In this document: positions 1 to 38,621 of the stretch, piece after piece
Layout of the letters: the number at the start of each line of letters is the position of its first letter
Position numbering within the stretch: position 1 is the first letter of the stretch
The notes under the pieces: model-generated
Seen by the model: only the letters and a program-made list of their open reading frames with translations
What the model was told of the DNA's origin: nothing
Databases searched by the model: none
Translations under genes and position numbers: made by a program
NCBI GenBank assembly: GCA_026004595.1
Contig: BPJL01000009.1
Location: 1 to 38,621 of the forward strand
DNA length: 38,621 nt
Source of the DNA: Patescibacteria group bacterium
GTDB lineage: Bacteria; Patescibacteriota; WWE3; UBA101185; UBA10185
Direction of reading: 5' to 3'

Positions 1-20
1 GAAAAAGAATTAAACCAAAA

Positions 21-456
21 ATGAAAAAAAGAAAAGAAAACTAAAAATAACACTTACTATTGTGAGGAGTGTGGCAGCAAGCTAAAGAAAGAATTGGTGG
101 GGGCTGAAAAATATACGGATTATATTGATGAATTTGTAACTATAAGGTATGAGAAATATGATATGAAGACAGGAAAAAGGCAATATGTGTGGAAATATAC
201 CTGTCCTAAAAAGAGATGGTGGAATAATCATTCGTCTTTTATGGCGGGGGTTGTAATGAAAAAAGAAAATAAAACTAAAACATCTAAAAAGTATTATACT
301 TTCAAAAAACACCTAAAAGAGAGCTTGAAAGATAAAAAATTCAGAAAGGTATGGAAACGACAATCCTTAAAAGAATTTGAGAAATGGCTCAACGAAGAAG
401 ACAGGGAAAACTGGGAAATTCTAAGGTATGTTGAAGGTTTACTTGGCAAAGGCTAA
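21..456 (+). CDS. hypothetical protein with N-terminal CxxC (YYCEECGSKL); frame break near the start
   Basis: ORF 94-456 stays open in frame back to nt 25 (KKEKKTKNNTYYCEECGSKL) without an ATG. The ATG at 21 joins it if one A is removed from the A7 run at 24-30. Confidence 0.4.
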
Positions 457-484
457 AAGAATTTTTTAACCCTTTTGAAATAAA

Positions 485-733
485 ATGACTTATAAACCGA
501 AAATCACAAGGAAAGTAATGATTTTTGACCTTGAAAAACCAATCTATGGCAGTGCTTATGCTATTTGGGATAAATGGCTAAAGATTGCAAAAGAAAAAAA
601 GCTAAAATTGGTGATAAACACTCAGTTTGGTACTGCCACCTTTGAGAGTGCTAATGAATATCTAAAAAACGCCAAGAAGATTGAAAGGTATTACAAAAAC
701 CCAAACGAGCCAATGGTTTTTTTGGCAACTTGA
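485..733 (+). CDS. hypothetical protein
   Basis: 82-aa ATG-initiated ORF on the coding strand. No motif recognised. Confidence 0.45.
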   Translation: MTYKPKITRKVMIFDLEKPIYGSAYAIWDKWLKIAKEKKLKLVINTQFGTATFESANEYLKNAKKIERYYKNPNEPMVFLAT

Positions 734-897
734 TTTTTTGCCTTTTATAAAGGAAAGGAAAAAAAGAAAGAAGTTGGAAAGAAAGACTTGAAGATGCTAG
801 TATGCCACTTGAGACAAAGTTGAAATTGAGGGATAAAATAATAAGAGAAAACCCAGATTTGGCAAAAAAGCTAGCACTTTTGTAAATTGTTGTTTTT

Positions 898-1144
898 GGG
901 GTGGGAAGGCAAAGGTAGTGAGAGACGAGCAAGCTGTTCTCTCTGCAACACACTCGCCTGACCCTGAAAAGGGGTGGCGAAGGAAATGCGAACCTTTACC
1001 CTGCTTGCTCCCACCTCAAAAACAACAATTCTTTCTCTGCGAGGCGGTTTGGATTGGGTCACGCCTTTCTGAACCGTTTTTGAGGCGGTCTTGGCTTTGG
1101 GTGAGGGCAGACACCTTGCGAGCTAGCCACGAACTGCCTCGTGG
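898..1144 (+). ncRNA. GC-rich structured RNA / cis-regulatory leader candidate (class unknown)
   Basis: GC-rich island in an AT-rich genome. Closing helix 898-906/1009-1017 plus 911-916/992-997. Hairpins at 920-943 and 955-979 (GAAAA loop). Terminator-like stem 1045-1076 followed by U5. Hairpin 1127-1144 abuts the SD of the next gene. The peptides predicted from it look like nonsense. Confidence 0.45.
1045..1081 (+). terminator. intrinsic terminator / attenuator-like hairpin inside the GC-rich leader
   Basis: CGGUUUGGA (1045-1053) pairs with UCUGAACCG (1068-1076): 9 bp including 2 G-U pairs, 14-nt loop, then T5 (1077-1081). The loop CGCCU (1062-1066) can instead pair with AGGCG at 1042-1046 or 1083-1087. 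Confidence 0.4.
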
Positions 1145-1151
1145 GGGAAGA

Positions 1152-1460
1152 ATGGGAAAATTCCAAAGAAACAAAGGAGCAAGTAACGAAAGGGAGGCCT
1201 GTAGAATGTGGCGTGAGATTGGCTACCCAGAAGCCCGAAGAAAACTATCCCAATACCAAGAAAGGTGCGGAGTGGATTTGGAGAACACGGGAAACTTCAA
1301 AGTGCAGGTGAAAAGCGGAAAAAGGATTGATGTTTGGAAAGCCTTGCAGGAAGCCGAAAAAGAAAGCAAAGCAGGTGATATGCCTTTGGTGATGGCTAAA
1401 AAAGACAGATTTGGTTGGATTGTTGTTTTGAATTGGATTGATTTTGTAAAATTTTTTTAG
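1152..1460 (+). CDS. PD-(D/E)XK nuclease, Hjc-like Holliday junction resolvase candidate
   Basis: MGKFQRNKGASNEREACRMWREIGY...GVDLENTGNFKVQVKSGKR. The KG..ERE / D / QxK spacing resembles archaeal-type Hjc resolvases. ATG at 1152 follows the purine-rich GGGGGAAG. The upstream in-frame extension from 918 was rejected. Confidence 0.55.
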   Translation: MGKFQRNKGASNEREACRMWREIGYPEARRKLSQYQERCGVDLENTGNFKVQVKSGKRIDVWKALQEAEKESKAGDMPLVMAKKDRFGWIVVLNWIDFVKFF

Positions 1461-1526
1461 GAAAATTGTTGATTGTGTGTAGACAGTCCTAAAAGCAACA
1501 AAAATGAAAAAGGGGAGGTGATAAAA

Positions 1527-1682
1527 ATGGTGAATAAAATCATAGCTTGGACTTGGCTGGTATTATCTATTTTAGTGGTTCTCTTTCTTTTGATAGAACC
1601 GCAAGAATACCTTTTATTTTCTTTGTTCTACTTTGTCGGGATAGTTTATATTATCGTCAAGTATCTGGAAATCCTAAAGTAA
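1527..1682 (+). CDS. small membrane protein
   Basis: Strong SD GGGGAGGTGA sits 6 nt before ATG 1527. Two hydrophobic helices (IIAWTWLVLSILVVLFLL, LFSLFYFVGIVYIIV). Confidence 0.5.
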   Translation: MVNKIIAWTWLVLSILVVLFLLIEPQEYLLFSLFYFVGIVYIIVKYLEILK

Positions 1683-1683
1683 T

Positions 1684-1959
1684 ATGATTGGATTGTTTGT
1701 TTTTACTAGGATTTTGGATTTGGTCTCAACGGCTATTTGTTTTTATGCTTTTAGATTGTCGGAGATAAATCCTACCAGTCTTTTTTTCCTTGAAAAAGGA
1801 TTAGCATTTTTTATATCTCAGCAGATTTTAATGGCTTTGATTTTTGTTTTTCTTTCAAACAAATTTAGGTTGGTCAGATTGGGGGTTGTAGCTTTTACCT
1901 TTTTATCAATTCCGATAGTGGCAATGAATTGGATATTGGTGTTCCTAAATATTATTTAG
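1684..1959 (+). CDS. membrane protein (about 3 TM segments)
   Basis: 91-aa ORF tightly coupled to the previous gene and strongly hydrophobic throughout. Confidence 0.5.
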   Translation: MIGLFVFTRILDLVSTAICFYAFRLSEINPTSLFFLEKGLAFFISQQILMALIFVFLSNKFRLVRLGVVAFTFLSIPIVAMNWILVFLNII

Positions 1960-1971
1960 TGTGGTAGAAGG

Positions 1972-1991
1972 TGATAGAATAATGATAGAAT
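1972..1991 (+). promoter_or_regulatory. tandem extended -10 elements (TGATAGAAT x2) upstream of terS
   Basis: gTGaTAGAAT at 1972-1980 and aTGaTAGAAT at 1983-1991. The second hexamer ends 7 nt before ATG 1999, and there is no SD. Confidence 0.4.
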
Positions 1992-1998
1992 ATAGAAT

Positions 1999-2385
1999 AT
2001 GGGAAAAAATCTGACTGCCAAACTTCCAAACACCCCGAAATTCAAGGAATGGGTTAGACTCTATTTTGACCGAAACAACAAAGAAACTTTTTTAAATGCG
2101 ACACAAGCCGCAATGAGAGTATATGACGCCACTTATGAGTCGGCTCAAACTATAGGCTGGGAGAACTTGCGAAAACTTGAGAGGGCAAGTGCAAAAATTC
2201 TTGAGAGTATGGGAATGACATTCCCTGAACTTCTGAAACTGGGACTAAAAAAAGTAAGCGAGGGAACATATTCAGATTGGGACAAATTTATGGAGCGGTT
2301 AGGATATTTTGACAGGCAACAGGAAGGAACAACTGTAAACGTTGGAGTTTTTAATTTGGTAAAGGATAAATATGGAGAATTTTAA
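1999..2385 (+). CDS. terS: terminase small subunit candidate
   Basis: 128 aa. The FLNATQAAMRVYDATYESAQTIGWENLRK segment resembles the HTH region of small terminases. It lies upstream of the large terminase. Confidence 0.55.
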   Translation: MGKNLTAKLPNTPKFKEWVRLYFDRNNKETFLNATQAAMRVYDATYESAQTIGWENLRKLERASAKILESMGMTFPELLKLGLKKVSEGTYSDWDKFMERLGYFDRQQEGTTVNVGVFNLVKDKYGEF

Positions 2386-3615
2386 AACATACTGGCCGAT
2401 TGAAAAACTAAAAGAATGGGATAAAAATCCCAGAACAATCTCAAAAGAGAATTTTGATAGACTAAAAGCTCAAATTAAGGAGGTTAGGGGAGTATAAGCC
2501 TCTTATTATAACCGAAGACGGCACTGTTTTAGGTGGGAATATGCGATTGAAAGCGTATAGGGAGTTAGGATTTAAAAAGTGTTGGGTATCAATAGTGAAA
2601 GCCGAGACAGAAGAGGAAAAAATAAAATATGCTTTATCTGATAACGACCAATTAGGAGAATATCAAAAAGATGATTTAGCTAATTTAATAGGTAGTATCC
2701 CCGATTTAGATTTGTCAAACTACACAATAAATTTAGGAACTTCAACAGTTATTCAAGATTTGTTAGATGAGTTTAAGGAAGTTGTTGAGGATGAAGTGCC
2801 GGAGGCAGAGGAAGGCGAACCAAAGAGTAAATTAGGAGAGGTTTATCAGTTAGGAAGACATAGACTAATGTGTGGAGACGCAACAAAAAAAGAGGATGTA
2901 GAAAAGTTGATGGGTGGAAAAAAAAGCAGATATGGTGCTTACTGATCCTCCTTATGGAGTAAGTTATGGAGACAAAAATGAATTCTTAAATGCTATTGAT
3001 CGTGGTAATAGAATACAAAAAAATTTACCCAATGATACTAAAAGTGTAAAAGAAATGAAAGATTTATGGACTCGTGCTTTTGTAAATCTTAATTTAGTTA
3101 CTAAAGAGGGAGGGTGTTATTATGGGTGTTCACCTCAAGGTGGGGAATTAATGATGATGATGATGATGAGCTGGTTGGAAGCAGGTTGGGAATTGAAACA
3201 ACAAATTATATGGGTTAAAAATAATATTGTTTTAGGCAGGAGCGATTATCATTATAAGCACGAACCTATTTTATATGGCTGGAAAACCGGGAAAGCCCAT
3301 CGGTTTTATGGAGGAAAAGGCGAAAATACTGTATGGGAAATAGATAAACCTCAAGTTAGTGATTTACATCCCACTATGAAACCCATAGCTCTTTGTGCAA
3401 GAGCAATAAAAAATAGCAGTAAGGAAGGGGATATAATTGTTGACACTTTCGGTGGTTCAGGCTCGACCCTCATCGCCTGTGAACAAACAAACCGCATTTG
3501 CAATATGATGGAGCTTGATCCTTACTATTGCGATGTTATTCGCAAAAGATGGTGGAAGTTTGTTAATAACGGTTCAGAGGAAGGGTGGGAAGAAAATACT
3601 CCTAAAATCCTATGA
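2372..3615 (+). CDS. ParB-like N-terminal domain fused to DNA N6-adenine/N4-cytosine methyltransferase (two frame breaks)
   Basis: ParB-like KPLIITEDGTVLGGNMRLKAY. Catalytic ADMVLTDPPYG is restored by dropping one A from the A8 run 2918-2925. SAM motif DTFGGSGSTLIA. First break lies near the G4 run 2487-2490. ATG at 2372. Confidence 0.85.
3151..3168 (+). repeat. (ATG)6 microsatellite encoding Met6 inside the methyltransferase
   Basis: atgatgatgatgatgatg, in frame with ORF 2914-3615 (GGELMMMMMMSWLEAGW). Confidence 0.9.
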
Positions 3616-4433
3616 AAAACGCTCAAAAGTATCTTAACTTTATAAAAGACAACTTTCTCATTGTTACCAAAGACGGAGAAATTAAGAGATTTGATGAAAC
3701 CGAAAACCACTGGAGGATTCAATCAAAGTTTATTTTAGAAGATGCTACAGGAAGGGATACTATCTTGAAAGCGAGGCAGATGGGACTTTCTAGTGTTATC
3801 CTTGCTTTATTTGCAGTTGATTTTATTGCTAAACCTAACTCTTACTCGATGGTGGTAGCAGATAAGTCTGATAATGCTGAGGATTTGTTAGCCCGAGTCA
3901 AATTCTACCTTAAAAGCTTTGAAGAAAAAAATAAAGTTAAATTGCTTTTAAAATACAACTCAAAGTATGAACTTTACAATGAGGAAATCAACTCAACCTA
4001 CAAAATAGGAACCGCAGAAAATAGAGAGGTGGGTAGATCTAAATCAATTTTTAACTTGCACCTTAGCGAATTTGCCTTCTACCCCGACCCAGAAGCTGTC
4101 TTACGATCTGCTCTTCAGGCGGTTGTTCCTAGAGGAAAGATTTTTATTGAAACTACCGCCAACGGTTTCAATTTCTTTAAAACCTTTTGGGAAGAATGCA
4201 AACAGGGGTTAAGAGACTTTAATCCGATTTTCTATGGTGCAAGCCAGTTTTACTCTAAAGAGTTTTTAGAAAGAAAGAAAAAAGAGTTGAAAGGGTATTA
4301 TTTGCAAGAGTATCCGGACTCTGATATTGAGAGCTTTATTGCCTCAGGTGAACTTTATTTTGCCAAAGAAAGCCTGAAGTGGTATTTGGACAATGTTAGA
4401 GAACCGATTAAAGAGGGGGTGATTTATATATGA
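3612..4433 (+). CDS. terL: large terminase, ATPase domain only (split gene, part 1)
   Basis: Walker A-like ILKARQMGLSS, Walker B-like IFNLHLSEFAF, and ETTANG. It stops at the expected interdomain linker (EPIKEGVIYI*). Confidence 0.8.
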   Translation: MKNAQKYLNFIKDNFLIVTKDGEIKRFDETENHWRIQSKFILEDATGRDTILKARQMGLSSVILALFAVDFIAKPNSYSMVVADKSDNAEDLLARVKFYLKSFEEKNKVKLLLKYNSKYELYNEEINSTYKIGTAENREVGRSKSIFNLHLSEFAFYPDPEAVLRSALQAVVPRGKIFIETTANGFNFFKTFWEECKQGLRDFNPIFYGASQFYSKEFLERKKKELKGYYLQEYPDSDIESFIASGELYFAKESLKWYLDNVREPIKEGVIYI

Positions 4434-4771
4434 GAACAAGGAAGGACACGATAGAGCTGGTTGAGATTTTAGCAGAATTGGAACACGAGCAATGGAAGGC
4501 ATGGGCAGACCATTTTCTTGATAAGGTTTACCGCCAAAATCCACCTGATTATGAGAGTATTAAAAGATGGGAGAGGCAGATTGAAACTCCCTATAAAAAA
4601 TTGACGGAGGAGGAAAAGGACAAAGATAGAGAATGGGCGTGGAAAATACTTAAAAAATTATTGTTGGTGTCTGATAGAAATGGAAACGTTTGGGTAAACA
4701 CAGACAAGCCAGTAAATGTTAGTCTTTTGAAAAAAATTATTAAATGTGTAGAAAGCCTTTTGAATTATTGA
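4430..4771 (+). CDS. hypothetical protein embedded between the terminase halves; RyR-domain-like pattern
   Basis: ATGA overlap with the upstream stop, and its stop lies 1 nt before the next ATG. ILAELEHEQWKAWA...TPYKKLTEEEKDKDREWAWKIL resembles the RyR-repeat pattern (AExxHExW ... PYxxLxEEEKxxDR). This match is from memory. Confidence 0.45.
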   Translation: MRTRKDTIELVEILAELEHEQWKAWADHFLDKVYRQNPPDYESIKRWERQIETPYKKLTEEEKDKDREWAWKILKKLLLVSDRNGNVWVNTDKPVNVSLLKKIIKCVESLLNY

Positions 4772-4772
4772 T

Positions 4773-5426
4773 ATGTTTAAACAATACAGAAAAATAGAAA
4801 AAGGGGAGTTTATCGTTGTTGGAGTCGATACCGCAGCAGGCGGGAATGATTTTACTGCGGCTCAATTCCTCTCCAAGACAAAAGTAGATGTTCCCCTTGT
4901 TTATCATTCAAGAATAATAACCACCGAGTTCACAAATCAGCTCGTGCCTGTTTTGGAAAGAATTTTTGACGAGACGGGGGTAAAACCTGTTGTTGCTTAC
5001 GAGAGAAACAATGGCGGAGCTTTTGAGATGGATAGGTTGGCGGCTATGAACAGGCTTAATAAATATGAGATTTTCAAGATGCCCTCGTTTGGAAGAGAAA
5101 ATCCTCCAGATGCAATACAATACGGTTGGACTACCTCTACCGCTACAAGACCCAAGATGTTACAAGACTTGAAAAATGCGGTTGATAATAGGGTATTAAC
5201 AATTTATGATAGGGAAACTATTAACGAGATGTTTTCTTTTATTATTAGCCAAACCTCTTCTTCTTGGAAAGCCCAAGCCGAGAAAAACGCAAAAGACGAC
5301 TTGGTTATGAGTCTTGGAATTGCATATCAGCTTTATCAGCTTTGTGAAGCACCGAAGGAGAGTGTGGTTAATGTAGATGAGATTGTAGAAAGGAATAAAT
5401 TCCTTGCCCAAAAATGGCAGATGTAA
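4773..5426 (+). CDS. terL: large terminase, RNase H-like nuclease domain only (split gene, part 2)
   Basis: FIVVGVDTAAGGNDFTAAQF (first catalytic Asp), AYERNNGG, and KDDLVMSLGIAYQL. Same reading frame (0) as 3612-4433. Confidence 0.8.
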   Translation: MFKQYRKIEKGEFIVVGVDTAAGGNDFTAAQFLSKTKVDVPLVYHSRIITTEFTNQLVPVLERIFDETGVKPVVAYERNNGGAFEMDRLAAMNRLNKYEIFKMPSFGRENPPDAIQYGWTTSTATRPKMLQDLKNAVDNRVLTIYDRETINEMFSFIISQTSSSWKAQAEKNAKDDLVMSLGIAYQLYQLCEAPKESVVNVDEIVERNKFLAQKWQM

Positions 5427-5767
5427 GAGACATTTTTCCAACGCCTCCAATAACCAAGATGATGTATTCGTGGGCTAAATGGGGTGGTGGTAATTTTGGG
5501 TTAGTTAAAGAATATGGTGAATGGTTTTGCCAGATTTGTGGTGAAAGACAGACTCCTGATAGCCCTTCTTATATGTTCCCAGAGGATAGCTTTAGAGTAT
5601 CGTTTATTAGAATATGTCCTATATGTAAGGCTGAAATAGAAGCTACCCAAGCCCAAACCCTTGAGGAACTAAAAGGAATGTTAGAAGATGTTAAGAGAAA
5701 AATAGTAGAAAAAGAGATAAAAGCTGAAATATTTATTGTCAATTTGAAAACCAAACTAAAGCTATAA
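5414..5767 (+). CDS. hypothetical Zn-ribbon protein
   Basis: CQICGE...CPICKAE cysteine pairs. Its 3' end carries the promoter-like cassette for the portal gene. Confidence 0.5.
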   Translation: MADVRDIFPTPPITKMMYSWAKWGGGNFGLVKEYGEWFCQICGERQTPDSPSYMFPEDSFRVSFIRICPICKAEIEATQAQTLEELKGMLEDVKRKIVEKEIKAEIFIVNLKTKLKL

Positions 5768-5779
5768 CATAATTGAGGT
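5744..5779 (+). promoter_or_regulatory. late promoter-like cassette (copy 1), ends at the portal ATG
   Basis: TTGAAA(ACC) at 5744-5749, 18-nt spacer, CATAAT at 5768-5773, TGAGGT, then ATG 5780. Confidence 0.55.
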
Positions 5780-7764
5780 ATGGACGATCTTTTACCACAA
5801 CTTTTAGAAAGATATTCTTTTTGGACCCAGGATATTCAGACTAGAATTACCCGCAAAAACGGATGGAACGATGTAATGGATGCCTATTATGGTGTTCTTC
5901 CAGAGGACTGGCCTTTCAGAATGAAAATCGTTGACCCCCGAATTAGAACCATTTTGCAGGAAAAAAACTCAAGGCTTTTAGGTAATAGAATATCGGGAAG
6001 GGTGCTGCCGAGAGAAAACGGAGATACAATAAAAGCCAGAATTCACCAAGCAATACTAGATTATCAATGGGATAAGGTTAGCTATGGCGGCTCGATGCAA
6101 CAAAAACTTTCAATGGCAGACCTTAATACAAGATTATATGGCAGCCAGTTTGCCCTTGTTTTGTGGAGAGTAGAAAAAGATGAAGAAGACAAGATTGTTT
6201 ATGAAGGAAACGATTTACAATTATTGGACATTAGGGATTGCGGAATAGACCCTGCGGCTAAAAGTATTAGGGATGCTAAATGGTTTCAGGTAAGACAATG
6301 GGTTTATCTGGAGGATTTAGAAAAGCAACTTGATAGCAAAGGCAAACCAATTTTTAGGAATATTGACATAATTAGAAAAAATCTCAAAGATAAGGTATCA
6401 GACAAAAGGAACGATTACACTCCCAGAGTCAAGCAGATTAGGGGATTGGAGGATAGGCTTGGAATGGATAGGGAATTTCCAATGATTGAGATTGTGACCG
6501 AGTATAGAAAAGACAAATGGATAACCTTTTCCCCACAACACAGCGTAGTTTTAAGAGAAATAGAAAATCCTTATAATCACGGGGATATTCCTGTTGTTCA
6601 GCTTACCTACCACAGACTGGATGATGACCCAATCGGAGAAAGTGAGGTAGAGCCAGTAATTCCTTTGTGGAAGGCTTTGCAGGCACTAGTTAGCTCTTAT
6701 ATTGAAGAAGTATTGTTAAAGATGAGACCTCCATTGAAAGTCATACGGGGGTCTGCGGCGATTGAGACCATACTTTATTCCCCAGATGCTTTATGGCTCG
6801 TTGACAGACCAGATGCTATTACAGAAGTTGTCTCAAGCGGTAATTCTATTCAATACTTCCAGACAACTTATACCTCTCTTGTATCAGCTATAAACTCGGC
6901 AATGGGTGGTATGAGTATGGGAATATCTAATATTGACCCTAACGCCAACAAAAGAACGGCGACGGAGGTGAAAGCTTCTGTCAGACAGCAGACAACGGTA
7001 GACCAGAAAAACCTTGTCGATTTGTCAGATTTTATTAAGGATTTTGTGAGGATGTGGATATCAAATAACCAACAATTCTTATTTACTCAAGAAAAATCTT
7101 ATTATGTCCAAAAGATTATTGGAGTTGAAAATTACAATGTCTTTAGGAAAGCAGGATTTGATCAGACCATAATTCCCCCAGAGGTTGACCAACAGGTGGC
7201 AGACATTATAGCTCAAAACCCAGACATTACTGATTTTGAGATAGAGCAAATCAGAGAAGCGGGGAGAGTGCCAAAATATCCTGTTATCCTTAATCCCCAA
7301 AGAGAAAAAATCCTGAAAAAATCAAGGTTGAACCGAAACTAAAAGTGTCAGAACTTGGTAATGAGGCTGAAATCTATATTCTACCAGAAGACATTGAGGG
7401 GTCTTATGATTTTATCCCTGATGTTAGGGTGCTTTCAATTACAAGAGAAGATGAGAAAATTCAAGGAAGACAATCAGCACTGCAGATGTTGACCACAAAC
7501 CAAAATGTGCTACAATTGTTATCAAATGAAGGTTATGTTCCTAAAATTAAGGAAATTTTGGAAAGCGTTCTTGAAGATGCTGGATTACAAGATGCGGACA
7601 GGTTTTTTGAAAAAATAAATGCAAATCAAGGACAAAATCAGTTATCTCAAGTCCCAACTGGAGTTTTACCTAGCAATGGAGAGGCTTCAACACCTACCGG
7701 AATGGAAAAACTACCTTCTACCCTACCTAACAGCCAAATTCCAGAACAGTTGGCTCAAGCCTGA
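5780..7764 (+). CDS. portal protein candidate (one frame break)
   Basis: About 660 aa, directly after the terminase. ORF 5780-7342 continues in ORF 7345-7764 if one A is added to the A6 run 7305-7310 (..NPQREKNPEKIKVEPKLKVSELG..). The call rests on size and synteny. The 3' end is uncertain. Confidence 0.6.
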
Positions 7765-7924
7765 AGAATTCAAAACCCTTGAAGAATTTCATAAGGCTTA
7801 TGTCGAAGAAAGAGCAAGGGCTGTTGTTTTTAAAGAGATTGTTGATTTGGTGGAAAACGCTAAAAAGAATGCACTAGCGATTAGAAGGGAAATAAAAAAT
7901 GTCAAACAAGGACTCTCAATTTAG
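7619..7924 (+). CDS. hypothetical helical protein; start uncertain, overlaps the portal tail
   Basis: Frame-2 ORF (..PEWKNYLLPYLTAKFQNSWLKPEEFKTLEEFHKAYVEERARAVVFKEIVDL..). Both frames stay open over 7619-7764. Confidence 0.35.
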   Translation: MQIKDKISYLKSQLEFYLAMERLQHLPEWKNYLLPYLTAKFQNSWLKPEEFKTLEEFHKAYVEERARAVVFKEIVDLVENAKKNALAIRREIKNVKQGLSI

Positions 7925-8126
7925 CAAGTTTTATTTTGACCAGTTTAGGGGGAAAGACGGGGAGCCTGTTGGCAAGAAAGAAGAAATTAAATTCAAGAAA
8001 TGTAGCCACAAAAATGCTAAACTGGTTGTTGATGAAAGGGGAACGAGAATACAGTGTAGTTGCGGTGTTGGGTGGAATGGAAACGCTACCCAGTTGTCAA
8101 GAATTTTGAAGGACTTGACAAGTTAG
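7899..8126 (+). CDS. hypothetical small protein
   Basis: 75-aa ATG ORF preceded by an A-rich region. Contains CSHK...CSCG. Confidence 0.45.
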   Translation: MSNKDSQFSKFYFDQFRGKDGEPVGKKEEIKFKKCSHKNAKLVVDERGTRIQCSCGVGWNGNATQLSRILKDLTS

Positions 8127-8141
8127 CTTATAAATAAAGAT
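8106..8141 (+). promoter_or_regulatory. late promoter-like cassette (weakest copy), ends at the scaffold ATG
   Basis: TTGAAG at 8106-8111, 18-nt spacer, ATAAAT at 8130-8135, AAAGAT, then ATG 8142. Same 36-nt geometry as the other copies. Confidence 0.3.
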
Positions 8142-9033
8142 ATGGCAGACGAACCTACTCCCAAAGATATAGAACTTGTTGATCAAATTCCGCCATTTGG
8201 CGAAGAACCTCAAAAAACTGTTGAAGAAACTCCCCAAGAAAAACCACAAGAGACTGAAGAAAAAATAAAAGAAGAAATCAAAGAAGAACCCTGTTGACGA
8301 AACTAAAAAAAGAACCGCTGAACAATTCAATAAATTAAAGGAACACAACCAAGAACTAAAAGAAAAGGTAAGACCAATATGAAGATGTTTTATCTTCGCT
8401 TCAACCCAAAATTCCCGAAAATCCTCTTGAGGGTATAGAATTGCCGCCTATTTCCCACAAATTCCTCCTGAACAGGTTGTCTATAATCCGCCACCCCGCC
8501 AGTCAATTTCCTCATCTGGGGGAAAAAGGAGTAAAGGACATCTTTGAGCAGTTGGTTGACGATGAGGGTGCGGTGGATAGGGATTTGCTTCTTGAGAACC
8601 CTGAGAAAGCAAGAAGAAAGAGCGAGAATAGCTGAACAACAAAGCGAAAGAAGCAGAAGAAGCGGTCAGACGAGCTGAGAGGAAGTTTGACGATTTTCAA
8701 AGAAAAGCCATAATGAGAGAAGTTCACGCTAAATACCCCCAGATTGACCCCGAAAGTGACCAGTTTAATGAAACTATGTGGGTAGCCGTGAGGAATGAAA
8801 TAATTGGACAATGGAGTGAAACGGGGGTGGAAGACCCGATGGCTGCAGCTGACAAGTGGTATAAAATCTTATACGGAAAGAAAGATAAAGAGGATGTTGA
8901 AGAAAAAAAGGCTCAAATCAATGCGACAATTAGTCAGGCTCCAAGATCTCCAACCACTAAAGACCATTCCCAAAAACTACGAACTGGAACTCTTCAAGAC
9001 CAAGCAGAAGTACTAGAAGAGATGGGCTATTGA
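8142..9033 (+). CDS. scaffolding protein candidate (at least 3 frame breaks)
   Basis: Acidic, helical, low-complexity protein (MADEPTPKDIELVDQ..EEKIKEEIKEE.., ..AERKFDDFQRKAIMREVHAKYPQIDPESDQFNETMW..) lying between portal and capsid genes. Pieced together from several frames. Confidence 0.5.
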
Positions 9034-9065
9034 AAACCCCAAAGTTTTTTCTTCACAATTAAACT
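9030..9065 (+). promoter_or_regulatory. late promoter-like cassette (capsid copy, followed by a long leader)
   Basis: TTGAAA(ACC) at 9030-9035, 18-nt spacer, CACAAT at 9054-9059, TAAACT. No ATG follows; a leader of about 100 nt follows instead. Confidence 0.5.
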
Positions 9066-9166
9066 GCATAGTAGTCTGATGCTCCGACTATAAACTGAGC
9101 AAATTCTTACCGAATCTATGCAACCCTACCGACGGGTTAGAAACGGTAAGAAAGGAGGTGAGCAAA
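9066..9166 (+). promoter_or_regulatory. structured 5' leader of the capsid gene with strong SD
   Basis: Hairpins TAGTC (9072-9076)/GACTA (9086-9090), CTTACCG (9106-9112)/CGGTAAG (9144-9150), and nested AACCC (9122-9126)/GGGTT (9134-9138). SD AGGAGGTG at 9153-9160. Confidence 0.4.
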
Positions 9167-10097
9167 ATGGCTTGGGGTAAAACAACTTATCAATCACCAA
9201 ATGAGGCTAGAGAATCTGTCTTAAGCATTATGAGAGACATCTCTCCTAATGAAGACAATTACTTTGTCTCTAACCTTGCAGTTGGTGCCCCTGCGATGAA
9301 CACTCTTCACCAGTGGAATATCTTCCACGAATCAAGAGTTTCATCTGTTACGGCCTGTAGTTGAGGGTGCTGATCCTAGCTATCCCGATCTGCAAGCTGA
9401 ACAAAGGGCAACCAACTACACCGTATTGGTGGATGCTCCTGTTAGACTTTCAAGCACTAAGGCTTCTATCGCTTCTGTTACTGGCGAAAAGCCGTTAGCG
9501 GTTGAAAAAGCTCGTGCCTTGAGAAGGCTAAAGAACAAAATGGAGTATCTTCTCATCAATGGAACAGCAGCAGCTGGTGATACTGGTACTGCTAGAGGTA
9601 TGGCGGGTATTGATGCGTTTATTACATCTAATGTAACCGCTAGAGCCTCTGGGACATCCTTTACAGAACAAGAGTTGAACGACATCATTCAGCAATCTTG
9701 GGACGCTGTAGGAAATTCCTATGTGGCTGATTTGATTGTTGCTCCTGTTGTTATTAAGAGGAGAATAGCTAGCTTTGGAACTAATTTGACCAGAACCATT
9801 CCCGCAGCTGATAAGAGGCTGACTAATGAGGTTAGGGTCTACGATTCCGAAGTTGGCCAGACAGTCAAAGTCATTGCTCACAAGGATGTTAGATCAGCTG
9901 CAGGAACATTGACTGTTCTTGCTATCCGTGAGGACTTGAGCCAGATGGCATTCTTAACAGGCGGAAATGAACCGCACTGGGAAGAATTCTCAAAGACTGG
10001 ATACTCCGTTAAGGGAGCTTATGTAACCGAATTTACCTACGTGGACCTTAACGAAAAGGCTAACGTAAAGAGGACAGGTTACTCAACAGGTCTGTAA
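9167..10097 (+). CDS. major capsid protein (one frame break)
   Basis: RESVLSIMRDISPNEDNYF..NTLHQW then VVEGADPSY..LAVEKARALRRLKNKMEYLLINGT. This matches the pattern I associate with the DUF5309/SU10-like capsid family. Strong SD, terminator downstream. The break (frame 2 to 0) lies within 9300-9364, most likely near 9350-9360. Confidence 0.7.
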
Positions 10098-10120
10098 TTT
10101 AGACTTGTTGTTCTTTTAGG

Positions 10121-10157
10121 CTGGGGGGAAGTGGTAAATCCCCCCAGTTGCTTTTTT
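10121..10157 (+). terminator. rho-independent terminator after the capsid gene
   Basis: CTGGGGGGA (10121-10129) pairs perfectly with TCCCCCCAG (10139-10147). 9-nt loop, then TTGCTTTTTT. Confidence 0.8.
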
Positions 10158-10158
10158 G

Positions 10159-10167
10159 TGATATAAT
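10159..10167 (+). promoter_or_regulatory. extended -10 promoter (TGATATAAT) heading the glycosylation island
   Basis: TG-a-TATAAT at 10159-10167, immediately after the terminator. ATG 10176 lies 8 nt downstream and has no SD. Confidence 0.4.
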
Positions 10168-10175
10168 AAAAATTG

Positions 10176-10556
10176 ATGGAAGAATACGAAATTGTGCCCC
10201 CTCATTATGTAGTATCTTCTAAGATGATAATAGATTTATGGGAGAAACTTGGTAAACCACAAAATCCATTTAGCAATTCAGGAAGAAAAGTTTTAGATTT
10301 TATTATTGAAGTTTGGAAAGAACTTTACCCCAATGATTATGAAAACTGGCTTGCTATTAGAAGCGATTATAAAAAATCAGAGCTTTCTATCGAGGAACAG
10401 GTAAGAAAAGAAACTGGAAGAAGTCTTGCTTCATATCCGATGTTTGTTTATAAAGTAATGAAGGTTGTGTTCCCAAACTTTGATCCAGCGGAAAGAAAGA
10501 ATTGTATGAGAATGGCAAAACTTTATCCTATTTTTAGGTTTGCTAATAAGCTATGA
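10176..10556 (+). CDS. hypothetical protein (first gene of the island)
   Basis: ORF 10173-10556; ATG at 10176. No motif recognised. Confidence 0.5.
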   Translation: MEEYEIVPPHYVVSSKMIIDLWEKLGKPQNPFSNSGRKVLDFIIEVWKELYPNDYENWLAIRSDYKKSELSIEEQVRKETGRSLASYPMFVYKVMKVVFPNFDPAERKNCMRMAKLYPIFRFANKL

Positions 10557-11759
10557 AAATAGCGTTTTGGTGTCATTACAAAAGGAGATAGCGAACTACC
10601 TTCCTTAAAACGACTTGTTAGAAGCATTAAGGATTATGTTGATGGAATTTTTATTTACCGCAAACCACGAGCATACGGAAACCAAAAAGTGGTGCGAGGA
10701 AAACAATCTAAACTTTTCTTATCTTAAATGGAACGATAATTTTTCCGAACAAAGGAACTTCAATTTCAACCAAGCTAAGGGTTATGATTTCGTGCTTTGG
10801 GGCGGATTCTGATGATGTTATTGTTGGCGGCGAAAAAATAAGAGACATAGCCTCAAGAGCCAAAAAGATGGGAATGGATTGTGTGTTCTTTGATTATTGG
10901 TATGGCTGCGACTTTGATGGAGAGCCGTCTTTAGAAACCTTAAAGAATGTTGACATTATTCAGCAAAGAGAAAGGCTTATAGATCCGCAGGTTTATGTTT
11001 GGAAGAAAAGAATCCACGAAACGCCTGTTCCTGTTGAAAACTACGAACCTAAATACACTTATGCTTCTTATAAAGATAATGGGGTTGTTTGGGTTCATTT
11101 AGGGGCTGATAGAAATATGCCGATGGGAAGATCAGCTCAAAAGAATGGATAGAAACCAACGACTTCTTGAAATGGAACTTAAAGAAGAAAGAGAGAAAGG
11201 GGAGGCTGACCCCAGAACCCTGCTTTATCTTATGAAGATTTATGCTGAAAGAAAAGACGAAAACCTTTGGAAAGAGTGTATAAAGATGGGTTATGAGTAT
11301 TTGGAGAAAAGCGGTTGGGACGCTGAAAGGGCTTTAGCTTGCAGTCTAATGGCAAGGTGTATGGGAAATTTAGGAAATCACTTGGAGGCACGTGAGTTTT
11401 TTGGGTAAAGCAGTTTTAGAGTATCCTTACTCGTCGCTTCTTTTACTTTTATCTGTCTAAAGCTTGTTTTAATCTTGGTAAATATCGGGAGATGGAGCAT
11501 TGGCTTAAGGTGGGGCCTTAAGATTGAAGATGAAAAAGTATCAAGCCAAACTTCAAATGAACTGGAAAAGAAAATCATATCAGCTGAGCTTGCTTTAAGA
11601 CTTTATTTTTATGTTAAAAGAGACATTAGAAAGGCTATGAAAGCGGCTAGGTTGCTTTATCAAGCTTTGCCTAACGAAGAAAACAAAGAAATGCTTGATA
11701 GCGTCTCTGCACTTTATAACCTTGATATTGCTTCTGAACACATTCACAAAATTTGTTGA
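10553..11759 (+). CDS. GT-A (family 2-like) glycosyltransferase with TPR-like helical C-terminal region (multiple frame breaks)
   Basis: Reconstructed ..VVITKGDSELPSLKRLVRSIKDYVDGIFI..WNDNFSEQRNFNFNQAKGYDFVLWADSDDV.. with a DxD-type DSDD. This is followed by TPR-like LLYLMKIYAERKDENLWKECIKMGYEYLEKSGW.. ATG 10553 overlaps the previous stop. The 3' boundary is uncertain and it may be fused to the next domain. Confidence 0.55.
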
Positions 11760-12888
11760 ATATCTGGAATTGACAGAAAAGGAAAATCTTATTCCTAATT
11801 TTATTCAAATCTTTACCTCCTGAAAATCAAAGCCCTGCCTTTTACTTGGCATTATAAAAACAAATATAGTAGTAGAACTTGGGGAGAAGATGAAATTTGT
11901 TATTATGCCTCCTTTGGGTCCGATCATTACGAGAAGTGGGGTCCTGAAAGCTTAAAAAAAGGAATTGGGGGGTCGGAAACTGCGGTAATTAAGCTTTCTG
12001 AAGAATGGGCTAAAATGGGGTGGAAGGTTACAGTTTATGCCGATTGTGTAGCTGAAAAGGTTGTTAATGGGGTTAGGTGGTTGCCTTATAAGATGTTTAA
12101 TCCTAGAGATAATTTTAATATTTTTATTCAATGGAGATCGTCTCATTTAGCGGGTAAAATCAAGGCTAGGAAGTTTTTGGTTGATTTACACGATGTATTT
12201 TCTCCTAAAGCTATTAAATGGGATAATGTAGATTATGTAATGGTTAAAAGCCAAGCTCATAGAAACTTGGCTAAAAATATCAAAGATGGAAAGTTTAAAA
12301 ATCATCTCAAACGGTATCTAGACATCATAGACTTTTTTGGGGGTCAAGTTATGACCGGGGATTGCAGTATCTTTTGTTTATGTGGTCTGATATTAAAAAA
12401 GCATATCCTGATGCTGAACTCCATATTTGTTATGGCTGGCAGACTTTTGACAAAATCAATGCAGGCAACCCTGAAAGAATGGAGTGGAAAAGAATGATGG
12501 AGACCTTAATGCAACAAGAAGGGATTTATCATTATGGCAGGTTAGGCAAGGAAGATTTGGCAATTGTGAGAAGGTCTTGTGGAATACTTGCGTATTCTAC
12601 TGACTTTTTCGAGATAAACTGTATAACTGCTCTTGACGCCTGCAACGATGGTCTTGTGCCAGTAACTATTGATTACGGAGCCTTAAATGAAACCGCTAAA
12701 CCCGGAATATTGATTAAGGGTGATATTAGAAAAGAAGAAACCACAAAAAAAGTATTTAGCAGAACTTTTGTCTTTAATGGGTGATAAAAAAAAGATGGAA
12801 AAGGTTGTCTCGTGAATGTCAGAAACACGCTGTTAAATATCAATGGAGTAATATAGCCAAACAATGGGATAGTGTTTTTAGAGAACCA
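11760..12888 (+). CDS. GT-B (GT4/group 1-like) glycosyltransferase segment (multiple frame breaks)
   Basis: KKGIGGSETAVIKLSEEWAKMGWKVTVYAD (GGSE N-terminal motif) and FFEINCITALDACNDGLVPV (E-x7-E-type region). The C-terminal tail ..KYQWSNIAKQWDSVF runs without a stop into the next GT2 domain. Confidence 0.55.
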
Positions 12889-13834
12889 GTTAAAGATATA
12901 AAGGTAACAGTTTATACACCGACTATTAGGGAAGGTTGGTGGAACATAATGTCTGATAATCTTTCAAAACAAACTTATAAAAACTTTGAATGGATTATCG
13001 TTGACGATTATCGGGAAGATAGAACACAAATAGCTCAAAAATACGCCCAAAAATATAACCTTGATATTAAATACATTCGTGGGGATAAGGCTTTGGGAAA
13101 ACACAATCGCAGGCTGGGGTCTTGTAAGAGCAAAATAATATTGCTTGGAAAAATGCTAATGGCGAATTGATTGTGTTTTTGCAAGACTTTGTTTTAATTC
13201 CTGAAAATGGTATTGAAAATCTTGTGGATTTATATAGACACAATAAAGACGCTTTGATAGCACCTGTTGATGTCTATTATTTTGCTGCAAAAGCAGATAA
13301 AACAAACAAAGAAGACTGGTGGAATGGAAAGACTGATATTTTATTGGAGGAAGATTGGAGAAATGCAAGGGTTAGGTTTGGTGGAATTAGAGAAAGTGAT
13401 AATCCTTTTGACTGGGAGGCTAATTATGGAGCAATACCGAAGCATATTTTAGATGAACTAAATGGATTTTGGGAGTTTATTGACGACGGGGCTGGGGTAT
13501 GATAATACTGAAATTTGTTTTAGAGCAATAGAGCTTGGATACAGGCTTTTGATAGATGATAGCAATATAGCAAAATGCATAAACATTTGGGGAGAGGTTG
13601 GAGGGACTTTCGCAAAATATTTTAAGCAGAGAAAGAATGCTAAATCCACCACGGTATAAGTATTTGGTAGAGGAAACAAAGAAAGGAACACTTCCTGTTG
13701 TCAGAGATGAACAATTAGATAAAAAGATTAAACTTGATTTTGAGGTTCCAAAAGATATTAAAGATGAAGATTGTGCTGAATGGATTAGTAAACATACGGA
13801 TGAGATAGTAAGGAGGTGGAGAGAATGCCGTTGA
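12889..13834 (+). CDS. GT-A (family 2-like) glycosyltransferase segment (multiple frame breaks)
   Basis: KVTVYTPTIREGWWNIMSDNLSKQTYKNFEWIIVDD (classic GT2 N-terminus), then ..GELIVFLQDFVLIPENGIENL.. It lies in the same ORF (12781-13170) as the GT4 tail, so the two are probably fused. Confidence 0.55.
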
Positions 13835-14268
13835 TAGTTATAACGATTGGCACTTTTGATTTACTGCATACTGGACACCTGCGATTATTCAAAAAATGCA
13901 GGAAAATAGCTGGGGATAGTGGTGTTGTTGTTGTGGGTTTAAATACTGATGAGTTTGTCGCAAAGTTTAAAGGTAAAAGACCAATTCTTTCTTATAAGGA
14001 AAGGGAAGATTTAATTATGGAAACAGGATTGGTTGATAAAATTTATCCTAATTCACAGCCAGATGGGACGATTAAGGATGTTATTAAAAAATCAAAACCA
14101 GATATAATAGTTGTGGGTTCAGATTGGGCTAGGAAAGATTATCTTGCACAAATAGGGTTGGATTGGGATTATTTGGATAAGAATAAAATCTGGCTTTGTT
14201 ATGTAAATTACGAGTGGTCTATATCAACTACCGAACTCAAAAGAAGACTAAATGAGAATTCTTTTTAA
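13825..14268 (+). CDS. cytidylyltransferase, TagD-like (glycerol-3-phosphate cytidylyltransferase family)
   Basis: IGTFDLLHTGHLRLF (HxGH), ..NTDEF.., ..VGSDW.., ..WSISTTELKRRL (RTxGISTT-like). The whole protein aligns by eye with B. subtilis TagD. SD AGGAGGTGG precedes ATG 13825. The gene is intact. Confidence 0.75.
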   Translation: MPLIVITIGTFDLLHTGHLRLFKKCRKIAGDSGVVVVGLNTDEFVAKFKGKRPILSYKEREDLIMETGLVDKIYPNSQPDGTIKDVIKKSKPDIIVVGSDWARKDYLAQIGLDWDYLDKNKIWLCYVNYEWSISTTELKRRLNENSF

Positions 14269-14278
14269 AATTATATCA

Positions 14279-15387
14279 ATGAAAGTTATAGAATACAAGC
14301 TATAATCCTAACAAAACACACCTTGCCAAACTTGAATTTACTCTTGAACAAGCTCGTCTTTTGTATAATGAAGCGTTAAAACAAAGGATAACTAGCTGGA
14401 AAGAAAATCAAAAAAGATTAAATTATTATGACCAAACCAAGTTTTTTAAGAGTAAATATCCTATTTCGGCAATGCTTACTCAATGTGTATTAAAAAGACT
14501 AGATACTACCTATCAAAGATTTTTCAAAAGAATTAATAACTTTCCAAGATTTAAGGTCAAAAAATAGGTTTCGTAGTATTGATATACGCCAGTGGGGATT
14601 AAATGCCTCATTGAAAGATGGAAAACTAAGATATGACAAAATGTTAATTAGAACATCTAACCATAGAGAGCTAGAGGGCACACCAAAAACGGGGAGGATT
14701 GTAAAAAGAGCTGATGGTTGGTATCTGCAAGTAGTTTGTGATGTTGGTGCTAAAAAAACCTAAAGCAAAAATAAAAACTGCTATTGGACTAGATATGGGA
14801 TTAAAATATCTAGTAGCCGACAGTGAGGGTAACATTATACAAGCACCTAAAATGTTTAGAAAAACAGAAGCTAAATTAGCTAAACAACAAAAAGTGTTAA
14901 GCAGACGAGTTAAAGGTAGCAATAGTTGGATGAAAGCAAAGGAAGCTGTTGCAAAAAACACATCTAAAAATATCAAGACAGCGAAAAGATTTTCTCCATA
15001 AGATTTCCTATAAGTATGCTCAATATGATTTAATTGCGGTTGAAAAATTAAACATTAAAGGAATGTTAAAAAAATCATCATTTAGCGAAAAGTATTTCTG
15101 ACGCAAGTTGGAATATGCTTCTACGGCTAATACGCTACAAAGCTGCGAATGCTGGTAGCTATTTTGTAGAAGTAAATCCAAAATACACAAGTCAGAAATG
15201 TAGCGGTTGTGGTGCGATTATTCAAAAAATCGCTCAGTGTCAGGACACATATTTGTCTGAATGTTCTCTGATAATAGATAGAGACCACAACGCTTCGTTA
15301 AATATTTTAAGGGCAGGAATTGCCCTTGGTGGAGAGATGGGATTGCCCATCTCGTTGAAACCAGAAGCCACTAAGTCTTTAGCTTAG
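14279..15387 (+). CDS. tnpB: TnpB (OrfB) RNA-guided nuclease family protein (at least 5 frame breaks)
   Basis: MKVIEYKL..NPNKTHLAKLEFTLEQARLLYNEAL.., FPRFKVKK. RuvC motifs IGLDMG, IAVEKLNIKGM and DRDHNASLNIL. Zn finger CSGCG. RKDFLHKISYKYA is restored by a shift at the A6 run 14953-14958. Confidence 0.8.
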
Positions 15388-15480
15388 TGGTAGTTCACCA
15401 GAAGACAGAATAATAGGTGAAGAGCTAGGGCCCTAGCTTTTAGCTTCAAGAAAAAAACTAGCCCCTAGCTTTTTGAAGTT
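15340..15480 (+). ncRNA. candidate omega-RNA / right-end region of the tnpB element
   Basis: Perfect 8-bp hairpin CCACTAAG (15368-15375)/CTTAGTGG (15383-15390) spans the tnpB stop. 16-nt palindrome AGCTAGGGCCCTAGCT at 15423-15438. Imperfect hairpin CTTCAAGAAAAAAACTAG-CCC-CTAGCTTTTTGAAG at about 15444-15478. The boundaries are guesses. Confidence 0.35.
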
Positions 15481-15506
15481 TTATTAGGATTTCACCATAC
15501 TTGTCA

Positions 15507-16116
15507 ATGCACCCAAATCCGTTGGGTAGAGATAAAGATGTAATAATAGATAGGTGTCTTAATTCTTTTTTAGAGGCAAATGATTCTAAATTTCCTATAA
15601 CCTTTGTCGTTTGACGGTCTTAATGATAAATGGATAGCAAGATTGAAAAAGCTTGGAGATGTTGTTTTTTCTTCTCACGGAAATGTTGAGACATTTCATA
15701 AACAACTTGATTTGGCGTGTGAGACAAAAGACGAAAAAGTTTTGTTTTGTGAAGATGATTATTTATGGAGACCAAATACAATTTCTTTATTGGATAGAGC
15801 ATTAGACAAATTCCAAATTGTTTCTCCTTATGACCACCCCGGACATTATAGAGAAGAAAGATTTAATTATCCTAAAAAAATGGTTGAATTAGATGGGGTT
15901 GTATATAGAGAAGCTCCGTCTAACACTTTGACTTTTGCTTGTAGAACGAATATTATTAAAGAGAATTTATTGGTTATTAAATCTTTTGGAATAAGAGACC
16001 ATGAATTATTTACGGAGTTGCGTAAAAGAGGATACGAAATGTTTGTGCCAGTATATAGTTTTGCAACTCACTTGGTTGAAGGATTGTTAGCACCTAATGT
16101 TGATTGGAAATTATGA
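15507..16116 (+). CDS. putative GT-A fold glycosyltransferase (one frame break; N-terminus possibly clipped)
   Basis: ..HPNPLGRDKDVIIDRCLNSFLEAN..KVLFCEDDYLWRPNT..IVSPYDHPGHY.. with an EDD acidic motif. The frame is open back to TGA 15474-15476 (SFIRISPYLS) with no earlier ATG. The break lies near 15600. Confidence 0.45.
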
Positions 16117-16672
16117 AAATCAGCCTAGTCATTCCGCATTACGAGGTTAATCTTGAAAAAAGAGAGCTACTGCTTCGTTGCTTGTCTTCAGTTGCTGGTC
16201 AGTATGATGAGCTTATTATCATTGCAGAGAAAAGATTTAATTTAGCTTCAAAAATAAACGACGGTTTAAGAAAAACAAGCGGGGAATTTATTATTGTTTC
16301 AAATGACGATATTAAACTTATAAAAGGAACTTTGTCTGATTTGTGCGATGAAAATTGTTGTTACAACCCCTACGGTAGTCGGTTCGTTAGATAAACTTTT
16401 TCACGGACATATGTGGTGTATGCCGAGAAAGATCTTTAACGAAGTTGGCTTGATGTATGAGGGTTATAACGGATTTTTACTTTGATGATAGTGATTATTG
16501 GATGATGATTGAAAGTAAAGGCTTTAATGTGGTTAAAAAGAAAGATGTTGTAATTCTTCACGAACACCCAGCTTCTACCCTAAAACATTTAGTCAAAGAG
16601 GGACAGCAAGACGAAAATAAACAAATCTTTATCTCCAGATGGGGCGTTGATTCCTTAAAAAAAGTTTTGTAA
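16113..16672 (+). CDS. GT-A (family 2-like) glycosyltransferase (two frame breaks)
   Basis: MKISLVIPHYEVNLEKRELLLRCLSSV..GEFIIVSNDDIKL (DxD-type NDD), ..HGHMWCMPRKIFNEVG.., ..FYFDDSDYWMM.. ATG 16113 overlaps the previous stop (ATGA). Confidence 0.6.
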
Positions 16673-16674
16673 GT

Positions 16675-16710
16675 TTGAAAACCAAATAAACCTTCTTTCA
16701 TAATTAGGGT
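16675..16710 (+). promoter_or_regulatory. late promoter-like cassette, ends at ATG 16711
   Basis: TTGAAA(ACC) at 16675-16680, 18-nt spacer, CATAAT at 16699-16704, TAGGGT, then ATG. Confidence 0.55.
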
Positions 16711-17325
16711 ATGCAAACCCTAGAAGATATACTTAAAGCATCGGCTTCCACACTTGATTTGGATACCTCTTTGCCCACTGGCAATGAGTTGACAAACTCG
16801 TATCAACTTTGCCAACCAAGCAATTTGGGACGCCTTAAGTGTGGGTTTTGTTCCTGAACTTAAAAGTGAATATCTTGTATATGCTACAGGGGCCACTGTT
16901 CCTTTACCTACTAATTTTTATGCGATGTCTTCAAATCCGAGAATTTATAGTAATGGCTGGCTTGAATATCCAGAAATCGAAGCAGAAGAAAAATATACTC
17001 TTGATAGTGGTGATAGATTTTCTTATGTTTTAGGAACGCCACAAGCCAAAAATCTTATTCTCAACTCACCAGTTGAAGGAACTTTGTCTTTGATATACCA
17101 AAAGATACCCTCAAGGCTTTGCTACTTTAACTGATGTTTGTGAACTACCCGACCCGATGTATGTGATCAGAAAGATTGAAGCTTATGTTCTTTACTCAAG
17201 AGGGTGATGACAGATTCCAAATCGCTCAAGCGGAGGCGGAAAAGTATCTCCTTAATATGATGGGAACTTCGTATAAAAGCTCTGGCGGAAAGACGAGATT
17301 TGTTAGTAGCAAGTTTAGACCTTAA
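16711..17325 (+). CDS. head-tail adaptor/connector-like structural protein (about 3 frame breaks)
   Basis: About 200 aa pieced from three frames (MQTLEDILKASASTLDLD.., ..LANQAIWDALSVGFVPELKSEY.., ..FQIAQAEAEKYLLNMMG..). The call rests on position and size only. Confidence 0.35.
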
Positions 17326-17339
17326 TAAAGTTGTATGAT

Positions 17340-19282
17340 ATGGCAATTTTCAACGCAAAAGCTCCAGCTTATAAGAAGAGACCTGAAGTAATATCAGAGT
17401 GGGCAACCTTTAGAAAGGGTCTTAACCTCATTTTGCGACCCACTGAGATTTCAAACGAGGAGATGTCGGAAGCCTACAATATTATGCTTATTGGATCTGG
17501 CGTCCCGACTGGAAGGTGGGGGACAGAAGTCTTTTTTGATACCGGCGGAACTTATGTTAATGGATTGGGTTTCTACAGAAGCAGTGATCTAACCATTGAT
17601 GATGTTTTAGCTTTATCCAATACTGGGTATTTTGGTAAAGAAAAACAACTCTTCATATACAATCATTAGTGGTAATTCTTGGCCGACTTCTACCAATATT
17701 CATACTGAACAGCTTGGGAATAGAACTTATATTGTCTCTCCTGATGTTGCTTTTACTGAATATGATGGAACTGATTTAAGCGTGTTTGCAACCATATCTC
17801 CTCCTACTGGAGTATCAGCTACCAACTTTAGTGGTGCAACAGGACCTGAAAAGAGTGTCGTATAGGATAGTTGCTATTGGACCTAATGGGGGGCAAACCA
17901 CGCCGTCTGCCAATTATGTGCTTGAAAATGTTCCTGTTGATCTTTCAAAGACGCAAATTCACGTTTTTTGGACCGCTCCGTCGGCTGCAACTTTGGGTGG
18001 ATTTGAGATTTATAGAGGAAGGGAAGGAGACGAAACATTTTCTTGCTTCAACTAGTGCTGGAGTTACTAAATATGTTGACAATGGAGAACCTGCAAGTGA
18101 ATCAATACTTGCCTCCTTTAACTAATACTACTGGTGGCGTGAAAGCAAGATGTATTGCTAAATATAAGGATAGACTTTTAGTTGTTCCTGAAGATGATCC
18201 TACTAAACTTATGATTTCTGCAAGATACCCTTATCATACCAGATTTAACGCCCTTGATGGTGGCGGATATATTTATATTGATCCCGATAGCGGAGGATCA
18301 AATCGTGGGGGTTGAGGTGCAGCCGATTGCTGATAGGATTGTTGTTTATAAGACAAAATCAAGCTACTTGGTTCAATTGGATACCGTGAGTTTTGGAAAT
18401 TATACCCTTCTTGATCCGCAATATGCTCCAATCTCAACTGCTGTTGGTTGTTCTTCGCAAGATACGATAGCAGTAGTTGAAAATGATTTGTTCTATTTTG
18501 GAAGGGACGGGATTTATGTTACTGGTTATGAACCCAATTTCTTAAACATTATTAGAACTAATGAAGTCTCGTTTAGGGTTAAGCCATATCTTGATCTTTT
18601 ATCTCAAGATGACTTTGATACTGCCTGTGCGGTGTATTTTGATAAAAAATATATTCTTTCATTCCCTCTAAGAAAGGAGATGTTGGTTTATGACCGCTCA
18701 CGGGGTTGCTTTGTTGGAATTTGGAGACTTCCTTTTGGGATAAGATATATGAAAAAATATGTTGATATTGATGGAAATGAAAAGCTCATTTTGGGAACTG
18801 ATGACGGAAAAGTTTATAACTTTAATGCTTCAATAAATTCTGATAACGGAGAGATTATTGAAAAAAGGCTTAAAACCAATAAAACATCTTTTGGGGATTG
18901 GACGACAATGAACACAGTTGGTTTCTTTTACTTCTTGTTTAGAAATATAGTTGGAACTACCAATGTTACTATTACTCTTGAGGATAGAGAAGGAATTACA
19001 TCGGCTATTAAGACTTTTACTATTACAGGAGCTGAACAGGCTGGAAAGACAGGATATGGGATTGATCCTTATGGGACGGCTGAATATGGACTTAGTAATT
19101 ATTATGATGTTTCTATCGCTTCTGATGAGATTATGAGATGGGGAACAGCCTTTAAGACTGGGAAGCTTATGCAGGTTGAAGTGTCTTCAACTGAAAGTAA
19201 TTCTAATTTTGAATTGCTTAAGATTGCAGTAACGGCTAAAAAACACTCAAGAGGAACTTTGTCTTCTTCCTTGAGGGTATAG
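17340..19282 (+). CDS. large tail structural protein (nozzle / tail-tubular-like; FN3-like segment plus beta-rich C-terminus; 5 frame breaks)
   Basis: Six consecutive ORF fragments, each shifted +1 (frames 0,1,2,0,1,2). YRIVAIGPNGGQTTPS..VFWTAPSAATLGGFEIYRG looks FN3-like. The C-terminal 340 aa are beta-rich. The call rests on position. Confidence 0.4.
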
Positions 19283-19318
19283 TTGCAAACCATTTTTGTT
19301 ATTTCTCATAATTGAGAT
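19283..19318 (+). promoter_or_regulatory. late promoter-like cassette, ends at ATG 19319
   Basis: TTGCAA(ACC) at 19283-19288, 18-nt spacer, CATAAT at 19307-19312, TGAGAT, then ATG. Confidence 0.5.
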
Positions 19319-19516
19319 ATGAGAAAAATGAAGCCAAAAGGAAAAAGAGGATTGGCAGCAGTTAAGAGGCTGGGAAGAACTTATAAGACTGGCGGATTTG
19401 CAAAGATTGCTGCTAAAGCCGCTAAAAAGTATGGTTCAAAAACTATTGGTAAAAAAGTAGCCGGGGCGATTTATCAAAAAATGGTTAGAAAATATCAAGA
19501 AAGGAGAAAAAAATAA
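19319..19516 (+). CDS. very basic 65-aa protein (Lys/Arg/Ala/Gly-rich)
   Basis: MRKMKPKGKRGLAAVKRLGRTYKTGGFAKIAAKAAKKYGSKTIGKK..RKYQERRKK. Roughly a third of residues are K or R. It sits among virion genes. Confidence 0.6.
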   Translation: MRKMKPKGKRGLAAVKRLGRTYKTGGFAKIAAKAAKKYGSKTIGKKVAGAIYQKMVRKYQERRKK

Positions 19517-19517
19517 T

Positions 19518-20711
19518 ATGGCACCATTAGTAACATCGGGAACTTGGGGAGTTTTTCCTTTCACAATTCCAGATTGGGGAGTGACAGAGTGGATAACAGA
19601 AAAAACTGGTATTGGTGCTGGCAATCCCAACTGGGTTAATCCCAATAGACCAACAACTCCTGTTTTGCAAGACAGTGGTTTGAGTCTTGATATGATGTCA
19701 TATAATCCAAATCCGACTTTGTCGTCAAATCGAAGCACTGGACAACCAACTGGACAAACAACTGGTCAACCAACAGGTCAACCGACTGGTGGTCAACCAA
19801 CAGGTCAACCGACTGGTGGTCAACCAACAGGTGGTAACCAGCCCACAGTTGACCCCCAAGAGGAGGTAAGAAGGCAGGCAGAGGCGATATACGCTCCAAT
19901 TATGAGCTACTTATCTGAAGCTGAAAACACTTTAAGGAGCAACTTTGAAAGCCAAAGATCTCTTATTGAGCAGGAGTATCAAAATGCACTTTCCAGTCTT
20001 GGTGTTCAGAAGACACAATCTTTGAGGGATTTGTCCACCCAAGAGGAACAAGCTAGACAAAGGAAAGAAGATGCCTTATCAGCCGCAAGACGGCTTTATT
20101 CAGAACTTGGTCAGGGTATTCAACAGCGTTTTGGTGGCGCTTCATCTGCAGGACAGGCAGCAAGCGAACTTCTAGGAAGAGAACAACTAAAACAACAGGG
20201 TGGAATTTGGCGGGCATTCCAGAATGCTGTAAGTCAAATCGAAAACTACAGGGCAAGACTTAACGAAAATTATGACCAAGCTATCAATGATGTCAATCTC
20301 CAGAAAGCACAAGCAATTCAACAAATACAATCTGATTATAATGCTAAATTAGCACAAATCGGAGCTTTGAGGGGGCAGACGGAGTCAGCAAAAGCAAACC
20401 TTAAGCTCCAACTGTTAAACGACCTAAAAGACAAAGTATGGCAAATAAATATAGCTTCGCTTAATTACTTGCAGCAATTAGCAGCCAATAAACAGATTTC
20501 TAATCAAATCCTAGACAGTTATACTCAAAGATTCGCACAATCAGTGCTTGGTGGCGGGACAGCTGTCCAAAATCTATTCGGAAGCACAACTGTTAATCCG
20601 TCAACTAATTTAGCTTTTGGTGGTGGTCAAGCATCAACCACACCTCTTCAGACTGGACAGATTAGCCCCACCAAGAAAAGGGAAGAAGACATATTTGATT
20701 GGGCTTTCTAA
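19518..20711 (+). CDS. internal virion / ejection protein candidate with (TGQP)n linker and Gln-rich coiled coil
   Basis: Intact 397-aa ORF with a tandem TGQPTGQ repeat and a long heptad-like Q/A/L-rich C-terminal region. The call rests on position. Confidence 0.4.
   Translation: MAPLVTSGTWGVFPFTIPDWGVTEWITEKTGIGAGNPNWVNPNRPTTPVLQDSGLSLDMMSYNPNPTLSSNRSTGQPTGQTTGQPTGQPTGGQPTGQPTGGQPTGGNQPTVDPQEEVRRQAEAIYAPIMSYLSEAENTLRSNFESQRSLIEQEYQNALSSLGVQKTQSLRDLSTQEEQARQRKEDALSAARRLYSELGQGIQQRFGGASSAGQAASELLGREQLKQQGGIWRAFQNAVSQIENYRARLNENYDQAINDVNLQKAQAIQQIQSDYNAKLAQIGALRGQTESAKANLKLQLLNDLKDKVWQINIASLNYLQQLAANKQISNQILDSYTQRFAQSVLGGGTAVQNLFGSTTVNPSTNLAFGGGQASTTPLQTGQISPTKKREEDIFDWAF
19737..19846 (+). repeat. 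in-frame tandem repeat encoding (T/G)GQPTG units
   Basis: A perfect 27-nt unit ggtcaaccaacaggtcaaccgactggt occurs at 19764-19790 and 19791-19817, with a partial third copy. It lies within degenerate 12/15-nt repeats. Confidence 0.9.
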
Positions 20712-20714
20712 TTT

Positions 20715-20750
20715 TTGAAAACCATACAATTTCTTCTCTAAAATTAAGGT
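20715..20750 (+). promoter_or_regulatory. late promoter-like cassette, ends at ATG 20751
   Basis: TTGAAA(ACC) at 20715-20720, 18-nt spacer, TAAAAT at 20739-20744, TAAGGT, then ATG. Confidence 0.5.
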
Positions 20751-21599
20751 ATGGCAAACCTCATTGATATTGCTTTAGCTAAAGTTAGAAGTGCTGCTCA
20801 ATCTTTGGGAAAAGGAGTTTCTGATTTTGCTTCTGGTGTTTATGAGGCAGTTAAAACGGCAGAAGAACCGCTTGTTCGTGGATTAGCCGCACTTGACCCT
20901 TATACAAGGAGAATGTATCAACAGGCTGATCAACAAAGGCTTCAGGCGGCACAAAACCTTATCAATTATGCGAGTAAACAGACGGATATTAAAAAGAAAA
21001 AAGACCTATTGAAACTTGCTAGTCAAATATCATCCGTTGCTCCTTCTTATGAATATGCTCAAACATTACCCCAAAATAAAGAAGTATTGACATCGGGACT
21101 GAAAACTGCGGGTATGGCTTTGTCTGGTGGTATTGGGACGGGTGGTTTTCTAGGAACTGCGGCTCTCTCAACTGGGTTGTCAGCTTTGGGAGGAAAGGAG
21201 AATGTCGGTTATCGTGCTGGTAGAAGTTTTGGCGAAGTATTGCCTTATCTTGGGGCTACAAAAATTACTACTCCGTTAATTAGCGCTGGATTAAGAAAGT
21301 TTGCTCCCAATATCCCTAGATTGGCTCAAATTGGAACACAGGGATTGGCTAATGTTGCCGAAGGAGCGGCGTTGTCTAAATCTTTTGGCCAAAGCTATAC
21401 TCCGTCTCAAGCTGCTATTGACTTGGTGATGGGTGGGTTGGCTAGACCTTTTAGTGGAAGTACAAGGATGTATTCAACGCAAAATCCTAAAATTCAAGAA
21501 TTATGGAATCATATAAATACTTTGCAAAAGAAAAAGGTTAATTTAATAGAGCAAGGGGGGGAGCAAAGTTGCAATAAGAAACATAGAAAAAGCGATTAA
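20751..21599 (+). CDS. internal virion protein candidate with Gly-rich hydrophobic segment; possibly the N-terminal part of the next ORF
   Basis: GMALSGGIGTGGFLGTAALSTGLSALGG looks membrane-active. Frame 1 is open from about 21562 into ATG 21646. Removing one G from the G7 run 21555-21561 fuses the two ORFs. Confidence 0.45.
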   Translation: MANLIDIALAKVRSAAQSLGKGVSDFASGVYEAVKTAEEPLVRGLAALDPYTRRMYQQADQQRLQAAQNLINYASKQTDIKKKKDLLKLASQISSVAPSYEYAQTLPQNKEVLTSGLKTAGMALSGGIGTGGFLGTAALSTGLSALGGKENVGYRAGRSFGEVLPYLGATKITTPLISAGLRKFAPNIPRLAQIGTQGLANVAEGAALSKSFGQSYTPSQAAIDLVMGGLARPFSGSTRMYSTQNPKIQELWNHINTLQKKKVNLIEQGGEQSCNKKHRKSD

Positions 21600-21645
21600 A
21601 AAAGCTCAAGATGAAGTTTGGAGACTTTATCAGGAAGAAAAAGCA

Positions 21646-24600
21646 ATGGGTTTTACCAGCAGTCAAACGAGCAAGGCTGCGGGTCTGCCAAAAGCAGGAA
21701 AATCGCAAACGCCAGAATTATCAACCAGTAAAGTTTCACAGACCAGTGCATCAGAACCTATTATAGTAAAAACCAAGAAACAATTAAATAAGGTATTAGA
21801 GCAAAACCCACAGGCTGAAGTGAAAATAGGTGGAGGTGGTAAGGGAGATGCTCCAGACCCCGAAGATGTAGCTAAAACCATTGAAGCAAGAATTAACAAC
21901 TTTACTAAAAGAGTTTTGGGTTATAGTCAGGAGGATATAAAACCAGAAGGAGCTGGGGTTGTTGCTAAAATAGAAGGTGGAGTATTGAAATTACAAAAAC
22001 CATATACGAAAGCAGTTATCAAACTTCAGCAAAAGGCGACAAGTGCTATAGAAAGAGGATTGGCTAGTGAAAGTGCTCCGATTAGATTAGCTTCGCAATT
22101 GATAGAAGGATTGTTTAGGGGTGCTGGTATGTCTCCTGCCAGAGCTGAAGCGTCAAGGGCTTTGGGTGGAGAAATAGCTACGGCTCAATGGAGGAATTAT
22201 AACATTGGTCAGCAGTTACTTGACCTTATAGGTATGGATAGCAAATCCCTTGAAAGAGTCAACGCCGTTTTAGACCCTGCTCTTGCCAAGCAAAAAATTA
22301 AATTTTCAGACCTTACTCCAGAGGAAAAACAGCTTTATGGTTTGATAAGAGAAGGGCTTGACCTTGTTCACGATATTAGCTACTCAAACGGATTTATCAG
22401 TAAAGAGTTGTATCTTGCTAATAAAGGGAAATACACACCACGACTTTACGAACCAAAAGAATTACCTCCAGAGGTAAATGATATGGTTAATCAAATGCTT
22501 AAGAAAATTAACCTTGATATTTTCAAAAAGAGAAAAGATATAGATGCTTGGAAAATTGAAAACTCGCTTAACAACCCCGTTTATGGGTTGGTTAAAAGAT
22601 TGACACAGGTTCAAATTAATAGTGCGGTTAAAAAATACACTGATTTTCTTGCAAGCCAGAAACATCTTATATCAGATACTCCTAGAATTGGATTTACTCA
22701 ATTATCCGATAGCCCCGCTTATGGTGCTTTAGCAGGTAAATATGTTTTAAATTCGGCGGCAGAAGACTTAAAAGGATTTTTCTTTGCTAACGAAGGGCTT
22801 AATAAACTTTATGATGTCTTTAGAATTTATGACGGATTGCCTCCAAGACAGCTTATTAAGAAACTCCTAACGGTATTTAATCCTACCACTAATGTTGGAA
22901 ACATTGTTTCTGATAATGTCTTTGGGTTTTTGGTTGGAGTCAATCCTTATACCCTAAACAAAAATATACTTCTTTTAAAACAAGACCCCAAACAGTATAA
23001 GGCTATAACAGAATACCTAATGAGAAAGGGGATAGTTGCAACCGATATAACCAGAACCGATTTTGTAAATGATTTAGCCAAGATTGACGATTTGGCGGAT
23101 ATTGGCAAGAAAACTGTTAAAACAAAAAGCATTGGAAGGAGGGTGGGTGAATTTTATGCAGGAACGGATGATGTTTACAAGGCGGCGGCTTTTAAGGCTT
23201 TGATAGATAGAGGGTTGTCTTTTGAGGAGGCTGCACAAAGAGTTTTTGACGGATTTCAGAATTATAAGAATGTAGGTAAATTTTATGATGTTTTTGCCAA
23301 GACTCCTATTATTGGAGAACCTTTTATCAAGTTTCAGGGAGACTTGATTAGGATTATTAAAAATGCGGCGGTTAACAATCCTTTAGGTTTGATTACCTTT
23401 TTGGGGACGCTTAAAATCACAGCAGACCTGTTTAGCAAGATTTCAGGAGAGACGCCAGAGGACAGAAAGACAAGAGAAGAAAGATTTGCTGCCCCTTATA
23501 TCCCCATCCTTAACATCCCTCTTACTTGGCAAACCCCAATTGGAGAAATAAATGTAGCTAGATATATTTCTCCATTCTTTGCTAATAGAGAAACAAGTAG
23601 TGTTGCATCTAAAATGTTGCCTTTTATTCCTCAAACTGGACAAAAAGATGTAGCTTCGTTTATCGCTCAAAACGCAGGAGACCCAATGACCGCACCCATT
23701 GTTCAAGCATTAGTAGATAGAGATTTTAGAGGTAAGCCGATAGCGGATAAAAACGAGACTAAATATAAACCATCAACCTTAACTCCAGAAGAAAGGATGT
23801 TAAATCGTGCAACTTTTTTGGCTCGTGGATATACCCCTCCTTTTATTAACAGCGTTATAGATGTGGTAAGAGCTTCTCAAGGAAAGGAAAATATGTATGG
23901 AGCTAAACAAACAACCGCACAGGCATTGGCAAGAATGGCGGGTGTCAAAATTCAGCAGTTTGGACCAAAAGAGGCTGAAGAGTATAGACAAAAAGAACAA
24001 GAGTTTCAGTCTTATAAGAACGAGGATATAGATAAAAGAATAAATTCTATTTACAAACAACTTCTTAAAGGAGAAATTACTCAAGAACAGGCAGACAAGA
24101 GGATTAAAGAACTTGAAAAACAAAAGGTTAGTCTTGGTGAGACAAAATCAACTGACAAAATTGTTAGATATATTGATGAAAACGACCAGTTAAAAAAGAT
24201 TGATATAGGTAAGGTTCTAGATATGCCGGCGACCACCGAAACCGAAATGGCATTAAAGATTGATAAGGCTTATAAGTTGTTAGGTCAAATTGAGGATATA
24301 CCCAAAAAAGAGGAACAAGATAAAGCCCTCCAAATGCTTGGGGTGCCAAGAGACAAGGCGGAGTATTATTGGGTAGCAAGTAAAGATACTGATGTAAAGT
24401 ATGCCTATGTAATAGACCAAATAAATAACAAAAGTGGTGAAGAAGCATTGTCAACTCTTGTTAAACTAAGACAGGAATACAACAATCGTTCTATACTAAC
24501 TAATAAGGTTATAGACCAGTTGGTTGATAATGAAGTAATATCGTCTGAACTTGGTAGTTATCTTAAAAAGATTGAATTTTCAGGTGGAAAAATCAAGGTT

Positions 24601-24759
24601 ACGGGAAGACCCAAAAAGATTTCAATCAAGAAAATCCAAACAAGCCTACCTGCCAAGATCAAGGTTCAGAAAGTTGACATAAAATCAATGTCTAAACTTT
24701 TGAAACTAAAGAAAGCAAAAAGAATAAAAATCAAGGCCAAAAAGATAGGTTATAAGTAA
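21646..24759 (+). CDS. large (1037 aa or more) internal virion / ejection-type protein candidate
   Basis: Longest intact ORF in the window, lying between tail and fibre genes. No catalytic motif recognised. Lys-rich C-terminus. Confidence 0.45.
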   Translation: MGFTSSQTSKAAGLPKAGKSQTPELSTSKVSQTSASEPIIVKTKKQLNKVLEQNPQAEVKIGGGGKGDAPDPEDVAKTIEARINNFTKRVLGYSQEDIKPEGAGVVAKIEGGVLKLQKPYTKAVIKLQQKATSAIERGLASESAPIRLASQLIEGLFRGAGMSPARAEASRALGGEIATAQWRNYNIGQQLLDLIGMDSKSLERVNAVLDPALAKQKIKFSDLTPEEKQLYGLIREGLDLVHDISYSNGFISKELYLANKGKYTPRLYEPKELPPEVNDMVNQMLKKINLDIFKKRKDIDAWKIENSLNNPVYGLVKRLTQVQINSAVKKYTDFLASQKHLISDTPRIGFTQLSDSPAYGALAGKYVLNSAAEDLKGFFFANEGLNKLYDVFRIYDGLPPRQLIKKLLTVFNPTTNVGNIVSDNVFGFLVGVNPYTLNKNILLLKQDPKQYKAITEYLMRKGIVATDITRTDFVNDLAKIDDLADIGKKTVKTKSIGRRVGEFYAGTDDVYKAAAFKALIDRGLSFEEAAQRVFDGFQNYKNVGKFYDVFAKTPIIGEPFIKFQGDLIRIIKNAAVNNPLGLITFLGTLKITADLFSKISGETPEDRKTREERFAAPYIPILNIPLTWQTPIGEINVARYISPFFANRETSSVASKMLPFIPQTGQKDVASFIAQNAGDPMTAPIVQALVDRDFRGKPIADKNETKYKPSTLTPEERMLNRATFLARGYTPPFINSVIDVVRASQGKENMYGAKQTTAQALARMAGVKIQQFGPKEAEEYRQKEQEFQSYKNEDIDKRINSIYKQLLKGEITQEQADKRIKELEKQKVSLGETKSTDKIVRYIDENDQLKKIDIGKVLDMPATTETEMALKIDKAYKLLGQIEDIPKKEEQDKALQMLGVPRDKAEYYWVASKDTDVKYAYVIDQINNKSGEEALSTLVKLRQEYNNRSILTNKVIDQLVDNEVISSELGSYLKKIEFSGGKIKVTGRPKKISIKKIQTSLPAKIKVQKVDIKSMSKLLKLKKAKRIKIKAKKIGYK

Positions 24760-24760
24760 T

Positions 24761-25042
24761 ATGCAAATCAAAGTAGAAATACCAGAAGAAAAAAAGGAGG
24801 TTAAAGAACCTGTTAAAGAGTTTGTCCCAGAAGAAGAGGATATAGCCGTTCAATCGGTGGCATCTCTGTTTGACTTTAAGCCATCTGATATTCAAAAAAA
24901 TATAGAGAAGCTGCAATTGCTGGCTGAGTATGGCAGAAAAATCGCAAAGTCTGACAGTCCTGATGAGATTAAATGGGCAATTAGAAGTTTACCTACCACC
25001 AAAGAATCCCCTGACTTTAGTCACGGGGAGTGTCAAAGTTAG
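24761..25042 (+). CDS. hypothetical acidic protein
   Basis: 93-aa ORF starting 1 nt after the previous stop. Confidence 0.5.
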   Translation: MQIKVEIPEEKKEVKEPVKEFVPEEEDIAVQSVASLFDFKPSDIQKNIEKLQLLAEYGRKIAKSDSPDEIKWAIRSLPTTKESPDFSHGECQS

Positions 25043-25043
25043 A

Positions 25044-25079
25044 TTGAAAACCCAACCTTTTTTATAACACAATTAAACT
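25044..25079 (+). promoter_or_regulatory. late promoter-like cassette, ends at ATG 25080
   Basis: TTGAAA(ACC) at 25044-25049, 18-nt spacer, CACAAT at 25068-25073, TAAACT, then ATG. Confidence 0.55.
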
Positions 25080-25959
25080 ATGGCAGAACTATATTACCCA
25101 CCAACGCAAAACGGATTACAAAAGACTTTGGTATCTCAGCTTAATGCTGGTGCTACCCAAATGACGCTTTCTAATACTACTGGCGTTCAAAATAAACCCG
25201 GTGTGGTTGTAGTTGATAGAATAGATACCACTGGGACGCAAAAAGATGTTTCTGTAAGAGAATACATTAGTTATACTGGTGTTTCTGGCAACAATTTAAC
25301 TGGTTTGACTAGAGGATTGGCTGGATCTAGCGACCAAGATCATTTGGTTGGGGCGGTTGTAGAGTTTATTCCTGATGTCACGGTTTTTCAAGCCATAAAT
25401 GATGTAATTACTACTGAGCACAACACAGACGGAACACACGACTCCACCAAAGTAGCAATGCTTGCGGGGACACAAACATTTACAGGAGATAAAACATTCA
25501 CAGGAGCGTTAAAAACAGACTCAATCAGCGAAGCTACTTCGGGAGCAAAAACCACACTTAACAACGGACTTAAAACCGATACCATTGACGAAAAGACTTC
25601 TAATACAGGTGTAACAATAGATGGACTTCTAGTCAAGGATAAGGCGATTCAACAAATGTATGACAATGGCAACATCACTGGTTCAGTTACTATTAATTGG
25701 GCTAATGGTTTGAGGCAAAAAGCAACCTTAACTGGGAATGTAACTTTAGACTTCTCAAACCCCGTAGAAGGTCAAAGCCTTAGAATTGTTCTTAATTCAG
25801 GACGGGACTGGCGGGAAGGACTATATCTCATTTACACCAACCATAACTTGGCAAGACGCCACAACACCGACTTTTACAACTACAGCCAATAAAGTAAATG
25901 TGATTTCGTTAAGGTATATTGGTTCAGCCTACTATGGAATGGGGGCTAAATTTGCCTAA
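25080..25959 (+). CDS. tail fibre protein (one frame break)
   Basis: The N-terminus ..TLSNTTGVQNKPGVVVVDRID..REYISYTGVSGNNLTGLTRGLAGSS..HLVGAVVEF matches the conserved fibre N-terminal pattern (I..Y.G.sGN.LTG..RG..Gt). It also has TxxG repeats. The C-terminus ..IQDGTGGKDYISFTPTITWQD..GMGAKFA is recovered after a +1 shift near 25795. Confidence 0.7.
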
Positions 25960-25964
25960 AAAAT

Positions 25965-26670
25965 ATGCCAGCAATTGAGCTTTATTCAACACCACTTTTT
26001 AGTGATTCATCTTTAGTCTCATATAAAAGATTTGAAAATGGAAATTCTGTAGATTCAAAAAACACTTCATATAACGGAACAGATACATCGATGGCTTATG
26101 GTTCTTCCTATGGTAGTTTTTGGTAGCGGAGCTTATTTTTCTGGAAGCAGTTATTTTGCTTTTTCCACAAGTGGGGCAATGGCAAATTTAGTCATTACAG
26201 GATTGGACAATTAGCTATATGGGCAAGGGTAACCAGTAGATACAACAAATTTACGGGTAGTAATTAGCTTTGCAGGGAACAGACTTTGGAGATTCTGGTA
26301 ATATCTTTGGCTATAATTGTGGAAATATATATTCTGGTGGAGTTGTAACACCTGGCTATGCGTCGGTTACAGCAACCATAGATGCTTAGATTGGCATTTG
26401 TACACATTTACACTTTCAGGGGGAGTTACTTTAAGTGTATATAATATGATGGAAGTTTTTGTTCAATCTGCATACAGATCTCCCGCAAATTCAACCCCAC
26501 TTGGAACAAATACTGCGTATATTGGAGCACTAAGATCCGCAGTTATTATTGATATCAAGGTTATTTAGATGACTGTAGCTATTTTCTCCCGTGCTTTAAC
26601 TGCTGACGAAATCTATAAACTTTATACTGGCAACTGGGCTAAAAACCAATTTTTCTTTAACGCCCTATGA
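25965..26670 (+). CDS. LamG / concanavalin-like lectin domain protein, heavily frame-broken (possible pseudogene)
   Basis: MPAIELYSTPLFSDSSLVSYKRFENGNSVDS.. and the terminal ..VAIFSRALTADEIYKLYTGNW, which is the typical end of Laminin_G_3-type domains. At least 5 frame breaks in 0.7 kb. Confidence 0.5.
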
Positions 26671-26941
26671 AAAACCAAGACCTATTACAAGACCTAATAG
26701 ATTTATCAAACAAATTCAATGACACCATTGTCAACATTGAAAAAACAATGGCTGTCAACAACGAGATTTTGCGTGCGATTAACGACCAGAATACAGAATG
26801 CACAAGCAGGCAATAGACACAAACACCGCCGCAACCCGTGAGATGACCAAGAGTTTCAACAAAATCTGGTATATCTTTTGGCTTGTGATTTTGGCTCTGA
26901 TAGTTTTAAGTGGAGCTGAAAAAGTTTTGAAGTTTATCTAG
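26667..26941 (+). CDS. small protein with C-terminal TM helix (holin-like or lysis-associated; one frame break)
   Basis: MKNQDLLQDLIDLSNKF.. then ..TREMTKSFNKIWYIFWLVILALIVLSGAEKVLKFI. ATGA-coupled to the previous gene. Confidence 0.4.
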
Positions 26942-26943
26942 CT

Positions 26944-27285
26944 ATGTTAGAAGAAGGATTAAGATTACTAGCACTTATAAGAACAGTAGTTTATATCTCC
27001 ATCTCCCTATCTTCAGCCCTTATTGCGTCGGCTTACTATCGGGCTTACAAAAAAGAAAAGCCCACTTGGATTATAAAAGCTGTAATGACACTGTTTCTGA
27101 CCTTATCATTTTCTTTTTCTTTTTACACAATAACCTCTATTGTCAATTTTCTTGACGGGGTTTCTGTAAGATATAGGCTTGTGGTTTCGCTTTTGACATT
27201 TATTAACATTCCTTTGTTTTTAGCGATTATAAACTTTTGGAGAGCGTCAATTTCAGGCAAAGAAACCAATGAGTTAGAGAAATAA
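26944..27285 (+). CDS. holin candidate (about 3 TM segments)
   Basis: 113-aa hydrophobic protein immediately upstream of the endolysin. Confidence 0.5.
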   Translation: MLEEGLRLLALIRTVVYISISLSSALIASAYYRAYKKEKPTWIIKAVMTLFLTLSFSFSFYTITSIVNFLDGVSVRYRLVVSLLTFINIPLFLAIINFWRASISGKETNELEK

Positions 27286-27289
27286 GTGT

Positions 27290-28156
27290 ATGACTTTTGA
27301 GGAATTTATCAAAAAATACGACGGCAAGGGAATTGATTATGACAATGCGTTTTCTACGCAGTGTGTTGACCTTTATCGGCAATATGTTAAAGAGGTTTTG
27401 GGCTTTCCGCAAAGCCCTGCGGTAGAGGGAGCAAAGGATATTTGGGACACATATCTGCCAGAGTATTATGATAGAGTAGAAAACACGCCTTACGGCGTAC
27501 CTGAAAAAGGGGATATTGTAATTTGGGGGACAAAAGTAGGTAAATATGGGCATGTGGCAGTTTTTATTGAGGGCGACGCAAAGAGGTTTAAGAGTTTTGA
27601 TCAGAATTTCCCAGTTGGAAGCCTGTGTCATATACAAGAGCATACCTATAACGGTGTACTGGGGTGGCTAAAACCAAAGATTAAAAATATGGATATACCA
27701 GAGTGGTTTAAGACTTTACTGCAGGAAGCAAACCTCTCTTTTGATAGAGAGGGAGAATTTCGTGCTTTTTGGGAGAAAGCTAAAAAATACGATATTGAAA
27801 TCAGAGAATACAGCGAAAAAGTTTCTTCGCTAAACTCTCTTCTGGGAGACAAGGCTCAAGAGGTTTCAATGCTTGAGGACGCAAAAGCTAAATTACAAGC
27901 GAGGGTTGACGAACTAGACACTCTTTACAATAAGACAAAAATGGAAAAAGACGAAGAAGAACAAAGAGCCAATATGCTTTCTTATAAAGTTGAAAGTCTA
28001 ACCAAAGACCTGGAAAAGGCGAATAGCGAGATTTTACAATTAAAGGAGCAAATCAAATCATTGAAAGACGATAATATAGATGTCTTGAAAAAGATACCCA
28101 CCTTAAAATTGATTACAGAAGTTTTTGTGCGTATTTTTAACACAAAAAGGAGGTGA
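27290..28156 (+). CDS. CHAP-domain endolysin with long C-terminal coiled coil
   Basis: FSTQCVDLYRQYV (catalytic Cys) and GDIVIWG..KYGHVAVF (His) are CHAP motifs. Residues from about 140 to 288 are heptad-like (KLQARVDELDTLYNKTK..LKEQIKSLKDD). No SH3, LysM or choline-binding-type motif was seen. Confidence 0.8.
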   Translation: MTFEEFIKKYDGKGIDYDNAFSTQCVDLYRQYVKEVLGFPQSPAVEGAKDIWDTYLPEYYDRVENTPYGVPEKGDIVIWGTKVGKYGHVAVFIEGDAKRFKSFDQNFPVGSLCHIQEHTYNGVLGWLKPKIKNMDIPEWFKTLLQEANLSFDREGEFRAFWEKAKKYDIEIREYSEKVSSLNSLLGDKAQEVSMLEDAKAKLQARVDELDTLYNKTKMEKDEEEQRANMLSYKVESLTKDLEKANSEILQLKEQIKSLKDDNIDVLKKIPTLKLITEVFVRIFNTKRR

Positions 28157-28161
28157 TTTTT

Positions 28162-28347
28162 ATGTTAAAAAGGATTTGGGAGTTTCTTGACGGAAAAAAG
28201 ACATTCATTGGGTCGGCAGTAATCTTTATTGCTGGCGGTCTGAAAGCTCTGGGGAAAATTGATGAAAACACCTTTAACTGGTTAGTTGCTTTAGGTGGAG
28301 CAATCTCGGTTTATGGTATTAGAGATGCTATTAAAAAATTAGAATAG
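28162..28347 (+). CDS. small membrane protein (lysis cassette)
   Basis: SD AAAGGAGGTGA precedes ATG 28162. TM segment FIGSAVIFIAGGL and a second hydrophobic stretch. Confidence 0.5.
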   Translation: MLKRIWEFLDGKKTFIGSAVIFIAGGLKALGKIDENTFNWLVALGGAISVYGIRDAIKKLE

Positions 28348-28350
28348 CCT

Positions 28351-28473
28351 ATGTTAAAAATCCTGCTCGTTTTGTTTGGTCTTTTTGCTATCGTTTGTTT
28401 ATTTGTCAATTTGGTTGTAAGCGAAGAAGATTTGGAAAGGATGTTAAAAAATGGAAAAAGAAAGAGACGATAG
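28351..28473 (+). CDS. 40-aa TM peptide (spanin/antiholin-like?)
   Basis: MLKILLVLFGLFAIVCLFVNLVVSEEDLERMLKNGKRKRR. Not in the supplied ORF track (under 60 aa). It may be fused to the next ORF through an A-run. Confidence 0.3.
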   Translation: MLKILLVLFGLFAIVCLFVNLVVSEEDLERMLKNGKRKRR

Positions 28474-28678
28474 ACAAATAGAGCTTGTTAATATCCTATA
28501 TGAGAAACTGTCTGATTTATATTATATGGAAGAAAAAGGGTGGAATGTTGAACCGGCAATTAAGGAGGTTCAAAAACAGATTAGCTCACTTTTATCTAAA
28601 TCTGAACAGGAAAGGATTGCCCAATTGAGAGAGGAACTTAAAAATGAGAGAGAGAGAATGTCAGGCACCAGTGCATAA
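28451..28678 (+). CDS. hypothetical coiled-coil protein
   Basis: 75-aa ATG ORF. Confidence 0.45.
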   Translation: MEKERDDRQIELVNILYEKLSDLYYMEEKGWNVEPAIKEVQKQISSLLSKSEQERIAQLREELKNERERMSGTSA

Positions 28679-28943
28679 CCCTAGATGTCCCTGTCAATCT
28701 TGCCAGAGGGTAAATTGCGGGAATTGTCGTCTCACAAACATAGACCACTTCACTCCTAAATGTATTGCTAAAAAGATTCTTCACTGGAGTTCAAAGCAAA
28801 TTAACGCCCCTGAAAATTTACAATACCTCTCAATACCTTGCCACACCGACAAGGATAGAACCACACCCGACAGGTTGAGACTCGCAATAAGGCAAAAAAG
28901 AGGAGAGTTTATTAGTTTAGAAGATTATAAAAAAATTCTATGA
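28644..28943 (+). CDS. HNH endonuclease
   Basis: Cys-rich N-terminus (CPCQSC..CGNC), NIDHFTPK (the DH of HNH), ENLQYLSIPCHTDKD (N...H). Confidence 0.6.
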   Translation: MRERECQAPVHNPRCPCQSCQRVNCGNCRLTNIDHFTPKCIAKKILHWSSKQINAPENLQYLSIPCHTDKDRTTPDRLRLAIRQKRGEFISLEDYKKIL

Positions 28944-29194
28944 GTCCCGAAATCAAAATAGCATTTTCTAGAGAAGTTCCAAGAGGAGCTTGTGTGGTTG
29001 GCAGACAAGAAGACGAAAACAAATATGTCCCTATCTCAATCACTGATTGTCAGGGAACAGATTTGATGGCTTTAGGGATCGCAAGAAAAATGCTTAAAGA
29101 CGGGGAAACGCCCGTTTTTGTTTTTGGAAGCGAAGACGAAATGGAAGAAAATGCTGATAAAATAAGAATGGCTTTTGACGACTACAATGAATAA
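28940..29194 (+). CDS. hypothetical protein
   Basis: 84-aa ORF, ATGA-coupled to the HNH gene. Confidence 0.5.
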   Translation: MSPEIKIAFSREVPRGACVVGRQEDENKYVPISITDCQGTDLMALGIARKMLKDGETPVFVFGSEDEMEENADKIRMAFDDYNE

Positions 29195-30137
29195 AGAAAG
29201 AGGTTTATTCTACCCAGATGGCAGTTTTAGGGGCGAAGACGAGATTAGAAGAAGAAATCTCAAAGAGCCTAGTATCCAAAGACCTGTTCAAGAAAGAGGG
29301 GGGTCGTTTGACGACGATTTACGAAGAATGCAGGAAATTCAGAGGTTGAGGGAAGAACAAAAGCTTTGGAAAGATGAGGTCAAAATCAGTGTTCAAACCA
29401 ACCTTCCCTACTTTTTTTTGATGCCATTATCAGACATCCACTTAGGAGCCGAAGGAACAGACTATCAGGCAGTTAGAAAGTTTTTGGGGGTGGTTAAGGA
29501 TTATCCTGTTTATACTGTCCTTTTAGGGGATTTGGGTGATTTTTTCAATCCGTATAAACACCCTACGGGAATGGCTGAAGATGTGGTTAACGCCGATAGC
29601 CAGCTTCTTGCGATGAGAAACTTCTTCAAAGAATACAAAGAAAAAATCTTGGCGGTGGCGACGGGCAACCACGATGATTGGATTTACAAGACTTCGGGGA
29701 TTGAACCTTATAGGTGGGTCTGTCAAGACCTGAACATCCCCCTTCTTTACAGCGGAGGGAGACTAAATTTGCAGGTAAATGAAGTGAATTACAAAATTCT
29801 CCTTTATCACGCAATTGCTAGGTTTAATTCCTCATTCAATCCTACCCACGCAGGCAAAAGAATGCTTGAGCTTCACCACGATGCCGACATCGTAATTAGC
29901 GGAGACAAACACAGGTTTGGAATGGAGAAGCTGGTTCACAGAGATAAAAAGCCGTATATCGTGCAACTGGGAACTTTTAAGACTGGGGACACTTATGGCA
30001 AGCGAAGTTATGGGTTTGCCCCAGACTCCCAGATTGGTTTCCCAGTATTGTTTCTTTCAGCGGGAGAAAAGAATGTGGAGGCGATAGAAGATATAGAAAC
30101 CGCCAAACACTTTGTAGACCTTGTGAGAAAGGGGTAA
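29187..30137 (+). CDS. calcineurin-like metallophosphoesterase
   Basis: LSDIHLG, LLGDLGDFF, ATGNHDDW, and GDKH motifs in canonical order. Confidence 0.8.
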   Translation: MNKERGLFYPDGSFRGEDEIRRRNLKEPSIQRPVQERGGSFDDDLRRMQEIQRLREEQKLWKDEVKISVQTNLPYFFLMPLSDIHLGAEGTDYQAVRKFLGVVKDYPVYTVLLGDLGDFFNPYKHPTGMAEDVVNADSQLLAMRNFFKEYKEKILAVATGNHDDWIYKTSGIEPYRWVCQDLNIPLLYSGGRLNLQVNEVNYKILLYHAIARFNSSFNPTHAGKRMLELHHDADIVISGDKHRFGMEKLVHRDKKPYIVQLGTFKTGDTYGKRSYGFAPDSQIGFPVLFLSAGEKNVEAIEDIETAKHFVDLVRKG

Positions 30138-30146
30138 AATATAGAT

Positions 30147-30491
30147 ATGGGAACTGTTGACCTAATTACCGGACAGCCAGCACTTCATAAACACGGAGTC
30201 AACGACATCAAGACTTCTAATGCTCCAGACTCCACTAAGGTTCTATATGGGGACGGAAGTTGGCAAGAACCACCAGGGGCAACAAGCGGAGAAGCTAACA
30301 CTGGAGAAAATGTGGGGACAGGTGAGGGTTTGATTTACAAGGACAAAGTTGGCGTTGCTTTAAGGTTTAAATCCCTAAAACAAGGAACTGGTGCTGGAGT
30401 AATTGCAACCAATTCTGGAACGACAGCAACTCTACTTTGTTATCTTGATTGGATGGCGGTTTGGTTTGATAGGAGGGCTTTAACGAGATAA
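30147..30491 (+). CDS. orphan tail-fibre-like fragment
   Basis: HKHGVNDI..KVLYGDGSWQEPPG..NVGTGEGLIYKDKVGVALRFKSLKQGTGAG resembles fibre repeat modules. It is the last gene before the early promoter. Confidence 0.35.
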   Translation: MGTVDLITGQPALHKHGVNDIKTSNAPDSTKVLYGDGSWQEPPGATSGEANTGENVGTGEGLIYKDKVGVALRFKSLKQGTGAGVIATNSGTTATLLCYLDWMAVWFDRRALTR

Positions 30492-30500
30492 AATTGCCAC

Positions 30501-30529
30501 TTGACAAAATAAAAAGTGGTTGATATTAT
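30501..30529 (+). promoter_or_regulatory. sigma70-type promoter (early, P1)
   Basis: TTGACA at 30501-30506, 17-nt spacer containing TG at -15/-14, TATTAT at 30524-30529. The inverted repeat CCACTT/AAGTGG flanks the -35. Confidence 0.6.
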
Positions 30530-30546
30530 TTATTCAAATAAATAAA

Positions 30547-30801
30547 ATGAAAGTAAAAACTATTGTTATCAAAACGCCAACCCACCAAAAAGATTGTTTC
30601 AGACTTCACCTAATCGATTCTAAGGCGGGTATCTCAAGAAAGACGATAAAGACTACATTGTCAGCATTAAAAAGAAATATCAGGGGTAAGGGGTTGGTGA
30701 TGGTTAAGGTCGTTTACCCCGACAAAAGCACAAACCAAACAATTTCCTCAAACGATATTGATTATTTGGTTAACACAACAAGATGTTTCTTGAAGCTATG
30801 A
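30547..30801 (+). CDS. hypothetical protein
   Basis: ATG 30547 lies inside ORF 30520-30801 (MKVKTIVIKTPTHQK..). First gene after P1, no SD. Confidence 0.5.
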   Translation: MKVKTIVIKTPTHQKDCFRLHLIDSKAGISRKTIKTTLSALKRNIRGKGLVMVKVVYPDKSTNQTISSNDIDYLVNTTRCFLKL

Positions 30802-31001
30802 TACCACCAGAGTTTTGGCTCAATTGTAAAAAATCTAATGCATACAAAAAAAAGGCTGACGATTGGTTTTTTATGGCACAGAAGTGGAAGGCGGGGAGCA
30901 TCGAAAGACAAATTTGTGAACTGAAAGTAAAACTCTACGAGAGAGAATCACTAAAATATCTGTTGAGAGCTAATGCTGTCATCCAAAAAAAATATGAGTG
31001 A
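30783..31001 (+). CDS. hypothetical protein
   Basis: 72-aa ORF overlapping both neighbours. Confidence 0.4.
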   Translation: MFLEAMIPPEFWLNCKKSNAYKKKADDWFFMAQKWKAGSIERQICELKVKLYERESLKYLLRANAVIQKKYE

Positions 31002-31230
31002 GACACAAGATATCGAAAAATACACTAAATTACAACGAATTATGAACATCTTCCAAAAAATCAGTCAGATATCTTGGTGGTATGACCAGGCGAAAAAGAG
31101 ATACCCCGCTCCGGAAGCGATGACGACAGACGAAATCGACAAACTTACCCAATATCTTCTGACATTAGGGGATGACCTAGAAGACGCTTACAAGGACTGG
31201 AAAAAGGAGGCTAAAAATTATGGGAATTGA
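30973..31230 (+). CDS. hypothetical protein
   Basis: 85-aa ORF. SD AAAAGGAGG for the next gene lies near its end. Confidence 0.45.
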   Translation: MLSSKKNMSETQDIEKYTKLQRIMNIFQKISQISWWYDQAKKRYPAPEAMTTDEIDKLTQYLLTLGDDLEDAYKDWKKEAKNYGN

Positions 31231-32704
31231 TGAAATCATAAAATACGAACAGGAGATAGATTTGGATGTTCCTGTAGCCGAATTGGACGAGAAACAAATA
31301 AAGAAACAAAAAAACAAAAATGTTGTTTATGTGTCGCAGCTAAATACTACAGGATTTATTTTAGAAGAAATCATTGAGCAAAAAAATGCGGACTATGCGG
31401 ACTATGCGGTCGCACCAGAAACCGCCAAAGAAAAATTCTTGAAGCTAGACAAAGAGACGGGAGAGGTAGAAATAATAGATGAAATAGAAATAGGTGGTAT
31501 ATATTATAGGCCATTAAATTCCAAGTTGGTAGAAAGCCAAACAATCTATTTACCGTCGGGGGTAGAAGAATATGGCTCAACCTCTAAACTTATAAGTGAA
31601 ATATCTGATTATCTCAACTTTTATTTTGATGTAGATGATACAATGAAAAAGATTTTACCAACCTATGTATTGTTTACTTGGGTTTTTGACAAGTTTCCTT
31701 TTGTTCCCTATCTTCACTTCGTAGGGAGAACGGCAACGGGCAAGACCACCGCAGGGGAAACATTAGTATCTATCTGCTACAAAGGGATAGATGCTACTGG
31801 AGCCACCAGTCAGGCGGCTATCTTCAGGGTAGCTGATGAGTGGGGGGGAACAATCTTTTTAGATGAGTTTAACGCCGACGCTAAAGACCAAGAAATGATA
31901 GCTTTCTTAAAAAGCGGGGTTTCGGACAGAGCTGTTTTGAGAGTGGAAGCGGAAGGCAAAAACTTTAAGGTTGTTCCTTATAAGGTGAAATCACCAAAAA
32001 TCTTTACATCTGAAAATGTAATTACAGACGCAGGACTTCAATCAAGGACTTTAACTATCAAAATGGAAGCTTCAAAAAGACTATTACCATTATTTAAGTT
32101 ATCAGATTATTATACTAAAGGACAGGTATTGAGAAATAAACTACTAAAGTGGAGATTAGATAATATATATAATAATAATATAAAGCTTAAAGATATAGAA
32201 TATGGATTTAAAGAATTTATACATCTAGATAGAAGGGTTCAGCAAATTATTACCCCTATTTACTACTTATCAGATGAAGAGGGAAAAATCAGAATACAAG
32301 AATTTGCCAAAGAGCAAGAGATAAAAACAAAGGAGGAGAGACTCTCTAGCGAAGAAGGAAGTGTCTTTAAGTTAATTTATGATTACTATATAGCCAACGG
32401 AGAGAACCCCACCTTAAAGTCGATTACAGAAAGCCTAAACGCACAAAGAGAGGAGCTTGGCTACAAGACAAAAAGAAGTGAAAAGTCAATAGCCTCTATC
32501 GTTAGAACTGTATTAGGATTGCCTATAGTAATGGTAGGACACGACAAAACCAGAACAATTATAGTTGATGATAACAGAGAAAAAGTAGAAGAATTAGTAA
32601 ATTACTACGGGCTCGACAATTCATTGTTGGCGGTGTTTTCAGCGACCGCACAGTCCGCAACGACCGCAACTTTAGAAGATGTAAAAGAGATATTTTCAGA
32701 CTAA
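31220..32704 (+). CDS. P-loop NTPase, probable replication initiator/helicase-type ATPase
   Basis: Walker A GRTATGKTT, Walker B-like GGTIFLDEFNAD. 494 aa, intact, in the replication module. Confidence 0.5.
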   Translation: MGIDEIIKYEQEIDLDVPVAELDEKQIKKQKNKNVVYVSQLNTTGFILEEIIEQKNADYADYAVAPETAKEKFLKLDKETGEVEIIDEIEIGGIYYRPLNSKLVESQTIYLPSGVEEYGSTSKLISEISDYLNFYFDVDDTMKKILPTYVLFTWVFDKFPFVPYLHFVGRTATGKTTAGETLVSICYKGIDATGATSQAAIFRVADEWGGTIFLDEFNADAKDQEMIAFLKSGVSDRAVLRVEAEGKNFKVVPYKVKSPKIFTSENVITDAGLQSRTLTIKMEASKRLLPLFKLSDYYTKGQVLRNKLLKWRLDNIYNNNIKLKDIEYGFKEFIHLDRRVQQIITPIYYLSDEEGKIRIQEFAKEQEIKTKEERLSSEEGSVFKLIYDYYIANGENPTLKSITESLNAQREELGYKTKRSEKSIASIVRTVLGLPIVMVGHDKTRTIIVDDNREKVEELVNYYGLDNSLLAVFSATAQSATTATLEDVKEIFSD

Positions 32705-32709
32705 AAAAT

Positions 32710-33075
32710 ATGAAAAAAAATAATCCTATAACAATACCAGCAAAATACCAAATCATTTTTGACAAGCTTATGGCAAAACAAAATTACTTTTATCTTGACA
32801 CTTTAGCCTTCTTAATAGCTTGGAGAAACGAAAACAAACTTCAAATTCCGGTGGGAGAAGAATACCTGTTTTCAGGAACCTCAAAAGAGGGAATTTTTAT
32901 CAAGATGATAGTCACTTTAGTAGAAAACCTGTTTGCAGAAAACGAGAATTATCCGTTTGACTCTGACGCAAGAAGACTCGGACACGACTTTGCCAAGTGG
33001 ATTTTAAGGCAACCGCTAAACTTTAGACCGCCTATCAGTATGCACGCAGAAATAGCAAGTCTATGGAAGAACTAA
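32710..33075 (+). CDS. hypothetical protein
   Basis: 121-aa ORF. Confidence 0.5.
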   Translation: MKKNNPITIPAKYQIIFDKLMAKQNYFYLDTLAFLIAWRNENKLQIPVGEEYLFSGTSKEGIFIKMIVTLVENLFAENENYPFDSDARRLGHDFAKWILRQPLNFRPPISMHAEIASLWKN

Positions 33076-33332
33076 TCGGTGAATTACGAGAAGTTTTGGT
33101 TGAGTTCGGCTTCACCCAAAGGTGGGCTGAAATAGAGAAGTGGTGGATGGTGGGAAAGACAATCCACGAGTTTAGCGTTAGACCATCGGACATTCCCACC
33201 CTTGCCGACGAATTAGAAGTTGAGCCCGCAGACCTCTGGGACGCAATTCTTTTTTATAAGAAATATCCCGACCTTACCCTGTTCCCTGAAGGCAAAAATG
33301 CAAGTTGGGATAAAATCCGGGAAAGCCTATGA
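33063..33332 (+). CDS. hypothetical protein
   Basis: 89-aa ORF overlapping both neighbours. Confidence 0.5.
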   Translation: MEELIGELREVLVEFGFTQRWAEIEKWWMVGKTIHEFSVRPSDIPTLADELEVEPADLWDAILFYKKYPDLTLFPEGKNASWDKIRESL

Positions 33333-33860
33333 GAAAATGTGCCTACTGCCTAAAGCGTTCAAAATGCCCCTACAAAAAGGGCAAAAAACACTTTTGCTCA
33401 AAGGAGCACAAAACTCTCTATTATGAGAATGATATTAAAACCCTCAAAAAACAAATCCAGATTGAATTTAACAAAATGATTACTGAGAACCAACCTTGTG
33501 CTTACTGTGGAAAAAGGTTTGTAAAGATGGATTGTTCACACATCCTCTCTCGTGGAAGTTGCGACCACTTGAGGTTTGATTACTTAAATGTTTTACCACT
33601 TTGTTCGAGGCATCATGAATTTTTTTTGGCATCAGTCTCCGCTTGAGGCAATAGAATGGTTCAAATCAAAATATCCGGAACGATATGATTACCTCTTATT
33701 TGCCCGAAACCAGTTTAGGGGTTGGACAGTGGAGGAGTTGAAACAAATTAGACAAGATGTTAAAAACAAAAATGTAAAAGGATTGGTCAGGTTTTACAAA
33801 GAATATGAGCTATATTTACTGGAACAAGAAAGGAAAGCTAACCCTTCGCAGGGGAACTAA
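33329..33860 (+). CDS. NinG/Rap-like recombination endonuclease (one frame break)
   Basis: CAYCGKRFVKMDCSHILSRGSCDHLRFDYLNVLPLCSRHH matches the lambda NinG-type pattern (C..CG...H..S.G....LRF...N....C). The break lies in the T8 run 33620-33627. Confidence 0.55.
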
Positions 33861-33921
33861 AATCTGGAAGCAAACAACCAGAAAAGACTGGATAAGGATT
33901 TTACACCGAAGACTTAAAAAC

Positions 33922-33951
33922 TTGACAGGAGTATAGTCAATAGGGTATAAT
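33922..33951 (+). promoter_or_regulatory. sigma70-type promoter (early, P2)
   Basis: TTGACA at 33922-33927, 18-nt spacer ending AATAGGG, TATAAT at 33946-33951. ATG 33959 lies 7 nt downstream. Confidence 0.6.
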
Positions 33952-33958
33952 ACTGTTA

Positions 33959-34132
33959 ATGGACAAAATAACTCCCGAAAAAGTTGAAAGAAACAGGCAG
34001 CTCTACGAAGATTACAAGAGAAAAATGAGTCTTGTTGATCTAGTGACTAAATACCAAATTACTCCCGCTAGAATTTACGAAATCATAAGGAGAGAAAAAA
34101 AGAGGGAAAAACAGGCACAAATTGCCTCTTGA
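33959..34132 (+). CDS. small HTH protein (57 aa)
   Basis: MSLVDLVTKYQITPARIYEIIRREKK looks like a helix-turn-helix. Not in the ORF track (under 60 aa). Its stop TGA overlaps the -35 of P3. Confidence 0.5.
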   Translation: MDKITPEKVERNRQLYEDYKRKMSLVDLVTKYQITPARIYEIIRREKKREKQAQIAS

Positions 34133-34157
34133 CAAGTGGGTAGAATAGGGATACTAT
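34129..34157 (+). promoter_or_regulatory. sigma70-type promoter (early, P3)
   Basis: TTGACA at 34129-34134, 17-nt spacer ending AATAGGGA, TACTAT at 34152-34157. ATG 34167 lies 9 nt downstream. Confidence 0.5.
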
Positions 34158-34166
34158 AAAACCAAT

Positions 34167-34349
34167 ATGAAGAAAATAAAAGTAGTGAACACCCAAAGAG
34201 AAGACATTGTTTTCCACATTGACCTTTTAGACCACCTTGCCAAAAGAGTAGAAGAATTTTTTGAATTAGATCCCAGAGAAGCCAGAGGATATTTGTCAGA
34301 TTTAAGAGCCAGTCTTAAAAGGTGGAAGAACAAAATTGGATCGAAATGA
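34167..34349 (+). CDS. hypothetical protein
   Basis: 60-aa ORF directly after P3. Confidence 0.5.
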   Translation: MKKIKVVNTQREDIVFHIDLLDHLAKRVEEFFELDPREARGYLSDLRASLKRWKNKIGSK

Positions 34350-35341
34350 AAACGAATAGCTGGTCAATTTACAAACTTTGGAACGATAGCGTCTTAGAAG
34401 CCAAAAAACTTAGGGAGAGAAAACGAGAACCCAGAGAAATTTTGTTTGCATCTGAACTTGGCAAATCTTATATCGACCTTTGGTACACACTAAAAGGCGA
34501 AGAACCCACCAACGACTTTACCGAAACCGCACTTCGAAAGTTTGACGCAGGAATAATTTGGGAAAAAGTCTTTGAGACAATTTACAAAAGAATGGGTATT
34601 CTGATTGAAACCCAGAAAAGCCTTAAACTTGAAATGCCAAATTGCCTGCCGGTTTGGGGAAGACTTGACTTCTTAGTTGGGGGAAAACTCGACAAGGAAA
34701 AAGCCAAATCTCAAATTGACGAAATCAAAGACCTGCTCCCCGAAAATGTCTATCAAACCTCGCTTTTAATTCTTGATAAACTTCCGGAAGAATTAAAGGA
34801 AATCGTGCTTGAAATCAAATCCGTATCTTCTTTTATGTTTGAAAAGTATCTCGAAGGAAACAAACCAAATGCAAACCACAGGATACAGATTGCAACCTAC
34901 TTGAAGGGATTGAACCTAGATGAAGGTCACATCCTTTACATCAACAAAGACGACGCAAGACTACTGGAGCTTGGAGTATTTAATCCTTCTTTTGCAACCG
35001 ATGAACTTGAAGCGTTTGTAAAAGGATTTAGCCAATATTGGTTTGCCAACGAAGAACCACCAAAAGAAAAGGAAATCGTATTTGATGAAGAACTAAACAA
35101 GTTTGCCGTGAATTGGAAAATAATTTATAGTCCCTACCTAACTAAGATTTACGGCTACAAAGACCGAACTGAAGTCGAAGACAAATTCAAGCCAATAGTG
35201 GAAAGGTGGAATAGGGTTTTGGGAAGAATTAGAGACGAAAAAGATTTGACCGACAACAACCGAGACGCACTCGAAGAAATGAAAGAATATGGGTTTGATT
35301 TAGAAAAAATTGGAAAGGGGGTGAACAGTGATGGCGTTTAA
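34346..35341 (+). CDS. PD-(D/E)XK exonuclease, RecB/Cas4-like
   Basis: WGRLDFLVGG (motif II Asp), VLEIKSVSS (ExK), HRIQIATYLK (QxxxY) in canonical order. ATG 34346 is ATGA-coupled to the previous stop. Confidence 0.65.
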   Translation: MKTNSWSIYKLWNDSVLEAKKLRERKREPREILFASELGKSYIDLWYTLKGEEPTNDFTETALRKFDAGIIWEKVFETIYKRMGILIETQKSLKLEMPNCLPVWGRLDFLVGGKLDKEKAKSQIDEIKDLLPENVYQTSLLILDKLPEELKEIVLEIKSVSSFMFEKYLEGNKPNANHRIQIATYLKGLNLDEGHILYINKDDARLLELGVFNPSFATDELEAFVKGFSQYWFANEEPPKEKEIVFDEELNKFAVNWKIIYSPYLTKIYGYKDRTEVEDKFKPIVERWNRVLGRIRDEKDLTDNNRDALEEMKEYGFDLEKIGKGVNSDGV

Positions 35342-35696
35342 GAAGTTTGAACCAGAAAGAAACGAGGTTTGGAAGCCTGAAAAGCAAGGAGATATGATTG
35401 AAGGATATTTCGTAAGTAGCAGAAGAGTCCAAACCGTGAATGGTGTTTCAAACCTTTATTCAATTAAAACCGATAAAGAGGTTAAAGATGTCTGGGGGAC
35501 AGCCTTGCTTGATAATTTTTTCCAGAACATTCCTGTGGGTTGCAAAGTAAGACTTACCTATCAGGGAAAAATGAAATCACAAAAAGGTGGTAGAAGCTAC
35601 CACGCCTTTACTTTGGAATATGATCAAGAGGATATTCTAAAAGCAGAGGAAGAAAGCACTGTAACAGATAAAGACATTGAGGAGATTTTCGGCTAG
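35331..35696 (+). CDS. OB-fold-like protein, ssDNA-binding candidate
   Basis: About 120 aa, beta-rich core, acidic C-terminal tail ..EEESTVTDKDIEEIFG reminiscent of SSB tails. It follows the exonuclease gene. Confidence 0.35.
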   Translation: MAFKKFEPERNEVWKPEKQGDMIEGYFVSSRRVQTVNGVSNLYSIKTDKEVKDVWGTALLDNFFQNIPVGCKVRLTYQGKMKSQKGGRSYHAFTLEYDQEDILKAEEESTVTDKDIEEIFG

Positions 35697-35699
35697 TCT

Positions 35700-35748
35700 C
35701 CTCACAAGGCGGGTTGGCGGTCAATGCCAGCGAACCCGTCCTGTGAAG
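35700..35748 (+). terminator. long GC-rich hairpin without a U-tract (terminator, processing or binding site?)
   Basis: CTCACAAGGCGGGTT (35701-35715) pairs with AACCCGTCCTGTGAAG (35733-35748): about 13 bp with 1 mismatch. The 17-nt loop has an internal GGC/GCC pairing. It lies between the SSB-like gene and P4. Confidence 0.35.
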
Positions 35749-35766
35749 AGATTAGAAAATTACCAC

Positions 35767-35795
35767 TTGACAAAATTGAAAATAGGGTATAAACT
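35767..35795 (+). promoter_or_regulatory. sigma70-type promoter (early, P4)
   Basis: CCACTTGACAAAAT is identical to P1 around the -35 (35767-35772). AATAGGGTATAAAC follows. The -10 is TAAACT (17-nt spacer) or TATAAA (15-nt spacer). ATG 35803 lies 7 nt after TAAACT. Confidence 0.5.
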
Positions 35796-35802
35796 AAAAA
35801 CA

Positions 35803-36112
35803 ATGAAACTAACAAAAGATTTTCAAAATCTAAATTATCTCTCACAAGGAGAGCATTCTCTTGAAGAAGTGTTGAGATTAGCTGGACTTGAAGAAGAAAA
35901 GCCAGAAAACGACGATGGATTTTGCTCGGTTTGTGGAAGTGAGCTAGAGGTGGGGGGAAGACGAAAGTTTTGATGAAGATGGATTAGTGGTTTTACCTTA
36001 TTTGTATTGTCCTAGGTGCAAAGAAAAAAATATGAGCTTATCAGATATTCTAATTGAAAGTTATAAAAATCTTAACGAAAAGGAAAAAAAAGAGAAATGG
36101 TTGAGAGAATGA
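35803..36112 (+). CDS. Zn-ribbon protein (one frame break)
   Basis: CSVCGSE...YCPRCKE is recovered after a shift at the G6 run 35952-35957. Confidence 0.45.
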
Positions 36113-36174
36113 AAAAAATTACTTTTTGAAATTAATGTTTTCTTAAATGTTTTGGAATTGGAGGAACAAGGAAA

Positions 36175-36960
36175 ATGGGCTGGCTAAGAATTAGTGAATT
36201 AGCCAAAAAATACGGAGTTTCTTACCGCACACTTTATCGGTTTTTGTGCATAAGTATGGTATGCCTTCAAAGAAGGCTTTAATGTTGGTTGAATATGTTG
36301 GAAGCGGTGGAAAATTTGACAAAGAGGTAAAAAAAAGAAAACAAAAAAGAGAGGTTTTGATGGTCAGGGAAGAGGATTGGCTTGATGTTCCGACTTTTTT
36401 AAGAAAAAAAATACGAAAAAAAATGATAACCGAAAACAGACAGCTTAACACAATTCTCACTAGATTTTTGACAGCTCTTGTTATTGTTTTAGTTTTTGGG
36501 ATTGTAGATGTTCAAAGAGACAAGGAAGTTGCCCAAGCCGTATCTAATGTGATTGAGACGCCGAAACCCACCCCAGAATTGATTACAGAAGCCCAGAAGA
36601 CTAATGTAGATGTTGTAGAGGGTAAAATCAGAAAAGGAAAAAAATTGAAGAATACATCAGGGAAAAATTTGGAAAAGATGCCGACAAAGCTTTTTTGCTT
36701 TTGAGTGGAAATGAAAACTGCGGTGGGGAAAACCCCAGACTCGATCAAAGAGCCGTGAATATCAATAAGGACGGTTCAAAGGATTTTGGAATTTTCCAAA
36801 TAAATGATAAATATCACCCGGTTTATAGGCTTAATCTACATACCGATCTGGAGAGCAAACATTGACTATGCCTACCGGATGTTCGTTAACGATGCAGACT
36901 ATACCTTTCACTCGGAGGTGGGCAACTGCAAAATGCCTTTTGAGGCACGGAATAAAAATT
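36175..36960 (+). CDS. bitopic membrane protein: N-terminal HTH-like region, FtsZ C-terminal-peptide-like motif, TM helix, lysozyme-like/SLT domain (about 3 frame breaks; 3' end uncertain)
   Basis: WLRISELAKKYGVSYRTLYRF. EEDWLDVPTFLRKKIRKK at 36381-36410. TM FLTALVIVLVFGIV. LLLSGNENCGGENP..AVNINKDGSKDFGIFQINDKYH..NIDYAYRMF resembles lysozyme-like transglycosylases. Confidence 0.5.
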
Positions 36961-36978
36961 TAAAAAAAGAAGATAAAA

Positions 36979-37197
36979 ATGAAAAGAGAAAAACAAACAT
37001 CATTAAAAGACACTCAAAAAAAACAGATATGTTATATTTGTGGTGAAAAAGAAGAGGAATTAGAGTATCGTGGCTGGTATTCTAAAAACGGAAAAGTCAT
37101 ATGCTATGATTGCCACGAATGCCGTTTACTAGAAAAAAATGAAAATAAACTTAACCGAAAACATAACCAAACAAAAAAAAATCTCAACAAGCGATAA
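36979..37197 (+). CDS. Zn-ribbon protein
   Basis: CYICGE...CYDCHEC; Lys-rich ends. Confidence 0.5.
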   Translation: MKREKQTSLKDTQKKQICYICGEKEEELEYRGWYSKNGKVICYDCHECRLLEKNENKLNRKHNQTKKNLNKR

Positions 37198-37389
37198 AAA
37201 GTATTCAAGTGAGATAAAGACAATGAACTTTTGTGTTCAGAACCGAAAATTAGACAATGATGAGGGAAGCAGATGGTCTGCACGGGACAGAAAGTTGAAA
37301 TTAAGGTGAATGGTAAAACTTATAAAGCTACGATCCAGTAATTTTTCAGTTGGCGGGGGACATATAATTTTTATATTACGGAGGAAAAA

Positions 37390-37545
37390 ATGAAAAAACA
37401 AGACCTTGAAAAACTTAAACATATTTTTTTCGAGAAGTTGGAGCGAAAAAACGGGGTGGGGAAAAGAAGAAGTCAAGAAGCTTTGGCTGGAAGCCGTTAT
37501 TGAGTTTTTAGTTGGAGGAGGAAGAAAAATGAAAAGAAGGGGGTG
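37390..37545 (+). CDS. hypothetical small protein (one frame break)
   Basis: SD GGAGG precedes ATG 37390. MKKQDLEKLKHIFFEKLERK then ..GWGKEEVKKLWLEAVIEFLVGGG. Confidence 0.35.
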
Positions 37546-37550
37546 AAATT

Positions 37551-37910
37551 ATGTCAGATTTAATAGACAAAGACAAAATAGAAAAACTAGTTGTTGACGC
37601 AATTAGCAGATACCTTGATGAGGATTATTTAAGGGGCTTTATTGCGAAAGTGGTTTCAAGTGCCCTCAACGATAGGGCAGACTATTATGGCAACGAAACA
37701 GTAATTGAAAAAAAGTTGAAAGAAAAAGTTAGGGAAATAGCAATGCAAGAGTTGGAGAAGGAGCTGGATAAAAATAAAGAGCGGATTAGGAAGGCAGTAA
37801 AAAAGATTTTAGAGGAAAAGGGGTTGGACATTATTATAGAGAGAATTTCAAGATCGTCAGCTCAAAAAATAGCGGAAGCAATACAGATAGAGGCGTGGCT
37901 GGAGGAGTAA
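37551..37910 (+). CDS. hypothetical helical protein
   Basis: SD GGGGGTGA precedes ATG 37551. 119 aa, charged and helical. Confidence 0.55.
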   Translation: MSDLIDKDKIEKLVVDAISRYLDEDYLRGFIAKVVSSALNDRADYYGNETVIEKKLKEKVREIAMQELEKELDKNKERIRKAVKKILEEKGLDIIIERISRSSAQKIAEAIQIEAWLEE

Positions 37911-37917
37911 TAGAAAT

Positions 37918-38190
37918 ATGAAAGTTTATAGAATTTATGAGCCATATCATGAAAGTTCCGAGAGCGGAACTGTTGATTATGGAATTTTCTCAAGCAAAGA
38001 CAAGGCAATTGAGGTGCTGAAAAAGATTTGTAAAGAAAAAAGAAAAAAAAACGGAAAGCGTTGGAATTTTTGCAAGAGAGGAAGGTTGCCATATCTGTTT
38101 TATTTGGCTTGGGATGAATCTCGTTGTGTTTATATCAAAGAGTATGATTTAGACAAAGAAATCTTGGAAGATATAGTTGGTTATACATAA
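37918..38190 (+). CDS. hypothetical protein
   Basis: 90-aa ATG ORF. Confidence 0.5.
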   Translation: MKVYRIYEPYHESSESGTVDYGIFSSKDKAIEVLKKICKEKRKKNGKRWNFCKRGRLPYLFYLAWDESRCVYIKEYDLDKEILEDIVGYT

Positions 38191-38212
38191 AGAACTAGAG
38201 GAAGAGAGAAAA

Positions 38213-38412
38213 ATGAAAAAAAAATTACTGAGGTAAAAGTTAAACACTATTTTAGGTTGGTTTGTGCTGATTGTGGGCAAGACCTTGGTGCGATAGAACC
38301 TAATTTTTTTGGGTCTGATTCTCAAATTTTTTTAATTTTAGATAAAGAATGTTTTAATTGTCACGGTAAGAATTTAGAAGTGCTTGTTTCTAGCTTAAGA
38401 TTAAAGAAGTGA
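38213..38412 (+). CDS. Zn-ribbon protein (frame break in an A-run at the start)
   Basis: ATG 38213 followed by an A9 run, then ..VKHYFRLVCADCGQ...CFNCHGK. Confidence 0.4.
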
Positions 38413-38621
38413 AAATCAACATATCCGAAAACACAATTAAAGAATACAAAATTTCAACAAGCGATTATAAATATTCTGTTGAATTGAAAATCACTGATGA
38501 TTTTATAGAAATTAACAACAACTATGGAGAAGGATTTGTTTTTCAAAACATCAAAGACGAAAAAACTATTGCTAAATGGAAAAAAATTATTGGGCTTATC
38601 AACGAGGCTATAAAGATAGCT
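38409..38621 (+). CDS. hypothetical protein, open at the window end (wraps to nt 24 if circular)
   Basis: GTG 38409 overlaps the previous stop. 71 codons end exactly at the window end. In a circular read-through it stops at TGA 22-24. Confidence 0.4.
   Translation, partial: MKINISENTIKEYKISTSDYKYSVELKITDDFIEINNNYGEGFVFQNIKDEKTIAKWKKIIGLINEAIKIA

What the first reader, a model, noticed from the sequence alone, without database searches (positions are those of the whole stretch)
898..1144. GC-rich structured RNA with a built-in terminator/antiterminator-like switch upstream of the resolvase-like gene
A stretch of about 250 nt is conspicuously GC-rich in an AT-rich genome. It lies in a gap with no convincing coding capacity. 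The in-frame extension of ORF 918-1460 and the antisense ORF 871-1062 both give nonsense-like peptides.

Hand folding gives these elements:
- Closing helix GGGGUGGGA (898-906)/UCCCACCUC (1009-1017), extended by AAAGGU (911-916)/ACCUUU (992-997).
- Inner hairpins GAGAGA (920-925)/UCUCUC (938-943) and CGCC-UG-ACCCU-GAAAA-GGGGU-GGCG (955-979). Together these form a junction-type domain of about 120 nt.
- A 9-bp stem (1045-1053/1068-1076) followed by U5.
- Duplicated GAGGCGGU boxes (1041-1048 and 1082-1089). Either can pair with CGCCU (1062-1066) in the terminator loop, giving mutually exclusive folds.
- A perfect 6-bp hairpin CCACGA/UCGUGG (1127-1144) that abuts the purine-rich SD of the gene starting at 1152.

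This layout of a sensor-like domain plus an expression platform resembles a riboswitch or attenuator. I could not match it to any class I know (see rejected items).
Basis: seen in the sequence. Interest (0 to 1): 0.6.

Follow-up and report, generated by a model that had tools for sequence, protein, structure and literature searches.

The report
Folded RNA leader masking nuclease gene
A roughly 270-base non-coding stretch in front of a small DNA-cutting enzyme gene of an uncultivated phage most likely folds, as RNA, into two tight domains, the second of which buries the gene's ribosome-binding site; it is a real but fairly ordinary kind of expression brake, not a demonstrated riboswitch.

Summary
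Every helix is at the stated coordinates. The stretch is the most GC-rich part of the 38.6-kb phage contig and folds far better than shuffled sequence.

It has two domains:
It folds equally well on both strands.
Its closing helix pairs 1028-1040 with 1141-1153 and so buries the Shine-Dalgarno sequence and the AUG of the nuclease gene. It folds only on the gene strand (z -6.0 against -1.2), which argues for RNA.

The stretch matches no Rfam family, tRNA or tmRNA. I found no diverged homologue, so covariation is untested. Three independent assemblies carry near-identical pieces with different break points, which makes it a recombining module.

The riboswitch reading is unsupported. The closing helix is too stable to switch, and the proposed alternative pairings cost 3-11 kcal/mol while leaving the ribosome site masked.

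My best reading (about 0.5) is a translation-masking leader with a weak terminator, like those in front of T4 nuclease genes.

Earlier notes from this scan describe similar leader types on other DNA. None describes a look-alike sequence.

The parts
485..885 (+). Upstream gene. In the window it is broken into three frames (485-733, 681-791, 802-885). It is probably one gene of about 131 codons, and its stop codon TAA 883-885 abuts the element.
   Evidence: The Logan contig from run X1 lacks one base at 717 and one at 785. Intact 131-aa homologues are present in L015 and L019.
859..888 (+). Promoter-like site, TTGGCA-18-TAAATT. If used, transcripts would start near 895, inside the left arm of the inverted repeat.
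   Evidence: Consensus scan, 9 of 12 matches. This is a weak pattern match only. In L015 and L019 a perfect TTGACA-17-TATAAT follows the homologous gene.
885..1030 (+). Domain 1. A 22-bp closing helix (885-906/1009-1030, one G.U pair) is extended by 907-911/1002-1006. It encloses a branched core with hairpins 920-943 and 955-979.
   Evidence: Fold energy -68.5 kcal/mol, z -7.55 on +; -64.7 kcal/mol, z -7.0 on -. It is the best inverted repeat in the window. Run X3 holds 885-1053 with 2 differences between flanks that do not match the window.
1028..1153 (+). Domain 2, a three-way junction made of H1 (1028-1040/1141-1153), H2 (1041-1053/1068-1080) and H3 (1082-1140).
   Evidence: Fold energy -62.5 kcal/mol, z -6.0 on +; -31.1 kcal/mol, z -1.2 on -. 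12 of 51 pairs are G.U. Run X2 shows 0 differences over 981-1151.
1041..1081 (+). Terminator-like hairpin H2 followed by U5 (1077-1081).
   Evidence: -18.8 kcal/mol, compared with -20.0 for the canonical terminator after the capsid gene at 10118-10160. The loop is 14 nt, so the scan tool did not list it.
1143..1154 (+). Shine-Dalgarno-like GGGGGAAG (1143-1150) and start codon ATG (1152-1154), both inside helix H1.
   Evidence: Pairing probability is above 0.99 for 1141-1150. Forcing 1141-1155 open costs 13.6-15.6 kcal/mol.
1152..1460 (+). Small nuclease gene (102 aa), PD-(D/E)XK-like.
   Evidence: phrog_244, E 1.2e-11, profile positions 4-108. Relatives give weak, sub-threshold Pfam hits to PDDEXK_15 and Hjc. 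Only 5 relatives in 5.8 billion proteins.
986..1072 (+). Candidate 28-codon upstream ORF. Its stop codon lies in the 3' strand of H2. This part is speculative.
   Evidence: ORF list. The stretch 967-988 is 77% identical to the ribosome-site region of the gene at 1527 (family D5). No test of translation was possible.
1464..1477 (+). Imperfect direct copy of 885-898 (AATTGTTG..), just after the nuclease stop codon. The two copies bracket the element plus the gene.
   Evidence: The search pattern was defined from these copies, so the count is circular. This is suggestive only.

Best explanation
The stretch is a cis-acting, non-coding part of the + strand message, lying between the upstream gene (stop at 885) and the nuclease gene (start at 1152).

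Domain 2:
- It folds into a three-way junction. Its closing helix pairs a pyrimidine-rich strand (1028-1040) with the Shine-Dalgarno sequence and the first two bases of the AUG (1141-1153).
- In the default state the nuclease is therefore poorly translated.
- Hairpin H2 followed by U5 adds a weak transcription stop in front of the gene.

Domain 1:
- It is a very stable branched stem-loop with a 22-27 bp stem.
- It most likely serves as a processing or stability signal (an RNase III-type target) or as a barrier between cistrons.

Inference on how the mask is lifted: translation becomes possible when the 5' strand of H1 is missing or occupied. That could happen by a transcript start or a cleavage downstream of 1040, or by ribosomes on the short upstream ORF. 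Ligand sensing is not required.

Shown versus inferred:
- Shown: the folds, their statistical excess, their strand specificity, the non-coding status, and near-identity of the overlapping pieces in three independent assemblies.
- Inferred: that the stretch is transcribed as a leader, that masking lowers translation, the role of domain 1, and the way the mask is relieved.

Origin: the leader and the first two thirds of the gene form a GC-rich module (about 892-1330) that recombines between related phages.
For: 1. Structure in excess of chance. z is -6.9 for 870-1160, -7.55 for domain 1 and -6.0 for domain 2, with 0 of 200 shuffles as stable in each case.
2. Strand specificity of domain 2. It gives -62.5 kcal/mol (z -6.0) on + against -31.1 kcal/mol (z -1.2) on -, and 12 of 51 pairs are G.U. 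Three control windows elsewhere in the phage fold equally on both strands.
3. Masking. Positions 1141-1150 are paired with probability above 0.99, and opening 1141-1155 costs 13.6-15.6 kcal/mol.
4. Non-coding status. The family profile begins at the ATG at 1152. No protein resembles the translations of the element. Homologues at 57-64% identity start at the equivalent residue with unrelated upstream DNA.
5. Conservation. Run X2 has 0 differences in 981-1151 but 4 in 1152-1330. Run X3 has 2 differences in 885-1053. The N-terminal extension of protein P0003 reproduces the in-frame reading of about 1113-1151 with one extra codon, so that part of the leader exists in an 81%-identical relative.
6. 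Precedent. In T4-type phages the ribosome sites of the nuclease genes I-TevI, I-TevII, I-TevIII, segB, mobE and gene 49 are sequestered in stable RNA structures (PMC2988022 section 12 and PMC3014915 section 29, passages read).
7. The binned host genome encodes RNase III.
Against: - There is no covariation evidence at all. Every copy found is at least 98% identical.
- There is no transcript evidence. No RNA run was listed.
- Other parts of this phage, including coding sequence, also reach z -4.5 to -6.1, so strong folding alone is not proof of function here.
- The leader is not conserved with the gene. The 64% homologue (L034) has a different, poorly folding upstream stretch (z -0.65) that carries a 56-codon ORF. 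The 57% homologues (L035, L036) have no leader.
- Domain 1 folds equally well on both strands, so it could act as DNA.
- No sigma-70-like promoter lies inside domain 2, so the T4-style relief by an internal start has no support here.
- The high GC content may simply reflect a foreign origin. The GC-rich block runs on into the gene and ends near 1330, where the X2 contig also diverges.
Confidence: 0.5

Rival explanations
1. It is a ligand-sensing riboswitch of a new class. Domain 1 would be the aptamer and domain 2 the expression platform.
For: The layout is a branched domain followed by a terminator-like hairpin and a masked ribosome site. The 3' strand of the closing helix (1011-1023) is 92% complementary to 1076-1088 (pair I7), so an alternative pairing exists on paper.
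Against: No Rfam match. The closing helix of 22-27 bp is far too stable to depend on a ligand. The alternative pairings are 3-11 kcal/mol worse and do not unmask the ribosome site. A nuclease gene is an unusual riboswitch target. The element is single-copy and confined to near-identical phages.
Confidence: 0.07
2. It is a stand-alone small RNA of about 185 nt. It would be made from the promoter-like site at 859-888 and ended at the U5 tract at 1081, and it would act in trans or as a decoy. The nuclease would be expressed only by read-through.
For: A promoter-like site with a start near 895. Domain 1 plus H2 plus U5 fold as an independent unit of -74.4 kcal/mol. Run X3 shares exactly 885-1053 at about 99% identity while its flanks differ.
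Against: The promoter match is weak (9 of 12). The U tract is short. The X3 identity ends inside the terminator hairpin, not after it. Domain 2 downstream of 1081 is equally well folded and is built around the gene's start.
Confidence: 0.12
3. Domain 1 acts as DNA. It could be a recombination or inversion site, a packaging or replication signal, or the relic of a small mobile element with 22-bp terminal inverted repeats.
For: Domain 1 folds equally on both strands (z -7.55 and -7.0). It is the best inverted repeat in the window. A third copy of the arm motif lies at 1464-1477, so two direct copies bracket the element plus the gene. The element sits next to a nuclease gene and about 850 nt upstream of the small terminase gene. 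Break points in X2 and X3 show it recombines.
Against: The arms are 102 nt apart, which is poor for cruciform extrusion (general knowledge). No target-site duplication is present. The X3 identity runs 23 nt past the right arm. There is no second copy in the window, in 25 related loci or in the binned genome. No integrase or invertase was found in the window. All three assemblies have the same orientation. Domain 2 cannot be explained this way.
Confidence: 0.12
4. It has no function of its own. It is GC-rich DNA imported with the 5' part of the nuclease gene from a GC-richer relative, and it folds well by accident of composition and past duplication.
For: The GC-rich block runs from about 892 to about 1330 across the gene start, and it ends where the X2 contig diverges. 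Both the element and the gene are absent from 5 of 5 closely related phage records and from 20 of 20 terminase-related loci. The 5' halves of H2 and H3 look like a diverged duplication starting with GAGGCGGT (seen in the sequence).
Against: The z-scores are relative to dinucleotide-preserving shuffles, so composition is controlled. The precise three-way junction closing over the Shine-Dalgarno sequence and AUG, and the strong strand bias, are not expected from accident. Tandem Repeats Finder finds no repeat.
Confidence: 0.12
5. It is coding: an N-terminal extension of the nuclease (GTG 918, 180 aa) or another small protein.
For: The nuclease frame is open back to 918. P0003 was called with an 18-residue extension that resembles the window's in-frame reading.
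Against: The family profile starts at the ATG at 1152. P0002, P0004 and the L035 homologue start at the equivalent methionine. No protein matches the 78-aa extension. The extension has no family hit.
Confidence: 0.03

Closest known systems
RNA structures that sequester the ribosome-binding sites of phage T4-type nuclease genes (I-TevI, I-TevII, I-TevIII, segB, mobE, gene 49) and of the late genes e and soc
   Same: A very stable helix buries the Shine-Dalgarno sequence and/or the AUG of a nuclease gene carried on a long polycistronic phage message, which keeps translation low (PMC2988022 section 12; PMC3014915 section 29; passages read). Here 1141-1153 is paired with probability above 0.99.
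   Different: The T4 cases are single hairpins of a few tens of nucleotides with a late promoter inside the 5' strand. Here the mask is the closing helix of a 126-nt three-way junction, preceded by a 146-nt branched domain, and no internal promoter was found. There is no sequence relationship. The host is a CPR bacterium according to earlier scan notes, which I did not verify.
Intrinsic-terminator attenuators and riboswitch expression platforms
   Same: A hairpin followed by a U tract lies in a 5' leader ahead of the gene (1041-1081), and there is a masked ribosome site.
   Different: No Rfam family matches. No antiterminator competes at comparable energy. The closing helix of the upstream domain is too stable to switch.
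PeSL (promoter-early stem-loop) regulatory cassettes of T4-type phages
   Same: A small regulatory unit made of a promoter plus a stem-loop lies at the junction of exchanged gene modules. Recombination at such units shuffles genes (PMC2839356, abstract read). Here the element is about 99% identical between phages whose flanks differ, and short direct repeats bracket the element plus the gene.
   Different: PeSLs are short and present in many copies per genome. This element is 270 nt and single-copy in the window, in related loci and in the binned genome.
RNase III processing hairpins between cistrons of phage T7 and lambda (recalled, not checked in a paper)
   Same: A double-stranded stem of about two helical turns lies between cistrons on a polycistronic phage message. 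The binned host has an RNase III gene.
   Different: Cleavage is untested. Domain 1 carries a branched 100-nt core, not a simple internal loop.

Membership tests
Any catalogued RNA family (Rfam 15: riboswitches, ribozymes, introns, sRNAs) | Scores at or above the family's covariance-model threshold | tested here: not met
   There were 0 matches at gathering scores over the whole window. At E<=10 over 700-1500 there were only 5 chance-level hits, the best being a nematode snoRNA at E 0.17.
Riboswitch (as a mechanism) | Conserved aptamer supported by covariation across diverged examples | tested here: inconclusive
   No diverged example was found. Only copies at least 98% identical were seen in runs X1-X3. 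There were no hits in 60 relatives, 134 genomes of the same class, 20 related phage loci or 5 phage records.
Riboswitch (as a mechanism) | Two mutually exclusive folds of similar energy that link the sensor to the expression platform | tested here: not met
   The forced alternatives are 3.0, 11.1 and 11.5 kcal/mol worse. The two box:CGCCU alternatives keep the masking helix. Domain 1 is closed by 22-27 bp.
Riboswitch (as a mechanism) | Specific ligand binding | not testable with these tools
   This needs in-line probing or ITC.
Intrinsic terminator / attenuator | Stable G+C-containing stem directly followed by a U tract | tested here: inconclusive
   H2 gives -18.8 kcal/mol, is rich in G.U pairs, has a 14-nt loop, and is followed by only 5 U. 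The scan tool did not list it and listed a different 7-pair hairpin at 1073-1089.
Ribosome-site-sequestering leaders of phage nuclease genes (T4 type) | Shine-Dalgarno sequence and/or start codon inside a stable helix | tested here: met
   Helix 1028-1040/1141-1153. Pairing probability above 0.99. 13.6-15.6 kcal/mol to open. This is a prediction only.
Ribosome-site-sequestering leaders of phage nuclease genes (T4 type) | A promoter inside or just after the 5' strand of the helix, giving unmasked late transcripts | tested here: inconclusive
   No sigma-70-like site lies between 1028 and 1150. The promoter types of this phage are unknown.
PeSL-type mobile regulatory cassette | Many near-identical copies in one genome | tested here: not met
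   The element is single-copy by BLAST and by covariance model.
MITE / small inverted-repeat transposon | Terminal inverted repeats, target-site duplication and multiple copies | tested here: not met
   Inverted repeats are present. There is no flanking duplication and no other copies. The shared block in X3 overruns the right repeat by 23 nt.
tRNA / tmRNA | Detected by ARAGORN | tested here: not met
   0 genes in the window.
RNase III processing site | About 20 bp or more of near-perfect double-stranded RNA; cleavage by the enzyme | tested here: inconclusive
   A 22-bp helix with one G.U pair, extended by 5 pairs, is predicted. The binned genome has an RNase III gene. Cleavage is not testable here.

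The most novel reading that the evidence does not exclude
The element could be a self-contained, exchangeable RNA control module. The stable branched domain plus the pyrimidine-rich 'anti-Shine-Dalgarno' strand (885-1053, the exact block shared at about 99% identity with a phage whose flanks have diverged) would move by recombination between phages of ultra-small (CPR) bacteria. It would silence whatever gene it lands in front of. Release would depend on a trans factor, a small ligand, or translation of the short upstream ORF. That would make it a new class of portable riboregulator.
Probability: 0.12. Interest if true: 0.6.

Novelty: new member of a known kind. Interest (0 to 1): 0.33.

Why it matters
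Little is known about how phages of the ultra-small CPR bacteria control gene expression. If this reading is right, such a phage restrains a potentially harmful nuclease in the way T4 does, by burying the ribosome-binding site in RNA structure, but with a much larger two-domain leader.

The fact that a non-coding block is kept near-identical while its flanks differ makes it a candidate for a transferable regulatory part.

The practical value is modest. The finding gives a defined helix (1028-1040/1141-1153) that can be tested directly with compensatory mutations in a reporter.

Tried and rejected
DNA searches for homologues of 870-1160 or 885-1160:
- GenBank phages, blastn: no match.
- Own genome: only the element itself.
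- 60 relatives: only matches of 28 nt or less; the best non-self E was 0.0125.
- 134 genomes of the same class: only the element itself.
- 20 IMG/VR loci related through the terminase: nothing below E 0.97.
- 5 whole related phage records: one 19-nt match at E 0.087.

Exact-pattern scans:
- A 25-mer from hairpin 955-979 gave 0 hits in IMG/VR and 0 in the GTDB representative genomes.
- A 16-mer from 1118-1133 gave 3 hits in IMG/VR, all in unrelated GC-rich contigs.

Covariance model of domain 1: it matched only itself across 26 sources (226,949 bases) and the own genome.

Routes through the nuclease protein:
- The single protein found nothing usable in IMG/VR or GTDB.
- The 5-sequence alignment found 3 metagenome loci, 1 weak IMG/VR locus and none in GTDB.
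- Of the 3 metagenome loci, L034 has a different upstream stretch and L035 has no leader. L036 lacks the upstream region.

Sequencing runs: no RNA holder was listed, so nothing can be said about expression.

Other attempts:
- The AlphaFold model of the nuclease had mean pLDDT 57.6. That is too low for a fold search, so none was run.
- Tandem Repeats Finder found nothing in 800-1500.
- The extended promoter motif of L015 and L019 is not repeated in the window.
- The sliding z-score scan stopped at 13250 for lack of time.
- One forced-pairing test (box 1 against 1133-1140) used wrong coordinates and is disregarded.

Considered and dropped:
- Group I or II intron: no Rfam hit, and no split host gene around the element.
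- attP core: no integrase in the window, and no copy in the binned genome.
- Retron: no reverse transcriptase.
- Type III toxin-antitoxin: no tandem repeats.
- TnpB guide RNA: the TnpB fragments lie 14 kb away.
Full report
CONTEXT

The window is one whole contig (C9, 38,621 bases) of a 1.04-Mb, 18-contig genome bin. Earlier notes of this scan call the bin a CPR/WWE3 bacterium; I did not verify that label.

The contig is a phage, with all recognisable genes on the + strand:
- small terminase, 1999-2385
- a ParB-methyltransferase in three frames, 2372-3615
- large terminase in two halves, 3612-4433 and 4773-5426
- an SU10-type portal and capsid protein
- an endolysin and several nucleases
- TnpB fragments
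- no integrase or reverse transcriptase

The gene just downstream of the finding, 1152-1460, matches phrog_244 ('RusA-like Holliday junction resolvase', E 1.2e-11). The profile alignment begins at the ATG at 1152. Its relatives give weak, sub-threshold Pfam hits to PDDEXK_15 and Hjc, so I call it a small PD-(D/E)XK-type nuclease.

The gene upstream is broken into three frames in the window. A Logan contig from the probable source run lacks one base at 717 and one at 785, and intact 131-residue homologues exist in two related phages. It is therefore one gene, 485-885, and the window carries homopolymer indel errors. None of those errors falls in 885-1600.

THE OBSERVATION

GC is 0.52-0.53 across 900-1200 against 0.376 for the contig, and the highest 200-nt GC value in the window starts at 948.

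The + strand of 870-1160 folds to -129.5 kcal/mol with z -6.9. Two things were missed.

First, the closing helix of the upstream domain is a 22-nt inverted repeat, 885-906/1009-1030, with one G.U pair. It is the best local inverted repeat in the whole contig. It starts one base inside the stop codon of the upstream gene.

Second, the downstream half is a closed three-way junction with almost no unpaired linker:
- H1: 1028-1040 pairs with 1141-1153
- H2: 1041-1053 pairs with 1068-1080
- H3: 1082-1140

H1 contains the Shine-Dalgarno-like GGGGGAAG (1143-1150) and the A and U of the start codon. The pairing probability of 1141-1150 exceeds 0.99, and forcing 1141-1155 open costs 13.6-15.6 kcal/mol.

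RNA OR DNA, AND WHICH STRAND

| Stretch | + strand | - strand |
|---|---|---|
| Domain 1 (885-1030) | -68.5 kcal/mol, z -7.55 | -64.7 kcal/mol, z -7.0 |
| Domain 2 (1028-1155) | -62.5 kcal/mol, z -6.0 | -31.1 kcal/mol, z -1.2 |
| Three control windows (capsid gene, capsid terminator) | z -5.07, -4.50, -5.11 | z -6.11, -4.18, -5.70 |

Domain 1 folds about equally on both strands, so folding alone cannot say whether it acts as RNA or DNA. Domain 2 is different: 12 of its 51 pairs are G.U, and it folds only on the + strand. The control windows are symmetric between strands, so the asymmetry of domain 2 is not a general property of this genome. This is the strongest single argument that at least domain 2 is selected as RNA in the sense of the genes.

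The same controls also show that z-scores near -5 occur in coding sequence of this phage. Strong folding by itself is therefore not proof of function here. My sliding scan covered only the first 13,250 bases.

NOT CODING, NOT A CATALOGUED RNA

- The reading frame of the nuclease is open back to 918. However, the family profile starts at 1152, and three of the four relatives start at the equivalent residue.
- Translations of 918-1151 and of the antisense ORF 871-1062 have no candidate among 5.8 billion proteins.
- Rfam gives nothing at gathering scores for the whole window and only chance-level hits at E<=10.
- ARAGORN finds no tRNA or tmRNA.

COMPARATIVE EVIDENCE

I could not find a diverged homologue, so covariation is untested. 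The searches are listed under Tried and rejected. In short, there was no match in GenBank phages, in 60 relatives, in 134 genomes of the class, in 20 IMG/VR loci and 5 whole phage records related through the terminase (47-77% identity), or with a covariance model of domain 1.

The nuclease itself is rare, with 5 relatives in 5.8 billion proteins. The leader does not travel with the gene family:
- The 64% homologue (L034) has a different GC-rich upstream stretch that folds no better than chance (z -0.65) and carries a 56-codon ORF.
- The 57% homologue in L035 abuts the preceding gene. In L036 the contig starts inside the gene.
- Only the 81% relative, P0003, shows a trace. Its called N-terminal extension reproduces the window's in-frame reading of roughly 1113-1151 with one extra codon. 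That means this part of the leader is conserved at the DNA level there.

Contigs of four public runs from four studies were laid on 700-1600:

| Run | What it holds | Differences from the window |
|---|---|---|
| X1 (probable source) | The whole stretch | Identical except the two single-base deletions at 717 and 785 |
| X2 | A contig starting at 981 and matching to 1330, then diverging | 0 in 981-1151; 4 in 1152-1330 |
| X3 | A 286-nt contig matching only 885-1053, unlike sequence on both sides | 2, one of them A1013C in the 3' strand of the closing helix; the other was not listed |

On X2: the four changes alter two codons and leave a third synonymous, by my reading of the codons.

On X3: its partner position 902 could not be inspected. 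The 30 visible bases of the X3 left flank can be read as a diverged C-terminus of the upstream gene, ending in a stop codon at the same junction. This is my inference from few letters and is weak.

The element is thus part of a module that recombines among related phages. Its left edge lies at the gene boundary, and its other break points lie at 1053 and 1330.

The GC-rich block as a whole runs from about 892 to about 1330 and ends where X2 diverges. Part of the 'GC-rich island' signal is therefore foreign ancestry of leader plus gene, not RNA structure alone. An imperfect direct copy of 885-898 lies at 1464-1477, just after the nuclease stop codon. Compared with L015 and L019, homology breaks after AAATTGT (885-891), at the point where those phages have a perfect sigma-70 promoter.

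MECHANISM

The best-supported reading is a cis-acting leader that keeps the nuclease gene quiet.
- H1 masks the ribosome site.
- H2 plus U5 (-18.8 kcal/mol, compared with -20.0 for the clear terminator after the capsid gene) may stop a share of transcripts.

This is how T4-type phages hold down their nuclease genes. There, the ribosome sites of I-TevI, I-TevII, I-TevIII, segB, mobE and gene 49 are sequestered in stable RNA structures on long early transcripts, and late transcripts that start inside the structure are translated (PMC2988022 section 12; PMC3014915 section 29; passages read).

The matching relief mechanism is not visible here. No sigma-70-like promoter lies inside domain 2, and the promoter types of this phage are unknown. 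Other possible routes to unmasking are:
- cleavage of the 22-27 bp stem of domain 1 by RNase III, whose gene the binned genome carries;
- ribosomes translating a 28-codon ORF (986-1072). Its upstream 22 nt are 77% identical to the ribosome-site region of the gene at 1527, and its stop codon lies in the 3' strand of H2.

These routes are inferences only.

The riboswitch idea fares poorly:
- The putative sensor is locked by a helix far too stable to respond to a ligand.
- Forcing the 1127-1144 hairpin costs +11.5 kcal/mol.

RIVALS

- A stand-alone small RNA running from a weak promoter-like site (859-888) to U5 at 1081. This fits the X3 block only loosely.
- A DNA-level role for domain 1: a recombination, inversion or packaging signal, or a transposon relic. 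This fits its strand symmetry and its three arm-motif copies. It lacks copies, a target duplication and a recombinase, and it cannot explain domain 2.
- No function at all.
- Coding. This is essentially excluded.

VERDICT

The stretch is a real, non-coding, strongly and strand-specifically folding element that matches no catalogued family. It most likely works as a translation-masking leader for a nuclease gene inside a recombining GC-rich module. It is a new example of a known kind of phage control, not a demonstrated new riboswitch. Without diverged homologues or transcript data, confidence in the mechanism is moderate (about 0.5).

Earlier notes of this scan describe comparable GC-rich leaders that mask ribosome sites on other DNA. 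No look-alike sequence was on record.

Noticed in passing
window 717, 785; also 2372-3615, about 9350, and 14738-15387: The window carries single-base indels relative to an independent assembly at 717 and 785. Several other genes are likewise split across frames: the ParB-methyltransferase in three pieces, the capsid gene 9168-10097 with a shift near 9350, and the TnpB fragments. The assembly probably has homopolymer errors, so frameshifted genes here should not be read as pseudogenes.
   Followed up: partly
window 3612-5426; loci L013, L017, L020, L021, L025, L032: The large terminase is encoded as N and C halves with a 113-codon ORF (4430-4771) between them. In relatives the halves either abut in different frames with a 4-nt overlap or are separated by inserts of about 0.1-1.2 kb. 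This looks like a hot spot for insertions in a naturally split terminase.
   Followed up: partly
window 14738-15387: Fragments of a TnpB-type protein (Pfam OrfB_IS605 and the Cas12f1-like TNB domain) lie inside the phage's glycosylation region. Any guide-RNA region at its 3' end was not examined.
   Followed up: no
window 9201-9400: The 5' part of the capsid gene folds unusually well on both strands (z -4.2 to -6.1 with 200 shuffles). I have no explanation for this.
   Followed up: partly
window 10118-10160 and 33922-33951: A textbook intrinsic terminator follows the capsid gene (11-bp G/C stem, U6, -20.0 kcal/mol). The only perfect TTGACA-N18-TATAAT promoter of the contig lies at 33922-33951 on the + strand.
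   Followed up: no
L034 95-265: Upstream of the 64%-identical nuclease homologue lies a GC-rich 56-codon ORF with a Cys/His cluster (C-x-C-x-H-H-x-x-C). It has no Pfam hit and no unusual RNA fold. It occupies the place that the leader occupies in the window.
   Followed up: partly
L015 and L019, immediately after the homologue of window gene 485-885: In both related phages, the stop codon of the homologous gene lies inside the -35 box of a perfect sigma-70 promoter (TTGACA, 17 nt, TATAAT or TATTAT). In the window, homology to this promoter breaks off after AAATTGT, where the GC-rich element begins.
   Followed up: partly
window 986-1072: A 28-codon ORF inside the element starts in a predicted single-stranded junction of domain 1 and stops inside the terminator-like hairpin. 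Its upstream 22 nt resemble the ribosome-site region of the gene at 1527. It is a possible leader peptide but is untested.
   Followed up: no

What the first reader, a model, noticed from the sequence alone, without database searches (positions are those of the whole stretch)
10121..16710. Self-contained glycosylation island (5 GT domains plus a TagD-like cytidylyltransferase) between the capsid gene and the tail genes
Directly after the capsid-gene terminator (10121-10157) and an extended -10 element (10159-10167) lies about 6.5 kb that has nothing to do with virion assembly.
- It contains GT2-TPR, GT4 and GT2, which are apparently fused or tightly coupled.
- It contains an intact TagD-like CDP-alcohol-forming cytidylyltransferase (HxGH plus ISTT motifs), a TnpB element, and two more GT-A genes.
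- It ends 2 nt before the next late promoter cassette (16675).

The terminator-promoter bracket gives it a moron-like layout as an independent transcription unit. From memory, phage GTs placed inside the structural module have been linked to virion (capsid/tail) glycosylation in some mycobacteriophages. A cytidylyltransferase plus GT-A/GT-B set is the minimal toolkit for a glycerol-phosphate-containing, teichoic-acid-like glycan.

The candidates are therefore a glycerophosphorylated glycan on the virion, or remodelling of host wall polymers for superinfection exclusion. Either would be unusual for a genome of this size. The island is also the most frame-broken part of the window, while the tagD-like gene is intact.
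Basis: partly seen in the sequence, partly recalled or inferred. Interest (0 to 1): 0.7.

Follow-up and report, generated by a model that had tools for sequence, protein, structure and literature searches.

The report
Phage glycosylation module beside the capsid gene
Between its capsid and tail-adaptor genes this uncultivated ~39-kb phage carries a sugar-attaching enzyme set whose lead enzyme resembles bacterial enzymes that glycosylate proteins; related phages keep the same core but swap the accessory genes, which suggests they sugar-coat their own particles with strain-specific glycans.

Summary
Window 10173-16672 lies between an SU10-type capsid gene and an SU10-type adaptor gene. It encodes five glycosyltransferase (GT) domains, a small HxGH/ISTT nucleotidyltransferase (CT) and a TnpB. 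A terminator plus extended -10 sits upstream and a conserved promoter sits downstream.

- It is not a moron. A core trio (~140-aa protein; GT2-TPR-GT4 N-half; GT4 C-half-GT2) follows the capsid gene in every related contig that covered this position, 14 in total. Only the genes after the trio vary.
- The frame breaks are not island-specific. They run from 7295 to 18295 and also hit the portal, scaffold, capsid, adaptor and nozzle genes. Nearly all are +1-nt insertions, with no in-frame stops, so they are most likely sequencing artefacts.
- "TagD-like" holds only at superfamily level.

New evidence: the lead GT matches the Listeria flagellin O-GlcNAc transferase GmaR and the glycocin S-glycosyltransferases SunS/ThuS. 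No island protein has a clear membrane segment or matched a lipid-carrier family.

Best explanation (about 0.5, inferred): cytoplasmic glycosylation of a phage structural protein, diversified by swappable cassettes. Main rival: remodelling of host wall polymers. Substrate, glycan and host are unknown.

The parts
10121..10157 (+). Intrinsic-terminator-like hairpin and T-run after the capsid gene
   Evidence: The sequence was read. An equivalent GC hairpin plus T-run follows the MCP stop codon in L002, L003, L005, L006, L007, L008, L009 and L012.
10159..10167 (+). Extended -10 element TGaTATAAT, the island promoter, 5-8 nt before the first start codon
   Evidence: Relatives have TTGACA-N17-TATACT/TACCAT (L006, L003) or TGcTATAAT (L005) at the same place, each 5-8 nt before the ATG.
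10173..10556 (+). Conserved ~140-aa protein of unknown function; first gene of the core trio; intact
   Evidence: It has an orthologue directly after the MCP gene in 8 of the 8 genomes compared. No Pfam, PHROG or PDB match.
10553..12318 (+). GT2 (GmaR/SunS-like) + TPR + N-terminal half of a GT4 (GT-B fold); about 585 aa; 11 +1-nt frame breaks
   Evidence: Frame-aware alignment to the L003 586-aa orthologue gives 345 identities. The family profile matches PDB GmaR 22ao at E 3.6e-13 and SunS at 2.9e-5. An AlphaFold2 model of orthologue P0001 has pLDDT 90.7. Foldseek places ThuS/SunS at E 1e-15 and OGT/SPY at 1e-7. D85, D87 and D88 are invariant.
12320..13834 (+). C-terminal half of the GT4 (Glycos_transf_1) fused to a GT2 domain; about 500 aa; 7 +1-nt frame breaks; no canonical start codon at the orthologous position
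   Evidence: PF00534 29.9 bits, PF00535 50.1 bits. The L003 and L002 orthologues overlap the upstream gene by ATGA.
13816..14268 (+). HxGH/ISTT nucleotidyltransferase (cytidylyl-/adenylyl-transferase superfamily); intact
   Evidence: PF01467 at 57 bits. NCBIfam rfaE_dom_II 70.6 bits and TagD 62.3 bits, both below their cutoffs. PDB matches: ECT 3elb and TagD 2b7l/1coz. phrog_7878 at E 1e-29. It is 79% identical to the L003 and L002 proteins.
14279..15387 (+). TnpB (IS200/IS605-type RNA-guided nuclease gene); 5-6 +1-nt frame breaks; window-specific insertion. Hairpins in the 3' flank reach about 15480.
   Evidence: Pfam OrfB_IS605 and Cas12f1 TNB. Frame-aware alignment to the Brochothrix phage A9 transposase shows the D/E/D residues present. 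It is absent from L002, L003, L006 and L009.
15501..16116 (+). ~204-aa GT-A-fold protein with invariant EDD motif; one +1-nt frame break near 15609
   Evidence: 128 homologues of about 210 aa. E95, D96 and D97 are invariant. The AlphaFold2 model has pLDDT 96.9. Foldseek matches TarP, SpsA, KdsB and ppGalNAcT at E 1e-6 with TM 0.55-0.62. Orthologues occur in L005, L008, L009, L014 and L016-L018.
16104..16672 (+). Small (~190 aa) GT2 glycosyltransferase; 2 +1-nt frame breaks; co-occurs with the nucleotidyltransferase
   Evidence: PF00535 at 23.5 bits for the window copy and 28.8-29.0 bits for the L009 and L006 orthologues. The CT and this GT occur together in the window, L002, L003, L006 and L009.
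16675..16704 (+). Promoter cassette TTGAAAACCAAA...CATAAT, 6 nt before the adaptor ATG (16711); marks the downstream edge of the island
   Evidence: A second copy lies at 5744-5773, 6 nt before the portal ATG. TTGAAAACC...TATAAT...ATG is conserved before the adaptor gene in L002, L003, L006 and L008.

Best explanation
The island is a lineage-conserved, cytoplasmic protein-glycosylation module of the phage. It most likely decorates a virion structural protein: the capsid protein, or another head or tail protein.

**Proposed mechanism (all steps inferred)**
1. A GmaR/SunS-type GT2 domain is held on its protein substrate by the adjoining TPR array and attaches the first sugar to a side chain.
2. 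The GT4, assembled from the C-terminus of the first polypeptide and the N-terminus of the second, and the second GT2 then extend the glycan.
3. A swappable cassette downstream finishes or diversifies it.
   - In this window the cassette is a CTP/ATP-dependent nucleotidyltransferase, which activates a phosphorylated small alcohol or sugar (glycerol-3-phosphate is the most economical guess), plus two small GT-A enzymes.
   - In other relatives the cassette is an epimerase/dehydratase plus a DegT aminotransferase (amino-deoxy sugars), or GT2s with methyltransferases.
4. The unit is transcribed from its own sigma-70-like promoter, placed just after the capsid-gene terminator.

The frame breaks are sequencing artefacts, so the genes are probably intact in the real phage.

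**Shown:** gene content, folds, homologies, conservation and layout.
**Inferred:** the acceptor, the glycan, the order of steps and the benefit to the phage.
For: - **Position and conservation.** MCP, ~140-aa gene, ~590-aa gene and ~460-510-aa gene lie in that order in the window and in L002-L009. The trio follows the MCP gene in L014, L017, L018 and L019 and in the distant podovirus ctKR88 (L012). Wherever the adaptor is in range, it follows the island.
- **Family size.** The ~590-aa family has more than 580 hits, the listed ones on contigs of up to ~43 kb. The portal family has about 750.
- **Lead enzyme.** The profile of its N-terminal domain matches the GmaR GT domain (22ao, E 3.6e-13) and SunS. 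Foldseek of the model (pLDDT 90.7) gives ThuS/SunS at E 1e-15 over about 400 residues covering GT-A plus the TPR-like region, then SPY and OGT. GmaR is a GT + TPR protein that puts GlcNAc on flagellin (PMC9638930).
- **Solubility.** No island protein reaches a clear transmembrane hydrophobicity score. No flippase, polymerase or polyprenyl-phosphate GT family was hit.
- **Variable cassettes behind a fixed core.** This is the pattern of a surface-exposed, diversifying glycan.
- **Precedent.** Mycobacteriophages glycosylate capsid and tail-tube proteins with their own GTs (Freeman 2023, as cited in PMC12363180). Chlorovirus PBCV-1 uses soluble multi-domain GTs such as A064R for its capsid protein (PMC9614988).
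- **Frame breaks look artefactual.** About 45 events were found and all but 2-3 are +1-nt insertions. 60% lie within 6 nt of a homopolymer of 4 or more, against 26% for random positions. There are no in-frame stops. Portal, scaffold, MCP, adaptor and nozzle genes are equally affected.
Against: - No acceptor has been identified. The MCP has no Ser/Thr-rich tail.
- TPR domains also act as oligomerisation scaffolds in capsule-polymerase multienzymes, for example A. pleuropneumoniae Cps3D (8qoy), which appeared among the Foldseek hits. TPR alone therefore does not prove a protein substrate.
- The GT-A-fold hits for the 204-aa protein include wall-teichoic-acid GTs (TarP, RmlT).
- The homologous nucleotidyltransferase in Streptomyces phages sits next to GTs in a DNA-metabolism region, not a structural one.
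- The island promoter is of a different class from the portal and adaptor promoters, so its timing may differ.
- The host is unknown and nothing has been tested experimentally.
Confidence: 0.5

Rival explanations
1. The enzymes remodel host cell-envelope glycopolymers. They act on the cytoplasmic face on a wall-teichoic-acid-like or other polymer of the infected cell. This would block adsorption of competing or progeny phages (superinfection exclusion, or avoidance of cell debris), as the prophage enzyme TarP does in S. aureus.
For: - The 204-aa protein's best fold matches include TarP and RmlT, both GT2 enzymes acting on wall teichoic acid. RmlT and TarP also appear among the hits of the ~590-aa model.
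- A TagD-like enzyme would make CDP-glycerol, a teichoic-acid precursor.
- Soluble GTs are sufficient for this chemistry.
- The island has its own sigma-70-type promoter, distinct from the portal and adaptor cassette.
Against: - The fold matches are generic GT-A (TM about 0.55).
- The lead GT2 is closest to protein and peptide GTs.
- No integrase or lysogeny module turned up among the window ORFs that were screened, so long-term exclusion has less obvious value.
- The module is fixed between the capsid and adaptor genes across a whole clade, whereas seroconversion genes are usually accessory and peripheral.
- No TagB/TagF or LicD-type transferase was found.
Confidence: 0.22
2. The module synthesises a free or primer-bound polysaccharide or teichoic-acid-like polymer. 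It would be a TPR-scaffolded multienzyme polymerase of the kind that makes group 2 capsules, rather than a system that decorates a protein.
For: - The architecture GT + TPR + GT-B resembles TPR-containing capsule-polymerase multienzymes. 8qoy appears among the Foldseek hits at E 1e-6.
- A nucleotidyltransferase that could supply a CDP-activated alcohol phosphate is present.
Against: - No TagF-like domain, export machinery or lipid-primer enzymes were found.
- 8qoy is a weak, partial hit (TMq 0.18). It ranks well below ThuS/SunS and is not among the sequence-profile hits, which GmaR leads.
Confidence: 0.1
3. The module glycosylates phage DNA (base hypermodification) to evade restriction.
For: - Phage GTs are known to modify hydroxymethylated bases; such papers surfaced.
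- The homologous nucleotidyltransferase plus GT pair in Streptomyces phages lies among DNA-metabolism genes.
Against: - No hydroxymethylase, TET/5mYOX-type dioxygenase or C5-methyltransferase was detected. The only DNA methyltransferase is of the N6/N4 type.
- The lead GT resembles protein GTs and carries a TPR array.
- The module sits in the virion module.
Confidence: 0.05
4. The island is a decaying relic: its GT genes really are disrupted and do nothing in this phage.
For: About 27 frame breaks lie within 10553-16672 as the sequence stands.
Against: - The same kind and density of breaks disrupt essential genes: portal C-terminus, scaffold, MCP, adaptor and nozzle.
- Nearly all breaks are +1-nt insertions enriched at homopolymers. 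There are no in-frame stop codons, and amino-acid identity to relatives is undiminished at 50-60%.
- Orthologues in all relatives are intact.
Confidence: 0.05

Closest known systems
Listeria monocytogenes GmaR (flagellin O-GlcNAc transferase; GT2 domain + TPR)
   Same: It has an N-terminal GT2 domain of about 200 aa followed directly by a TPR array, and it is a soluble cytoplasmic enzyme with a protein acceptor. It is the best sequence-profile match among solved structures (22ao, E 3.6e-13, profile positions 3-215). Its domain order and function are described in PMC9638930.
   Different: GmaR continues into linker and anti-repressor domains. The phage protein instead continues into half of a GT4. 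The acceptor here is unknown and no flagellar context exists. Similarity is at the remote-profile level only.
Glycocin S-glycosyltransferases SunS (SPbeta prophage) and ThuS
   Same: These are the best structural matches to the ~590-aa model over GT-A plus the helical repeat region (Foldseek E 1e-15 to 1e-13, TM to target 0.54-0.59). SunS is also a sequence-profile hit. They are peptide-directed GT2 enzymes, and SunS is prophage-borne.
   Different: They glycosylate a small secreted bacteriocin precursor on Cys. No glycocin precursor, leader-peptidase transporter or thiol-disulfide genes are present here. The adjacent ~140-aa protein is not glycocin-like.
Mycobacteriophage virion glycosylation (Che8, Corndog, Myrna; Freeman et al. 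2023)
   Same: Phage-encoded GTs decorate capsid and tail-tube proteins with glycans (PMC12363180 and PMC11256854 citing Freeman 2023). This is the same kind of system as the one proposed here.
   Different: The enzymes are not detectably related: tblastn of the ~590-aa protein against 50,697 phage records found no actinophage. The virus type differs (a podovirus with SU10-type capsid). The module here is larger, holds a fixed place between the MCP and adaptor genes, and carries donor-synthesis cassettes. Glycosylation here is only inferred.
Chlorovirus PBCV-1 capsid glycosylation machinery (e.g. A064R)
   Same: Virus-encoded, soluble, multi-domain transferases build a capsid-protein glycan in the cytoplasm, including methyltransferase steps. 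Differences in these enzymes give antigenic variants (PMC9614988).
   Different: It is a eukaryotic giant virus making N-linked glycans. The genes are scattered, not a compact module in the structural operon, and no homology to the window's enzymes was shown.
TagD (glycerol-3-phosphate cytidylyltransferase), HldC/RfaE domain II and ECT
   Same: The window protein is of similar size to TagD, has the HxGH and ISTT signature motifs and a K-x-K in the loop that aligns with KHK of S. aureus TagD, and matches PF01467.
   Different: It falls far below both equivalog cutoffs (62 bits against 165 for TagD; 71 bits against 181 for RfaE domain II). The R-T of the RTEGISTT motif is not conserved (YEWSISTT). 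There is an insertion of about 20 residues before the ISTT motif. The substrate is therefore unassigned.

Membership tests
GT2 protein glycosyltransferases of the GmaR/SunS type | GT-A fold N-terminal domain with an acidic DxD-type motif | tested here: met
   The AlphaFold2 model of orthologue P0001 has pLDDT 90.7. D85, D87 and D88 are invariant in 59 sequences, and the window has ADSDD. PF00535 is precomputed on many members.
GT2 protein glycosyltransferases of the GmaR/SunS type | Significant sequence or structure similarity to GmaR, SunS or ThuS, with a helical-repeat (TPR) region following the GT domain | tested here: met
   hmmsearch against PDB gives GmaR at E 3.6e-13 and SunS at 2.9e-5, with TPR hits at profile positions 260-340. 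Foldseek gives ThuS/SunS at E about 1e-15.
GT2 protein glycosyltransferases of the GmaR/SunS type | A protein or peptide is the acceptor | not testable with these tools
   This needs co-expression with candidate virion proteins and mass spectrometry.
GT4 (GT-B fold, Glyco_transf_4 + Glycos_transf_1) | Both Rossmann-like halves are present | tested here: met
   The N-half is at residues 468-536 of the first protein (PF13439, 19 bits, below cutoff). The C-half is at residues 1-153 of the second (PF00534, 29.9 bits, above cutoff). Both halves are contiguous in the 761-aa protein of ctKR88 and in a Gottesmanbacteria contig.
GT4 (GT-B fold, Glyco_transf_4 + Glycos_transf_1) | The two halves lie on a single polypeptide | tested here: not met
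   The halves are split at the interdomain region into two ORFs in the window, in L002-L009 and in the MAG-binned relatives that span the junction. In several the ORFs overlap by ATGA. It works like a GT-B but as a two-chain enzyme; whether the chains associate is untested.
TagD (glycerol-3-phosphate cytidylyltransferase, TIGR01518) | Score at or above the NCBIfam equivalog cutoff (165.4 bits) | tested here: not met
   62.3 bits for the window protein and 79.6 bits for the L003 orthologue. rfaE_dom_II scores slightly higher (70.6 and 84.4 bits) but is also below its cutoff of 181.5.
TagD (glycerol-3-phosphate cytidylyltransferase, TIGR01518) | HxGH and RTxGISTT nucleotide-binding motifs | tested here: inconclusive
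   HTGH and ISTT are present, but the R-T preceding ISTT is replaced (YEWSISTT).
TagD (glycerol-3-phosphate cytidylyltransferase, TIGR01518) | Forms CDP-glycerol from CTP and glycerol-3-phosphate | not testable with these tools
   This needs an enzyme assay with a panel of phosphorylated alcohols and sugars and of NTPs.
Cytidylyltransferase-like superfamily (PF01467 / TIGR00125) | Score above the domain cutoffs | tested here: met
   PF01467 at 57.3 bits (cutoff 21) and TIGR00125 at 51.7 bits (cutoff 27.7).
Moron (accessory, independently transcribed insert) | Own promoter and/or terminator | tested here: met
   A terminator plus extended -10 lies upstream and is conserved in relatives. This is sequence-level evidence only; no transcript data are available.
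Moron (accessory, independently transcribed insert) | Variable presence among related phages | tested here: not met
   The core trio is present in every relative examined at this position. Only the distal cassette varies.
TnpB (IS200/IS605-associated RuvC nuclease) | OrfB_IS605 and zinc-ribbon/TNB domains with the RuvC D-E-D residues | tested here: met
   PF01385 at 41 bits and PF07282 at 64.6 bits. D (IGLDMG), E (AVEKLN) and D (IDRDHNAS) are seen in the frame-corrected alignment.
TnpB (IS200/IS605-associated RuvC nuclease) | A complete mobile element with left and right ends and an omega RNA | tested here: inconclusive
   Only 10 nt separate the upstream stop codon from the TnpB start. Hairpins lie at 15368-15480. 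There is no Rfam hit.

The most novel reading that the evidence does not exclude
A large, globally distributed clade of ~40-kb uncultivated podoviruses with SU10-type capsids obligatorily glycosylate their virions. The initiator is a GmaR/SunS-type, TPR-guided protein glycosyltransferase encoded between the capsid and adaptor genes. Strains exchange downstream cassettes (a CDP/ADP-activated phospho-substituent, amino-deoxy sugars, methylated sugars), producing 'virion serotypes' in the way O-antigen loci diversify bacterial surfaces. This window would be the variant carrying a phosphodiester-linked substituent, possibly glycerol phosphate.
Probability: 0.4. Interest if true: 0.8.

Novelty: new variant of a known kind. 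Interest (0 to 1): 0.6.

Why it matters
Outside giant viruses, virus-encoded glycosylation of virions has been shown experimentally only in a few mycobacteriophages. If this module does the same, several things follow.

- Virion glycosylation would be a core, ancient trait of an abundant environmental phage lineage. The module takes up 14-20% of a ~39-kb genome.
- It would use enzymes unrelated to the actinophage ones.
- It would have a built-in diversification mechanism.

That would bear on phage particle stability, adsorption and decoy avoidance, and recognition by predators or immune systems. It would also add compact soluble protein-glycosylation systems to the glyco-engineering toolbox, including a naturally split GT-B enzyme.

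For annotation practice, the case shows that a run of +1-nt frameshifts confined to one 11-kb tract should not be read as pseudogenisation.

Tried and rejected
- **DNA-level search of the island and of 1-25000 against 50,697 phage records.** Only a 114-nt TnpB match to Brochothrix phage A9 was found. There is no close cultured relative.
- **Pfam on raw three-frame translations.** It found only the CT, TnpB and pieces of one GT2. Frame correction against orthologues was needed.
- **~140-aa protein.** No Pfam, NCBIfam, PHROG or convincing PDB match; weak histone H2B hits at E 0.002 or worse were dismissed.
- **204-aa protein.** Pfam (13.5 bits) and a profile search against PDB sequences failed. 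Only structure prediction plus Foldseek placed it in the GT-A fold.
- **CT subfamily.** NCBIfam, PDB and PHROG give conflicting nearest neighbours (RfaE domain II, ECT/TagD, "heptose adenylyltransferase"), so I did not assign a substrate.
- **Host inference.** MAG labels of relatives are heterogeneous: CPR3, Patescibacteria, Saccharibacteria, Iainarchaeum, Micrarchaeota, Gallionella and Gammaproteobacteria. This probably reflects binning noise, so the CPR host idea is kept only as a lead.
- **RNA genes.** No tRNA or Rfam family was found in the window.
- **Pairing of the CT with a GT in Streptomyces phages.** Their neighbouring GTs are not detectably homologous to the window's small GT-A proteins.
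- **Literature.** Freeman et al. 2023 could not be opened and is cited only through papers that quote it.
- **Tool failure.** One script call failed without output and was repeated without RNA folding.

Full report
**What the window is.** The 38,621-base window is a whole contig: its own proteins are recorded with a longest contig of 38621. All long ORFs are on the + strand. It encodes a small terminase, a large terminase split into two genes, a portal, an SU10-type major capsid protein (MCP), an SU10-type adaptor, a CHAP endolysin and recombination nucleases. No cultured phage resembles it at the DNA level. The nearest portal in 5.8 billion proteins is 62% identical.

**Checking the observation.**
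- After the MCP stop codon there is a hairpin CTGGGGGG-N10-CCCCCCAG with a T-run (10122-10157).
- TGaTATAAT follows at 10159-10167, and the first start codon comes 5-8 nt later.
- The island ends with a stop codon at 16670-16672.
- TTGAAAACCAAA-N-CATAAT lies at 16675-16704, and the adaptor ATG follows after 6 nt.
- The same cassette, with an identical TTGAAAACCAAA, precedes the portal ATG at 5744-5773.

Raw three-frame Pfam scans recovered only the cytidylyltransferase-like gene, TnpB and fragments of one GT2. I therefore looked for intact orthologues.

**Relatives and frame correction.** IMG/VR contigs L002 and L003 carry a 79%-identical nucleotidyltransferase and are collinear with the window from the MCP through the tail genes, with uninterrupted ORFs. 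I aligned their proteins to the window DNA with a frameshift-aware dynamic programme. Frame breaks per gene were:

| Gene | Frame breaks |
|---|---|
| GT2-TPR gene | 11 |
| Second GT gene | 7 |
| ~190-aa GT2 | 2 |
| 204-aa gene | 1 |
| TnpB | 5-6 |
| Portal C-terminus | 1 |
| Scaffold gene | 6 |
| MCP | 1 |
| Adaptor | 3-4 |
| 646-aa nozzle-like gene (first half) | 5 |

- All but two or three events are single-base insertions.
- None is an in-frame stop inside a conserved segment.
- 60% lie within 6 nt of a homopolymer of 4 or more, against 26% of random positions.
- I found no sign of frame breaks outside 7295-18295. A 1,037-aa ORF there is intact, and the two-gene terminase layout is shared with relative L009.
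- Amino-acid identity to relatives inside the broken genes is the usual 50-60%.

This is the signature of uncorrected sequencing error in one 11-kb tract. It is not decay, and it is not specific to the island. The intact state of the 453-nt nucleotidyltransferase gene is within chance.

**Anatomy of the island (frame-corrected).**
1. 10173-10556: a conserved, helical ~140-aa protein with no detectable family.
2. 10553-12318: about 585 aa. The N-terminal GT-A domain has an invariant D-x-D-D. TPR repeats follow, then the N-terminal Rossmann half of a GT4.
3. ~12320-13834: the C-terminal GT4 half (PF00534) fused to a GT2 domain (PF00535, 50 bits).
4. 13816-14268: an HxGH/ISTT nucleotidyltransferase.
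5. 14279-15387: TnpB, present only in the window.
6. 15501-16116: a 204-aa protein. Its family has 128 members and an invariant EDD. It folds with pLDDT 96.9 into a GT-A/nucleotide-diphospho-sugar-transferase fold, with matches to TarP, SpsA, KdsB and ppGalNAcTs at E about 1e-6 and TM 0.55-0.62.
7. 16104-16672: a ~190-aa GT2.

The GT4 is split at its interdomain region in every member of the window's clade that spans the junction, often with an ATGA overlap. In the distant podovirus ctKR88 (MW202524) the same domains form one 761-aa GT2-TPR-GT4 protein followed by a separate GT2. The gene boundary has therefore moved, not the domain order.

In the window no canonical start codon lies at the orthologous start of the second gene. 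Given the error-ridden sequence, I leave this open.

**What kind of glycosyltransferase leads the module.**
- A profile of 59 family members searched against PDB sequences gives the GT domain of Listeria GmaR (22ao, E 3.6e-13) as the only strong non-TPR hit, followed by SunS.
- Foldseek of the AlphaFold2 model (pLDDT 90.7) is topped by the glycocin S-glycosyltransferases ThuS and SunS (E 1e-15 to 1e-13, about 400 aligned columns covering GT-A plus helical repeats). The TPR-GT-B protein glycosyltransferases SPY and OGT follow.
- GmaR is a GT-TPR protein that adds GlcNAc to flagellin, and its TPR is proposed to recognise the protein substrate (PMC9638930).

The closest characterised relatives therefore act on proteins or peptides in the cytoplasm.

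No island protein in the window or in seven relatives has a convincing transmembrane segment. No flippase, polymerase or polyprenyl-phosphate transferase family was hit.

**Conservation and variation.** The order MCP, ~140-aa, ~590-aa, ~460-510-aa is found in:
- the window and L002-L009;
- MAG-binned contigs L014, L017, L018 and L019;
- fragments L013, L015 and L016, which hold parts of it in the same order;
- ctKR88, in its fused form.

The ~590-aa family has more than 580 hits, a number similar to that of the portal family.

What follows the trio differs between contigs.

| Cassette after the core trio | Contigs |
|---|---|
| Nucleotidyltransferase + ~190-aa GT2 | window, L002, L003, L006, L009; L004 and L015 are cut off within the nucleotidyltransferase |
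| Epimerase/dehydratase + DegT aminotransferase + 204-aa GT-A | L005, L016, L017, L018 |
| GT2s with SAM methyltransferases and an RGP-like protein | L007 (L013 and L008 carry parts of this set) |

A fixed core with exchangeable donor-synthesis and tailoring cassettes is how surface glycans usually diversify. The island is thus a core module of the lineage, not a moron, although it does appear to be its own transcription unit. A terminator-like hairpin plus a sigma-70-like promoter abutting the start codon is conserved after the MCP gene in relatives. This promoter is of a different type from the TTGAAAACC cassette used before the portal and adaptor genes.

**The nucleotidyltransferase.**
- It belongs to PF01467/TIGR00125.
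- It misses both relevant equivalog cutoffs by a wide margin: RfaE domain II 70.6 of 181.5 bits, and TagD 62.3 of 165.4 bits.
- Against solved structures it is nearest to human ethanolamine-phosphate cytidylyltransferase and to TagD of S. aureus and B. subtilis, and further from HldC.
- PHROGs files it with "heptose adenylyltransferase" proteins.
- HTGH, a K-x-K loop and ISTT are present, but the R-T before ISTT is not.
- About 43%-identical homologues sit next to GTs in Streptomyces phages, there among DNA-metabolism genes.

On grounds of metabolic economy I regard CDP-glycerol formation as the single most likely activity: the substrate is universally available and only one enzyme is needed. 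The evidence does not establish it. No TagB/TagF-type transferase is present to use the product.

**Explanations weighed.**
- **Best (about 0.5):** a cytoplasmic protein-glycosylation system aimed at a virion protein. This rests on the GmaR/SunS/ThuS affinity of the lead enzyme, its TPR, the solubility of all components, the fixed position in the morphogenesis module and the cassette variation. Precedents exist in mycobacteriophages and chloroviruses.
- **Host wall-polymer remodelling (about 0.22):** this remains possible because soluble GT2 enzymes such as TarP do exactly that, and because TPRs can be mere scaffolds.
- **Free-polymer synthesis (about 0.1), DNA glycosylation (about 0.05) and a dead relic (about 0.05):** each has specific evidence against it.
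- **Candidate acceptors, not tested:** the MCP, the adjacent ~140-aa protein, and the 397-aa protein at 19518-20711, whose N-terminal part carries TGQPT-type repeats.

**Novelty and verdict.** Phage-encoded virion glycosylation is a known kind of system. However, the enzymes, the split GT-B, the fixed place between the capsid and adaptor genes, the donor-synthesis cassettes and the breadth of the uncultivated clade do not appear in the literature I could search. I rate it a new variant of a known kind, with interest 0.6. The function is inferred, and the host is unresolved (MAG labels conflict).

Noticed in passing
window 7295-18295: All detected frame breaks of the contig (about 45) fall in this one 11-kb tract. 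Nearly all are +1-nt insertions enriched at short homopolymers, and the rest of the contig reads cleanly. This looks like a locally unpolished stretch of a long-read or hybrid assembly.
   Followed up: yes
window 5744-5773 and 16675-16704; L002, L003, L006, L008 upstream of the adaptor gene: A promoter cassette TTGAAAACC(AAA)-N-(T/C)ATAAT ends 6-8 nt before the ATG of the portal and adaptor genes and is conserved across relatives. The island promoter also abuts its start codon. This implies leaderless or near-leaderless late mRNAs, which may be a clue to the host's translation system.
   Followed up: partly
window 14279-15480: The TnpB gene starts only 10 nt after the nucleotidyltransferase stop codon, so there is no room for a normal left end. 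The RuvC D/E/D residues are present, and hairpins at 15368-15480 may be the omega-RNA/right-end region. Its only DNA-level relative is the transposase of Brochothrix phage A9. It is absent from all relatives at this site.
   Followed up: partly
L003 1058-2845: In this relative the major capsid gene is interrupted. A 435-aa ORF holds the MCP N-half plus an HNH endonuclease domain, and a 156-aa ORF holds the MCP C-half. This suggests a homing-endonuclease, intron or intein-type insertion in an essential capsid gene.
   Followed up: no
window 19518-20711 (DNA repeats near 19764-19828): The 397-aa protein after the nozzle-like gene has a run of TGQPT/GGQPT repeats (residues ~74-108). Its orthologues in L003 and L002 also have a G/S/T/P-rich N-terminal region. 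It is a possible O-glycosylation acceptor or flexible linker.
   Followed up: partly
window 3612-5426: The large terminase is encoded as two separate genes, matching the 325-aa and 214-aa genes of relative L009. In the window an extra 113-aa ORF (4430-4771) lies between them. This is not a frameshift artefact.
   Followed up: partly
window 19319-19516: A 65-aa, extremely basic (Lys/Arg/Ala-rich) ORF lies between the nozzle-like gene and the 397-aa gene. It could be an internal DNA-binding or ejection protein.
   Followed up: no
L021 6001-7053 (Candidatus Gottesmanbacteria, 93-kb contig) and MAG labels of L013-L019: A cellular CPR genome holds a contiguous GT4 that is 36-45% identical to the two halves of the phage's split GT4. 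Several phage relatives are binned in CPR/Patescibacteria MAGs, but others are binned in DPANN archaea, Gallionella and Gammaproteobacteria. The host remains unresolved.
   Followed up: partly
window 12290-12330: At the junction of the two large GT genes the window reads GGTATCTAGACATCAT where L003 reads GGAGTATGAGACATCAT. The downstream gene therefore has no ATG/GTG/TTG at the orthologous start, although the following residues (SRHH...SSYDRG) look conserved with the L003 N-terminus. This is either a sequence error or unusual coupling or re-initiation.
   Followed up: no

What the first reader, a model, noticed from the sequence alone, without database searches (positions are those of the whole stretch)
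36175..36960. FtsZ C-terminal-peptide look-alike placed next to a TM helix and fused to a lysozyme-like domain
Within ORF 36246-36704 the peptide EEDWLDVPTFLRKKIRKK (nt 36381-36410 encode LDVPTFLRKK) closely matches the conserved extreme C-terminal peptide of FtsZ. B. subtilis has ..DDTLDIPTFLRNRNKRG and E. coli has ..DYLDIPAFLRKQAD. The match includes the following basic variable tail.

In FtsZ this peptide is the docking site for FtsA, SepF, ZipA, EzrA, ZapD and MinC. Here it sits about 14 residues before a TM helix (FLTALVIVLVFGIV). By the positive-inside rule it would be cytoplasmic, with the SLT/lysozyme-like domain (..NINKDGSKDFGIFQIN..) outside the membrane.

That architecture suggests one of two roles. 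The phage protein could compete with FtsZ for its membrane anchors and block division. Or FtsA/SepF could recruit it so that a peptidoglycan hydrolase is delivered to the septum. The known phage FtsZ inhibitors I can recall (lambda Kil, T7 gp0.4) do not work by mimicking the FtsZ tail.
Basis: partly seen in the sequence, partly recalled or inferred. Interest (0 to 1): 0.7.

Follow-up and report, generated by a model that had tools for sequence, protein, structure and literature searches.

The report
Phage DNA-binding protein with FtsZ-like tail
The FtsZ-tail look-alike is real and conserved, but it is the C-terminal end of a separate small phage DNA-binding protein, not part of the membrane-anchored lysozyme-like gene next door; it may be the first viral copy of the peptide that FtsZ uses to dock on its partners.

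Summary
Its likeness to the FtsZ C-terminal peptide is not chance. A profile of the 24 C-terminal residues from 17 family members was searched against 177,635 PDB sequences. It returned only four hits, all FtsZ, each at its extreme C-terminus (B. subtilis, E = 0.001).

The proposed architecture does not hold. All 23 homologues of the lysozyme-like (SLT_3) protein start at the Met of MITENRQ (ATG 36424). The motif belongs to an upstream gene (36175 to about 36423) for an ~82-aa MerR/excisionase-type winged-helix protein. Every relative of that protein is a separate 62-102-aa ORF with its own stop. The in-frame "fusion" depends on two A8 runs in an assembly full of indel frameshifts.

This small protein defines a rare family of uncultured low-GC phages, all annotated "hypothetical". 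The motif [ED]E[DS][WF]L[ED][IV]P[TA][FY][ILV]R[NK] plus a basic tail is its best-conserved stretch. The gene usually follows a recombinase/nuclease module.

My best reading, at about 0.45, is a mimic of the FtsZ tail that engages FtsA, SepF or similar partners. The main rival is a structural or DNA-binding element of an excisionase-like regulator. Delivery of the hydrolase to the septum is not supported.

The parts
36160..36164 (+). GGAGG Shine-Dalgarno-like sequence, 10 nt before ATG 36175
   Evidence: Read directly from the sequence.
36175..36423 (+). Gene for a small (~82 aa) MerR/excisionase-type winged-helix protein ending in the FtsZ-tail-like motif. In the assembly it is broken at the T5 run 36241-36245 and has no stop before 36424.
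   Evidence: Pairwise BLASTP against the 76-aa L006 protein P0028 gives 38% identity, E = 2e-15. A family of 62-102-aa proteins was found by exhaustive HMMER. Pfam HTH_17 matches 10 of 18 members. AF2 and Foldseek give a MerR/RacA/BldC-like fold.
36241..36245 (+). T5 homopolymer where the reading frame of the small gene breaks. One more T or two fewer would restore it.
   Evidence: Frame arithmetic, and the alignment to the family.
36369..36410 (+). The motif EEDWLDVPTFLRKK, the FtsZ C-terminal-peptide look-alike.
   Evidence: for the sequence. PDB profile hits are only FtsZ C-termini. NCBIfam FtsZ_alphas_C is hit by 5 of 18 members.
36404..36423 (+). Two A8 runs (36404-36411 and 36416-36423) flanking TACG. 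Their lengths decide whether the small gene stops here, for example at a TGA overlapping ATG 36424, or reads through.
   Evidence: six of the eight variants in which one or both runs are miscalled by one base give a stop within 25 codons of EDW. A9/A9 gives ..LRKKNTKKK* with an ATGA overlap.
36424..36963 (+). Gene for a membrane-anchored SLT_3/lysozyme-like protein (~179 aa after frame repair): a short N-terminus, a TM helix, a Pro/Thr-rich linker and the catalytic domain. Frame breaks are at the A7 run 36638-36644, the extra c at 36848 and the extra c at 36909. The stop codon is 36961-36963.
   Evidence: 23 homologues of 154-220 aa are co-linear from the first Met. Several homologues carry precomputed PF18896 SLT_3 hits. 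The window's own sequence scores below threshold.
36466..36507 (+). The TM helix FLTALVIVLVFGIV of the SLT_3 protein (residues 15-28 counted from ATG 36424).
   Evidence: The sequence itself, and a conserved hydrophobic N-terminal segment in all homologues.
36728..36730 (+). Codon of the invariant Glu (..CGGEN..). I infer it is the catalytic residue of the SLT_3 domain.
   Evidence: This is invariant column E103 in alignment A1. The catalytic role is inference.
34322..35341 (+). Cas4-domain/PD-(D/E)XK exonuclease gene of the early recombination module that lies upstream of the small gene (context).
   Evidence: PHROGs hits phrog_1706 and phrog_1990. It is near-identical to L002:1245-2231.

Best explanation
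Two adjacent genes have been run together by an error-prone assembly.

Gene 1 (36175 to about 36423) encodes an ~82-aa cytoplasmic MerR/excisionase-type winged-helix protein. Its last ~20 residues copy the conserved C-terminal peptide of FtsZ: acidic residues, then L-[DE]-[IV]-P-[TA]-[FY]-[LIV]-R, then a short basic tail. Gene 2 (36424-36963) is a separate membrane-anchored SLT_3 lysozyme-like protein.

Gene 1 belongs to a rare, unannotated family found in uncultured low-GC phages. In this family the FtsZ-like peptide is the best-conserved element.

Proposed mechanism (inferred, not shown): the exposed IPxF[LIV]R peptide docks into the pockets with which host proteins recognise the FtsZ tail. 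Candidates are FtsA and SepF, and possibly EzrA, MinC or ZapD. Binding of a single tail is weak. The winged-helix domain probably supplies multivalency by dimerising or by cooperative binding to DNA. The outcome would be one of two things: competition with FtsZ for its membrane anchors, giving a transient division block early in infection, or attachment of the DNA-bound protein to the divisome or membrane.

Shown here: gene separation by homology, family-wide motif conservation, specific similarity to FtsZ C-termini, the winged-helix fold, and the early/recombination-module context. Inferred: exposure of the peptide, its partner, and the physiological effect.
For: Gene separation:
- All 23 SLT_3 homologues start at the Met equivalent to ATG 36424, and none carries the motif.
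- L006/L017/L018 have a 76-aa ORF ending ..DEQDWFEIPTWVRKRNQKK*, two nt before their SLT_3 gene. It is 38% identical to the window protein.
- The closest relative of the window (L002/L003) lacks the small gene entirely.
- The assembly is visibly frameshifted in the methyltransferase, terminase and major head protein genes and at least four times in 36175-36963.
- Most single-base corrections of the two A8 runs create a stop.

Family and conservation:
- Exhaustive HMMER found 16 further small proteins at E from 6e-12 to 4e-4. Scans of the contig collections found nine more loci: L027 encodes one of those proteins and L028-L035 carry further members.
- The motif columns are the most information-rich run. 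P and R are invariant, and the tails are 4-32 aa and basic.

Specific FtsZ likeness:
- The 24-column profile A7 searched against 177,635 PDB sequences gave four hits at E <= 10. All are FtsZ, at residues 369-381 of 382, 368-380 of 383, 370-382 of 385 and 381-391 of 394. The best is B. subtilis LDIPTFLRNRNKR, E = 0.001.
- The full-length profile also ranks FtsZ first.
- NCBIfam TIGR03483, the FtsZ C-terminal extension model, is hit by 5 of 18 members.
- The family consensus LEIPTF[IL]RNK is closer to FtsZ than the window's own copy.

Support for the mechanism:
- Fragments of the extreme FtsZ C-terminus inhibit growth in vivo and are predicted to bind FtsA subdomain 2B and ZipA. F377 and L378 are key ZipA contacts (PMC10769210). 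The family conserves the equivalent positions.
- Phage early operons encoding division inhibitors have a precedent in lambda Kil (PMC11762379).
Against: - There is no binding or phenotype data, and no host is known, so the host FtsZ tail could not be compared.
- The motif has no disordered linker like the one that precedes it in FtsZ. It starts inside the last helix of the winged-helix domain.
- AF2 models residues 61-70 of P0028 (DWFEIPTWVR) with pLDDT 84 as helix-kink-helix. The hydrophobic residues may therefore pack on the domain and be conserved for folding.
- The ending ..dLeaWl is usual for HTH_17 excisionase domains (my knowledge of Pfam PF12728).
- The tight synteny with ERF/Rad52 recombinases and a PD-(D/E)XK nuclease suggests a role in DNA transactions.
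- Basic C-terminal tails are common DNA-contacting arms.
- The E-values for the FtsZ match are modest (0.001 to 1.4).
Confidence: 0.45

Rival explanations
1. The small protein is an ordinary excisionase-like or MerR-like phage regulator, a recombination-directionality factor or an early transcription factor. The conserved C-terminal segment is the last helix of the fold plus a basic arm that contacts DNA or a phage partner such as the nuclease, the recombinase or an integrase. The FtsZ resemblance is convergent and has no functional meaning.
For: - HTH_17 matches 10 of 18 members, TIGR01764 'excise' matches 5 of 18, and phrog_66 'excisionase and transcriptional regulator' matches 6 of 18.
- Structural neighbours are RacA, MerR, BldC, a phage P2 DNA-binding protein, and AlpA/TorI-like viral models.
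- The motif region is modelled as ordered, with pLDDT 84.
- Synteny with recombination genes is constant.
Against: - The conserved residues extend well past the usual end of the HTH_17 domain, into IP[TA]F[LIV]R[NK].
- They match FtsZ tails specifically in two independent libraries, and nothing else in the PDB reaches E <= 10.
- No integrase was found among the window ORFs scanned.
- The HTH-only hits of the exhaustive search lack the motif.
Confidence: 0.35
2. The assembly is right at the A runs, and this phage makes a fused protein: winged helix, FtsZ-like peptide, TM helix, then an extracytoplasmic SLT_3 domain.
For: In the assembly there is no stop between 36246 and 36704. The two genes are adjacent in two diverged lineages, so a fusion by loss of the stop codon is conceivable.
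Against: - Every relative on either side is a separate ORF.
- The same 800 nt contain at least four indel frameshifts, and the junction consists of two A8 runs.
- Even as assembled, the small gene is itself broken at 36241-36245, so the winged helix is not in frame with the rest.
Confidence: 0.07
3. The acidic ..EED.LEIPTF.. segment imitates the SSB C-terminal tip (..DDDIPF), not FtsZ. It would recruit replication or recombination proteins that bind SSB, which fits the recombination-module context.
For: The D/E-rich run followed by I-P-x-F resembles the SSB tip (my knowledge of E. coli SSB). The gene sits beside recombinase and nuclease genes.
Against: - Known SSB-tip receptors need the free carboxylate of the terminal Phe (established knowledge). 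Here the Phe is followed by an invariant [LIV]R and 4-32 more residues.
- No SSB appeared in the PDB profile search at E <= 10, while four FtsZ sequences did.
Confidence: 0.05
4. In this particular genome the frameshifts are real mutations, and both genes are decaying pseudogenes.
For: There are at least five frame breaks between 35900 and 36960. Two of them, at 36848 and 36909, are not in long homopolymers.
Against: Essential genes elsewhere (terminase, major head protein, methyltransferase) are also fragmented, which points to sequencing or assembly error. Apart from the frame breaks, the reading frames still match their homologues, at 38% identity for the small gene and 40-60% for SLT_3.
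Confidence: 0.06

Closest known systems
Conserved C-terminal peptide of FtsZ (CTP/CCTP) with its variable basic tail
   Same: It shares the same core (acidic residues, L-[DE]-[IV]-P-x-[FY]-[LIV]-R) and the same near-C-terminal position, followed by a short and often basic tail. The B. subtilis sequence LDIPTFLRNRNKR aligns to the family consensus LEIPTFiRnrykk.
   Different: It is attached to a ~60-aa winged-helix domain instead of a tubulin-like GTPase. No ~50-residue disordered linker precedes it. Position -3 is usually Trp or Phe. This is not homology to FtsZ as a protein.
Lambda Kil (also T7 Gp0.4 and Qin DicB): small phage or prophage inhibitors of host cell division
   Same: They are small early phage proteins. 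Lambda kil sits in the early operon next to the recombination genes (my knowledge). Kil acts through an FtsZ membrane anchor, ZipA (PMC11762379).
   Different: There is no sequence similarity. None of them is reported to carry an FtsZ-tail copy, and three literature searches found nothing (a fourth, only brought up the Kil paper). Kil is a 47-aa helical hairpin, not a winged-helix domain.
Excisionase/MerR-type HTH_17 proteins (Pfam PF12728, TIGR01764; for example BldC, TorI, AlpA and the RacA DNA-binding domain)
   Same: They share the fold (strand, two helices, a beta-hairpin wing, a C-terminal helix) and weak profile hits.
   Different: The family adds a conserved IP[TA]F[LIV]R[NK] segment and a basic tail that those families lack. 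Its beta-hairpin wing is unusually long. The window's own sequence scores below the Pfam cut-off, at 19.3 bits against 27.
DNA-binding proteins that couple DNA to the division machinery (SlmA, Noc, MatP, RacA)
   Same: Each combines a DNA-binding domain with a contact to the division or polar machinery. SlmA is itself a receptor of the FtsZ tail (Du et al. 2015, cited).
   Different: Those proteins bind FtsZ, the membrane or DivIVA. This protein would instead present an FtsZ-like tail to the receptors of FtsZ. The function is untested.
Inhibitory FtsZ C-terminal fragments (Savinov et al.; FragFold, PMC10769210)
   Same: A free copy of the FtsZ tail is enough to inhibit E. coli growth and is predicted to bind FtsA and ZipA.
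   Different: Those are laboratory fragments of FtsZ itself. This is a natural phage gene with an unrelated scaffold.

Membership tests
FtsZ (tubulin/FtsZ GTPase family) | N-terminal tubulin-like GTPase domain | tested here: not met
   There is no Tubulin/FtsZ Pfam hit for any piece. The protein is ~82 aa with a winged-helix fold.
FtsZ C-terminal peptide (short linear motif) | Sequence core [DE]-[IV]-P-x-[FY]-[LIV], flanked by acidic residues upstream and R/K downstream | tested here: met
   The window has EEDWLDVPTFLRKK. The family profile hits only FtsZ C-termini in the PDB and the NCBIfam FtsZ C-terminal model.
FtsZ C-terminal peptide (short linear motif) | Located at the extreme C-terminus, followed only by a short variable tail | tested here: met
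   In 21 relatives the tail after the invariant Arg is 4-32 residues and then a stop. For the window itself this depends on the A-run lengths.
FtsZ C-terminal peptide (short linear motif) | Presented on a long intrinsically disordered linker | tested here: not met
   The motif directly continues the last helix of the domain. pLDDT is 84 over DWFEIPTWVR in the AF2 model.
FtsZ C-terminal peptide (short linear motif) | Binds FtsA, ZipA, SepF, MinC, ZapD or SlmA | not testable with these tools
   No complex prediction or experiment is available here.
Excisionase / HTH_17 (PF12728, TIGR01764) | Profile match above the curated threshold | tested here: inconclusive
   10 of 18 family members match HTH_17, with best E = 7e-7. 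The window sequence scores 19.3 bits against a cut-off of 27. TIGR01764 matches 5 of 18.
Excisionase / HTH_17 (PF12728, TIGR01764) | Winged-helix fold of MerR/excisionase type | tested here: met
   AF2 mean pLDDT is 85.9. The Foldseek neighbours are RacA, MerR, BldC, P2 DNA-binding and phage MerR/excisionase models, but the matches are weak (E about 0.01-0.1, TM about 0.5-0.6).
Excisionase / HTH_17 (PF12728, TIGR01764) | Works with a cognate integrase encoded in the same element | tested here: inconclusive
   No integrase was found among the 29 window ORFs scanned, but the window is frameshifted and not every ORF was scanned. L001, which has an integrase, lacks the small gene.
SLT_3 lysozyme-like domain (PF18896), for the downstream gene | Profile match and conserved catalytic Glu with the GxFQIN motif | tested here: inconclusive
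   Eight of the 23 homologues aligned with it carry precomputed PF18896 hits. Invariant E, FQ.N and HP columns are. Membership is by homology, at 40-60% identity to the homologues.
Known phage division inhibitors (Kil, Gp0.4, DicB) | Sequence or fold relationship to one of them | tested here: not met
   No such hit appeared in Pfam, PHROGs or NCBIfam. The function was not tested.

The most novel reading that the evidence does not exclude
A family of phage winged-helix proteins carries a working copy of the FtsZ C-terminal peptide. By binding DNA cooperatively, or by oligomerising, they present many tails at once. They would then either displace FtsZ from FtsA or SepF, arresting division, or hook phage DNA to the division or membrane machinery. 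This would be the first viral mimic of the central docking peptide of the bacterial divisome.
Probability: 0.38. Interest if true: 0.8.

Novelty: new variant of a known kind. Interest (0 to 1): 0.6.

Why it matters
Nearly every regulator and membrane anchor of bacterial division docks on the FtsZ tail, and the tail is a proposed antibiotic target. A natural, evolutionarily tuned mimic would show that phages exploit this hub by copying a short linear motif. That strategy is familiar from eukaryotic viruses but is barely documented in phages.

Such a mimic would also supply a compact scaffold that presents the peptide. It could serve as a probe for which partners the tail engages in poorly studied, uncultured low-GC lineages.

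Even if the mimicry idea fails, the work corrects a mis-assembled gene pair and defines a previously unannotated small-protein family tied to phage recombination modules.

Tried and rejected
- Word-indexed homology search with the repaired 83-aa protein found no candidates. With the two-sequence alignment it found only P0028 itself.
- Scans of viral and genome contigs with the single protein or the two-sequence alignment found nothing. The 18-sequence alignment was too diverse for pattern scans, but a 7-sequence subset worked.
- Looking upstream of SLT_3 homologues in IMG/VR for the small gene found none among 10 loci.
- No cultured phage encodes a relative by tblastn. There was no DNA match of the window's last 8.6 kb (30000-38621) to GenBank phages, and no second copy of the junction in IMG/VR.
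- Host identification failed. There are no tRNAs and no portal relatives in 185,579 genomes. MAG labels for relatives are scattered and sit on short contigs: Omnitrophota, Saccharibacteria, Gracilibacteria and DPANN. Sample accessions do not appear in the literature library.
- A shuffle test timed out and was replaced by an analytic expectation.
- The promoter and terminator scan was uninformative.
- I considered and rejected these readings: an FtsZ homologue, an SSB-tip mimic, a beta-clamp motif, and septal delivery of the SLT_3 enzyme by a fused tail.
Full report
**1. What is in the sequence**

The region 36175-36960 is read in three frames.
- Frame A starts at ATG 36175, ten nucleotides after a GGAGG. 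It gives MGWLRISELAKKYGVSYRTLYRF, a helix-turn-helix start.
- At the T5 run 36241-36245 the sense continues in the frame of ORF 36246-36704: ..VHKYGMPSKKALMLVEYVGSGGKFDKEVKKRKQKREVLMVREEDWLDVPTFLRKKIRKK, then M-ITENRQLNTILTRFLTALVIVLVFGIVDVQ...
- At the A7 run 36638-36644 the sense moves to a third frame: KIEEYIREKFGKDADKAFLLLSGNENCGGENPRLDQRAVNINKDGSKDFGIFQINDKYHPVYRLNLHTD.
- After an extra c at 36848 it reads WRANIDYAYRMFVNDADYTF. After an extra c at 36909 it reads TRRWATAKCLLRHGIKI, then a stop at 36961-36963.

The expected number of chance matches in the six-frame translation of the window is about 0.012 for D[IV]Px[FY][LIM]R and 1.4e-4 for the extended pattern.

**2. The lysozyme-like protein does not contain the motif**

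A search with the repaired 262-aa read-through found 23 homologues of 154-220 aa (P0002-P0024).
- All have a short N-terminus, one hydrophobic helix, a Pro/Thr-rich linker and an SLT_3-type domain.
- All begin at the Met that corresponds to ATG 36424. Examples are P0008 MITKNKNTNKILTNFLIALILALVFGVLDV and P0005 MISQNKALDDFLKKFILSLVIVMAFGVVDVQ.
- None carries the FtsZ-like peptide.
- The closest relative of this part of the window is L002/L003, with 80-89% DNA identity across the upstream genes. There a zinc-ribbon gene is followed after 11 nt by the SLT_3 gene, with no helix-turn-helix gene between them.

**3. The motif ends a separate small protein**

- In L006/L017/L018 a 76-aa ORF ends two nucleotides before the SLT_3 gene. 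Its sequence is MAKITLRELAKREGQDFFRLYNWVKRGWLPAKKRVVEVDYVKSNGNAGKKKMEVWVVDEQDWFEIPTWVRKRNQKK*. It is 38% identical to the repaired window protein over the full length (E = 2e-15).
- I built a profile from this protein and the two window pieces and ran it through all 1.84 billion representative proteins. It recovered 16 further small proteins of 62-102 aa. Pattern scans of the contig collections found nine more loci: L027 encodes one of those proteins (P0034) and L028-L035 carry further members.
- Every one is a free-standing ORF with its own stop.
- In the window the absence of a stop rests on two A8 runs (36404-36411 and 36416-36423). Of the eight variants in which one or both runs are miscalled by one base, six create a stop within 25 codons. 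A9/A9 gives ..LDVPTFLRKKNTKKK* with the TGA overlapping ATG 36424.
- The assembly is demonstrably error-prone. The DNA methyltransferase, large terminase and major head protein are present only as fragments. The zinc-ribbon gene just upstream is also split into two ORFs; by my reading of the sequence the break falls at a G run near 35950. The 790 nt under study carry four breaks.
- I therefore read this locus as two genes, with a probability of about 0.9.

**4. The family and its motif**

- Pfam HTH_17 matches 10 of 18 members, with best E = 7e-7. TIGR01764 'excise' matches 5, and phrog_66 'excisionase and transcriptional regulator' matches 6.
- AF2 with the family alignment gives a confident model, with mean pLDDT 85.9. 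The model has a strand, two helices, a long beta-hairpin, a helix at 59-64 (EQDWFE), a kink at I-P, a short helix at 67-70 (TWVR), and a less confident tail.
- Foldseek neighbours are weak but consistent: the RacA DNA-binding domain, a MerR regulator, BldC, a phage P2 DNA-binding protein, and phage MerR/excisionase/AlpA/TorI-like models.
- Column statistics on 22 sequences show the most conserved run is E-E-[DS]-[WF]-L-[ED]-[IV]-P-[TA]-[FY]-[ILV]-R-[NK]. Pro and Arg are invariant. A basic tail of 4-32 residues follows.
- Every database name for these proteins is 'hypothetical protein'. No cultured phage has a relative.

**5. Is it really FtsZ-like?**

I tested this without using FtsZ as input.
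- A profile of the 24 C-terminal columns (A7) was searched against all 177,635 distinct PDB sequences at E <= 10. It returned four sequences, all full-length FtsZ, each matched at its extreme C-terminus:
  - B. subtilis, 369-381 of 382, LDIPTFLRNRNKR, E = 0.001
  - two E. coli-type sequences, EPDYLDIPAFLRK, E = 0.16
  - a further FtsZ (2vaw), DYLDIPAFLRR, 381-391 of 394, E = 1.4
- The whole-protein profile also puts FtsZ first.
- Among 18,950 NCBIfam models, the FtsZ C-terminal-extension model TIGR03483 ties with 'excise' as the family matched by most members, 5 of 18.
- The family consensus (LEIPTF[IL]RNK) is closer to FtsZ than the window's own copy.
- The positions equivalent to E. coli I374, F377 and L378 are conserved. 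PMC10769210 names F377 and L378 among the most important ZipA contacts.

**6. Context**

The window looks like a complete phage genome.
- The contig is 38,621 nt. It has a T7-type portal and fragments of terminase and head protein.
- It has a CHAP endolysin at 27290-28153, whose distant relatives are in phages of Gram-positive bacteria.
- It has a Cas4-like exonuclease at 34322-35341.

In the relatives the small gene almost always follows, often with overlapping stop and start codons, a module of single-strand annealing protein (ERF or Rad52), a ~140-aa protein and a ~180-aa PD-(D/E)XK-like protein. The downstream neighbour varies. It is the SLT_3 gene only in the window and the L006 lineage.

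The host is unknown. There are no tRNAs and no prophage relatives of the portal. MAG labels are scattered and sit on short contigs.

**7. Mechanism**

The best-supported reading is a mimic of the FtsZ tail carried on a DNA-binding-type scaffold.
- A free FtsZ tail is known to inhibit growth and is predicted to bind FtsA and ZipA (PMC10769210).
- A single tail binds weakly. FtsZ gains avidity by polymerising (Du et al. 2015, cited).
- Excisionase-like and BldC-like proteins bind DNA cooperatively (my knowledge), which could supply the same multivalency.
- The consequence would be either competition with FtsZ for its anchors or tethering of DNA to the divisome or membrane.
- Early-operon placement beside recombination genes has a precedent in lambda kil (my knowledge; Kil's dependence on ZipA is from PMC11762379).

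Against this reading:
- The motif abuts the folded domain and is modelled as ordered.
- 'dLeaWl' endings are normal for HTH_17 domains.
- The synteny points to DNA transactions.

I put the mimic at about 0.45 and the 'ordinary regulator or excisionase-like element, resemblance convergent' reading at about 0.35.

**8. What falls away**

With two genes, the peptide is not juxtamembrane and cannot deliver the SLT_3 enzyme to the septum by covalent linkage. The SLT_3 protein stands on its own as a membrane-anchored muramidase/transglycosylase-like enzyme encoded in the early region, separate from the CHAP endolysin. Its role was not pursued.

**9. Novelty**

Three literature searches found no report of a phage protein carrying an FtsZ-tail copy; a fourth only brought up the Kil paper used for comparison. 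The known phage division inhibitors Kil, Gp0.4 and DicB are unrelated and work differently.

I class this as a new variant of a known kind. The known kind is small phage proteins aimed at the host division machinery, or alternatively decorated excisionase-type HTH proteins. The central claim is still to be tested experimentally.

Noticed in passing
window 2914-3615, 3612-4433, 9426-10097, 35677-36112: The DNA methyltransferase, large terminase and major head protein are present only as partial ORFs matching the middle of their PHROG profiles. The zinc-ribbon gene upstream of the finding is also split into two ORFs; by my reading the break falls at a G run near 35950. The whole assembly appears to carry indel errors, mostly at homopolymers.
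   Followed up: partly
window 35973-36424 compared with L002:2990-3001: The closest related phage contig (JGI 3300038964 Ga0401068_000820) goes from the zinc-ribbon gene straight into the SLT_3 gene. The small winged-helix gene is therefore a presence/absence polymorphism at this junction.
   Followed up: yes
window 36424-36963 and 27290-28153: The phage has two peptidoglycan-hydrolase-type genes: a CHAP endolysin in the late region, and a membrane-anchored SLT_3 protein in the early/recombination region. The role of the second one is unexplained.
   Followed up: no
window 35328-35696: This 122-aa protein (phrog_28379, function unknown) ends in an acidic ..DKDIEEIFG. Its L002 homologue ends ..EKEIEEIFNA. 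The ending is reminiscent of the acidic C-terminal tips of single-strand DNA-binding proteins.
   Followed up: no
window 37133-37206 and 38403-38476: A 74-nt direct repeat at 80% identity covers the starts of two small ORFs, MKINLTENITKQKKISTSDKKYS.. and VKINISENTIKEYKISTSDYKYS... These are probably paralogous small genes.
   Followed up: partly
window 508-1445 and 36644-36883 compared with L001:2940-4346: In L001 the SLT_3 gene is followed directly by genes that match the start of the window. The window is probably a complete, circularly permuted genome whose ends join.
   Followed up: partly
L002:5659-6507 and L017:6640-7272: IS605 OrfB/TnpB (Cas12f-like) genes sit inside related phage contigs, close to the same early region.
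   Followed up: no
window 37551-37910 and 37918-38190; L030:298-923: A conserved pair of small genes (119 aa and 90 aa) lies about 1 kb downstream of the winged-helix gene in the window and directly downstream of it in L030. The first has a weak hit to 'FtsH ternary system domain X5' (E = 2e-4).
   Followed up: no
P0028 residues 54-71 (L006:2927-2980): The motif region of the L006 protein gives a weak hit (E = 0.0014) to the C-terminal end of Pfam DUF7428. I could not find out what that family is, and no paper mentions it.
   Followed up: partly
L024:1911-2342, L027:2212-2631, L029:1420-1845, L030:1638-2063, L033:2036-2461, L035:661-1086: A conserved ~140-aa protein (MKTNIKQKTR..GIQ.TS..NF..HHKKM..) recurs within about 1.5 kb downstream of the winged-helix gene in many relatives. 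It has no Pfam hit.
   Followed up: partly
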